A program made the translations under genes and the position numbers. The notes below the pieces were generated by a model. That model made no database searches. It saw only the letters and a program-made list of their open reading frames with translations, and was not told the DNA's origin. Positions 1 through 64,000 of a DNA stretch of 64,000 bases are shown piece by piece (within the stretch, counting starts at the first letter, position 1; every line of letters begins with the position of its first letter). Origin of the DNA: Takakia lepidozioides (taxonomy: Eukaryota > Plantae > Bryophyta); the NCBI GenBank assembly GCA_030704615.1, contig CM060734.1, positions 39,866,001-39,930,000 on the forward strand, in the 5' to 3' direction.

Positions 1-588
1 TGCGGGGAGCCCGGGCACATGGCCAAGAAGTGCACGAAGCCCCGGCAATTGAACATGACTCGGGCGACCACGGAGCTGTCGGAAGATACCATCAGTCGCT
101 TGGTGGAAGCGGTGGTCGCCAGGACTTGCAAGGTAGGCAAATTTTCTTGTGAGTTGTATCAGGAAACTGGCGCCTTACGAAAAGGGAGTCAGTTATTGTT
201 CGTGGATGGGATAATATCCGGAACTAATGTGTCGTTGTTGGTGGACATAGGAGCGTCGCACTCCTTCATGACGCCGGCGGCGGCGCGAAAGTTGGGACTC
301 CCGACAAGTGACGTGGGGGCCTCTATTGAGGTGCGCTCTGCCAAAGGAGAACCTCAGTTGGCGACAAGGTTGGCGTTTGATGTTCCTCTTCAACTGGGGA
401 GTTGGGAGGGACGTGAGAACTTCACTATCTGCGAGATCGATGGAGTGGATCTCATTTTGGGAATGACCTTTTTGAGCAAATCCGGAGCGGTCATAGATGG
501 CCGCAAGAGAGTAGTCACGCTGCCATGTGGGAATGGTGGCGAGGTTTTACGAGTGTCGGAAACGCCCAAATCCGTGGAGGGCGAATAA
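1..588 (+). CDS. Gag C-terminus plus aspartic protease, frameshifted relative to the rest of pol
   Basis: Zinc-knuckle remnant; LLVDIGASHSF (D-[ST]-G motif altered to DIG); DLILGMTFL protease C-terminal motif. Confidence 0.85.
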   Translation, partial: CGEPGHMAKKCTKPRQLNMTRATTELSEDTISRLVEAVVARTCKVGKFSCELYQETGALRKGSQLLFVDGIISGTNVSLLVDIGASHSFMTPAAARKLGLPTSDVGASIEVRSAKGEPQLATRLAFDVPLQLGSWEGRENFTICEIDGVDLILGMTFLSKSGAVIDGRKRVVTLPCGNGGEVLRVSETPKSVEGE

Positions 589-675
589 ACCTTCTATCAG
601 CAAAGGAGTGGGCCGTGGAGGAGACACACGAGTCCCAGTTTTTGCTTTACATTAGAGAAGTGAAAGGAGAAGGCG

Positions 676-3531
676 ATGGGAGCCGAGCCCAGATTGGATC
701 AAGGGGATTTTGGAGAAATACCAGGATGTGATGCCGAGGATTTACCAAGCGGCTTGCCACCGCGAAGAGGAGTTGACCACAAAATTGAGGTGATACCGGG
801 ATCGGAACCGCCTGCCAAGGCGCCCTACCGGTTGAGCCACAAAGAGTTGGTCGAGCTGAAGACTCAGCTCAAAGATCTAATGTCAAAGGGGTACATCCGG
901 CCGAGTAAGTCACCTTACGGAGCCCCGGTGCTATTTGCAGACAAGAAGGATGGGACGCTGCGGATGTGTGTCGATTACAGGGCTCTGAATAAGGTGACTA
1001 TCAAAAACCGGTACCCTTTGCCAAGGATCGACGACCTCTTCGATCGGTTGGCAGGAGCGAAGTATTTCAGCCGGATCGACTTGCGCTCCGGCTATCACCA
1101 AATTCGGGTGGCGGAAGGAGATGAGGAGAAGACCGCGTGCAGGACAAGGTATGGTTCATATGAGTTCTTGGTGATGCCTTTTGGGCTCACCAATGCACCA
1201 GCGACATTTAGCACGCTGATGAACAGCCTTTTCCAGGAGTGGTTGGATGACTTTGTGATCGTGTACATCGACGACATCTTGGTGTACTCGAAAACAAAGG
1301 AGGAGCACCTGGAGCACCTCAAAAGGGTGTTCCAAAAATTGCGAGAAGGGAAGCTGTATGCCAAAGCTTCAAAGTGCGAATTCGGGGTCACAAAAGTGGA
1401 GTTCTTGGGGCACGTGATTACACAGGATGGGATCAAAATGGATGACAGAAAGGTGAGGGCGATCTTGGACTGGGAGCCTCCGACTTCGGTCCCGGGAGTG
1501 CGATCCTTCCTAGGACTCGCCTCCTATTACCGGAAGTATGTGAGAAATTTCGCCAAGATCGCGGGGCCGCTGTCGGACCTTCTGTGTAAATCCAAAGTCT
1601 GGGTATGGAACACATTTTGTGGCCAAGCTTTTGCTGAATTGAAGCAGCGGATGACGGAAGCTCCAGTCTTAAAAATCCCGGAGTTCGATCGTCCGTTTGA
1701 GATTCATACAGATGCATCGGACTTCGCAATTGGGGGTGTACTTATGCAAGATGGACGTCCAGTGGCTTACGAAAGTAAGAAACTGAATGAAGTGGAGCGA
1801 CGGTGGCCGACGCACGAAAAAGAGATGAAGGCGGTGGTACATTGCCTTGAACTCTGGCGCCACTATGTTGGTTCCAACCCAGTGAAGGTGTTCACGGACA
1901 ATGTCACGGTGAAGTATTTTGCCACGCAGCCCAAGTTGTCCCCAAAACAACTTAGGTGGCAAGATACTTTGGCAGTGTTCGACGTGGATATCCAGTACAA
2001 ACCGGGACGGGACAATGTGGTGGCCGATGCTTTAAGTAGAAAGCAGCAGCTCTTGTTGGTGTACAAGGGCGAGACGGCGCTCCAAAGGAAGATCCGGAAG
2101 GCTTGCCGGAAGGATGAGCTGGCAAAGTGCGTGATGCAGAACTTGAGAATGGGGGTTAAATCGCAGTTCCACTTGCAAAACGGACTGCTCCGGTATAAGC
2201 AAAAACGTCTCTATGTGCCAAAGGGAGGGATCAGGGATAGTCTCTTGAGAGAATGCCATGATAGCCCGCTTGCGGGCCACGGTGGAGCCAAGCGCACTGC
2301 GGCACTCTTGAAGAAAGAGTATTTCTGGCCCAAACTGAGGGAGGAGGCAGAGGAGTATGTAAAGACATGCACCACATGCCAACAAAACCGGAGCGAGTAT
2401 AAAAAGCAAGCGGGGCTGTTACAACCCTTGCCGATTCCAGAGGGGACTTGGGAAAGCGTCTCGATGGATTTCATGACTGCTATGCCGCTGTCAAAAGGAT
2501 TCGATGCAATCATGGTGGTGGTAGATAGGTTCAGTAAAATGGCCCATTTCATCCCCACCAAGGAGACGGCTACTGCGCAGGAGACAGGGCGACTTTACTT
2601 CGCCCACGTCTTAAAGCATCATGGAGTCCCGAAGGATATTGTCTCGGACCGCGACCCAAAGTTTACGAGTAAATTCTGGAGAGCACTTTGGAAGAAGATG
2701 GGGACGAGGCTGAAGATGAGCACCGCTTTCCGACCTACGACGGACGGCCAAACGGAAAGAGTGAATTCCGTAGTGAAGCAATTCTTGCGGAATTACGTGT
2801 CGGCAGACCAATCAGACTGGATGGAACACTTAGACGCGGCAGAGTTCTGTTATAATAACACAGAACACTCCGCGACGGGAGTTTCCCCTTTTGTGTTGGT
2901 CTATGGAAAAGCACCTCTGGTGCCGACAAGTTGGGCCGCCCAGGACGTTGAGGAACCGGCAGTAGCGGCGGTACTGGAAGAACGCGAGCGTTTGTTGAAG
3001 CTCGCAAAGTACAACATTGCCAAAGCTAGGAAACGGTATGAAAGGCAGGCGAATCGGAAGCGGAGGGAAGTGAAGTTTGAGGCAGGCACAGAGGTCTGGT
3101 TGAACATCAAGAATTTTCGACTACCTCCAGAAATGAGTCCGAAGTTCGTACCTCCGTATGCGGGTCCCTTTCGCATTCGGAGGGTTATGAATGAGGATGT
3201 GTATGAATTGGAGCTGCCAGCAAACAGCAAGGTGCACCCAGTATTCCATGTCTCCCTTTTGAAGCCTTACTTCAAAGATGAAGCACGTCCGAATCGGCAG
3301 CAAGTGTTGCGTCCGCCACCTATGCTGTTGGATCATGAAAATGAACCCGAGTACGAGGTGGAGGCAATACTTAAGTCGAGGAGGTTCAAGAACCGAGAAA
3401 CGGAGTATCTCGTCAAATGGAAGGGCTATCATCTTGTGGAGGCATCTTGGGTGCGTGCCTCAGAAATGGGAAACGCATCCGAGGCAGTTGCAGCGTTCGA
3501 AGGGCGACCTCAAAAGCGGAAGAAGCGTTGA
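676..3531 (+). CDS. Pol: reverse transcriptase, RNase H, integrase, chromodomain
   Basis: [23 protein letters not shown]; [12 protein letters not shown]; H-H-CC zinc finger, [18 protein letters not shown]; GPF motif; EYEVEAIL...YLVKWKGY...SW chromodomain. Confidence 0.97.
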
Positions 3532-3565
3532 TGGGGACATCAACCTTGGAGCGTGGGGGAGGAAA

Positions 3566-5160
3566 TGCATGCTTAGCCCGGTTTAGCTAGCTTAGGAATC
3601 CGATTGCAAAAACTTGTATTGTACAAAAATTTGTGATAAAGGAAATGGGTTCCAAATATTGTGCGTCCTATTGTGTTTGGAATGGTGATGCATGGTGTGG
3701 TTGGCTGGTGTGTAGAATGCATGCTAGCTTACAAAAGTGGGAGAGGTAAATTGGGTTAATCGTGTGTTTGCGCAGTGCCGAAATCGGGTGACTCCCATCC
3801 AAGGGGCAAGGAAACTTGCGCCTTATTTGGGAGTTCAAGTGCTAGTGCGCACCTGGCGCGTGCGCGTACTATAACTGCGCTACCGAGGGGGTTGCCTTGT
3901 AGTGCGGGCTAACGCGGAAGCTACGTGCTTCCGTTCACGTACTATAATCGTGTAGCCTCGGGACGAAATCGTAGTGCGGCTTCGGCGTGTTCCCGTACCT
4001 CAGGCCAGCATTCCAAGGCGGACCCAATTGTAGTGATTGGGGCGCACGGTTGGTTCAAGGTTATCTTCCTAGTCAAAGAGGGTTCCAGGTGAACCCTTGC
4101 TCAAGGTGATGCCAAAAGCGGCATCATGAGCGATCGCAAGCAATGTTGTTGCAGTAAGGCGATTCGATCCTCGGGGAGGATCGTTCCTTGGCCTTGAAGT
4201 AGGCCAAGAAGAGTGCACTGGGAGGAGCTGGAGAGGCTCCACCCTTGGCCGGGACTTGGAGGAAGTCGGCCGAACTAGCTAGTGGAGAGTGGAGTCAAGT
4301 GTGGGGTTTGGTTCTTTGCCATGGGACGCCATGGTACGGAAACAAACTCCTTGATGTGGGACGCCACAACTTGGATGTTCGTTTCTACAAAATGGACAAG
4401 TCGATGAGGACATCGACTCCCTGTTGGTAGGGGTGTGTGTCGCGGCCCTTTGCCTTGAGGGCAGGGGGTCGGGACACATGAGGGGCTGCCCCTGTGGTGG
4501 GGGCAGCGGCGGCGATAGGTATGGGGGGCTGAAGCACCCTTGAGTGCCCAAGGCACTCAAGGAGGCGGAGGCGCTCACTAGGTGGAGCCCCGCACACGGG
4601 TTGCGGTGGAGGTGGCTCCACAAGGGGTGGTGGTAGCTTAGTGGGACTTAGTGGGGGTGGCATAGGACTCACTATGGGGTGGAGACCTCGAGGTGGGAGT
4701 CGTGGAGAGTCTTGGGACTCATCACGGTCCATTGGGGCCGCGGTGAGTGGGCCAAGACTCACCGCGACTCACCACCGGGAGTCGAGGGTTTTCGTGGTGG
4801 TTCGCCATAAAATGGCATGGCTGGTTATGAAACCCCCGCGGACAGCTACAGAAGTATATATAGGGAGTAGTAACCCCGAGAACGGTGCAAGCCCGTTGGT
4901 GACCAAAAACTAGTGAGTAAGCGTGCGAGCCGGAAAGCGACCAAAGAGTGGGGAGCTGTTCCGGACTGCCATCTACCAAAGGGAATTCTCCTAGTCCCAA
5001 ATAGGTGGAGGGTTTAGAGGGAAGCGGAAGGGGACCGTTATGTCCCGGTGAGCAGCCGAAACTCCAAGTTGGCCCGGCGGCCAGGTTGGGAGTCAGGCGC
5101 GCGCATCAAGGCGAGTAACTATGACTTGAAGGGGAGTTTACCGAACTGAGGTGTGCGACA
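3566..5160 (+). repeat. 3' LTR (~1.6 kb) of the chromovirus
   Basis: Follows the PPT, starts TG and ends CA. The partner LTR lies outside the window, so boundaries are inferred. Confidence 0.65.
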
Positions 5161-6622
5161 TTATGTCTGTCTCTTGCATAAGTGCATCAAGATGAAAGGC
5201 CTAGAAGCCGGAAAACAGGTGCATGCTCACATTATCCAAAGTGGATTCAAGCCCAACGTTTTTCTATGCAACACCCTTGTTAACATGTATGTGAAGTGTG
5301 GGAGCATTGTGGATACACACTGAGTGTTCAACAAAATGCCTGAACAAGGTGTGATCACGTGGAATATAATGATGGCTGAACGAGATGTGATCTCGTGGAA
5401 CGCAATGATCACTGGATATGCTCAGCGTGGGTGCAGGATGAAGGCTTTGGAGACCTATGAGCAAATGATTCAGGAAGGGTTGAACCCAGACCAGGTCACA
5501 TTTGTTTCTATTTTCAATGGTTGTGCCAGCGTAGGAGCCCTGGAGAGGGGCAAAGAGGTTCATGCTGATATCCTTAAAGCTGAAATTGCATCTGATATCA
5601 TTTTGGAGAATACCCTTGTTGACATGTATGCCAAATGTGGGAGCATGAACGATGCACATCAAGTGTTTGATGATACGGCTGAACGGAATGTGGTGTCATG
5701 GAGTGCGATCATTGCTGGATGTGCCCAGCATGGTCATGGTATTGAGGCCCTGCATCTCTTTGAACGCATGCAACAGTAGGGCATGCAGCCAAACAGTATC
5801 ACTTTTATATCTCTTCTCTCTATGTGTATTCATGTGGGCCTAGTGGATGAAGGCCTTCACTACGGTTGTCTGTCTCTTGCTTAAGTGCATCAAGATGAAA
5901 GGTCTGGAAGCTGGAAAGCAGGTGCACACTCACATTTTCCAAAGTGGATTCACGCCAAGGATGCGAAGGGAGTTTTCAACACTATGGCTGGACAAGATGT
6001 TGTGTTGTGGCACGCGATGCACAGCAGGGACGTGGGATGGTGGCTTTGGAGACCTATGATCAAATGATGGGGGAAGGGGTGAAGCCCAACCACATCATGT
6101 TTGTGCGCATTTGCAGGCCTAGCAGCCCTAGAAAAGGGCTAAGAGGTGCATGGTTGCATCGCGAAAGCTAGAATTGTACCAGATGTCATTCTGAACAATA
6201 CCCTTGTGGACATGTATGCCAAATGTAGGAGGCATTTCAGCAGATTCAGATACGTTTGTCTGTCTCTTGCTTAAGTGCATCAAGATGAAAGGTCTGGAAG
6301 CTGGAAAGCAGGTGCACACTCACATCATCCAAAGTGGATTCACGCCAAGGATGCGAAGGGAGTTTTCAACACTATGGCTGAACAAGATGTTGTGTCGTGG
6401 CACGCGATGCACAGCAGGGACGTGGGATGGTGGCTTTGGAGACCTATGATCAAATGATGGGGGAAGGGGTGAAGCCCAACCACATCACGTTTGTGCGCAT
6501 TTGCAAGCCTGGCAGCCCTGGAAAAGGGCAAAGAGGTGCATGGTTGCATCTCGAAAGCTGGAATTGTACCAAATGTCACTCTGAACAATACTCTCGTGGA
6601 CATGTATGCCAAATGTAGGAGG
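5161..6622 (+). pseudogene. PLS-class pentatricopeptide repeat (PPR) pseudogene with an internal ~390-bp tandem duplication
   Basis: PLS motifs (DVISWNAMITGYAQ, PDQVTFVSIFNGCASVGALERGKEVH, NTLVDMYAKCGS) broken by stops and frameshifts. ~5866-6232 is nearly identical to ~6256-6622. Confidence 0.9.
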
Positions 6623-7492
6623 GAACACAGGGCCCACTGTGAAAATGTCCTTCTACCAAGGGGGCGCTATCGATAAACACGACATCCTCGTTAGTTTCAA
6701 CCGGGCGACAGAAACCACTGACATTTTGTTCAAATATAGGCACCCGGTCACTGAGGAGGTCCTTGAGAGGCCAGTTAGAGTTCCTTCTTCTTGGGCGAGG
6801 GGACCATAGGTCTTGCATGCTAGAGTAGACATGTTTCGACTCGCTGACACTCATGGCACATACATTTTCATTCAGAAATCAAGCAGCTTCCCTGTGCCAT
6901 ATGGGGAATATACATGCTTGGATAATCTTCTGTTAAGGTTTTTTGCAATTCGCTGCCAGTATGCTGGGACGTGTCATTTGTCGTATGGATTGCTGTTTGC
7001 ACAAGGTGCAGTATGCAAATGCTGGAATGTGCAGTAGGACCCTTCCCACTGGGACACAGAACTAGCAATCTTGTAAAGGCATTACATTTGCAGAATAGTA
7101 ACAATGTATTTGTAGCAAATTGGAGTCTTCTCATAAAGGTGGACGAAAACGCCAGGATGGGCTGCGAAATCACTACAAATTGAATGAAGAGCAGTAACAA
7201 GGAAGCACTATGCAGTACACAGACCATAAACGGCGCTGAAATAGGCCTCAATGCCCGTTAATCTCCACACAATGTATGCTTTACTCGGATCCATTTGTAG
7301 ACAACCAAAATAAAAAAAGCATGCGCATGCCATTCATGGCCAAAAACCACATTCTCATGTATTGCGGCACCAAAATTCACCTGTAGCCATGGCGATGCGG
7401 CACCACCAAGTGTATAATTCCTCACAAAAAAATAGGGTGCAAGAAGATGAATGTAATATAATTGCCACTTTCTCCTTCCCGAATGTGGAATG

Positions 7493-10400
7493 TCAAGCAG
7501 TCCGACCAGTATCCTGCCGTAGGGCCTTGTGCAGCTCGTTGAAACTCAGTGTTGGAGCATGGATGAAGACGTCCACTGCGGATATGCAACTCATGCGCTT
7601 CAGAAAAATGTAATAAAGGTGTTTGCAGGGGACGTATGCTGCATTCTTTGATTCCATAACAAGGAAGTCCTCACAGTTGCAAGCTGGGTACTGTGAAACC
7701 GTGATTGCATACACAACACTGCGCGCAGCAGACCCGGCTGTTGACAACTGAAATATGCGCCCCATCCCGGGGTGAGGAACATCCCTGCAACCTTGCACTA
7801 TGCAGGGCATTGCAAGAGCGTTGGCCATCATGGTGTCGTTCGCCTTTGTTGGTGGCCGCCGTCTTTTCAGTTTCCCCCACCGATGGGTGGGCCAAGCTGC
7901 GGGGTCACCCACCGGTATGCGGGGCGAAGAGCTTCTCGTGGGAGGAGGATGACGATTGGGAATTGGATTTCGTGGAACGTCTGTCCTCTCCACCAGTCAA
8001 AACCCTGCACTTCCTAGAGCGTCTGCCTCCTCCAGGGTAAGATCTGTACCAGTTGCCACAGGCCAGACTGCCGGTGGTTCAGGCATGCCTTGTACACCAT
8101 ACTTGGGCTTGCCGAACACACACGACATGATGTCGTGCCTGCAGAACCAAAACTCCTTCAGTGCGACCTCCACAAACTTTGCGCACACAAATCTCCCTGT
8201 GAAGCAAGGGGCAGGTACACTGCCCTGCGGGCTCCTCCGAATCATCTCATTGCATCTCTGGTTGGTGTCGACACGAACAGCACAATATTTGCCACGAAAT
8301 GTCGGACGGGTCCGTGCAATTCTCCACTGCGAGGCCGACACATCTCGCTCCACGATTGGAATGTTGTATTGGGTAACGAAAACAGGAGCAACATGCTCAT
8401 CCTCGGCATGTTGTCCCGAGTCTGGCAGCGATTCCATGGATGCTGCAGGAGAGGGGGTACGAGTCTTGCTTCGTGGAGGCGTGGGACGCAACATCGTTGC
8501 GCCCCGAGGTTGAGTGCGGATGTTCATATCTGATCTCCATGAATCCCCATCCCCTCCGGGCATGTCCTCAATTCTTCTCTTCACCGGCCGGCTGCGGACA
8601 TCGCCCTCCAGGCAGTTCCCCCGACTGTGTAACGGCGTTGACCTTATTGTTTCCCGCAATGCAGCAGTCCATTTTTTGGGATCGGTCGAACGATGCGCCA
8701 CCCTCATCAGCATCTCCTGCCTGTCTGGTCTGATACCCCATTGCTTTCCTCCCAGAAACTGGTAGTAATGAGATTGTTGCATGATGCCCTCACAATATCT
8801 TTTGTTGTTGCTGTCAACATGTCAACGAGATGTGCCACAGAGGAAGCACGCCAGGAAGAGTGCACCGATTCGGCCATGTTCATCGTCGGCATATCCGTAT
8901 CATCCTCCAAGCTCATGTCCTGTTGAAGGAAATTAGAAATGTCACTGATTGTGAAGAATGTCCAAGCACAAAACAGAACAATTGTCAAGTACAGAAATGT
9001 GTTACCTGTCTCATGTAGTCTCCAAACTGGCGGAATCTATAGTGCCACCACGCAAGCCACGTTTGCAGTTCTGGCTGATCTTTCACATCCACTGCCCCTG
9101 AAGACACCCACCAGGCGCGTATGGTTGCAAACTCGGTCTCCGCCTCGTCGATGGAATTCGCATTTTTCCACGCTAGGCACATACTGATATGATCTTGCCG
9201 GTGGCGTGACGCCACGAACCTTTTCGTGTTTTGCGTCAAACTCTGCATGAAGTGGAACCCGCAAGATCTCTCATTTCCTTCCATTGGAGTCTTTGGGTCG
9301 TCCTCATATACCCTCCTAACTGCAGCCCAGTTCGCTTGGGCATTGTCAGCCATGAAGCCCCTAAAATCGGGAGGGGGCAACTTGGCTCTCGCCATTTGCT
9401 CATTAATTCCGCGCCACATATGCAACTCCGAATCTGTGTCTTCTCCCTTCATTTCGCAGATAGCAATGGTCATCAACTTTCTGCAATGTGGGTCGTATAC
9501 ATGTGCCCCCATTGTCACCCAATCGTGGTTGGTAATTCGCCGGATGTGGTCGAACATGACCCAACAATTTGAGAGGTCTCCACTGGTCATCCGCTTCACC
9601 AAATCGACGCCGCTCCCCGGTCCGCACGTTGACATCTTAAATATGAAGCACATGTCCGTCTCCGAGCCTTGACCAGGAAAGAAGCTGCCTTGGATGAAGT
9701 CGTAGCCGCATGTGCGCTTCACTTCCAAGATGGAGTGCATGTCTGATCCTCTTCCGATTCGTTTCTTGCAGCCGACAATGTGGTTCCTGACATTGGGGCT
9801 GCACACATGGGAGACAGCTTCCAGCAGGTCCTTCATGTCCCCCTCGCCCAGCTTCTCTTTGTGCTTCCGTCCTCCGACATTATTCTGCCAATTGCAATCC
9901 TATGTGCCGATGCGAGCTGTATCTGCTTTGGTTTTGCACCCGGCCTCAACCTCACCTCTTGATAATATCCTGGGCTTGTTGAAAAGCGATTCTGCAATTG
10001 CCTCTGGCGAGGGGGTGCTCATGCTTTCCGATGTGAATGCATGCTCTGGTGCACGCTGGGCCGACGGTCCCGACGTAGTACTGCTTGGCATTGCACACTG
10101 CCATGCATGTAGGGGCTGCGTTGCAATGGGCACACTTGAACGTCCCTGCAGGAACTCTACCTTGAGGCCAAAATGGGGTCGACAAATTGCCAATCCAGTC
10201 AGTCTCATTCCTGGTGCCTTTGCTAGTGTAATGGTAACATGTGCTCGAGAAACATTTAAGATGCCCAGCACACAATACATATCTCACTCGAACTCCATCA
10301 CCCAGGTTGGACGATGAAGTTTTGGTGACACACCAAGGGTGGCCGTCATGTTTCCTGTTCATTCCTGCGAGCATGCCGTCTGGGTCTGCGCCTGCCGGCA

Positions 10401-11189
10401 CTGAGGAAACTCGTAGATAGCATTCCCATCCACAACATCAGGCAAAGTTTCCACAGAATGGATTGGAGTTTTGTCGTAATCAAGCCTAAGAAGGTCACTG
10501 GAGCGGGAACCCGTTGTCTTCATCCTCCGCAATATATCGATTACTGAGCGGACGGAAGTTGAGTCGGACGGTGTATGCTGAACACTCCTAGTGACGGACG
10601 ACTTCGAAACATACGATGGAAGGACCATACAATCTTCATCGTCACTGGATAAGTCGTGGACGACTGTTTCCCTGTTTTCCTGGATTTCCCTTTTCACATG
10701 TTTGGGCTTCTCTACTTATGAAGAGGTGCCCACATCCTTCACATCTTGCACGCCAGACCCTCTTGTGGAAGGAGGATCAACCAAGTTCCAGCGTGGGAAC
10801 TCTTTAGGCACGATTTCACCAATGGCACTGTACCGGATGGATTCAGAAGCTGGGAGCCGCCACTCTTTGCCTTTTCCGAAATCTACATGCAGAATGACGG
10901 CACTTTCCAGAAAATTTCCATAAGCATCCTTCGTCTCCTCTTCCAAAAACACCGTTCCAGGGCGGAGCCCGAACTTCACACACAAGTACTGCTCAGTGAC
11001 AATCGCAAATCCTTGGTCGCAGGGTATTTTAGCTTTCAGAGAATCAGGATGGAAGTACACGTTTACCCAAACACGGGAGTCCATTTTGAAGACGGGACCT
11101 CTCGGTACGCTCCGCAGCGAAGTCTTACAATGAGAAGAGTGTGTCCTACCTAATAACACAAATGATTTTCTGGAGGATTCCGTATCCAA
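7493..11189 (-). pseudogene. MULE transposase (GCM-like Zn domain, DDE core, SWIM finger); several frameshifts, at least one intron (8920-9005)
   Basis: WVMFDH...FMADNAQANW...RSCGFH (D, D, CxxH) and TMNMAESVH (E). C-terminal CNCEDF...CKHL SWIM finger. N-terminal W...C.G...C...CxxC...C...HEHP resembles a GCM-type domain. GT-AG intron GTAAC...CAACAG. Confidence 0.85.
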
Positions 11190-11269
11190 CAGGATGGGTG
11201 ATCAGTGCACGTAAAGATGAAGGTGTGTAACGTACGTTACAAAAACGGACGACAACAGCAAGTTCACAT

Positions 11270-13020
11270 CGGATATTTGGTGCCTGAATTGTAATGTACA
11301 ACCACTTGGGCTACAATAAATCAGGCATTCCCATGAATTTCGGCACCGAAATCTGGATGAACATCTCTGTCATATAACAGCTTTGGAAGCCAGGGGATGA
11401 ATTCCGGCAACAGAAATCGTAATTTGTTCACCTCATGAAACTGACCAAGCACCCAACGGATGGATTTCGGTGCCGAAATTCGGATGAACATCTTCTTCAT
11501 TAAATTGTTTCTGCACATATGGGTTGAATTTGGATGCCAAAATACGGATGAATGTGTTCCTGATTACAGTCGTGATTCACCACGTGTCCGGATATCGGTG
11601 CCGACATCCGAATGACAGTAATCCTGAATTGGCAGAATGGATGTATTTCGGCGCCGAAATTCATTCTTCATCTCCTTTTCCGACCCTAATTCTGCTACCC
11701 TGCGGATGGATTTCGGTGGCGAAATTCATCTGAAGTCTTTTTTTTTTTTTTTTTTTTTGCGACAGATGAACTTCGGCGCCGAATCTCATCCAAGTACTCC
11801 CTTCTAATTTTCCTTTTTCTTCGCGAGCAATGAATTTCGGCGCCGAAATTCATCCGAAGTCCTCCCGATTTTATTTTTTCTTCGCAAGCAATGAATTTCG
11901 GCGCCGAAATTCATCAGAAGTCCTCCCGAATTTTTTTTTTTCTTCGCGAGGATTTAATTTCGGCGCCGAAATTCATCCAAAGTCCTCCCGAAATATATTT
12001 TTTTCTTCACGAGCAATGAATTTCGGCCACTAAATTCAACCGACTTCATCCCTCCAAATTCTTTTCAGGGTTTGAGAGCCGGATTTCGGCGCCGAAATTC
12101 ATCCAATGCCCTCCCTCCAATATTTATTTTTCTTTGAAATGGATGAATTTCGGCGCCGAAATTCATCCTTACTGTCCGCAATGAGTAACTGTAATATTAT
12201 ATTTTCTATGCGACGGATGAATTTCGGCGCCGAAATTCGTCCAAACCCGACACTTACTTTTTGCTTCTGGATGATATAATTTTCCGTAAATCGTTGGAAA
12301 TACCCCGTTCCGACGAAGATAACAGGAATATTCTGCATTTAATGGAGAAATCGGCATATTAAACCCCTTCTGTCAAAATTAATTGCATTTTAGCCGTTTT
12401 TTTCATTTGAAACCGACAGTATCCATTAAGTGGTCTTTTTCGCACGGGACGTTGCCGCACATAAAGTATAATTTCGGCGCCGAAATTATAGTTAAATGTC
12501 CAGAAATGGCAAGTCCAACAGGCATGGACAACATCCGTTAGGGGCAATGATGGCGGCAAAGCGTAGCATGGTGCCGATTTAGTCTTCGCTCTGGATGAAT
12601 TTCGGCGCCGAAATATGGATGATTTCACCTCGTCTACGCGCGGACGGAGATATTCGTAATGAATTTCGGCGCCGAAATATGGATGAAATGTGCCCAAGTG
12701 CAACCGTTTCCACTGTCCCGGAATTAATTCCGGCTCCGATATCCCACTGACAGGTTTGCTCATGACGGATGAGGACTTGGGAAGCGATGAATTGCGGCGC
12801 CGAAATTCGTAAGTTTGTGTATGAAAGCACTTGAATAGGATGAATTTCGGCGCCGAAATTCATCCGTCCGCTGATGAAACGTACCGACCTGACTGTTGAA
12901 TGTCATAGGCAGGGGATTTTCATGGCGGTTGGGTTTCATGATGTGCGGATATTTCATTCAATGTCGGCTGCTCCGGGAACAGCATTCGGTGAACGGAAGG
13001 TATTTCGGTGCCGCAATTCG
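11270..13020. repeat. Array of >20 palindromes, consensus (GGAT)GAATTTCGGCGCCGAAATTC(ATCC), in the divergent intergenic region
   Basis: Perfect 28-bp palindrome at 12141-12168. Copies start at e.g. 11335, 11399, 11462, 11526, 11590, 11643, 11708, 11768, 11832, 11893, 11955, 12018, 12081, 12145, 12219, 12597, 12661, 12725, 12789, 12842. Confidence 0.95.
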
Positions 13021-13529
13021 GATAAACCGTCTTGTACTGGTGGCTGGAACTGGGCACGCGTCGTGTTCCAGTCGACTTCATCCGTGCGAACGTGTCAGGG
13101 GTCACAATCTCTTCATCACCCATACGGCAGAAAGTGGTGGACGGTGGCAACGCTTCGGGAGACGTGGCTGCTTACGCATCTGCTCGTGCATAGTGGTTGC
13201 ATGTTCCACCGCTTCGCTCTTTCGCTCCTTGCCCTTCTGCAGTGACATTCTCCTGCGTTTCCTCTCCTTATGCGGCATAGTGATAGCATAGAGTTTGTGG
13301 AAGGTCAGGTGACTCCGGTAAAGAGAAGGAGGACGCGGGATTTTGGGAAGCCGCCGACGACACGACTTAAGCTCCGTCTCATGCATGAAATGCAGACCTC
13401 GTTATCCGGAGACTCGGATCGCCCACCAGTGAGAGATTCGTGCTTCGCGGATGTGAAGCACTCCATACGCAATATTCCTTTTACACCCTTTTTTTTGCGT
13501 GCAGTGTCTCATGTTTTCCTGTTTGTTTG

Positions 13530-16500
13530 ACATGGGAGCTGGGGAGGGATCGCAGGGGGGCGAGGCAACATAGTCAACTTTGGATACTCCTGCCCGGGTG
13601 CTGCGCTCACAAGGTGGAAGTGCATCGAGGCAGGCGAGTCCTCATTCAACACCTCAGATATCGCCTCAGAAAAGCCCACCTAGAGTTCGGAAGCCGAGGA
13701 AGCAGAAGGAGCCCATGGCTTCGCCAGTAAAACCCCTAGGGAGACTGGAAGCGGAGATATTGGGTTTGCAGTCAATTTCAGAAAACACGGATGCGGTGGA
13801 GGCCGCTGGAGATGTGGGAGTCGGATCTGCAGAAGGGCGGCCCATTCAGCTGACAGAAGGAGAGGACGATAACGTGGTATGACTTGGCGACGATCAGAAC
13901 CTGCTGGAGCTTGCGGAGGAGCAAAACCTCCAGGACAGTAGTCAGGCTGGTGAGAGGGGTGAGGGAAGTGACAGAGGTGATAGAAGTAAGAAACTGGTGG
14001 CGGGTATGCTCATGAGCGCACGAGACATGAACATAGCAGCAAACAGGTTGCTGGCAGAGACTCATAGCAACATAGGCCGCGTTTTGGGCTCCATGGTGTA
14101 TCCGGAGAACCTCAAAGTTCCTTTGTGTCGCATGGTAAGCCTTCCAGTTGTAAGGCAAGCACTGCCAGGAGATATCGATCGACTGAAGCACAACTTCAGA
14201 GAAGGGTACAGACGGGGGTCGGCAGCATTCTACGTTTCCATTGAAATGACCAGGGTGTCACAAGGGGCCCCACTGCAGAGGAGCTTCAGAATTGGGGCCC
14301 CCACTGGCACACTGTTAATGCCGAGTTTGAAGCCTATCTGAAGACTAATCCCACATTCGCACACATGGAAGGGAAGATGTTCTTCGTTTGGGACGGGAAC
14401 CACAGGATGCTTGCCTGGACAGAGTACATTGCTGAAATGCATCCGCAAGATATCAGTTGGCATTACATGGTGGACTGCATTGTCGTGAAGGTGGACGTCA
14501 GGGACAGAGGACTGTTGAAGGGTGCCTGGGCGGATATAAATCTGTAAGTATACAATTACATCCTTGTGTACTGCCTATTGCGGCGCCGAAATAGGCAATG
14601 TTCACCACTGTCATGCACTCTATGAACTGGAAATTGGATTGCTGTGCCGAAATCATATTTTCATGTTGTTTTTTTCTCCATGGCAGGGTAACAGAGAGGG
14701 CCTTCGTGGAAACTCATCTGGCACATACGCTCTACAGAGTGCAAGAAGTGGGGACAGCTCCGCTGACGGACTTCCAAAAGTCCCTCGATCCCGAGCTGTA
14801 CAGGAAGTCCCTAGCGAAAGCAGATCGCACCTGGTACCGACCAACACTGGACGCCATGGTGGAGATCCTCTATTCGGTGAGGTTCATCTCAAATTTCAGT
14901 ATCAATTTAATGCTATTTGTTGCAGGGATCCGTGGCCTGACTGTATCTGCTGGGTATGTGAATGCGGACGAACATCAGGGATGACTTGGCCTATGCCAAA
15001 AGGCAGTTCTTTGAGAATGATGCCCCAACAAGGCGGACGTGTCGATAGAGAGTCATATTGTGCAGGCAGGGAGGCAATCCCGGACCAAGTACAGGTCCAA
15101 ACTTGTTAAGCAAGTTGCAATCGCTGACCCTGGTCTTGGTGCCGAGTTCCTGGCGGAGATATGACTGCATTACTCCAGACCCATGAAACCGGAAATGTCC
15201 ATTGAGAAACTTCATCACATCGCAGTGACATGTGTTGAGCCGGCGGAGAAGGTAAGCATGTGTTTATTCTTGTTTTGTGACTTCTCGCGATTCTTATGTT
15301 GGAGTTCTTGTCTGACCGATGTGAGGTGGCTGCAGACGAGGTGGCTGCGAATCTGGAACGGCCATACAAACACGAAGCTGCTGTACCACTTTCCCATCGA
15401 GCCAACAGACAACAAAATGAACGACTGGCTCAATGTGATGACTTGGTGGCATCAGGTATAATTTTCTCCTATTCTGTGTTGGACATCGTCGCAATTTCAA
15501 AATCATGAATGTTTTGGAAACCTGCCATGCTGCAGGTATTGACCCATGCCCAGGAGCAATTGGACTGCAACACCACCACTTTCAAGTTACAGATCGACTG
15601 GACGAAGCCTGAGACAAGTGCAGTCCTGGCGAGGGCGCTTCGCAAACCTCTTTTTCAGAGAAATTGCAAAGGCAAGACGCAGCGTATATATCGAAGAGCA
15701 GGAGGGTGCCGACAAAGCGGCAATGTGTGTCCTGTTCAGGTAATCTGCTGCCAATGCATCCCCCTATTTGCAGTTTAGATGATTTGGCTAAGCAGCGATG
15801 GATATTGCGGCGCCGAAATATACCTCTGCAAGATGTGAGTTCTGGGTAATTGGGGCACGGTCCACTACGTATTTCGGTGCCAAAATACCTTGTGCATTGA
15901 CAACTTCCACTTGCATGATGCATCGGTAGAATGATTTTTGTTGAACTGCCTCGTGATTGCAGGTACATAAACTTTGCACTCATTCCGTCTGGAGCCATTC
16001 AAAGGGTTCCACCATTCTTCCTGGCGTGGAGGACACGTGGAGGTCGTGGAACGATGTACACAGAAGTAATGGCGAAGGAGTGGCATGCCGAGCATTTGGT
16101 AGACTGTCCCTGGTATGTGGATCTCCCAAGTGGGACCGTTGACCTCTCGGAGGTTAACTTGAAGAAGGAAGCGAATGCCAGGGCTATGAAGGCGCAATCG
16201 GATCCCCAACTAAAGGACGCGGAAAGACTGAAAGCAGAGGAGGCAGCCAAGCAGAAAGCACTGAGAAAGTCAGCCAAGGCGGCAGTGTTGGCGAAGGAGC
16301 AGATGGAGAAGCAGGCAGCTGAGCAGCCCAAGGACAGGAAGAAAAGAACGCGCAAACAGGGGCAAGAGACGAAGACCCCTACACCCAAGAAGAAGAAGCA
16401 GCAACACAGTCAGCCAGATGAGGAGGATTCCGACGACGATTTCCAGCAGGAAAACACCCAGGGGGCCACACCTCGTCTGAAAATTCACAAGGGCCAGCGC

Positions 16501-18428
16501 TCCGGGGGGTCGGCTGCGAAGAGATCACTATACAAGGATGCACCTGGCAGACCCTACCGTGCGGTGCACATTGTGGGCAGGGAAGTCCTCAAAACACCCA
16601 CAATTGTGGAGTGTGTTAATGAAAATTTCCTAACTGCTCTGACCAGAAGGCTGGAGATAACGAGATTGAGGAAGACGATCGAGGTCCACCAGGGGAAGGG
16701 GAAGAGGAAGGCCACTGGCAATGATATGGAGGACACTTCTGGCTACACAAAGATGATGGAGTATTTTGTGGCGATGAGCCACGGCAAAAAGAGCACAGTC
16801 GGGGGCAGGGCGGTGAAAGCCTCCATCAACATGATCCTTGTGGATATCCCGGATGGGCAGGAGATACTGGGGCTGGGCTCAGTACCCTGGTGGAACAAGT
16901 ACGACGAAAGATACTGGAGCCACACATTCGGGTTTGCAGCCAACATGTTGGACGACGTTGCTGTGTTGTTGTGCTAGCAGCCGATGGAGAAGTCACTGAG
17001 AATGATATCAAAGTATGGACGGGGAGAAGTGCAGCACCCATCCTGAAAAAGATCTGGACTTGCATCAACACGCAGGGTCTTCTCAACGATGGCCAGAAGG
17101 TATGCTGTGGTTCTCCTCTGCTATGTCAATTTCTTCGCCGAAATTGCCCCTGTACGTGTAGGCCACCTCTGACGTTTTCATTTCCTTCTCTGTAGACTCT
17201 TATCTTTCAGGCATTTTGCTTCGTGAAGGAACATTCGAAATTCAAATTACGTGAAGCAAGAAGACTTGTTGATTCCACAGTTGATCCACTGGAGTATAAC
17301 ATCCTGTTCAACCATGTGGGAGAGAAGGACATTCTTTGTGATTTGTCGGGCAAGCCATGGAGGTATGGCAGGACCAGGAGTCCTGCATTCATCCAGACGC
17401 TCATGGAAACGTGTACGGATGTTGAAGGCAGGGTCCTCGACGTCACTGCAAATACAGGTGAGAACGTTAATTGAATGCCGCACCGAAATTGACACCATTT
17501 CCGTTTGTGTATGTTTGCTTGTGCGAGGAAGCGACTCATTCTTGAGTTTGGCTGTGGTTGTGTCGTATGAATTCGCAGGTGCCTTTATGTGGGCGGGAAG
17601 GATGTCGAACCGATTTGTGTTCTCATTTGAGGGGGATACGGCCTTGTACGATTACAATTTGGCGGGCCTTCAGCGTCTGCCTCCGACTGAGGATCCCAAA
17701 AACGCAGAAGAGGACGTGGAAGGAGAGGAGGAAGATGAAGAGGAGGAAGTCCAGGAAATTCGTTCGATGCAGGGGCGCCCGAAGCCGCTTCCCCCAATGC
17801 CTATCTTCGAGTGAGTTGCACCATAGTAAGTGTATTGGTTTCGGTTGTAGGGACCATGCAACTTGCCGATGATTCCCTGTTTGAATTCTCTAATGTAATT
17901 CATTCTATGTTTGTGCGTACACTCAGCCTTGCAGAGTCGTCCGACGAAGAGAAGCTGGGAGACTTGCCCGAATCGGACCCTGTTGTAGAGGAGGAGACAG
18001 AATCGCATCGGCCATTCTTTGCCAGAAAATCGTTTCTCGCGAGTCCCCAGAAGCCCTTTTTTCTACCAGCCTATGCAGACACGGCTGCCAGAGAAGCCAT
18101 CAGGAGGGAGGATAGGCCTACTCGGTTAGAGCAATTGACATACGGGAATGAGCAGAGAATTATAGTGAGGCGTGAGGCCAAACATAGAATTGTGAAAGGC
18201 AGAGTAGGGAAGTTCGTAATAGAATCCGCGTCTGAGAGCGAGGGGAATGTTGAGGACACTTCCGCACCCAGGTGGACAGTTTCGGCTGGTGAGGATGGTA
18301 TTTTTGAGGGGAGGGCTTCTCAGAGTAACAGCGGTAGCGGCAGAGCAGGTTCGGAGGCAGGTGGAAGGCAGCCATCCTTGCATGAGGCCGGGGATGCATC
18401 GGACAGTGATAGCGGATCCTCACCATAG
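13530..18428 (+). CDS. Multi-exon accessory gene: ParB/Srx-like domain, charged linker and beta-class (N4-C/N6-A) methyltransferase-like domain; some frameshifts, start uncertain
   Basis: LKVPLCRM...VRQALPGDIDRLKHNF...FFVWDGNHRMLAW (ParB-like, ~14110-14420). INMILVDIPDG in the motif IV position (~16825-16860). After splicing intron 17458-17578: RSPAFIQTLMETCTDVEGRVLDVTANTG/AFMWAGRMSNRFVFSFEGD (motif X-I-II-like). Other GT-AG introns at 14544-14686 and 17100-17195. Confidence 0.65.
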
Positions 18429-19058
18429 CAAAGTCTCATTTGGATCCTTTTGTTGTACAGTTCTGAAACACTTAATGAAAATATTGACGATTTGAAAAAT
18501 CATTGTGTTCAGACTGCTTGTCCGATTCCCTACATTTCTTCCATCAACCAAAATGTATAATAAAAGCAGAAGAGACGCAAACTTCAGTGAAGAACCCTAC
18601 AAGTAATTCATGCACACCATCGAGCCGGGAACTTGAAGCCATGAAAACCCTGCCGTTTCTAACATTCATATTGGGAAATTTGGTGCCGAAATAGCCCAGT
18701 GCGCGCCTTCGTTATATGGGCCTCAAAAATTCCACGGATGAATTACTGCACCAAAATATCGCGATGGAAGCCTTCAGCACAAGGCACTTCAGCACATTCC
18801 ACTTGGGTATTTTGGCACCGAAATAGCCCGTTCTGCGCCATCAAATACCGCACTATATCACATTTTAAGAGGTAATTTCGGTGCCGAAATACCCCGGTGG
18901 ATGTCTTCAAAACACCATTTCAGCACACTGCTCTTGGGAATAACGGCGCCGAAATACCTCATTCCGCATCCTGGACCAGGAGAAACAGACCCTATTACCG
19001 AGGTAAGAGGATATAACACCGTCAATAAAGGCAGGAAAATTCCAATTCCGCGGATGCC

Positions 19059-19106
19059 CGCTCATGAGCTCATAGGCTCATAGGCTCATGGGCTCATGCG
19101 CTCATG
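19059..19106 (+). repeat. Subterminal 8-bp tandem repeat (GCTCAT core x6) at the putative right end of the MULE
   Basis: cgctcatgagctcataggctcataggctcatgggctcatgcgctcatg, then AAATAGTAAACCTC and an abrupt switch to transposase sequence. Confidence 0.75.
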
Positions 19107-19119
19107 AAATAGTAAACCT

Positions 19120-21158
19120 CTCCCGGGAGTGGTGTTGATCTTGTGCGTCGCATGAGTGAGGGGGATCTACGCACAAGTTGGGTAGTATTTGACCATGTCA
19201 AACGCATCAAGGATTTGACAACTCTTGCGTGTCATGTCTATGAACCATATGTCAAGCGAATGATGACCATTGTCATTTGCAATATGAAAACAGAGGATGC
19301 AGATGCTCAGGTGTTATTCTAGGAGATGATCAATGAACAAGCAAAACTTGCTGACTTGAACAAACCAAATTTTGCTGGCTTCATGGCGGATGCAGCAGGA
19401 GCGAATTGGGCTGCTATTCGAAGGGTTTATGGATCTGATCCCAATGTCCCAATGGAAGGTAAAGAAAGAACATGTTTATATCATTGGGCTGAAAGCCTCC
19501 GAATACACACCAACGACTATATTTTGGAGGACTTCCGTGAAAGGCACACTCAGCTCTGTTATGAATGGAAAGATAGTGCTACCTTGGAGGATGCTACAAC
19601 CACATACATTGCAATTCGGGCTTGGTGGCTCTCTTCAGGAGCATGCACAGAAAAGAGTCTGCCAAAACTGGATTCATGGCTTGCATGGTGGCACTACAGA
19701 TATCGAATGTGGGGCCAATGGATGAGAGATGACATGGATGTGCAGGCAGATGCAAATATGCCTACCACTAATTTGTCGGAGGCAGTCCATTCTGCTTGGT
19801 GGAAGACAGCAGGCAATGGGAAAAAAATGAAAGTGGATCTATATGAGGCCACCATGCATGACATGTCACGAGCTCTTTTGCAGCAGACAACATTTTACAG
19901 GCACACCACAGGAAAGACATGGGGGGCGGGGCCCGACAAAGAGGAGCTCATGTTGCGTCAAGCAGCTAGATCTAATAGCCCAGCAAAAATGGGTAAGGTT
20001 GTACGTGATATAGTAGCTGGAACACCCATGCACACAAGGGGGTTTCATTTTGAGGGAGACAATCGCACTGTTCCAGTCAAACGCAAGTTAGGCGATGAGC
20101 ATGGTGGGCCAAACGAATCTTGGAGGTGTGATATGAATGTAAAGACCATTCCAGTGCGCGCCACTGGGATGCCCAGTCCACACCAACCATCTAGGTTTGT
20201 CAGCTCCAAATCAAGTCATGACATTCCTGGTTCTTCGACTTTCTGTGAGACAAATCCACATGTTGCTATCCCTCCTCAGCCAATGCAATGGGGAAATCCA
20301 GTGAGAGAGACACAAGACTTTTCCGATGCATTGTTCAGGATTCAGTGGACAGGTCCTGCTTCCATGGTTCGTTGTTTTGCCTTGGTTGGAGTTTCCAAGG
20401 ATAAATGCAAAGCGCTCATCAGGAAAGGTAAAGGAAGTCATGCACCTTGCTTCACTGGCAAGTTACTAGCACCGAACATGAAAAAACCAAAACTGCAAGT
20501 TTTTTGGTTTTGCCCCACAGATGTTTTGTCGTGTGTTGGAGGGACCGTGCCATCCTATTGCTTGGGAAAACCGGGTATACCTAACGTGTGGCCTGTGAAG
20601 GTTGGAACCAACCTTACACAAGAAGAGGTGGACAACTTGACCTTTGCAGGTTTTCGACTAGTCCATCCTCCCAACGTTCCTGATCCGAACTTTCCTGTGG
20701 GACCACTTCCAGTGGAACAACATATTCATCAAGGTGTTGTCCTTCCTGTGGGTAAGTATCCCACTACACGCTATGGGGTGCGCATTCGGCGTCGGGATTC
20801 GGCTCCTCGACACTTGAGTCGCCAAGAGTCAGCGGAGACTCTTATTGCTGAGGTTCGTGGATTCAGAAACGTGCCTCAGCCAGGTTATGGGAGAATTTAC
20901 TAGCTACAAACAGAGGGATCTACCAGAGCAGGATTGGTTTACAATGTATACATTGGTCAGTTTCCATCTTGTGATTGTCCCGACTTTGATGAGCTATCTG
21001 TCAAGAAGAAAAAACAAATATATCTACCTTGTAAGCACATGTACTTCATGTACAACGTGCATCTAGGATGCGCCGGGGCTTATGAGATCCACCAACCTTC
21101 CCTTAGCCAGTTAGAGGTTAGGGCTATGGTAAAGAAGGACCCTAGGTCAACTTCTTAG
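19120..21158 (+). pseudogene. Second MULE transposase (5'-truncated, in-frame stops), paralogous to 7493-11189
   Basis: PGSGVDLVRRMSEGDL, FMADAAGANW, RTCLYHW, TTNLSEAVHSAW, WLAWWHYR, SWIM CDCPDF...CKHMY. TAG stops at ~19320 and ~20901. Confidence 0.9.
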
Positions 21159-22099
21159 TGACACATGAAATGCACAAAAAAAGAACCTCTAACTTGTGCC
21201 GTTCATTTTCATGCATGTGACATGTAATTATCTTGTTACTACTTTATTCCAAACATGACACATAGCATTTGTTAGTACAAAAGTTCCTATTTTGGTTAAA
21301 ATGGAACTTGTGTACCTGTCATACAAGTTTTTAAATTATAGAACTGCTTGGCATTACAAACAGACATGCAATGTGGTGGTTCCAAACATGACACATATGC
21401 ATTTGTTAGTACAAAAGTCCATATTTTGGTTAATATGAAACTGTTTTCCTTGAATACAAGTTTGCAAACTATTACTTTGGCCAGGGATCTTGTATTCTCT
21501 TCAATTTAAGTTGGTGCATTAGTTGGAGTTAAGGGTGACATGCATCTTTGACCATTGACTACTGATTTTGTTAGCTAAGATTTTTTATTTATTTTTCCCT
21601 ATATACATATGATGTATCATTTGCATATGCAATAAATACGTTGTATTCTATGTTATATAACTCCACTGCATATAATCTACAATGTGTGCATACAAATTTG
21701 TCACATGCATATATAATAAGGGATTTTGTGCATGCATGCACGCAACCTGTGCATATGGAATAGCAACCCCCCCTATTAGGATTTCTCTCGATGCTTTGGT
21801 GATTTGGCGATCAGTCTTTTGGATGATCGTGGTTGAACTGTGATGTGCTAGTGTGTATGGTGAAAGTAATGTTGTAAGATAGGATGTTGAAAATTTGTGG
21901 TCCTCTCATGGTACTTCATTCTGATTTAGCTTATGGTTAGATGTTTGTTGTGCATTAGTGCTGCACTTCGGGTTTGTATTGGCTTATGCTTTAAGGCGTG
22001 AATTCTTTGATCATGAGCTATACCAAATGAAGCAAGGATTTGTGACAGGAGATCATCAGATGCAGATACTCATATTCACCCTTACTAACACCCATTGAT

Positions 22100-22835
22100 T
22101 CCTGCTTATGTGGAGTAGATTCATGGATGATCAGTTGCATGCAGCGCTACTTGAGAAATGTCAAACAGAACATTCGCCAACAGGGATCCTTGAGAAGTTT
22201 TGCAAACAAATTCTCTATCACCAGTCCTCTTCTAGTCCTCCCACAAATTCATGGATGGGAAGTTGTTCAAGGAATGTGTTAGAGGTGGGGACCCTTGTTA
22301 TCCGGAGGTACCACTACGGAGCCAGTTGGACACCATTTTGGATCAGTTCCATTGTTCTATGTATTCAAAGGAACACCTTGGCATTAATAAAACCACCGCC
22401 CGCATTCATGAGGTATACTATTGGAAGGTGAATTTAGCGTGACGTGACTTTGTTCATTTCTAAGTGTGAAAGATATCAATCTAAGGTGGTGTTTCCTCGT
22501 GTGGGGGTAACCCACGAACTTTAATATCTCCCTATGACTCATGCATTTGCTAGAGTTGGGCTAGATATGGTCGGTCCTCTCTTACTCATTGCCAAAGGTC
22601 ATAGTTACTTTGTGTAGCAACTGACTATCTAACCAAGTGGGTGGAGGTCCGTTGATCCATTCACACTTGGGATTCCGATAGCGTTGCACAATTCTTCTTT
22701 GACGAAATCATCATGCGTCATGGCTGTCCTACGGAGATCCTTACAGATGACGGTAAGAATTTTGCAACCAACTGTTGTCTATCTATGCTTTAACTTTGGC
22801 ATTTAACATGTGACTACACACCTTATCATCCTTTG
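22100..22835 (+). pseudogene. Heavily degraded gypsy-type integrase fragment
   Basis: Frame-broken motifs EHLGINKT, RVGLDMVGPL, DYLTKWVE, HGCPTEILTDDGKNF, TTPYHP. Confidence 0.75.
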
Positions 22836-23501
22836 ATGAAAAAAAAGACAATCCAGCAAGGAGGAATCCGGTCACCATATATGTGATGGTCCCCGTCCCC
22901 CCTCAAATGAGTCCACTACCCTACTACACATGATATCCTCCACATGCTTTATTAAAAACCTCTTTAGGGAAAACCCGACACCTACAAGGTAGGCCTAGGA
23001 CAAAACCCCAAAGGAGGAAAACCGTGCATGGGAATACATGTGATACCATGTCCTACCGTTAAAATACAAAGTCTAAACTAAGAATTCTAAAATTGCGCCA
23101 AAGGAAGATAAAAACTAACTAGCTTCTGGTACTACAACAACATTGCCCTTGAGAGAAAGAGAGAAAGAGCTGCCGAACGCCTCTCCACGTTAATACAAGT
23201 TAGGTAAAAAAACGAGTTCTGAATGAACCGGGTCCGTGAGATGTACAGAATCATCATGTGGAGGAGTTTGAAATCCCTGTGGTAAGATCAAAGCACGCTG
23301 CCCACGTAAAAGTTGATACAACAAATATGGACCATCAATTTTAAAGTTTAGTTTTGCATGTATGCGTACCATCCTGACAGGGGGCCATCCTTGTTATATT
23401 AAGTATTGACGGCGGCATACCGTTACGGCTACGTTAATGTATATACGTGCAGCTAACGATGATAGCTGCAAATTGACATTAGCTGCAAATTGACATAACC
23501 G

Positions 23502-23911
23502 AGGGTCACCCCCTTGCGCAAAGGTCTACCGCTACCTTATCCCGTGGCAAACCAACCTAACTGAGGGTCTGACATGATGACTAGTTTTGTGCTTGGTGAA
23601 ATACGGCGTTTCTCAACCATGTGCACAAGAATGATGGGGAAAGTATAGCCTGGACCAAGCATGCAACGCAAATGCAGACATAGGTACCTTGAGATGAACT
23701 AGACATGCAGAATCTGAACGTGCCAGTGTGTACAGAAATAGTCTCACATCCTCTCTACACCAACACAGAACACATACTTATAACCCCAACCATGGGATCA
23801 AACTCATCAACATGTGTCCAGAGAAGAGAGGTCAGCCAGATTTCTTGGAATCCTGCCCCTTCATTCTGCGGGATAAGGCAGCGGTAGACCTTTGCGGAAG
23901 GGGGTGACCCT
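23502..23911. mobile_element. MITE-like element with ~42-bp imperfect terminal inverted repeats
   Basis: AGGGTCACCCCCTTGCGCAAAGGTCTACCGCTACCTTATCCCG at 23502 and its near-perfect reverse complement ending at 23911. No TSD seen. Confidence 0.6.
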
Positions 23912-23968
23912 TCCTCAATTTTTGGCGAGGCTTCAAGCGTGTCACTTGTGTATTTACGATGCTATTAA

Positions 23969-24624
23969 CCCTTAAACGCCCACGAGGCCGAAACTGGGCC
24001 TCGAAAGATTTTTCAGGAGCCATAACTTTTTCAGATCTTGAGCAAATTTTGAAAAATCAGGGCCGTGGATTTTCTCCCATCGTCTAGTTTGCAGATGGGA
24101 ACCCTCATAGCCCTAATTCCTTATTAGCTAGTTGCAATAGCAAATATTCTGGAGGGGGGTATGTGGCGAAGCGTGGAGGTTCCCCCGTAGTGGTTGTGCA
24201 GGCTCCAGTTCCCGCACGTTTGCAGGCGGTCTGACACCCCTGCTTTGACCAACCACCAGCAGATGTACACTTGGCCAATTTGAGCACTTTTTGGCTTGTT
24301 GGATGTAGGATGTGGTGGGGATGACCAGTGAAATGCATCAGCCCAATCGAGTTCCATCCCATCATCCAAATTTCAGGAAAACCACTTGCAATCTTATTTT
24401 TATTTCTTTTTGCCCCAAAAAATGCACCCCACATGCAACGATGGCGTTTTTCTGATTTCCATCCGATTGGCCTGGAATTTGGCAGGTGTATGCAGGGGGT
24501 AGTTAGGAAGATAATGTCCGGTCAAATTTCCAAAATCCCTTTTTCCCTGGAAATTACAGGGTTTTTTCATCCCAGGGTTAGTGATTTTGGGAAAAGTCAA
24601 ACTTATAGGGTGGGCGTTTAAGGG
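23969..24624. mobile_element. Non-autonomous piggyBac-like element (656 bp)
   Basis: TTAA|CCCTTAAACGCCCAC ... GTGGGCGTTTAAGGG|TTAA: perfect 15-bp TIRs starting CCC, with TTAA on both sides. Confidence 0.88.
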
Positions 24625-26204
24625 TTAATGCAAAATGAGAGGCTTACTAGTATACTACAACTATTGCATTATAGGCAACCTGGCTATAAAAAGGGAATCA
24701 GTGGGTCAACCGGTCCTATACCGAGACTATAGCCAAGACTTTCGACCAAGTTACAGACCTCATAAGGTGTCACACTTTCCAAATAAAAGATATGAGTTCT
24801 TTGTGATGAAGTGACACCTTATTTTTCGTTTGCTTCAGCATTTTTGTGTTTTTTAAAATAAAATAAAATTTCATCTTTTATATAAGATCAAATATGTTAT
24901 CTCTTAAAACATCCTTGGATATTACTCAAGTGTGATGTATTTGAGTGGCACTTTTATGCCATGGAAAGTGCCAATTCCACACACATAAAGTGCATTAGTC
25001 ATATTGGTGAACAAAACCAGTGATGACATAGATGGAAGCGCCTCATTTATTTGCTTAAGGTAATTGATATATTTCTCAATTGCCTGTTTATACAATGTCA
25101 TGCTATTAGTTGGGCTTATTCAGAAAATGAGATATTTTCCTTATTTAGATATTTTTTTAATTATAAAGACACATCACTACAAAATGGATGATAAATGAAA
25201 AGACATCATCCATGCCAGGCAAGGCTTAACGTAGGCGATGGGGTCGATGGCATCAAGGCTCATGGTCTTTCCTGACCAATAAACTTCACTCCCTTCCGCA
25301 CCTGCCGGTATGTAACTATAGCTAACCGCAATGCTGACCGTGCCACTGGGTCGTTGATTCCACACCCAACTCCGACTTGACTCTAGTCCTATTTCACAAG
25401 TCAAGAGAGAGGGAGTAGTCCAACCGACACCAACGGGAAAAAGTGGCACTCCCCCTGGCCAGCAGGGTTTTCCCCGTCAACGCGGTGTCACCCGGAGATC
25501 GCTGCAGAGAGCCTGCACAAAAGTAGCCTATATGCTCACAAAGGTTCGAAAACGAAAGCAAATCCTCGGAATTTTTGCGGACTATAACACAACCGCTCAG
25601 CGATGACAAGTGACTACCTTAGTGTCGTCAGTCGCGCATTTCGAATCCTACGACGTCTGCCTGACTCTGCCCGCGGTGACCCACCGCACACGCCGTAATA
25701 CGACACTCATGTTTTGCGGTGTTTTTTGCCCAACGCTGATGACGTTTGGTCAAAACACAAACCGCGCTTGCAAATGGGTGTTGATGATCTGGCGGAGTGC
25801 TGGTACATAGACAGCCGGGTCTGATATCCCCCTCACTGGCCTGTTTACTACCAGACTGCTCTGGTCTTTATATTCCAGTAAGCCTTCGCCGTAGACCTAC
25901 TGGACCAACGTTGAAACTCTATTTTCAGGGCCACTCTTTTAGATTAATTGATTTCTCAATGAGAGAAAATGAGAGGCATTTTCAGGCTGGTGCCAGTTGT
26001 ACAAAACAAAAGTTAATTGTTCTGATAAAGTAAAAAGTACAAAGCTACAGGGCACTGCTCCCATTTCAGTTTTTGTTTTTTAAGGATAAAAATGATTGAC
26101 TGCGTACTTGGGCTTTTGCCCTTTCCTTAACAGAAAAAAAGATAAAAAAATTAAAAATTAAAAAACCAATCCCTTTAATTGTTTTTTTTTATCTCAGAAA
26201 TGTA

Positions 26205-26362
26205 ACACAACCGTCACGGTGGTAAGCCACTGGCGTACAGGCCTTCGGGTCTGGGGTTCAAATCCCTGTCATCTGTCTCTCTGCCTTCAGGCTTGGGCTC
26301 TGCCCCTGTAATGCCTCCATGGCTCAGGGGTTTTTCCAATACCAAAAAAAAAAAAAAAAAAA
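26205..26362 (+). mobile_element. Putative tRNA-derived SINE
   Basis: B-box GGTTCAAATCC, weak A-box, GC-rich body in AT-rich DNA, ~19-nt poly(A) tail. Confidence 0.5.
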
Positions 26363-27029
26363 GGTACGTTGTAAAGCTGATCCAGGTATTACATTTTTTT
26401 TTAAAAAAATAGAGAAAGGGGAGGAACTTCCCCTTTTTTTTTTCCTTCCCTTTAGAACTTTATTAATGATTATTGAAGGGTAAAAGGATATATTTGTAAT
26501 CGTTGATTGCAACTTCAGTCACTGTAGTTAGGGTTTCGTTCTTATTCTCCATCGTAATTATGTCTGCAATTATACAAGTGTATGACTTTCTGGTTGGAAA
26601 TAGAAACCTTTATTGATGAAGAGAGGGAATTTGTTTTTCGAAACCCTTCAAGCCATATGGCAAAAAACACATTGACCATATCGACACTTACTTGCTACTT
26701 CCCTTTCTTTTTCTTTCTTTTTTTCCCTTTTTAAAAAACTGAAATAAAAAATTACATTTGGGGGTCGTTAGTCGTTACTATCCGTATGAAATTGAAATAT
26801 AGGACACCCAAAAAAAGAAAAAAGAAAAAAACTTATTCATTTATTATAAGAAAGGGGATGAAGGTCAAGTTACCATCAACAACTGAAGTATATATATGTA
26901 ATGTTGCTGTTTTATATTTAGTCGCTATCTCGGTGGATGTCCTATTGTGGGGTTTCGTGGCCTTTGGATCTAGGGTTGGGACTAAATGAAAGGGGGTTGT
27001 TTTTTCCCCCTCCTCACATTTGAAGGGTC

Positions 27030-27279
27030 ACCAACAGTCAGTAGCTCAGTTGGTAAAGTGCGCTGAGTGCCATCTGGATGACCCTGGGGTCAAATCCTGC
27101 TACTTGACGGGTGTGTACGCTCTTCTCCCCCTTCCCTGCGCAGTGTCGCATCTGAAAGCCTCACGGCGAGGTTACTGAGAGGTTATTTTCTCCTCTCTCT
27201 ATCAAGGGGCCTGATTTGTGAGCTGTCGCTCCCAGGTGTGTTTCCCTTTTTGAAGAAAAAAGAAAAAAAAAGAAAAAAA
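27030..27279 (+). mobile_element. tRNA-derived SINE, copy 1
   Basis: A-box TAGCTCAGTTGG, B-box-like GGGTCAAATCC, A-rich tail, flanking direct repeat GAAGGGTC (27022-27029 and 27280-27287). Confidence 0.8.
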
Positions 27280-27317
27280 GAAGGGTCCCAAGTTTCCCTT
27301 TGAAAATAAAATTGAAA

Positions 27318-27540
27318 ACCAACAGTTGGTAGCTCAGTTGGAAAGTGCACTTAGTGCCACCCAGATGGTTCTGGGGTCAAATCCTGCTACGTTGATGGCT
27401 GTGGTATGTTCTGGGCGGTGTCCCATGCGTAAGCCTTCACGGCCAGGTTACTCTGAAAGAGGTTAATTTTTCCTCTCACTATAACTAAGGGGCCTGATTT
27501 GTGAGCTGTCGCTCTCCGGGTGTTTCCCTTTAAACAAAAA
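27318..27540 (+). mobile_element. tRNA-derived SINE, copy 2 (same family)
   Basis: Same A/B boxes and same 3' part (GGGGCCTGATTTGTGAGCTGTCGCTC...GTGTTTCCCTTT) as copy 1, moderately diverged. Confidence 0.78.
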
Positions 27541-28363
27541 TGAAATAATAATATAGGCCTCAAGGTTATTCTTTCTTTCTTTTTTTCTTTTCTTTTTTTT
27601 TTCTCTTAAAAAGAATAAGAAGACGTACTGGGGATCGATCATTGGATTCCAGGGGGCCCTGATTTGGGATTATTCGATTATTCGTCGGAAAATTTTAAAA
27701 CCCATAAACAAGTCGAACAAAAAGATTTTCAGGGTTTTCAAATTAAGTAATAATTTGTGACGCACTGTTGCGCTGTTTGTTGATACTCGCCACTGCCTTT
27801 TTGGAGGTTGCGATGAAGTTAAGAAATGGAATCAATCCGAGGATGTCAGATGTGGACGGACTACACGAGATTTGTCTGCGGGCCCAGCGATCAACTGGAG
27901 CCTGTGCTCTACAATCCACTTTGAATCTGGAACAATCAACTGCATTTTCCAGATCTTACTCTGAAGAGAGCTAGCAACTTCAATGTGCTTGAATGTTGTG
28001 TGGATATAACGTCTAGCAGTGTGGAGTTTAGAATCTATCATGGAGGTGTAATCAACAGAGCAAGAAGAAAGAAAGAGCTTCTTCCAAGTCCAAGAAGGAC
28101 GTCTTGTAGAAGGACAGGGCCTGTGAGATTTTGATTTTCTGGTAGATGGAGGATGGGTACATCAAGTAGCTGTAGACCTTGTAAGCTGAGATGTAGGATT
28201 AATAGACTGAAGTCAGATACCAAAATTTTGAGGAAGGCGGGGAAGGAATGCAGAAACACTATTGCAGCAGAAGGATTCCATCTTACACAGTTTATGTCCA
28301 GTTCGTCATAACATAGGAATATCATTTTTCTCTTTGGCCAGACTTTACTCTATACAAGGAAAG

Positions 28364-30324
28364 ATGGATCGGCTGCTACAGGTAGAAGAGAGTGAGGTCA
28401 TTATTGACTATGACATCGGATCGTCATCTCGGACAGTACTTCATTTGAAGAATTTGATGCACACTATGCATGTTGCATTCAAAGTGCAGACCACATCTCC
28501 CGACAATTTTTCTGTGAAACCTCCTAATGGATTCATCCCACCGTTGGGGGAATATGTAGTCGAAATAGTTTTAAAGCCACAAAACAATCTACCAGAGCAG
28601 TTTCCAAAAAGTAAGGACAAATTTTTCATCAAGTCGGCTCTAGCTCCCGGTGGCAGCCTCACGGAGCGCGTGCCAAATGAATGGTTCGCATCTCGTAAGA
28701 AGCAAGTGTTTTTGGATGCAAAGCTTCGGGTGGTGTATACAGGAAGTTTAGTTCTCCGTCATTTGGTTGCCAAAGGCGCCATCGAGCATGTCAAATTTGT
28801 TCTTCAAAGAAATCAATCCTCTTGCAATAGCGGCGATGATAATGGCAGGTACATTTAAGAAGTTGGGGCTGTCATTCTACTTCCTTTATATTATAACACC
28901 AAATGCTTGATTCTAATTGCTAGAGCTTCTTGCTGACGATGAGGAGAGGTGGAAATATCCATGCATGATACCATCATATCTACACGCAAAATCTATGAAT
29001 TATTCTACTTTCGAATTGATCATAGTGGGTTTTTAACATTAATGTTCCTTATGTTCTATACGCAGAACGGCGCTACACATCGCAGCTGCCAGTGGAAATG
29101 TGGAAATGGTGAATATCCTCTTGGAAGCTGAAGCTAAAGTGGATCTAGTTAGCAAATCGGGCCAAACTCCCCTCCTTGAGGCAGCGTATATGGGCCACCT
29201 AGACATTGCAACGGCTCTTTTGGATAGAGGGGCGAACACAGAAGCACAAAACCCCTTAGGCTGGACCGCTCTTCACTTAGCAGCATCATGGAATCATTTG
29301 GAATTACTATCTCTCCTTCTGGAGCGGGGCGCCTATGTGGATGCGCGCGATCAAGAATCTCGTACAGCGCTGCACTCTGCCTCTAGCGAAGGCCATGTAG
29401 ATTGTGCAAAAGCTTTGCTACAAGCTGGAGCGGACAAGGATGCTTGCAGCATAGACGGACGAACTGCGCTTTTCAGGGCAACAGCCAAGGGAGATTGTGC
29501 AATGGTAGAACTACTACTGGAATGCGGTGCAAACAAGCACATTAAGACGGTGCAAGGGCAGACAGCCTATGATGTGGCTGTAGAGAAGAGCAATGTAAGT
29601 TGTTTTTCTAACTTAGCTTATAAGATCATTTGGCTCAATTTGTTTTGAGAGTCCGACGGGGTAAATGCATTTTGAATCTAATCTACTTGCATCGACAGAC
29701 AAGAGGATGTCTTGAAACGATCATGACACTTATATTTTCCGTGATTTTGCCATGTGGATGTAGGTTCTCCTGCAGAATATCCTTCAGATCGGGGATACAC
29801 TGTTGAGTGCCGCTCGTAAAGGGCAAGTTGAGGTAGTACGAAGTTGTTTGGACAGAGGTGCAAATGTAAACGTTTGCGATCAATATGGATGGACTCCCCT
29901 ACATATTGCAGCCTTCAAAGGGCATACCGACGTTGTGACGTTGTTGATCGAGCATGGCGCCTTTGTGAATTGCATAGACAAAGAGGGCTATACATCATTA
30001 CATACGGCTGTTTTGACCGGCCATAAGGAGGTGGTGGAGCTATTGATGAACAAAGGGGGCGACTTAGATGCCAAAAGTCTTCGCGGAACAACACCTGTGG
30101 CCATTGCTACCTCCCTCCAATATCCTGGCATTCTACGGCTACTCCTGAAGAAAGATGCATCTGAAAAAAGTTCTACAGTGCCTGCTAATCTGTCCGTCTC
30201 TTTGGCATCTGCACTGTCCGATTCCTTCAAACCCAACTTACAAGCTCTTAGCTCTTTACCACCCTCGACATTTTCTGGGGATCAGTTTCTACAAGAAAAG
30301 GGAAGCCTTGTATTTGCTCAATAG
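28364..30324 (+). CDS. VPY: VAPYRIN (MSP/VAP domain + ankyrin repeats); exons 28364-28848, 29066-29594, 29764-30324; 524 aa
   Basis: MDRLL start; LKNLMHTMHVAFKVQ...KP..G.I.PL...VPNEWFASRKKQVFLD MSP domain; many G.T.LH.AA ankyrin repeats. The GT-AG introns give a continuous frame. Confidence 0.9.
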
Positions 30325-30889
30325 GCTCCACCTTCTGTTTACTCAGTTCTAGGAGTTCAATCAACTTACCAAAAATAATTTTCGCTAGCGAGTTAGTGGT
30401 GGAAGTCGATGTATATGCTCCGACACTGGGATTATATGCACCGACTTGGTCCTCAGCCGGCATAGGATATACCACCTTTCGTAGATCCCATGTGGTTTTG
30501 TCTATGAGCAGATATCATTTTCGTGCGACATTCATTCTTTGAACATTTAACCAGACTAGAATAAAAGTCTGCTGTAAGAGAGTGCTCAATGCCATACTGA
30601 GATCCACTGTGTAGTCTGTATACTGGTGTGCAGCCGCAAATATTGTAAAGGGATGCACATACATCAATTTTCAAATAGATCTGCAGCTTAGTAACAAACA
30701 ATCATCTAGTACTAAACTAGAATGGTTTCGTCAGTTCGTGTACTTCCCATAAGCCTTAAGAATGTCGTTCGAAGTTCCGCCCAACGATCAGTTCTAGATT
30801 GTTTGCAACAGTGTCGACATCGTTGTACAAACAACCCCTCTCCGTCTGTCCGCACATTGTGTGCCCAACTACCCTCTGTAGGTCCTGAC

Positions 30890-31492
30890 CAGTGTTGGAC
30901 CGGTATACATGGTTGAACCTAGGTATGGAATATAGGTATGAGTATGTGTATTGAAAAACATACCAAGTCGGGTATGAATGAACCAATGTACTCTGGTGAT
31001 CACGTACTGGGGACAGTATGTCTTTAGGTTTCCACCCACACATACCAGACCGGTCTGGGTATACGGAGGCATACCATGGTCCCGATACCAGTATTGCAGT
31101 GAGTTCATGGCGAATAGAGGGGTGTAATCTGTACTACAATTTTGTTAATTCAAGGCTCCCTGCTGCAATTCAGACTTCATTGGCTGTTTTGTGGTACTTG
31201 GGTTATCTTTTGCCTAGTGTTTCACAGTTTAGATTACAAATAGCTATGTGCTAAATGACATTTATTTGTATGTATGGTGGGTTGTAGACATACCATACCA
31301 GTGCTCATATACCCCCAATCTCACTAAAGAGACAGGACAATACCAGTACCATACTCATATGCAGCCCAAAATACAACTACTCATATCAGATTCATACCCA
31401 AGTTGCTCATACCTGTATAGATACCCAGCCTTGGTATGGAAAAAGGGGTGGGACCCTTCATACCAGGACCAGTCTGGTATTGTCCAACACTG
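30890..31492. mobile_element. hAT-type MITE (603 bp)
   Basis: 11-bp TIR CAGTGTTGGAC/GTCCAACACTG; 8-bp TSD GTCCTGAC/ATCCTGAC (7/8 match); second copy at 57491. Confidence 0.88.
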
Positions 31493-33583
31493 ATCCTGAC
31501 AAGATTTGGGAAAAATCAGGGCAGATCCACCTATTCTTATACAGATAATTTATTCCATTTTTGTTCACACATACGGTTAACGGTATGCACATATTAAAAA
31601 TAATCTTAGCTATTTATATTCTCTCTGACCTCTGTTCATAACATACCACGTGCATTTAACCTAAATTGCTATGGATGACATAAACCATCTTCATCGTGAT
31701 TCGTCATCCTACAATATCACTCTCGTTTGTAGCACAAGTCTGCACTTGCAGAATCTTTCTTATTTGCAGCAGATCACATTGGTACATAAGTACCTGCGTT
31801 GAAGTCCAGTGGGAGCTGAGCGCGAGAGCCTGGAGCATGCACGGGAAAGAAAGAGGCAGAGGTTTAGGGTTTGACAGAAAAGAAAAAAAAACAGCTTGCA
31901 GTGACTCGGTGAGCCTCCCCTACGTGAACTTATTAAGGTTACTAATAAAATTTACCGGTAATTAGTACCTTTTAGCCTCTCCTCCTAACTTATGAATAAG
32001 ATTACCAAAAACTACAAGTAATTTGTACCTTTCTTTTGACAGGCTGTTTTTTCCTGGCCTGTCACTGTGACAGGCATTTTTTGTCCCATTGCATTTCTTT
32101 TGACAGACAGTTTTTTGTTTTGCCTTTTTTTGCATGTCAAATTTGTTGTGACAAGTGCAAAAAGTAGCCTTGCTGCTGGGAGGGGCCAGGGCGGGCGCGG
32201 TGGGGTGCGTGTGAAATAAAGACGCATTAGATTAACGTTTTGCAAAGCTTTAAACAAAGCAGAGTGAAGAACAAAGTCAGTTACTTGTCTTCTTGCAGAG
32301 ACCCAAATAACAACTCGTCACCTCAAGGCCATGCATTTTGGTGTGACATGGATCAGATATGCTTGATTCATACTCCTTTCGTTCCTGGAGATTGTATTTT
32401 TGACCATGCAAAAGATGAGTTGTATTCAAAAATACATCTTAGATTCTAGGCTTATGCAAGAAAATAGGTTTTAAAAGAGTGGGAATGGTCTAGTTGACAG
32501 GTTAAAGATAAAGGGCCACAAAAGGGAGCATGGGTGGAGGTAACCACCTTCTTGAAAGAGGCACTTAGTGGAGTTGTAGGTAATGAAATTCCATGAACTT
32601 TCCAACGTGTTTGTCTCTCGTGCCAGAGTATTCTCCTTGCTGATATCGGCTGACATGAATGCATATAGAAACAAAATGTTTCTTTACTTTTTTAAGTAGT
32701 AACTAAAGCGCAGAGAGAGAGAGAGAGAGAGTCCAACTTCTTTAGTATAGAATGTTTAAGAGTTCCTTTCAAGAGTACCCCCAGGAAAATGTACCCCGAG
32801 GTGGACATGGGTAGCTCACATTTTTTTCATAACCCACATGTAGACCTGATCTGGAGTTTTGGGCACTCGCCAAATTAAGGTGATGCCCTCTCTTTTGCCG
32901 CAAATTTAAAAACTTATCAAACATTCATTTTGAATTACTAGCCTGATGGTTATGATTGTGGAGGTCAGTTGTTAGGCCTAATGGATGCGCAAGCGTTCAT
33001 CCCACCATAGACTGTCTTCACACAGAGACCCCATGAAACTGGGCTCTAGATACAACTAACCATAAAAGCAACAACTCATCACCTTCTAACACTGCCCTCC
33101 CCCCTATACGAATTGCACTGGCCATCTTCATCAGCTTCACCCTATTTATCAGGAGATGAAATGTAGCTTTGCGGATGAGCTGTTTGTGCAGCTTACTTAC
33201 CAAAGGAATCACGTTGAATAGGATCCATTGGCAATGCACCAAGTGCTCGAGTGAATAAGAATGGAGAGCTCTCTCAATCATCTCGAGTCTTTGATAACAA
33301 TTATTATCTTGGTCATTGGTAGCAAGCAACCAATTCTATGTTGAACTCCTGTTGGTCTGAAAACTGAGTTGGGTTCACTTGGATACTTCTTCAGATGGGG
33401 TCAACTGGCTTTAGAAAGATCTTTCAAGAATGTTTCTTCATGGGTTCACTGTTCTAGTTTTTTTGGGGGGGAGGGTGGGTGTTATATTGGTCAACAAATT
33501 CTCGAACAGAAACACATAACATGCACTTTCTGGCCTGAAGCACTAGGATTTAGTTCACATTTTTTGCATCACCCATACATTTA

Positions 33584-33879
33584 GAAGGGGGATTGCTAAA
33601 CCGTGAGCAGATTCCGTGAGCAGAAAATTCCTTGAGCAGAATTCTGCTCACGGATCTGCATGTGCTCACCTATAACCGCGGACACCTATTCGGCCCAGAG
33701 GACCTATTACTGCGGGTTCTGTCAAGTATATCATGCATACGTCATTCATCGTTATGGATGAACAATGGATGAATGGGGGATGAAAGGATGTTCGACGAAT
33801 GGTACATGGATGAATGTAGTTTCTAGATGAATGCAAAACTAAGATGCATTTTTCAGTAGTGGTTGCTAAATCCCCCTTC
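33584..33879. mobile_element. Small TIR element, possibly MULE-derived
   Basis: GAAGGGGGATT...AATCCCCCTTC inverted ends, subterminal TGAGCAG repeats, internal GGATGAA repeats. No TSD. Confidence 0.45.
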
Positions 33880-34393
33880 CTCTAGAGTGAACTTCTGCCC
33901 ACTGGTGAGGGTTGTGATTGTCCTTTCATCAACAATCAGAAGTCGACATAGTTGCTGACACACATTTGCAAAGAAGGTGGAGAGGCCATTTGGTGCTTCA
34001 AAGGAAATTAATAAGTAAAGATTCATTCCGACGAAGAATATTCTGTGCTACTGGAGTCGGCGTCCAAAACGAAGGCATAACTGTCTATGAAGACACTAGC
34101 CTTTGCTTTGAACAAAACCCTCTCTGTTTAAAAGCAAACTGGGGGGAGAAGAGAGGAGACTAAATTCCGAAGCTGCAGCCTCCGCATAACATGGCAATTT
34201 AAAATCTGCTTTCGGCCTTGGGAAAAATTGCGGGTTTGCAAAGAAAGGGAGGAACCGTGGCGACCTTGGGCTCCTGTACACACAAACAAACAATGTAAGT
34301 CCATATACATTCAGCTGGCCCAACTTGTGCAGGAAAGATGGAAATGGAAGGATGCGTCGTCGTGTCAGTGAATTGCCACAACTGAACTAGCAC

Positions 34394-35470
34394 TTACTCA
34401 CATGAGAAATCGGAATCAACATCCAGAACATCGGGCTCTTGCAGATCCGATTCCACAACAATGTTCTCAGTCTGGGTCAAATGCGATGAACCCCCAAACA
34501 GAGGTGCGATGACTTGAGAGTAGAGCTGCTCGTCCCCCTCCATTCCGAAAAAATGTCTGCCTGCATACTTGCATGCATGGAAGGAAGCCCCTGCAACAGT
34601 GCAATGGATCCACGAAACAAAGTAAGAAGCACAATCTGAAGGCAAAGAAGTGCACCCAAGAAATGGAATTTGATTGGGCACCAACCTGTTCCCATGGATA
34701 GGTCCACCACTTTCCCACCATGCCGGCTGCATGTCTCAATCAAAGTCTGCATGAAAGCGGGTGACTTCTCTCAAGCATGGAATGCCACCAGTTTTTTTTC
34801 AATGTCTGGGAGGAGTCCACATAGTTGTGGATAACATCGGATTCCACAGGGTCGCATTCCGGGTCTATGTGAACAGTGGACATTGATGCGGAGGAGAACC
34901 CGAAATACGAGTGAGTGCAAACATTGTAAGTTTGCAAAGCCTTCAGGATCATTTTTGTCAAACGAATTTCCCGACTGTGGTTCTCATTAGTCTCGTTGAT
35001 GATTGTCATGTGCAGGATTGCAGGGTCCGGGTCGAAACATGTAGGGCCTACACTTCCTGCCAGGAAGAATGTCCCGTTCTTTGCGAGGGCCGACTTCATG
35101 ACGAGCCCGGTGAGGGACTACTCCCTTCCTAGTTATGCAGCTAAACTCGCAAATACAGCGATTAGAAGAAGTGAGAATCCCAGTAAAGTAGAGCAGATTT
35201 TGGAGAGGGCTAGGGAGGACAGAAGGATAAGGAAAGAGTTGGCAGCAGCTCAGACAAGTAGACGGGTACGAAAGTACATATGTGATTCAGCGGATGAGAG
35301 CGACGCAGACAGGGAGGAAGACGACCCAACGGAGGTGAGATGGACAGTTCCGCAAGGGGAAGATGAGATTTTCGAAAGCCTGGCCAACGAGTAGTCCGCT
35401 GGAGATGAGAAAGGCACTGAGGGGGTGGAGGCGGAGCAGGACAGTCTAGAACAGGATGAGGATTCGGATG
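34394..35470. pseudogene. Rearranged relic of a second ParB/MTase-type accessory gene (MTase exons on -, terminal exon on +)
   Basis: Minus strand: (KSPAF)MQTLIETCSRHGGKVVDLSMGTG/ASFHACKYAGRHFFGMEGD, with an intron at the same position as at 17458. Plus strand: LPSYA...AIRR...RVRKYICDSADES...RWTVPQGEDEIFE matches ~18060-18310. Confidence 0.8.
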
Positions 35471-35621
35471 ATTTTCAAGATTAATAGAATTTTAATGAAG
35501 TCTCTGTAAATGTAAATTCTCTTCCAGAGTATATAAAGGAAATTCTGCCCGACATTCGTGACCCCTCTCCAGTGTGCATTCCAGCCACACAATCGCCCAA
35601 ACCACGACGCTCCCAAAATCA

Positions 35622-35960
35622 GAAATGGGGCACCGCATTTCCAAAATTTTGGCAACTCTAAGAACCTCTTTTGGAAATGCGGCACCGCATTTCCAAAACA
35701 GGGGAGGGACTAAATTTTCCATTTCAATGTTGGGAAGTAATCGGCCGATTGGAAATGCGGTGCCGCATTTCCAAAATTTCCTTTGTCCACACGCCCCCGC
35801 TCATTGCATGGATGCCACCACGCTTACAGAGGTCGGACAAGGAGGTCGAACAAAGAGGTCGAGATGGCGGAATTGAAAATGCGGTGCCGCATTTCCATAT
35901 TGGGGATGGTCGTTGTTCGAACTGCAGGCCCATCAGCAAAAATTGGCACCGCATTCCATT
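35622..35960. repeat. Variant palindrome cluster GAAATGCGG(CA/TG)CCGCATTTC
   Basis: Five copies starting at ~35622, 35674, 35752, 35876 and 35938. Confidence 0.85.
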
Positions 35961-35967
35961 GTAAAAA

Positions 35968-36516
35968 CAATTTTTGGAATACCCTTTTGAGGTGCTCCAG
36001 GTGCTCCTCCTTTGTTTTCGAATACACCAAGATGTCGTCGATGTACACGATCACAAAATCATCCAACCACTCCTGAAAAAGGTTGTCCGTTAGCGTGCTA
36101 AAGGTCGCGGGTGCATTGGTGAGCCCAAAAGGCATCACCAAAAACTCGTATGAACCATACCTTGTCCTGCACGCGGTCTTCTCCTCATCTCCTTCCGCCA
36201 CTCGAATTTGATGATAGCCGGAGCGCAGATCGATCCGGCTGAAATACTTCGCTCCTGCCAACCGATCGAAAAGGTCGTCGATCCTTGGCAAAGGGTACCG
36301 GTTTTTGATAGTCACCTTATTCAGAGCCGTGTAGTCGACACACATCCGCAGCGTCCCATCCTTTTTATCTGCAAATAGCACCGGGGCTCCGTAAGGTGAC
36401 TTACTCGGCCGGATGTACCCCTTTGACATTAGATCTTTGAGCTGAGTCTTCAGCTCGACCAACTCTCTGTGGCTCAACCGGTAGGGCGCCTTGGCAGGCG
36501 GTTCCGATCCCGGTAT
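35968..36516 (-). mobile_element. Inverted ~550-bp RT fragment of the chromovirus family at 1-5160
   Basis: Nearly identical to 793-1341 ([12 protein letters not shown]...HLKRVFQKL). Confidence 0.95.
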
Positions 36517-38749
36517 GGTCTTCTTCTGCCACTTGCACTTGATTATATCCACTGAAGCCATCCATGAATGAGTACATCTCATGGCCTGCCACAGTGTCCA
36601 ATACTGCTTCTGTGAATGGTAAAGGGAAAGGATCTTTCTTCGTACAAGCATTCAGCTTCTTGTAGTTCACACAAACTCTTAGTTTCCCATTCTTCTTAGG
36701 AACTATCACAATGGGTGACAACCAAGTCGTATACTCTATCGGGTATAGAAACTTAGCATCCGCCAACTTTTTGATCTCTTCTCCAACCTTCTGTGCATAG
36801 TTGGGATTCATTCTGTATCTTGCTTGTTTGATTGGTACTGAACCTGGTTCCAGTTCAATTTTATGTTGACAGATCTCAGGTGGTATCCCTTTCAGATCCT
36901 CATAGCCAAGCAAATACATCTCTGTATTTGATGAACAGACTCTTAGCTTCCTCAAAGAATTCTGGCTCCAAATCCGCCCCTACCTTCACCATCCTTGGTT
37001 TCTCCTCAGTTCCCACATTTACTTCTCTCACTTGGTCATTAGCTGTGATTGTCCAACCAGTCACTACTTCATCCTGTAAACTTATAGTGGTTGGTTCCTC
37101 TAGGATTTCCATCTCTCCCTCCTTTTCTTCATAGAAATGTGGTGGGTAACTGCTCGGTTCCCCCTCCATTGGTGTTGCTGTCACTACTCCACAACAGATA
37201 TTTTTTAAATAACTGAGGCCTTCCAATTGCATCTTTGCAACCTGCTCCCACTCTGGGTGTGCAGCGAACAAGGTAGCTTCCTGCTCCTCATCCAATCCTT
37301 CTTTCCAATCATACTCTCTGACTCCTCTTGGTCTTCTTGTAGCCGATAGTCTTTTAGATTTCTGAGTGGTGATTTGTATCTTGTGCAACCCATCCTGCAC
37401 AGTTAGTAACTGTGAATTCCAGTCATGGGATACCCTGGCCTGTTTCAGCCATGGTCGACCCAACAATAAGGAATAAGCTTCCATGACTTCATCCATTTTT
37501 AGTACAGTTACTGTGATATTAAAGATCATCTTTTGAATCTGTATCTTAACTCCTCTTATCAATCCCAATGGCTGAACACTCCTTTGATCTGCCATTGTTA
37601 CTGTAAATGGGGCTGGTTTCATGTTATTTAGACCAAGCTTCTGTCTCAATTGGTCTGTCATGATATTCACTCCAGAGCCTCCATCTATCAAAACATCAGT
37701 TAACTTTGTGCTTCCAATTCTCAATTGGATTACTGGCATAGAATCATCAAAGTCCATGACCGCTTCTTGCCCTTCTGGCTTCACATTATAACTGGTCACC
37801 TTGCTGTTCAGGCCTGTATTCTCTGTCACATGGGCAATCCTATTGATTGCTTGGTACAGCCTGTGTCTACAATAAGGTGCCACAGTCAATAGCTGTCCAA
37901 TGGTAATTTCCACTTTGGACTGGCATATCACTTCAGCTAAAGTCCCTTCCCTACCCTACACTTCTGCAGCTTCCTTCTTTCCTTCTTTCCTTCTTCCTCA
38001 CTGACTTCTTCTTCTCTTTTAGAGTCTGAGGAATCTGCCATGGGAATATCAGTACTCTTCTGCATTTCCCTTATGGTATCCGCCACTTCTTTATGCAGTT
38101 CTTTCTCATCTCTCCAAGCCTCATCATCTTCAGGCACATCACTGCCATCTTCATTATCATCCACTTCCTCTTCCACTGGAGGTATTAATTTGGCTTTGCT
38201 TCTGGTTACTATCATTGTACTTACTTCCGGTACAACACATGGCCTAACCATGTGGGCTGCCACTACTGGCCCCTCATTCACAGGAGCTCTCATCTCATTT
38301 TGGTGTCTGATCCAGAATGGACAAGCCGCCTTGCGATGTCCTGCCTGATTACAATAGTAACATAGTTCTTCTCCATTGGGTCCTCGCCCTTGGTCTGTTC
38401 TGGGATTATTTCTGTAATCCTGATTCCCTGGCTGGTAATTTCCCCTATAATTACCCTGATAGTTGCCTCTGGGATTTCCTTGGTAATTCCCTCTTGGATT
38501 ACCTCTCCTTTCCATGCCATTGTTATGACCACCAGACCTACCAAAGTGGTCCTGATCATTGTTTCTTCTTGGCTGGGGCTGCACTTGATGCACCCTTACT
38601 TGTCTAGGTTCTCTTGCTGCTATCCTTCTGTTGTAGTAACAATTCTCAGTAGAATGGTTATCCATTTTACAGATAGTGCAGTGTTTCTCCTTCATGTGGC
38701 ATTCAGTGGTGGTGTGGCCTTCATTCTGGCATTTTGCACACCAAACACC

Positions 38750-39445
38750 TGTCGTGCGCATACATATCGCTACACAACTACATCGCTGTCCAAAACCACA
38801 CAACACATGTGCACACCACACACTAGTATATCACTAGTCTACCACTAGTCCAGCCACTAGTCCAACCACTAGGCTACAACTAGTCAGTCACTAGGCTGCC
38901 ACTACGCTGCCCACTATGGCAGTCACTAGTCCACACAATGATAAAGAAGAAGAATACAAGCACAAGCTTATGCGAGCTCACAAAGCTGAAGCATAAACTC
39001 ATGCATATATAACCTCATCACTCAAATACAAGTCAAGCCAAGTGCACCCCACGCCATGGGGAATCCACACTACGGCGCCATAGCTAGGCGCGGTGAGGCT
39101 CAACTCGAGAAAGATGAGCCTCCCGCGCTTGCCGTGAAGATAACCACTCCAGGGCCTAAATCTGCCTTGACCCCTGGATTGACACTTGGGCCAATCCCAA
39201 ATGTCAATATGTAAAAGCTAGCTATTTCCTAGCTAGTTTCACACTAGTGGTAAAATAACTTGACAGCTGTCGTGCGCATACATATCGCTACACAACTACA
39301 TCGCTGTCCAAAACCACACAACACATGTGCACACCACACACTAGTATATCACTAGTCTACCACTAGTCCAGCCACTAGGCTACAACTAGTCAGTCACTAG
39401 GCTGCCACTACGCTGCCCACTATGGCAGTCACTAGTCCACACAAT
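38750..39445 (-). repeat. 3' terminal repeat block: B1 (39445-39268), GC, A2 (39265-38939), B2 (38939-38750)
   Basis: 38750-38939 equals 39268-39445 apart from a 12-bp indel. 38939-39265 equals 50337-50660 apart from a few indels and substitutions. Confidence 0.95.
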
Positions 39446-39702
39446 CGCCCCCTAGCTGGTGCTTAGGTCCCTCTAAGTCCAGGTAGCCACAAGATGTGAT
39501 AGTGACCATAGCCTCACTAAGTCCTCCACCACTATCCCTACTACACTCAAACTCGATAGATCAAGAGGCCGGGTGCAAGAGTTGCCCCATCGTTAGTCGC
39601 CGTCTTGCAACCTGTGAACTTGAGCTTGGGATCTCATGTATTGACTCCTATGAGCTTGGCCTCCCATGTCTTGTTAGCTGCCTCCAGTCATGTCCACTGC
39701 CA

Positions 39703-42677
39703 CTATCCCAAGCAGTGTGGACACAACCAATCTCCGTCAGGAACCTTCTCAAGAGGTGGTGTCAAGCATCCCATATGCCAACCCCTTGAGCATCGATCAC
39801 ACACCAGCATGGTGGCTGCCCCTTTGGCAGACCCACAGAGCATGCACCTCAAACCTGCAGGTACCACTGCCAAGTTTGGGTCAACTCTGCCATCGACATT
39901 GGGAAGGTGACATGGCGCACAATTACGCACATGGTCCTTCCAAGTCATGCCATCCCGACCCTCCAAGATCAGGACCCCTGAGGGCAACACCTCTCGAACC
40001 CTCAGAATAACACGCCCTGCAGTAACATCCAGAGTCGTAGGAGCAGTCTGCTGCAAATAAACATAGTCACTGGGCTAAACCTCCGAACCCCAGGACGATA
40101 TCCTCCACCACGTATAGTGGCATACCTCAACGTATCACGGTGCTGTGCAATGGCAAGGTTCTCAAAAGCCATGGGCATGACTTTCTTGAATAACTCTGCA
40201 CGCTGATCACATGCACGTACCCACACGTCCGGATCGTCAAGGTTAAGGACTTGAGCAGTGTCCCTACGAATGGCTGCAGGCAAATCCGGCTCTCGGCCAA
40301 AGAGAAGGAAATATGGTGAGAAGGAGGCAAGTGATGCTTGTTTGCTGAACCTGTAGCCCATGGCTAACCAAGGAACCTGAAGATCCCAATCTCCTAGGTG
40401 TCCCTTCTGCAAGCCATACTTGCGCAAACCCCTCTTCACCGTCTGAACAACTCTCTCTGCTAAGCCATCGGCCTCAGGATGATCCCGAGAAGTGGTGCGG
40501 TGGTCTATCAAGGCTTTATCACACAAAGCCTGAAACTCCCCCAAGAACTCTCTCCCTTGGTCCGTGAGTACCTCAGCTGGAGCACCAAATCGGCTAAGCA
40601 CACGATCCAAGAATGCATACGCAGCCCCCTCACTAGCCTTGTCAGGCAATGGAACCAACTCAATCCACTTGGAGAAGTGCTCCACCATCACCAACACATA
40701 TCTGTGGTGGCGCATAGTCAGTGGCAACGGTCCTGCGAAGTCAAGACTCCACCTGTAGCCCAATCCCATGATAGGTAAAGGATGCAACTGTGGTGTAGGG
40801 GCGTTGAATGAAGCACGCACCCTGTCACACACCATGCACCTAGCCACAAACTGTTGCACCTCTGTATGCATACCACGCCACCAATACTGCCCCTGCAGTA
40901 AACTGTGAGTGCGTCGCACTCCAAAATGCCCCAACTCCTCATGGGCATGCCGCACTAACCGTGCACGCTGTGTGGGCTGAGGTACAATCCTCACCCGACC
41001 ATCCTCCCACACTCGAAGTAGGTGTATCCCCTCCCACTTGAACCTCTTGGCTCGTTGCAGGATCCGATCCCTCTCCCTGGCAGTCACAATGGCTGCCGTG
41101 TCTCCCGTGCGGAGGTAGTCCAACACAGCCGAATCCTCATGTATATCTCTGGCACCACCTAGCTCATCACTAGCCTCAGGGTCCTCAGACACTCCGTCTA
41201 CAGTCATCCCTGTTGTAGGTCCAATCTGACCTCCCGATGCCAAGATACACAAAAATGCAGATGCGTGCCATCCCGACACCATCTCCTCGTCCGTCTCACC
41301 ATGCCACCGAGCTCCAGTGTCATCCTGCTGGCTCATGCATGGATTGCGACTCAATCCATCCGCATCCCGATTGACCAAACCCGGTCGATGCACAACCTGA
41401 AAGTCATACTCCTGGAGTATAAGTGCCCACCGTGCAAGCTTCCCCGTAAGCTTGTCTGACTCCATCAACCACTTGAGTGGCTGGTGATCCGTGACAAGGG
41501 TGAAAAGATTGCCGTATAGATAGCACCTGAAGTGTGCCACGGCCCACACTGCAGCTAAGCACTCTCCCTCATATGAGCTGTACTTAGCCTCTGCAGCGTT
41601 GTTCGAGCGGCTAGCGTAAGCCACTACGAACTCTCTTCCCTCATCATCCACCTGTGTGAGCACCGCTCCAAGCCCCAGCATGCTCCAATCCGTATGCAGC
41701 TGAAAGGGATGCCCCCTGATAGGTCGTCTCAAGATAGGCGCCGAGGTCAACCTCGCCTTGAGCTCTTGAAAAGCTCGTTCCTGCTCATCTTCCCACTGCC
41801 ACTCCTGGTCCACCTTGGTCAGCTTGGTTAGAGCCTTTGCAATGGTACTAAATCCCTTGACAAACCGTCTATAATAGTTTGCCAACCCCATGAAAGCTCG
41901 AACTCGGCTCACATCCGTGGGGCGTGGAATTTGTGCAATGGCCTCTACCTTAGTCTGCTGTACCCCCAATCCTCCAGGATATATCATGTGACCCAGATAC
42001 TCAATCTGGTTGTGGAAAAACTTGCACTTCCCCGGATGCAACTTCAATATGTGCGCTCTCAAGCGCTCCAATACCACCTGAAGGTGTCTCTCATGCTCCT
42101 CCATCGTAACACTAAAGATGATGATGTCATCTATGTAGCACCGAGCAAAGTCCACCCCTGCTAGAATCCTATCCATGACTCTCTGAAACTCTGCAGGAGC
42201 ATTCTTAAGCCCAAATGGTAAGAACCGCCACTGATATAGGCAATCCTTGCCGTGCTCATTGATCCCCCAGAATGCCGTCTTCTGCTTGTCCGCCTCCTTG
42301 ATTGGCAACTGGTGATATCCGGATCGTAAATCCAAAGTGCTAAAGGCCTTAGCATGCCCGATGGCATCAAAGATCTCCTCTGGTGTTGGCATGGCATACT
42401 TATCGGACTTGGTCTGACGATTTACAGGCCGGTAATCACCGCACATACGTCTCTCCGTCCAATTGCCATAGACATCCTTCTTGGCTGGCATCACTGTGGC
42501 TGAAGCATACTCTCCACCAGAGAGCTCCACCAAACCTGCCTCCGAGAGATCTTGAGTCCTCATCTGAATCAAAGACCTCTCCATGTCACTGTATCTATAG
42601 GGTCTCCGAAAGATTGGCGTGTCAGTGGCCAACTCAATACGGATCTCTTGACCCTTCAGTGCTCCCAAGTCCTTCAA
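39703..42677 (-). CDS. Pol: RT, RNase H, integrase and C-terminal PHD finger (frameshift near 40070)
   Basis: RMCGDYR, LPFGLKNAP, YIDD; TDWS, DADGLSR; HEELGH...CMVC, SLDF, LTDQG, GLAERVV; CMLC...CDRC...WHMGC...PPL..VP.GDWLCPHC. Confidence 0.93.
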
Positions 42678-43129
42678 ACTGAAGGCAAAGCAATTCCTGT
42701 AAGCCCTCAGGAACCGCCGTATACGTCGTCTCTCTCCTCCGGTGACAATGGGTCCAATGTCAGGCTCCCAATTGTCCTCCGTAACTACAACCTTAAGTCC
42801 AGTGGGCTTAGAGGTAGAGGACGCGTCCCGTGGTTGCTATGCTGCAACCTCTTGAGCAGTACTCCCTGCCTGCTCAGTCAATGACAAGGCATCATCCTGC
42901 CCCATCATCTCATCCTTGAGGACCTCCTCAACTCGAGAAGAATCCCCAACCTCATCCATCACAGCCGCCTTGGCTGCCAACTCCCTCTGAACCTCGAGCA
43001 CCTCCCACGTGTGCCATGGATGCATGCACCCCGTGGTCCTCATATGCTCGCCCCCACTCACTGCCTGTACCGTCTCGATAGGCAGAGAGACCATTGAGGG
43101 AAGTGTATTCCGCACTCTGCGTTGCTCAG

Positions 43130-44090
43130 CTAGAGCCAAGCTGATAATCCAGGTCAAGCAATTGAGATCCATTGCTTGCCCCAACACTTGACGACGTGAT
43201 GCCTCAGAAAGAGACGACACCGCCGTGGTACCAGTGGTAAAACCCATTGCCTGCTCACGCTCGTCAGCATTAGGCTCCACTAACTGCTGCAACTGAGCAT
43301 CCCACAGGAGGCCAGGTCCACTATCCCGGAAAGCATGCGATCCTGGGAAGCTGAGCAGTGTAGGTAATGCTGCTCGTGGTTGACCCACCTTGTTGACCAC
43401 TGCCAAAGGCAAACGGTCATCGTGTCTCACACGTTGAGACTGCCTCCCTGTGTCCAGAATGTTATCCACTGTGAGATGTGCTGGCCGCTGCACCCCATCA
43501 AATGCACGCTTGAGCAGTGCGGGTGGCATCATGTTAGTCCACCATAGCCGTGGACGATGAGCCCGTGACCCCACTGTAGCTGCATCCAGCAACACTGCTG
43601 ACCCAAGCCACGACCGGACTTGATGCACACTGGCCATCACCCTGGCCCGAGAATCGCCCATCAGTGGCACATTCTCCAAGATGTATGCTGGAGATACAGC
43701 TTGATGAAGCTGCAAGTGGCGCAAAACCCGCACCATCTCCCAAAACAGACCCGACCTCGAGTCTCGCAATCCATTGCCATGCCCGGCTGATGAATGCCCT
43801 TGGCAGGGCCAACCTGCCACTACCAGATCAATGGAGCCAACCCGCTCCAAATCCTGCGCCCCCAGCAACAAATGTCTGCTGGCAAGGCCTGCTGATATCC
43901 ACGAATTGCAGACAGACAACAACTCAGGGTACCGCTGCACCAACTGAGCAACATGGCGAAGTGAAACGCGTCGTGCAGTCTCATCCCTCTCCACATACAG
44001 GTAACGCCGAACTCGTACACCTGCCTGTAACACAGCAGCCAATCCGGTGCTGATCCCGCCAAACAAGTCCAGAAGACAAATGCCTTCATC
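43130..44090 (-). CDS. DNMT3-like C5 cytosine methyltransferase domain inside the polyprotein ORF 42837-45455
   Basis: Motif I LLDLFGGISTG, II YVERD, IV VAGWPCQ (catalytic Cys), VI ILENV, VIII AHRPRLWWTN, IX EREQAMGF, X RRQVLGQAM. Confidence 0.93.
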
Positions 44091-44479
44091 CGGAGACTGC
44101 CACACAATAGGTGTGGTGTCCAATGGAGACAATTGAGGTGGTCCTGGTGCAATCCCCACACTCTCCTCCTCTCCTGACGGTACAAAAGCCTCCACCCAGG
44201 CTTGTTGCACCCGTCGATCAGCATCCCGCTGCAAATCCTTGCTCGTGCCCCACAATGGAGTCTGAGCAACCATGGTAGGCAACTCCGCCATACCATACAT
44301 GTCATCCTGCTCTCCCGGAGGTGGTACATCCTCTGAATGAGCATTGCCCTCAAGCAACTCTCTAGGCCAACTCACTGCCGCTGTGAATGCTGCTAGTGTC
44401 GGCATCTTGCCTCGCTGGGCAACCGCAACTCCTCCTATGAACGTCACAGGGAGCTGCGCACGCCGGCCCTCCCCTGACT

Positions 44480-46995
44480 GCCATGCAGGCCTATAGGAAG
44501 CTGACTCCTCCCAAAAATCCAGGGTGAAGCCCATGGGGTACAACACTGCCCCACCAACCAGGACATCGTATGAGACTGCGTCTGTCACAATGGCCTTGGC
44601 TCGCATCACTGAGCCATCTGTAGGGTGATCCGGCCGTAGTCTGATAGCCAACTCATGCCGTGTCAAGCCCCGAGCCTGCTCCGATCCTCCCAGAGATGTC
44701 TGTATCTGGAAAGGACAAGGCTCCATATCCGCCTCCGTGAGGCCCAAGCCTGCAATAGCAGCTCTGCCCAGCATCAGTGGCTGAGCTCCCGAGTCCAACA
44801 AGACTCGTAGTGGCCGGTACCTCTTGCCTGCCGGTCCACTCAAACAGAAAATGCCATCCTGGTTGTCTAACATGACAACTCCAGGTGTCACCATGGCGCG
44901 CTCAATGGCTGGCCTAGCTGGCAGCTCCATCAACCTGGCAGCTGCAGCTTGCCATGGCGCCGCCGTGGCAGTCTTGACCCTCAAATCCGAGGATCCCTCC
45001 GGCACTACACCTCCCACTATCTCCGCAGAAGATGAAGTAACCTCCCCACTCTCACAGAGTGTAGCTGCCAGCCTGAACACCTCAGCTGGTCTTACCCCCG
45101 GCGTCGCAATCATGGTAGCCGAGAACAATGGAGCCTGGCACACAGATGTGGCCGCTCCTAGCAGCACACTAGCTGCCGTAGCCTTGGCAACACTAGGTAG
45201 TGGTGCTACCGTGTAGCTCTCCCCAATGGCATAGTAACCGCCGCCTCGGTAACAGTCGGCGAGAACTAGGTGCCATGGATGGCGTCGACACTGTCTCCGC
45301 CAATGTGAATGACTGAGGAAGCCTAGCCTGACGGCTTGCCTCCCCACGCTGTGGATCCAACTCCACCTCTGCACCTCGTGGCTCAGGAACTGTGTGCTCC
45401 TCGAGTCACGGCTGCAGCAGACTCCACCTGCACTAGTGGTAGTGCTGCGCCACACATGAATCCCATGCCTCCCATATCTCCTCCCTCAGGAGCAGGAGGT
45501 GGACCATCCGGCCTTAGAGCGCGGTACCACCTGAGCTGTAGCCATGGCAGCGAGCCTCTGCTCTAGCTGCTGAAGCCGGTTGGCCATGCCTTGGTCAACA
45601 CCCTGACCTCCGCGTCCTTGGCCACGTTGAGCTTGCCCTTGGCCTCGTGGCTGGCCACCTCGTCCCTCTGGGCTGCTCCACCTCGCCCCCGGCCACCATT
45701 GTTCCCTTGGAACTGGCCTGGGCGCAACTCAGGATGCAAACCATAACACTGAGCCTCTCCATGCCCGTGTTTGCCACAATGCCCACACTGTAACTGTGCA
45801 GGCTGTGCATGTGCCGGCCCTTTGCCTCCCTCTGGACAATCCTTCTTGACATGGGGTCCTCCACATGTCCAGCACACCACATCCGCTCGTTGTTGGCCAG
45901 CAAATGAAGGGAGAGCCCTGCATCTGAGGTCCTCTCTGCCCTTCCCTGAGCTTCACCTGAGCCCCCTTGTTGCCTTGAGCACGTTGAGGTAGTGGTTGGC
46001 TAGGAGCACCACTACCCCGTGGTGTCTCCTTAGCAAATCCCACCATGACCACTCGTTCCTCCACCATGTTGAGCTCTATCCGCTCTGCCAGCAAAAAACA
46101 TTTGCTAAGGTGGGTTGGGCCGCTTGTAGGAGAGTTGCATCCCGCACCCTTCTCCTCAGCTCCTTGTCCAATATCCCATACCAGAATTGGACTGCCTGAG
46201 CTTCCGTAACCCCTTGGGTTACATTTATCAAGCGCCTCATGCGAGTGAAAGCCTCCCTCAAGCTCTCGGTCGGCTTCCGTTGGAACTCTTGCAAGCTCCG
46301 CAACTTCTCTGTCCTCACCCCTTGATAGTTCCCTCTCAACTCTTCGAAGAACTCCACAACAGGGTTGAAGGCAGGCACGGGTGCTAGTGCTGGTGCGGTA
46401 GTGGCTTGGGTGGACGTCGTAGCTACTGTACCACCAGTCCCACTGCTGCTTGCTGAAGCTGCCGGTGCAGCGGCAGGTGTAACCACTGCCCTCGTGGCTC
46501 TAGTGCCCCTAGTGATGGAGACATAGTCGGGTGACCAGTACATCCTCCACTCCTCGATCTCAACCTCATGCCCCCGCCTGAACTCATGGTAATCATCCAT
46601 AGGCGGCCCCTCAAGGTGCTGAAACAGCCCCTTCCATGCCATGAAAGGCGCGTAAATAGTTGTGGATTGCGCATTTGCTGCAAATCACACCAACTATCAA
46701 ACTCTTGGATAAAATCATCCAACTCGATGGTGCCCACCGCCCCAGAGTATCTTCGTGGCCCCTTGGTAGCTCCATACATCTCCTCCATTGTGTCCCACAA
46801 CAATGGCAAAGAAACAACTTGCACCGCCGGTATGAGTCCTCCCGATTCACAATCCGAATCAGAACCTTCCGTAGAAGACACAGGAGGTGAAGGTGGCCTA
46901 AACCGCACACCTCGTCTCGTGTACCCACTAATATCGCTAGTGCTCGAACCGGCACTGTCCCCAGCAACTAGTGGCACCTCCGTGTTGACACTCAA
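44480..46995 (-). CDS. Gag (two CCHC knuckles) and aspartic protease of the DNMT element; frameshifted
   Basis: FQRKPTESLREAFTRM gag motif; CWTCGGPHVKKDC and CGHCGKHGHGEAQC; RVLLDSGAQP and YDVLVGG protease motifs. Confidence 0.85.
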
Positions 46996-47699
46996 CCGGT
47001 CATGAACATGTCCCTAACCCCCTCTTCACAAGGTAACCCGGGTAGAGAACCTGTTGCGGCTTATGGTTTGGAATACTAAGTTCCTAACATAGCCTACACC
47101 TGTACCTGCATCCACCGCAAGCACTCCTATGGTTGGCTGGTCATCACCTCCAACCTCACCACAGGAGAAACAATGATGGTCTGGCTGGTCATCACCCCAG
47201 CCTCACATCGACAGCATGCTCTAGGACTGGCCGGTGATCAAATCCGGACCAATCACCTATAAAAACAAGCGCCCACACAAAACTAGCATGGCGCACAGTC
47301 AAGCATGCAGGTATGGAGGGGATCCAAACACAAGAAATCAGATCGACAACTCCCCCACACCAAAAACAACTCCACGGTGTTGCTCCTGCAAGGACACCCC
47401 AGCCCAAACCCGGACTGACTCTTGCCTCCACCTACGGAAAGGTCTTGGCCTAATGAGAGGGTGTGAAAACTACAAGAAGAGAAGCTAAAGCAATGCCTAA
47501 CCCCAGCATGCTCTCATCCCAACACTCTGCCTCTCCTCTCTATCCTCATTGCATGACCATGGGAATATCATGAAGATACTCCTCAAACCGCCCTCCACGA
47601 GCTTCAAAATTCGGCCTTCCAGACCACATGCCAGTCCTTAGGCAGTCCACCAATGCCTCCACGAGTCAGCACAGGCCGTCCACAGGTCAACACGGGCCA

Positions 47700-48810
47700 C
47701 CACAGACCAGCACAGGCCCACACAGCTCACTGGTCACAGCCGTCACAGTCCCACAGGCCTGGGCCAGCCTCCTGTCGCAGCCCCTCACAGCCTGTCACAG
47801 CCTCAAAGGCCTAAGGCACGGCCTGTCACAGCACCCTCACAGCCCCTCACAGCCCAAAGGCCATGGGCACGGCCTGTCACAGCCCGTCACAGCCCGTCAC
47901 AGCCCCAAAGGTCAGGCACGGCCTGTCACAGCCCCTCACGCCCTCACAGCCTCAAAGGCTCAGGCACGGCCTGTCACAGCCCTCACAGCCCGTCACAGCC
48001 CAAAGGCCCTGGGCACAGCCTGTCACGGCCTCGCCACAGCCTGTCACAGCCGTCACAGCCCCATAGGCCTAGCGGCAAAGCCTCACAGCCCGTCACAGCC
48101 CAAAGGCCTCAGGGCACGGCTGTCACAGCCCGTCACAGCCCCAAGGCCACTGGGCACAGCCTGTCACAGCCTGACACAGCCCGTCACAGCCCCAAGGCAA
48201 GGGCACAGCCTGTCACAGCCCATCACAGCTTGCCACAGCCTGTCACAGCCCGTCACAGCCCCACAGGCACTGGGCACAGCCTGTCACAGCCCGTCACAGC
48301 CCCAAAGGCCATGGGCACAGCCTGTCACAGCTCGCCACAGCCTGTCACAGCCCGTCACAGCCCACAGGCCTCAGGGCACAGCCTGTCACAGCCCCGCACA
48401 GCCCGTCACAGCCCCAAGGGCACAGGGCACAGCCTGTCACAGCCCATCAAGCCCGTCACAGCCCCAAAGCCTCAGGACAGCCTGCATCACAGCCCGTCAC
48501 AGCCCCAAAGGCCACTGGCACAGCCTGTCACAGCCTGACACAGCCGTCACAGCCCCACAGGCACAGGGCACAGCCTGTCACAGCCCCGTCACAGCCCACA
48601 GGCCATGGGCAAGCATTGTTGTCACAGCCCGTCACAGCCCCAAAGGCCATGGGCACAGCCTGCACAGCCCGTCACAGCCCCACAGGCCTCAGGGCACAGC
48701 CTGTCACAGCCCCGCACAGCCCGTCACAGCCCCAAGGCCACTGGGCACAGCCTGTCACAGTGACACAGCCCATCACAGCTGCACAGCTTGCCACAGCCCG
48801 TCACAGCTCC
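47700..48810. repeat. ~1.1-kb minisatellite of 10-bp units GTCACAGCC(C/T) in the 5' leader of the DNMT element
   Basis: Dozens of ctgtcacagc/ccgtcacagc units interspersed with aaggcc/gggcac linkers. Confidence 0.95.
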
Positions 48811-50336
48811 AACACTGGCCGCTCTGTAGTTTAGCCATTTCTCCAAGGGGTTTAGCCACGCCAAGCTAGGTTTGTGTCTCTTGGACTCTAGGCTTCTTTC
48901 CACCGAGCTATGGTGGCTGTGAGGAAATCAGCAAGGTATCTTGCTCTTCGGCTCTCCCACACACCACCATAGTAGCCCTAAGCCATGAGGTGGTTGCCAC
49001 AAAACCAAGCCTTCTTTCTCACTTAGCCTCCCCAAACACGCCACTAAACTCAATGGCAAACAACCAAGCCCTGCTGGTTCCCAGCCTTGTGAGCACTCAT
49101 TCAAGCACTCTTCTTGGCCATAGCATCTGTCTTAGAGCCTATTCCAGCCCCTACACCTGCTGCTTCAAGAGTTGCGCTCCCTTCAAGCTTTGAAGTTGAA
49201 ACCCCAACTCACATAGGCCCTACAAGTGCTGTTCTTCACTCCAAGTGGAAACCAGCCCTAGACCTTCCGTTCTAGCTCTCTAAGGCTTGAAAACAAAGAC
49301 CTCAATGGGCTGAAGGCATGCTCCACACATGCCCCACTCTCACCATAAGAGAATCAGCTCCTTTGCTTCATTTCTTGCACCCACAAACCTGAAATACAAG
49401 TCAGCAGGCTGAAAGCATGCTCTACATGCCCTACAGGGAAACCAGCCCCTTCCTTCCTTCCTTGCACTCCCACACCTAAAAGTGCAAGCCTCAACAGGCT
49501 GATAGCATGCTCCACACATACATTGCCCTCACATAAGGGAAGTCAGCCCTTCCCTCTTCCTTGCTTGCCCTCCAAGCTTGAAGATGGAAGCTTCAATGAG
49601 CTGAATACATGCTCCACACATGCAACCTCTTCACACAAGAGATATCAGCCCCCTATCTTGGCTCCTTGGCTCCTTGATGCTCTCTAAGACAAGACTAAGC
49701 ACTCCACAGCCTTGCCAAGCTCCTGAAACCCTAAGGCTTACATTTCCAGCAACAAGACACTTCTCTTGTTTGTGTGCAAGAGCTCTTCTTCCAAGCTCTG
49801 AAACCCTAGGTGCACATTCCATGGCCTTGCCGCACCTCTTAGCTCCTGTTCCAGCCCTGCTCTTGCCATGACAAGAGCCCTCTCAATGCTGAAGCTCGAG
49901 ATTGAAACCCAATCTCACCATACTCCACAAAGTGCACTGATTTGCCCCAAGCCAAATCAGCCCTTTCGCTTGGTCTTGCAATCCTTCACACAATGAAGCT
50001 CGCATTCCCAGGTCTAGTTCTCAGCTTTGCCACAAAGCCACTAAACCTGCTCTTGACTGGTCCTCTTCCCAATCGTGCTTGCTCATGCATGTACACAATC
50101 TGAAACCATCAAGGTGCTCGAAATTACCTGCAGCATGGTGCTTTCATCTCTGAAGCTGAAGATCGAATGCCAAGGTCTACACCTCGTAACCCACATCGCC
50201 TCCGCTTCTAACAACCAAGAGCTCCATGGTGCTCCTTGCATAACAACTTGGTTTCTCTCAATCTCAAGCAAAAAACCACAAGTGCTACAACTAACTCGTA
50301 TCTAGACTCATAGATACGAGATTGATCTTTCTCGAG

Positions 50337-50660
50337 TGATAAAGAAGAAAGAATACAAGCACAAGCTCATGCGAGCTCACAAAGCTGAAGCATAAACTCA
50401 TGCATATATAACCTCATCATTCAAATACAAGTCAAGCCAAGTGCACCCACGCCATGGGGAATCCACACTACGGCGCCATAGCTAGGCGCGGTGAGGCTCA
50501 ACTCGAGAAAGATGAGCCTCCCGCGCTTGCTGTGAAGATAACCACTCCAGGGCCTAAATCTGCCTTGACCCCTGGATTGACACTTGGGCCAATCCCAATG
50601 TCAATATGTAAAAGCTAGCTATTTCCTAGCTAGTTCACATAGTGGTAAAATAACTTGACA
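50337..50660 (-). repeat. 5' terminal repeat A1 of the DNMT element
   Basis: Near-identical to 38939-39265; reads TGTCAAG...TTATCA on the coding strand. Confidence 0.95.
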
Positions 50661-52761
50661 CACCCTTCCTCCAATGTGGTTGACCAGCTCTGTGGAATAC
50701 TTTTTCAAGATGTTTCTAACTTTTCTCATATTTTCTCTCTTCAATCTTTTCTTCTTTTTACTCTTCCTCTTCTGTTCCAATTCTTCTTCTCATTGACTCA
50801 TCCTCTGAGTCTTCTCATCTCTTTTTCTCTCCTGAGCATCCCAATTGCTCAATTCGTGTGCTGTTTCAACATGCCTCCTCCACTGTATTGTGGGGTAACA
50901 TGTCAACTTTCTTTTGCAGGATCTGGTCTTAGTCAATTCAAAACAAGCCTTTGTAGCCCTGGTGTGGGTAAGTTGCCAGGCTTTTCATCATCAGTCCATT
51001 CTTTCCATATACTTTCAACAGTTTCATGTTCTTTGCTTCAACGTTGTAAACTGCCATACACTTATCCTCAGTTTTACTGGTCCTGAAACTTATTCGGAAC
51101 GCTGGTGGTACTCAAGCCATTCCAGGTTAGGAAATGATTATCTGGGAATCTTGCATTACCATTCAATGGCTTTATTTATAAGTGAACACCGAAACAGTCT
51201 CATCTTGGCATCATCGCCATTCTCATGTTCACTATACACATGTGCTCGAATTGGCTAATGTGTACATCATGATCCCTTTTTCCTGAATATATTGGAAAAG
51301 GTGCGGTTTTGCCCGTGTTTGTTTGTAACGCATCTGTGTGGCCTTACCCCCTGCCCTCCTGCAGGTGTTTGGCCCTTTTGACTGATACTGGTCCTCGAGG
51401 ACCTCTAGTAGTTGTGGTGGTTCTTACACCAAGTACTGGCCCTGAGCACTTCCTGCTCATGGCCTCTACTATTAGCACAGTATTCCCAGCCTCAGTTGTA
51501 AACTATTTCCAACAATCCTTGTCACCACAGAACCAGATCCAGGTCTTCCGCCTGATCCCTCTGAGCCGACACCTTCGTGGCCGGTGTCAAAAAAAGTGCT
51601 CCACTTGATCCAGGTCCAACGGGCTGGGATGTCCTGGTTGTAGTTCAACCTCAGCTGCTGGGTCTACTTCTTCATACTCCTCATCTTCAATTTCTTCTCT
51701 CTGTTTTTCATTTCCCAAGTTCTGCCCTTGGGCTTTTCTTCTTCAGTCATGTTAAACTGTTTTGTATAGTGTTGGAGAGTTTGAACTCTCCATTGGCTTC
51801 TGCCACCTCATCTTCAGTTAAGAAAGGGGTTCCTTTTTTGGTGTTCCACGCCACCTTATCAAAGATTTCCGTTCAATCTTTTATCAGGGATGCACCTAAG
51901 ATCTTTCACCTCGTGTTTGATTTTTCCCCTGGCAACAATCCCCTTAATCTTTATTGCAAAGAAAGGGAAGGTGTAGTATCCAACTCTAAAACTCTTCCAG
52001 TTGGGTGAGTACTCCCTAATCCAATGGTGTGAGAGGTCCGATGATTCACCAATGTCTATTCCTCTCTCCCAAACGGTATGGATAATTAGCTTTCAGATAA
52101 CTTTCTCTTTTTGCTGAATATATCTGGGTCTAGCTTCTCTTTCATCATCAGTCCCATGTCCTTAGGTTCTTTTAATGTGGGCAGATGACCAAAATCCTTC
52201 TGTAGTATCTCTCGTATATGCTTGGGTTGCTCTCAAGCTTCAATGTTCCTCTGGATATACTAGAAGTCTCCGTTACCATATATACCATATGGAAACAAGT
52301 CTGAAAAGCTGTTCTTGGTGTGGTTTTTGATCCACAAGAGATCGTTTGGAATCCAGAGTTCTTTACCAGTACAAGTTCCTCATCATATGAGTATAAACAT
52401 CACTTTATTCCTCCCAGCTGTCAAACTCTACTCGAGCTTAATGGATAGCAGGGCTTTATCACATAACCAGGTGTTGATAACCAACGTGAATCTTCCTCTA
52501 CAGGCACCTGAGAAACTCGTTATCACTCCTTTCTCCAGACCCAAATTCCGGGTCAGCATCATGCACTCTCTTAAGAATTTTTCTGACAACCGTTCTGGCA
52601 ATCCAGAACCTCTGTGAACGAATTGTTTAGGAAATCTTTCCTTCTTGTTCACAGGGGAATTTGATCACATAAATTCTTAATCTCCAACCGACAGATCCCA
52701 CCAGATTGCCGGTTCACATTCTGGTTGTTCATTACCCAGTTCCCCAGTCATGGTCGCCAAA

Positions 52762-53577
52762 TGTCACGCGGCTTGCTCACCATACCTCGATTCCGAGGAG
52801 GAAACTCCAAGATAGAAGAGTTGGATATCTCTAAGCACTCAGCCCGCGTAGAACAATCAGTCATGACCTGCAGCTAGTGAATCATGGTTGGGTTTCCAAT
52901 TTATATTCCTTCTTACTTTCATATTCTCAGTTCTTCTTTACCAAGTACATTTAAGCGTCAGATTGCTCCTTTGACCCTCTGATTCCATTCATACACAGCT
53001 TCACTCAAGTCTCTCTACACAAGGTGTTTGTATCGGATAAGAATCAGATTAATGATAATTAGATACATGTTGATGCCACAGTTTCTCTAATCTACCTTTC
53101 TATGTAATTCTACAGCTTCTACTAACTAAGTCGCAATTGTCTCCTCCTCCTCTCTGTAGTATCATCATCATTCCTCTTCTCTCCCCATCTCCGTCCGTCC
53201 GTCCTCCGTGATGTCCCCCCCAGGATTTCCCAAGCAGTGATCCCCTTTCCAGTCCCCCGCTCCTGGCTTTATCTTCCTACCCGTTGTTCTAACCGTTTCC
53301 CTCACTAACCGTCATCCGTGAACTAACATGTTCCATTCGCAGATGTTGTTCCCCACAGTCGTTCCCTGTCCTGCTATCCGTTCCCTATGGTCGTGACAGC
53401 TGTGTCAAGCTGTGACTGGCTGTGTGAAACTGTGACGGGCTGTGACTGGCTGTGCGGGCTGTGTCGGCTGTGACTAGTCTATGTAAAAAAATAAGGGTAC
53501 CCCTTGGAACCCATAAAAGTGTCTAAGTCCCAGACCGAACCCATAAAAGTGCCTAAGTCCCAGACAGTCCTCTAACA
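52762..53577 (-). repeat. 5' LTR of the Athila/Tat-like element
   Basis: TG...CA termini, PBS 2 nt downstream, homologous to the LTR at 54843-55680. Confidence 0.85.
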
Positions 53578-53643
53578 CTGATGACTACTTATTTACACGC
53601 CATGACTCTAATTTTTCAGTCTTCTTCGCAGGGGGTGTAGGAG

Positions 53644-54762
53644 ATGCCAGTGGTAGAAGGGCCAGTGGTACCAATAGCACAGCAGGTGGCTGTGCAGGTA
53701 GCTGACCCTGTTGCTACAACAGCCAAACCACAGCCTGAGGTATGGGGAGATGCTGCTTTTAACCCACCTAGGACTCATACTGCACGGGAGTACAGTCGGA
53801 CTATGATTATGCCCTTCAACCAAATTCCCATTGTACTGGATTTGGCTTGGAAGGAATTTAGTCCTCTGCAGTCGTTGGCACATTACTACCAGATCATGCG
53901 CATTTGGTTGCCGGTGGCAACTCGGACTAAGGTTCTTCCGAACAATCGACCCATTGAAGATCATCACTTTGCGAGGTACTGGTCTGAGGCAGGTACCATG
54001 CTGAAGGAATTAATTGCCTTCCAGGTTGTACATGGGTACATCTATACCAAGACTAAGGAGGTATCTAGTATTGTCATGGGCTGTGGATTATACTATGCTG
54101 CTTGTTTTCTGGCACGTTATCACATTGAGCAGCAGAGGATGCAATCACGATTTCTGAGTTATTCCAGTGGGGATCATTGGGTCTTACCTTCGGTGCCACC
54201 TCATATGTACCTATATGATGCAAAAGTTATGATGCAGAAGGATTCCCAACTTTGTTCATGGTCTAATTCGGCTTAGAACAATTTGACAACACAGAAATTC
54301 GGCCCTGAGGATATTTTCTTTAAGGGACATGAAGCCTGGAAATACTTACACTATTCCAAAGTCATTGGAACACCTCTCACTTATACGGATAAGGAGTTCA
54401 GGGTGTTCACTAATTTTGCTTGCAAGCGCTTACAACAAGTTGTACAGTTTAAACTTCCAGACATGGTGGGACCACATTGTATGCCACACAAGATTCCACT
54501 TAAAGTTCGGCCTTTAAAACACTTACGGGGGGACGAAGATTCTGATACTACTGTTTCTTCAGAGGATTCTTTTGACATGGCAGAGGACTATGCACTTCAG
54601 ATGGCAGAGAAGAAACGACGGGGATCTCCTATGCCTGAAAGGTTACCTTGTTATCAACCAAAGGAGGGTCAGACATTTCCAGGTAGTGCTCAATCATCTC
54701 CATCAGCCAGTGACAGGACTCGGGCTCGCACACGGAGTCCTTCACAAGACTCTCACCGATAG
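53644..54762 (+). CDS. Extra ORF of unknown function in the 3' region of an LTR element (one in-frame TAG at 54274-54276)
   Basis: ORFs 53644-54276 and 54283-54762 share a frame and lie just upstream of the PPT and 3' LTR. Confidence 0.55.
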
Positions 54763-54842
54763 AAGGGTGCTCGCTCACAAAGGTTTGCTAATCCCAGACA
54801 GTAAACCGTGAGGGCACGGCTTTTTGAGAGGGGGAGGGGTAA

Positions 54843-55680
54843 TGTTAGAGGGCTGCTTGGGACTTAGATGCTTTTACGGGTTTTATGGGGTACCCTTAAT
54901 TTTTGCGCAGACTGAGACCAACATGAGTCTTAGGGGTGACAGCAGCAGGTTTTAGGGGGGTTACACAGCCCGACACAGCTTCGCACAGCCAGTCACAGCC
55001 CAACACAACTTTACAAAGCCAGTCACAGCTTGGCACAACTTGACACAGCCTGTCACACTACATGGGGAACAATTATCATTGAAAGGGAACGACTGTGAGG
55101 GAACGACATCTGCAGAAGGAACGTGTTACTTCAGGGGTGACGGTTAGTTAGTTAGGTGGTTAGAACAGCTTGCGGGTAGTTTAGGAGAGCGGCAACGGAA
55201 AGGGGATCACTTCTGGAGAGGGCGACTTGTGGAAGGGAGCAAGAAACGTAACGGAGAGCGGGAAACATGGTAGAGAAGATGATGACTTGAATGAGGCTTA
55301 GTTCATGCAAGCTGTAGAATTATATAGTAGGATAGAATAGAGACATCATGGCATAGACATGATACATGATTAATCTTAATCCGATACTGAATCGTTACAA
55401 ACATACTGTGTAGAGAGACACGAGAGAAGCTGTGGAATGAATGCATAATTAACTGGGACTTAGTAGATACTGAAGCAATCTGATGCTTCAATATACACGG
55501 CAAGGTAAATTGATATGAAGGTAGGAAGGAATACAAATAGGAAGCACAACCATGATTCACTAATTGCAGGTCATGACTGATTGTTCTGAGCCGGCTGAGT
55601 GCTTAGAGATATCCAACTCTTCTATCTTGGAGTTTCCACCTCGGATAACGAAGGGATGGGTGAGTAAAAGCCGCTCGACA
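54843..55680 (+). repeat. 3' LTR of a related Athila/Tat-like element in opposite orientation
   Basis: PPT GAGAGGGGGAGGGG immediately upstream; TGTTAGAGG...CGACA; diverged homolog of 52762-53577. Confidence 0.82.
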
Positions 55681-55718
55681 AGTGTAAAAGGGGGCCGGGG
55701 TTGAGCCTTGGCTTAGCC

Positions 55719-56532
55719 TCGAGAATTTTGAAGCTAGTAGATAGGGTATAGGCACAAACCTGCAAATGGATTTGAAGAGGGCATCTCCCTTGTGACATAA
55801 AGGACTTTATACCTAGGACAGAAAATTAGGAAATAAATAATATATTTGTCTTCAAGTTGTCCACACCATGGGCATTGGCAATCCACTTTTCCTCTCTACT
55901 TCTGTTTGCTGTCCAAATGTAGGCTTCCCGCTTGGAGTTTACATTCAGTTTATAGCCAAGATTGACCTGAATGGGCCTATGGCTTAGCGTTCAGATTTAC
56001 AAAGTTGGTAAATAGGGACACATGAATAGTTCCCTGAATGGATTCTCACGGGCATTTGCGATCCCCCTTCCTCTCTGATTCTGTTTGCTGCTGAAAGGTA
56101 GGCTTAATCCTACCCTAAGTTTAAATTAGTCTAGTGCCGAGAGTGTGAAAGAAAAGAGAAGGAACTCACGCGTCTGGATGCGGCAGGGGGCCTGGATTTG
56201 GGACTCATCCCGGTGTTAGGACTCCAAATCAATCCAACCTTAACACTATAACATGCAAAGAAGACAAGATAGGAGAAAAGAAGATATAAACAAGACTAGT
56301 TCTCCCTAAACTAAAGAAGATAAAAAACAAGGCTGCATGGTGCATTTGGACAACAAACAAAAGTAGAGAGGAAAAGTGGATTGCCAATGCCCGTGGTGTG
56401 GGCAACCTGAAGACATTATTATTCATATCCTAATTTAATGTCCTAGGTATTCTCACAAAGGAGACGCCCTCTTAAAATCCATTTGCAGGTTTGTGCCTAT
56501 AATACGCTATCTACCAACTTCAAAAATCTCGA
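55719..56532. mobile_element. MITE/foldback-like element with ~80-bp imperfect inverted repeats
   Basis: TATAGGCACAAACCTGCAAATGGATTT core (~55748) inverted at ~56476-56502, with extended flanking similarity. No TSD seen. Confidence 0.55.
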
Positions 56533-57490
56533 ACAAAAGGTCCAGTGAGTAAGCTTACCGCATTGGCCTGGTTGAAAAGGGCTGATTCACGGGGCTCCAC
56601 AACTGGTTGCTTGAGTTTACGGATTCGCTCCCACACAGTGCTCAATCTGGCTATTGCTGCAGATGTCTGTATTCACCCTCTTGCTTAAACTTATTGCGAG
56701 AGAATTCACAGAATGATAGTATTTGGACGTCAGACATAAAGCGTGCAAAAGAGACCCCGTGGATGGAGAGTGGGTTGACCCCCTTTGGTGAAAAATGTAC
56801 AGCAAGGCAATTTTAAATGATGGGATTTTAGGTTGTAGACTGGTCAAGTGACCCTGAAATACAGTAAATCTCAGGGAGCTTGTACGTGGCAAGCTAGATT
56901 GTAACTTTGTGCATATAACTTTGAAAACATAGTCAATAGATGTATCTCAGAAATCCTAATCTTCCAACAGATATTCAGAAATCAATCACCAGTCCCTAAC
57001 TACCAAGAATATGTGTATATTTATTTAAAGATACTAAACCAGGTCATCAACCATAACAACAACCCAAACTTACACTCAACGGAGTTTGCCAGGCATGCTT
57101 CCACATTTCGCGTTCATGTCAGCAAGGTCAGTCTCCAAATTTACATCCAGTGCAATCCCAACTTTGATGATGTCAGCATCAACCTCTTGCCTACTTACAA
57201 GGCTCCCAGGTCAGCACATGCATTGAGGATGCAAATAACCCTCCTTTTTGCTGTCATTTCATAATACGAGCCAAGAGCCCACATTTGTAGGATGGACTAA
57301 CTTCTTAGCATGGCACATTAAGAAAAAGCCACACCTTGTGATTGCGGTTGTCCCACCATGATCATGAAGAATCTTTACAAACTTATGCCAGCTTTGCTCC
57401 GTGCCGAGTCTGATGAGAGGGCAAAACAGGCTGAAATAGGTCGAAGAAGAAGGTGCCCTCACCACATTGTCCTTGACCTTGTGTCATGAC

Positions 57491-58111
57491 CAGTGTTGGA
57501 CTGGTATACCTGGTTGAACCTAGGTATGGAGTACAAGTATGAATATATATATTGAAGAACATACCAGTCGGGTATGAAAGAACCAGTGTACCCATGTGAT
57601 ACACGTACTGGGGGAGTATGGCTTTAGGATTCCCCCCACACATACCATACCAGTCTGGATATATGGAGGAATAGCATGGTCCTGATACCAGTATTGCGGT
57701 GAGTTCATGGCGAATGGAGGTAGGTATGAGTATATGTTAGTGCAGCTAGTTATACCCTGTACTACAATTTGGTTAATTCAAGGCTCCATGTTGCAATTTA
57801 GACTTCATTTGCTGTTTCGTGCTACTTTGGGTTACCTTTGCCTAGTGTTTCACGGCTTGGATTAAAATTAGCTATGTGCTAAATGACATTTATTTCTTTG
57901 TATGGTGAGCTGTAGAAATACCATACCATTGCTCATACCCCCCAGTATCACTACAGAGAAAGGGCAATACGAGTACCATACTCATATATAGCCCAAAGTA
58001 CAACTACTCATACCAGATTCATACCCAAGTTGCTCATACCTGTATAGATACCTATACCAGCCTGGTATGAAAAAGTGGTAGGACCCTTCATACCGGGACC
58101 AGTCTGGTATT
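57491..58111. mobile_element. Second copy of the hAT-type MITE, right TIR lost
   Basis: Colinear with 30890-31492, starts CAGTGTTGGAC and is preceded by GTCATGAC. Confidence 0.85.
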
Positions 58112-61100
58112 AAAAAAATGGACATATCAGTCCAGTTTGGCAGTCAGATATACCGCGTTCTGTCGTAGTGTTTTTGCCCTAGTTTTCAGTCTGGTTGTGC
58201 TCAATTTGTTGGTCTTTGTGATGCTTGTGTGGTATCCTCTTGCAGAATCTGCAAAGACTCTCTTTTCTTCCCTCTATATGTCTAATAAGCATCTTGGTGG
58301 CTGTGGGTTGGTTTTGACAGGTCAGATGTCTTCGCTGTTTAAGTGCCTGATAGTCTTGGCACACTCCATGTCTGTCATTCCCACTCTCATCTCACAGCTA
58401 TCCTTCCTGACATGTATGTCACTCCATCTCTCACTCACTATATTGTCTTCTTTCTCGCTGTCTTTATCTTTCCAGCAAAGGGTGTCTTGTAGGTCTGGGT
58501 TTTTGGTCATTTCCATCTGGTTTGTAAGACCTTCTATGTTAAGAGCCGGTTTTTGCTCCCTCTCTGAACCTTGACATCCAACCTGGTTATGTTCAAGCTG
58601 TACATCATTGCAAGATAGGTGTGGTTTTTTTGGGCAGTTCACACTAACTATGCACTCTTCCCTCGTCCTAATTTCAGTGACAGTGCTGGTGTCCATGGGC
58701 TGGTCTTGGCAAGCCTGCAGTCTCTCACTATTCTCTTGACAAATAGATTCATGAATTCATGTGTGTGTGGTTGTGGTGTACATGCAGTGGGCATGGAGTT
58801 ACTGCACATTTGTGACCTAGGAACCGTCTTGACAATAATTTATAACAAAGCTGATGTAAGGCTTTTTGTCATGGCTAGTGAGCCAAAGCAGGAAATTTAA
58901 CGATTATGAGGGCAACATGTATGTTATGTTCGCCCTTAGACTATATTTTGAGGAGTCGGATTTCGGGACAGGAGTGCTATTTTGTAAATTTGACTGGCAA
59001 TTGTTTAAGACAATCTCTTTTACATCTGAAATCGGTCCCTTCAGTGCCTTTATTATGTCATTTGCGCTTTGTCGCTTTGTTCTTTCATGTGAATGATGGT
59101 GGGTTTGTGATTTTCCAAATAATATTTCTCAACAACTAATTTGATGCCACGCGTCCAACCCAACAAACCACTCCAGAGTAGGTACCATGACTGCACAACA
59201 CGCATCATACATTGACACGTGTCATATCCTTGAGAAAACACTTGGCAATGAGCTCCTATAGGCATAGTCGTGGGAATGAGATGTGAGGTCAAGATATCAA
59301 AAAAAAGGTTTGATGGTGTTATTGAGAAAACCCCACCGTTCGAGTAGGAAATTGGGCGACTTCATCTCCAGAGATACCCAACACAGCTAGAATGTTTCCA
59401 AGAGTTTCAACCTACAAAACCTCACATTTAATTCTCCTCACATTTACAAATACTCAATCAATTAGATAACCGATGGGTGTAGTGGTTGGTACTGTGCATT
59501 TTGAACAGCTAGAGATGTACATGCCACGCCAGTGCTAGTCTACTCAATGTAGCCTCCAAAACATGGAAGAGAGTGCTGCATCAGCCCTTGGCTTCACAAG
59601 AAAGAAAATGAAATGGTGCTTTATAACGTCCGCGGAAAGCTCATAGAGCTTATGGGACAAAATGGAAAGAAAAACATGAAAGAAAACAGGAAACCAGAGT
59701 CAGAGAAAAGAACTATTGTTCGAGTGATTGTCTAAGGGTGAATGCCTCGTGTAGGTAGGCTGCCAAGAAAGAAAGAAACTAGGGCCTGAAGGGAGACCAA
59801 TACTCATGGGTGATCATCACTGTTGCCTTTGCTCTCTTGTAGTCGATGCTAAATGTCAAGGCCTTGCCACCCCCATAAAAAAAAGCCTACAATACCAACC
59901 TGCACAAGTTGTACCCAAACACCATGATAGATCGCCGACACATTACAAAAAGTACATCTGGATTACACACCCATCGGTAGATCTATGGATACTTCAGGTC
60001 CTCCTTAAGCACTTGTTCACCCCAAGGACTTCTGCCAGTTGCCCTCACAATTGGAAATGATTAACATTCCCCCAGATCATGATAGTCTCTTCTACACAAA
60101 GCTGAACCCCATCCTCCTCCCTCCCTCCCTCTGTCACCTTTGATGGATGTTGGTATACCTGAGACGTGGTGAGGGCAGGAAAAATAGACTTGGGGATGAT
60201 GTGAGTGCTATCACAATGCACAAAACCTCTTTCGCAAGTTCTTCTGCTTCCCGGAATTGAAAGTTTAGAACAACAAGATATTAAGCATGTGAAGGAGTGA
60301 AGGAGGAAGATGAGAGATGAACCCTGTGAGCTTGGGAGTGGGGATAGGCGAGTGATGGATGATCATAAAACAAGAAATACATGTTATATTGGCCATCTTA
60401 CAACCATAGATCAAGCAACATAGTTCACTGAAACACAAAGGCAAGAGAAAATATGCAAAAGGGGAAAGGGAGTGGAACGAGAAGAGGGAGGTTGTAACTT
60501 GTAACCATTATTGAGAAGTTTCCACTCTTATACCTACAGATTCCGTTCCTAAAAAATATATTCTAGCACATATATCTAGGCGTAGGGGGCAAGTTGTTGA
60601 TGACCTCCTGCATCACCTCACAAGAGGCAATGGGAGTTCAACTGCCCCTTTCTCCAAGGGCTCCCCAAAGCAATGCTGTTCCTAAGATGAGGGAGAAGCT
60701 CTGATTTCCACCCTTAGGTTGAGATTACTTCACCTTATTGTCTTCCGTCAAACTTTGAAGAAAAGTTTACATTGAAATACCTGGCCATGCCTAGGCAACC
60801 TAGACCTGAGTGACTTTCAAATGCTCAGGCGATCTGCTATGGAGAGGTTTGTTTACTTCAGCTAAATCATACAGGCCTGAATATATGGCAGAGGGTATAA
60901 AACGTCGGTCATGAGTGTCCTTATTACTTGCAGCAATGGCAGCAGCGGATTATATTCACAAATTTGGGGACCTCATCACTCCGTATCTCAATTGCATGCT
61001 TCACCTCGTGGTCAAAGTCTGCTTCTATGCCTAGTTCATGCTTTGGAATGAAGTCCTGAAAGATAAATTGAATACACACCCTCATTGCATACCTGCAGCA

Positions 61101-61218
61101 CTGGGGCCTCCCCTTGTGCCGCAACCATCAACGAGGCCATCTTGGCCCACCAGTGGACAGTTGCCATTGTCCGGACCACCTGCATAGATACAAGCTGGCA
61201 GAAGTGCTCTGTGAGCAG

Positions 61219-63805
61219 TTAATCCTCCTCGAGCTCAGTATAATCAGCCACCTGCTGCTGGGTCTGAGAGTTTCGTGCCCGCAACCGCAATTCTTGGATC
61301 TCCACAAGCAGCGAGGCATCACACACTAGATTTGCCTGCACCAGAGGCTTGGGACAGCCTGCCAAAAATTGTACACAAACATTCCCATTTCACAGAGGTG
61401 GTGCAAGTCACAGTGTACTGTAGTAAAAAAAGTAAATAGTGAAGACCAAACAGCAAGGGTTGATTGGTGAGTATTTTATTCAAAACTAAGCTCTTCAAGA
61501 GGCTTATAAATGTGATGCCAGTGGTACAAGGAGAGGGGAAGGAGGCTCACCTGCAGCAGCACAAGGACATGGGCGCCTTCTGTGATTAGCTCGGTGACGC
61601 ATAATGTGGTCTAAAACTGCTGCATGCTCAAAGACATGTCGGCAATCCATGCTGCCACAACAAGAACTCAACCCTTCAGTATCCTCTAAAACACAATCAA
61701 TACCATACAGTAGCGACTCCATCTGTTTTCTCCATATGTAAGCTATCAGATACACATATCAGCTTTAATGATCAGCTCAATTGGATCTGAACCATGGTGA
61801 ACATCATATCCATCCACAACAGTCAGCTCCACTACAACCATACAATTAGACAGTTCATCAAAGAAAACAACAGCTCACTACAATTAGTTGGACATACAGA
61901 CCTCCGGACAGGTTTAGTGAGTTCAGTAACAGGCTTGCCGCTCAGAGGGCAGGTTGGATTAAGAACGCCCCACTGTCCATTCATCATCACCATCTCGTCT
62001 TGCTCCTGACCAGGCATTGGCTGTCCAGAATGGTTCACATTCTGCTTGTACCAGCCCACAACCAGGACTGTTACTCCCTTTTGTCCTTTTCCTACTACTG
62101 CATTCATCCCCCTTTGTTTTGGAGGACGACCACAAGTTCCTCACACCTTGAACGCTACAGTATCACTTGTAAAAGAGAGAATACTTCATGGCATACGTAC
62201 AAGTCAAAAGAAGCATGCTGAAAGTGGTGCCAGTCAGGCCAGCAAACCCATCCATCATGACATTCTTACTTAATTTGCTGATGTAATTGCTCTTGGACCT
62301 GTAGACGTTGAAAACCAAAAAGATGGAACAAAACTTGCCCAGACAGCTTCGTTGAACTGCTTAAAAAACTGATGGTTTGCTGGGTCAGAGGGTGCGGCTG
62401 CTTTGAGCTCCTGCATTTTCTTTGTGAGGAGCATTTCAAAGTCTGTCACCTGTGCCCCCACAGGCCTTAAGCTATTCAGTGGAGTAATGCACCTGCAGCT
62501 TAGAAAAACTTAGAAAACCGAATAGAAAATGCAACACCGCCATATGCATGGAGGTGCCAAACCTTTTAAACTGCCAGCATCACAAAGTGACTAATTGTGT
62601 ATCAAGGTGATTAGAGAAAATGTTCAGAAGTCAAAGTAGCAGACACCTCATGAGAAGGCTGGTAGGTGGTGCTCAAAGATTGTAGCGCTGAACAGTGGTT
62701 GCGTAGCTGATCCGCAAACCCAATAATTTGCAGGGTTGCATCCTTCAGCTCTGACACCTTCACAACCCACCCACCAGTTAAAAACCTACTGCTATCAGCA
62801 TTGTTTTCCCTGTATCCTTTTGTTCTCCATTCAGCCTCCATTGGCTCTGACAACTATGGCGGAAAAATCAAGGAAATATTCCATCACATATGTGGAGTTG
62901 TGCATGTCAATCTAGAGGCAGGTTCCCATCCATATTGATTTGCAAACCTTGCAATAGGGTGAGGCAAGGAGGGGAGCGGAAGGTGTCCTGAGGGTTGGAA
63001 AAAGGACACAGGGCGAGGCGAATATGACGAACTTCCTATAAACCACGAGAACAGAGGCCTTATAATATATTATGGTCATGCTAAAAGGGCCATGCCAAGT
63101 AACTGCAACGTCAGTGCCGCAAAGTCAGACTATCTGAAAGTGAGGGACTGATCGAAGCAACAAAGGGAGGTGGTACCGCTGCGTTATTGTTATCCCTCTC
63201 CAAATCTTCAGCCACCAGCTTCATCATCAAGGTATTTGCATCTATCTCCTGTTCCATCACATTAACATCAAACACAGACAATGTAACGGTATCAGGTTTA
63301 TCGTGCGTTAAATTCGGCAAAGAAAATCCAGTGAAAGACTAAAAAGACTAAAAAGACGTCTTGAAACGAAAACACAAGTGGTGAACTTAGAAACGGTCGT
63401 ATTACTCTCCAGAAACGGACGGGCCAATCTCCTCCAGTCCCTACCCTTGCCAGCAGACCCTTTCCCAGATAAAATTAAATATGAGACAGACGAGTAGTGT
63501 AATAACAGCGTCTGGATCCTATGAAGGACGAAGCATGGCCAAGTGAGTGTTGCTGTAGAACTAGTGCATGTGCTTTGCTCATCTCCGGGATAATCCGTAC
63601 GCCCGGTGCCATCACAACCTGAGCTCAATTCGACCCCAAAAAAAATACCTAAAATGATGAACCACAAGAAATTGGAATCCAACGCAAGCAATTCAAACCA
63701 CACCAACGGATAAACAGTGGTGAGACGTACAGAAAGCATTGTCCGAACGTTGCCCTCCAAATTCTTCATAGAGGAACGCATCCTGTCCACCCCTGGTGCC
63801 GCCAT
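61219..63805 (-). CDS. MMS21: E3 SUMO ligase MMS21/NSE2 (SMC5/6 subunit), about 7 exons
   Basis: Spliced exons read MAAPGVDRM...; FFKQFNEAVW/NVNHSGQPMPGQEQDEMVM (plant MMS21 motif); SP-RING LNPTCPLSGKPVTELTKPVRS/MDCRHVFE...CAAAG/CPKPL; ending DYTELEED*. One donor is GC (~62339). Confidence 0.88.
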
Positions 63806-64000
63806 CGCTGACTGCCTCGTAACAACGATCAGCTTCAGGAATTGAGAGCACACTACGCACATGTAATTCAAAGGAGAGAGACAAGGGCAGAACGCGGGAA
63901 CCCTAAACCCTACAAGACGTCCGGCTTCCAATCATATTAGCTTGCAGCCTTCTAGGCTCACTTTAAGCCGTCCGATAGAAAACTAGACGATCAAGATCGC

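Follow-up and report, generated by a model that had tools for sequence, protein, structure and literature searches.

Why should a retrotransposon carry the kind of enzyme that silences it? This question is raised by a 64-kb stretch of land-plant DNA (the window, by which we mean the whole stretch analysed), where a Ty3/Gypsy element encodes a cytosine methyltransferase (DNMT) within its polyprotein. DNMT-carrying retrotransposons have been described from dinoflagellates and one alga (PMC5890265), and according to a passage of a review, 'land plants, such as tracheophytes' have no methylase-encoding transposons (PMC6338049); a 2026 preprint uses the wording 'streptophytes (Gypsy-DNMT3)' in a passage that names no bryophyte element. 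Liverworts and Sphagnum do, however, contain DNMT-carrying retrotransposons. We found no report of a land-plant element of this kind in the literature, although Repbase, subscription papers, and preprint supplements could list such elements.

A Gypsy element with a methyltransferase and a PHD finger

The element occupies positions 38750-50660 of the window on the minus strand (11.9 kb). A domain profile search recovered the Ty3/Gypsy order of Gag, protease (PR), reverse transcriptase (RT), RNase H, and DDE integrase, into which additional parts are set, such that the full order is Gag-protease-DNMT3, an in-frame TAG, and RT-RNase H-integrase-PHD finger.

47669-48820, no strand assigned: tandem array of units based on about 10 nt, in the 5' untranslated part
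45200-46800, minus strand: gag with zinc knuckles (PF03732, E=6e-4)
44495-44840, minus strand: aspartic protease, LLDSGA, with its Asp at ~44795 (PF13650 weak, E=0.07; conserved in homologs)
43116-44099, minus strand: DNMT3-type C5 cytosine methyltransferase domain (motifs I-X linear; profile, sequence, and fold evidence)
41967-42659, minus strand: reverse transcriptase (PF00078, E=9e-32)
41406-41795, minus strand: RNase H (PF17917, E=1.5e-35)
40074-40976, minus strand: DDE integrase with H2C2 zinc finger (PF17921, PF00665)
39706-39850, minus strand: PHD finger at the integrase C-terminus (PF00628, E=1.8e-11)

The profile search found no chromodomain, the mark of chromoviruses, after the integrase of the window element; the PHD finger lies there instead, and the solved PHD fingers nearest to it are those of CHD4, KDM5B/A PHD1, PHF12, and ATXR5. 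The gag frame of the window copy is shifted near 46648, 45910, 45665, 45521, 45394, 45257, and 45208, and the integrase frame is broken near 40069. These gag shifts are absent from many other contigs; copies were studied through sequencing-run contigs and other hosts. The original prediction of a Gypsy retrotransposon was borne out, with the conserved TAG, the split-repeat ends, and the PHD finger being features that it did not include.

The methyltransferase domain is of the DNMT3 type

A minus-strand frame at 45485-42837 (882 aa) contains the protease together with C5-MTase motifs in linear order: I (LDLFGG, ~44072), II (YVERD), IV (PCQ, ~43808), VI (ENV, ~43676), VIII (HRPR, ~43560), IX (EREQAMGF, ~43265), and X (LGQAM, ~43184). 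The permuted order that is a trait of DRM enzymes was not seen in the element's DNMT. In a profile search the window frame matched PF00145 (E=5e-12), the top PDB sequence matches of the domain were DNMT3A/B, ahead of DRM and M.HhaI, and profile E-values were 7e-26 for DNMT3A, 1e-14 to 1e-10 for DRM-type enzymes, and 1e-8 for HhaI. A fold model based on an alignment reached a pLDDT of 91.4 (single-sequence folding gave 35) and matched the structures of DNMT3B (Z 27.3, rmsd 2.8 Å, 279 aligned) and DNMT3A (Z 26.4); outside DNMT3, M.MpeI gave a Z of 23.6 and other structures 21.4 or less, and DRM2 was not among the structure matches listed for the model. Judged by profile and modeled fold, the domain is therefore nearer to DNMT3 than to DRM, DNMT1/CMT, DNMT2, or bacterial enzymes. 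This agrees with the original prediction of a linear, DNMT3-like enzyme unlike DRM, disturbed only by a short compensating frameshift at ~43880-43920; we place the frameshift at ~43915-43870, and the corresponding residues 77-81 are the only internal part of the model with low confidence.

The catalytic motifs PC, ENV, and RxR are all present. Across 46 diverse homologs, E149 and R191 are invariant and C106 is conserved in at least 90%; indeed, few alignment columns are better conserved than those of the catalytic Cys, Glu, and Arg and of the SAM-binding motif. This argues against a non-catalytic role, in which the domain would bind DNA, shield cDNA ends, or act as a decoy of host DNMT3 partners. 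Such a role would draw support from KnitGypsy-Dnmt3, a DNMT-bearing Gypsy element of Klebsormidium nitens (de Mendoza et al. 2018, PMC5890265), for which no de novo methylation was seen in yeast; nevertheless, its authors call the result inconclusive and human DNMT3B failed the same test (PMC5890265), and we regard a non-catalytic domain as improbable. The element-borne SymbioDIRS-Dnmt3 did methylate CG de novo in yeast, but it belongs to dinoflagellate DIRS elements of independent origin according to the same authors (PMC5890265).

Host DNMT3 genes of non-flowering plants (PpDNMT3a/b) also have a linear DNMT3-type catalytic domain, but bear a C-terminal DUF3444 (PMC6453930) that had no match in a profile search of the window element and homologs P0112, P0118, and P0018. 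The element's DNMT is intronless within the polyprotein, whereas the host type is a multi-exon gene.

An old lineage under purifying selection

Named relatives were found in Marchantia, Calypogeia, Sphagnum, Closterium, and Scenedesmus, and the same domain order recurs in other hosts. The host of the window copy is probably a bryophyte, as its MSP-ankyrin gene matched only 5 sequences, of which those with a name are from liverworts, at 60-65% identity. No tracheophyte name occurs among the 93 matches listed, a minority of matches being named; searches of viral contigs yielded no relative with query A3 and weak partial DNMT matches at 48 loci with query A6. The element is a bryophyte branch of a lineage reaching zygnematophytes and chlorophytes and not a fresh capture, and the window copy is a young member of this old green-plant Gypsy lineage.

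Between the window copy and a related locus (L014), pN/pS was 0.218/0.791 in the DNMT and 0.138/0.754 in the RT, compared with 0.441/0.844 in the linker between protease and DNMT. Segregating DNMT variants in the host family comprised 11 synonymous and 6 non-synonymous changes (p=0.014; 40 of 55 rows listed). Omega in the Sphagnum-type family was higher in the DNMT (0.61) than in the RT (0.43), with 0.76 in the protease and 1.07 in the PHD finger; these copies are decayed, and drift after insertion therefore dominates omega. Among supported splits of the DNMT tree, 30 of 44 were also present in the RT tree (at most 2 in shuffles) and 9 of 44 conflicted with it, and pairwise distances of the two domains were correlated (Mantel r=0.72, n=79). 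The DNMT domain is thus under purifying selection and has co-diverged with the RT.

These results remove the main doubts attached to the original prediction of an element-borne DNMT3-like enzyme in an embryophyte, namely that the domain might be confined to this copy, might evolve neutrally across copies, or might have junctions that reads do not support. On the last point, 93,820 contig pieces from one run map to the 8-kb element, where coverage of the DNMT is similar to that of the RT, and in a second organism one contig covers the DNMT and the stop in frame. The many frame breaks of the window copy might suggest that a host DNMT3 was captured just once, that the domain is a nested insertion, or that the assembly is at fault, but this is scarcely credible, being refuted by the homolog set: the same order occurs elsewhere, relatives lie on 8-30 Mb contigs of Marchantia, Calypogeia, and Sphagnum, selection is purifying, and the trees are congruent.

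A conserved stop codon separates methyltransferase and reverse transcriptase

The DNMT had been thought to run in frame from the protease into the RT; the first part holds, but the second does not, as an in-frame TAG (42839-42837) lies between DNMT and RT.

42831-42839, minus strand: conserved stop with its context, TAG CAA CCA, predicted readthrough site
42725-42825, minus strand: possible stem-loop 3' of the stop (z=-2.0; weak)

We rejected the possibility that this TAG is a decay mutation: TAG or TAA is found at the position in 35 of 37 de-duplicated related loci, compared with 0.7% in 83 neighbouring codon columns. Unbroken Gag-PR-DNMT proteins of 1319 and 1332 aa finish at the same position. 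Because the TAG is conserved, the DNMT ends the abundant Gag-protease frame, not Pol, and the element probably benefits from a large supply of the enzyme.

TAG CAA CCA in the window copy and L014 fits UAG followed by CAR-YYA, the readthrough signal of TMV (PMC2194720, PMC2754532), and the Sphagnum-type family mostly has CAA CCC (35/37), one base off this consensus. Similar to the present element, MuLV, Tca2, SIRE1, and TMV have an in-frame stop between two frames and a CAR-YYA context, but their stop lies between gag and pol or pol and env, whereas here it follows protease and methyltransferase (PMC2194720, PMC2754532). It is likely, from codon context and conservation, that the stop is read through. 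One may postulate instead that it is real and never read through, with RT-integrase arising by re-initiation or from a transcript that is spliced or internal. The weakly supported stem-loop (z of -0.4 to -2.1 in four relatives, with little covariation) leaves room for this, but the DNMT and RT frames are in register across three families with differing linker lengths, TAG CAA CC is retained while its flanks diverge, and the stretch from the stop to the RT start contains no Met in the window copy; we therefore give this scenario little credence.

Split repeats and a possible route of integration

The element does not end in the two complete LTRs expected of Gypsy elements; its ends are split direct repeats in the arrangement A...B-A-B.

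50661-50664, no strand assigned: target-site duplication, left copy, CACC on the plus strand, identical to 38746-38749
50337-50660, minus strand: repeat A1, where the element begins with TGTC
50502-50513, minus strand: predicted 5' end of the transcript, 12/12 complementary to the primer site, suggesting Tf1-type self-priming
50325-50336, minus strand: primer-binding position directly after A1, without TGG, complementary to 50513-50502
39445-39455, minus strand: polypurine tract directly before B1, conserved in a second family
39268-39444, minus strand: repeat B1, ending in GACA
39262-39271, no strand assigned: palindrome GACAGCTGTC where B1 meets A2, predicted as a site for the integrase, same in L005, L037, and L059
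38939-39265, minus strand: repeat A2
38750-38938, minus strand: repeat B2, where the element ends in GACA
38746-38749, no strand assigned: right copy of the target-site duplication, located within the zinc knuckle of another Gypsy element's gag

A1 and A2 differ by 3 substitutions and 5 gap columns in 323, and B2 differs from B1 by one 12-nt duplication and zero substitutions. TG...CA ends with a 4-bp target duplication are exact in the window; among seven related copies, five are exact and two match at 3 of 4 bases. A self-priming match of at least 9 nt was found in 10 of 20 decayed copies, compared with 0 of 20 in the control. Tf1/Sushi and Tcn1 likewise have no tRNA primer site and show complementarity to their own 5' region, although they are chromoviruses with ordinary LTRs (PMC6317226).

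The split repeats, self-priming site, and internal palindrome fit a permuted two-LTR circle. The RNA would prime itself as in Tf1 and yield a normal cDNA in which B+A is the real LTR; its ends would then join into a two-LTR circle, and the integrase would open this at the internal B|A palindrome to leave A...B-A-B. The termini would then suggest routine circle integration, long disputed as a side route for retroviral integrases. Foamy-virus integrase provides a precedent for opening a circle at a palindrome, but there the palindrome is the LTR-LTR junction and here it lies within the LTR (PMC1180852). A free circle should, however, open at either palindrome, and no left end had B upstream (0/20; A-B-A...B forms absent), a one-sided pattern that counts against the circle model.

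The missing forms would be accounted for if the ends arose by DIRS/Ngaro-type replication through a circle, the A...B-A-B geometry of split direct repeats being the same in DIRS (PMC5890265). We consider this origin of the ends unlikely, if worth keeping in view: the polypurine tract right before B1 and the primer site right after A1 are where a B+A LTR predicts them, and DIRS/Ngaro elements use a tyrosine recombinase and make no target duplication, whereas the window element has a DDE-type integrase and 4-bp duplications, and a profile search of it found no tyrosine recombinase.

A proposed role for the enzyme in the particle

KnitGypsy-Dnmt3 offers the nearest description for comparison, though by description and not by tree, as no named K. 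nitens sequence is among the homolog matches listed. Both elements have Gypsy domains and DIRS-like split repeats, and in both the DNMT3-related domain is intronless, non-permuted, and under purifying selection (PMC5890265). In KnitGypsy-Dnmt3, however, the DNMT shares one ORF with RT and RNase H, whereas here the Gag-PR frame ends at the conserved stop; its authors describe that DNMT as having been gained in the K. nitens lineage, whereas the present one is in land plants; and the paper's text mentions PHD 0 times, whereas the present element has a PHD finger (PMC5890265).

Our preferred reading, which we hold to be probable but far from assured, is that the Gag-protease frame ends in the DNMT3 domain and a leaky stop so that the DNMT is made and packaged at capsid level and likely methylates the cDNA of the element itself, either ahead of insertion or as it takes place. 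Given the position of the DNMT at the end of the Gag-protease frame, many enzyme copies per particle are predicted. Readthrough of a few percent would give the long protein with RT-RNase H-integrase-PHD, the protease would free the DNMT inside the particle, and the PHD finger may tether the integrase to histone H3, such that a new copy would be already methylated on arrival. CpG o/e of the element is 0.52-0.58 and that of other elements in the window 0.21-0.91; CpG/CHG depletion as a trace of self-methylation is thus within the range of neighbouring elements and not diagnostic.

Alternatively, Gag-PR-DNMT could act in trans in the nucleus and methylate rival elements, the chromatin of the host, or the site of insertion, but not the cDNA of its own element. 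Expression at capsid level gives much more enzyme than one cDNA requires, and the moss host DNMT3 works in heterochromatin (PMC6453930). On the other hand, the PHD finger is on the integrase and not the DNMT, the DUF3444 found in host plant DNMT3 is missing from the domain, and delivery into the particle is the simplest explanation of the Gag-frame position; action in trans therefore also seems rather unlikely to us.

Action on the element's own cDNA may be extended, as a speculation we judge doubtful, to a green-plant-wide lineage, recently mobile in land plants, that supplies capsid DNMT3 via the leaky stop, integrates as a two-LTR circle, and methylates the first-made LTR duplex, including the CAGCTG palindrome core, such that the integrase cuts only the other site. 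If true, this would amount to a restriction-modification-like logic inside a retroelement, and would account for the joint occurrence of the DNMT and the split repeats and for the single permutation seen.

Why an element carries an enzyme that silences it can be tested in Marchantia, a plant with genetics and methylomes. Marchantia polymorpha genes annotated as 'hypothetical' belong to this lineage (Mp4g09160, Mp8g17980, Mp6g11220, Mp2g26090, Mp8g15430, and Mp7g09570), and element DNMT genes can confound inventories of bryophyte DNMT3.

Structure of the DNMT element

The Gypsy retrotransposon of the window that carries a DNMT3-type C5-methyltransferase domain (the DNMT element) is delimited as follows:

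38750-50660, minus strand: whole element, starting with TGTC and ending with GACA

A 4-bp target duplication flanks it, and it has inserted into another Gypsy, within the zinc knuckle of the latter's gag. With A1/A2 and B1/B2 denoting its split direct repeats, the element reads A1, a long leader that includes a tandem array, gag, protease (PR), DNMT, TAG, RT, RNase H, integrase, PHD finger, polypurine tract (PPT), B1, A2 and B2. The original prediction had placed DNMT between protease and RT; that order holds, except that an in-frame TAG separates DNMT from RT. Only 3 substitutions in 323 columns separate A1 from A2, and none separates B1 from B2, which marks the insertion as young. Many sister contigs lack the frame breaks of the window copy, which may in part be assembly errors. 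In one sequencing run, 93,820 contig pieces fell on 8 kb of the element (a figure distinct from copy number); summed depth was similar over DNMT and RT, showing DNMT to be a regular component of a large family.

The methyltransferase and PHD domains

On the minus strand, frame 45485-42837 codes for 882 aa that comprise an aspartic protease and, in frame with it as predicted, the full C5-methyltransferase motif set in linear order; the proposed profile search returned PF00145 at E=5e-12 (Pfam). The compensating frameshift at ~43915-43870 is likewise real in the window copy, and this stretch forms one frame in homologs, in many same-family contigs and in a 2.75-kb contig of a second organism. 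An AlphaFold model built on a 46-sequence alignment (pLDDT 91.4) agreed with the DNMT3-like wording of the motifs: Foldseek placed DNMT3A first (E=9e-21), and among 48,161 chains the top match was DNMT3B (Z 27.3, rmsd 2.8 A, 279 aligned), above M.MpeI (Z 23.6) and structures of DNMT2, HhaI, DNMT1 and CMT. A domain search of the element DNMT protein detected no DUF3444, a host-gene domain.

The PHD finger lies at the integrase side (E=1.8e-11), and its nearest solved domains are those of CHD4, KDM5B/A PHD1, PHF12, ATXR5, PHF21A and UHRF1. The majority recognise unmodified H3 tails, a property shared with the ADD domain of animal DNMT3. Further Gypsy elements adjoin DNMT elements at two related loci outside the window (L029, 16124-18004; L027, 1-2025); a distant PHD-like tail is likewise present in the L029 element, which means that relatives with a PHD finger may be more widespread.

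Distribution and phylogeny

At E<=1e-10 the DNMT matched 61 proteins, including gene models of Marchantia polymorpha, Calypogeia fissa, Sphagnum fallax and S. troendelagicum (50-77% identity), and the same domain order recurs in 75 metagenome loci whose linker matches the S. fallax protein almost letter for letter. The domain is thus not confined to one copy, and a one-off capture is extremely improbable. A deeper search gave 241 clusters at E<=1e-30; the 205 proteins mapped include 26 Gag-PR-DNMT, 22 PR-DNMT and 27 RT-RH-DNMT-INT-PHD forms, Scenedesmus being among the last, and Closterium has a DNMT-RT form in a single frame.

DNMT and RT trees share 30 of 44 supported splits and conflict at 9, and distances correlate across 79 elements in which both domains are near full length (Mantel r=0.72). 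We infer that the domain was captured once, long ago, and later changed its place in the polyprotein; the trees, built from element sequences other than those of Klebsormidium nitens and without host DNMT3, do not fix donor or direction. Many Gypsy polyproteins (P0141-P0274 and P0299-P0324; Scenedesmus, P0146/P0275) have the order RT-RNase H-DNMT-integrase-PHD, in which the DNMT position differs from that of bryophyte elements, and form a separate branch on both trees. Two internally deleted copies (L028, L055) have B directly after the RT start, with an identical junction, and possibly represent a non-autonomous Gag-PR-DNMT-only subfamily.

A conserved stop codon downstream of DNMT

We merged 76 sequences into 61 clusters, 37 of which aligned across the stop site. 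The codon there is TAG in 26, TAA in 9 and TAC in 2, with CAACCC directly following in 35/37; stops occupy 0.7% of the remaining codon cells. The window and L014, a locus of a third family, both read TAG CAA CCA despite linkers unlike in length and sequence, and continuous Gag-PR-DNMT proteins, those of sister clades included, terminate at this stop. The readthrough signal of TMV has the form CAR-YYA and gives ~10% readthrough in vivo, and in retroelements Gag:Pol is held near 20:1 (PMC2754532, PMC2194720). The sequence suggests that DNMT is produced at the Gag level, with RT-integrase-PHD as a readthrough extension; production of Pol without readthrough seems quite improbable.

Termini and replication

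The arrangement A...B-A-B is complete in three related loci (L009, L059, L065). Of 7 copies, 5 have identical target duplications, and in the other two 3 of the 4 bases agree. Right ends carry B then A in 8 cases and B alone in 9, and B was found upstream of none of 20 left ends examined. The PPT lies directly 5' of B1; the 12 bases after A1 lack TGG and are fully complementary to a stretch within A. In the second family the letters differ and the pairing is the same, reaching at least 9 nt in 10/20 copies, of which 8 have it at the corresponding position (control, 0/20), with a TATA-like box ~30 nt upstream. Because of the PPT before B1 and the self-pairing at the primer position, the true LTR is most likely B+A. 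A palindrome, GACAGCTGTC, common to different families, forms the B|A junction, and the inserted form would correspond to a two-LTR circle opened there, at only one of its two sites. Foamy-virus integrase offers a precedent for opening at a palindrome (PMC1180852), proposed here by analogy. A DIRS-type origin of the ends is unlikely. At L009 10837-10857, ~18 extra bases and PPT-like letters at the A2/B2 junction fit the imprecision expected of end-to-end joining of linear cDNA.

Selection, role and novelty

The proposed dN/dS-type check pointed largely to constraint on the domain. Between families, DNMT pS is 0.65-0.79, near saturation, and the pN values are 0.22-0.27 (DNMT), 0.14-0.18 (RT) and 0.42-0.53 (PR-DNMT linker); for the window copy, 16 codons around the frameshifted segment were omitted. 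Within the host family, the window's own, 17 segregating DNMT variants (rows present only in the second organism excluded) comprise 11 synonymous and 6 non-synonymous, versus 36% expected (p=0.014; based on 40 of 55 rows). Against this, omega within the decayed Sphagnum-type copies is 0.61 (DNMT), 0.43 (RT) and 1.07 (PHD region).

A packaged DNMT would methylate the element's own cDNA, a role we consider rather probable. Action in trans on chromatin is considerably less so, and retention for a non-catalytic role somewhat less again; the K. nitens element enzyme was without activity in yeast, where human DNMT3B was likewise inactive (PMC5890265).

DNMT-carrying retrotransposons are a known kind (same source). 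Our literature searches found no land-plant report, in keeping with the original prediction; as far as they show, occurrence in land plants and chlorophytes, the stop placing DNMT on the Gag side, the PHD finger, and the self-priming and permuted-LTR reading are apparently new, and Fig. 4c of that 2018 paper, preprint supplements and Repbase, which lay outside the searches, may show some of these.

Other features of the window

664-3531 (+): open chromovirus pol (RT-RH-INT-SH3-chromodomain), CpG o/e 0.91, nearly without depletion; 549 bp are repeated inverted at 35968-36516 (96%), inside another Gypsy
5164-6621 (+): PPR-like gene fragments, in which 390 bp are duplicated in tandem (96-97%)
7493-10437 (-) and 19323-20903 (+): related frames in opposite orientation, the first with a SWIM-like Cys/His motif by eye; a Pfam scan of both gave no match at 0.001; they may belong to a DNA transposon family not yet described
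11330-12880: AT-rich array of ~62-nt units with a palindromic core
28232-30324 (+): VAPYRIN-like gene with ankyrin exons recognised by Pfam and an MSP exon at 60-65% identity to proteins of Riccia and Marchantia (Mp8g02160); the 5 matches to the MSP-ankyrin gene, liverwort proteins best, make a bryophyte host probable
30882-31481 and 57483-58111: dispersed 630-bp repeat, 84% identity
52762-55680 and 55719-56532: adjoining elements with long inverted repeats; subterminal units of the first resemble the leader tandem array of the DNMT element (47669-48820)
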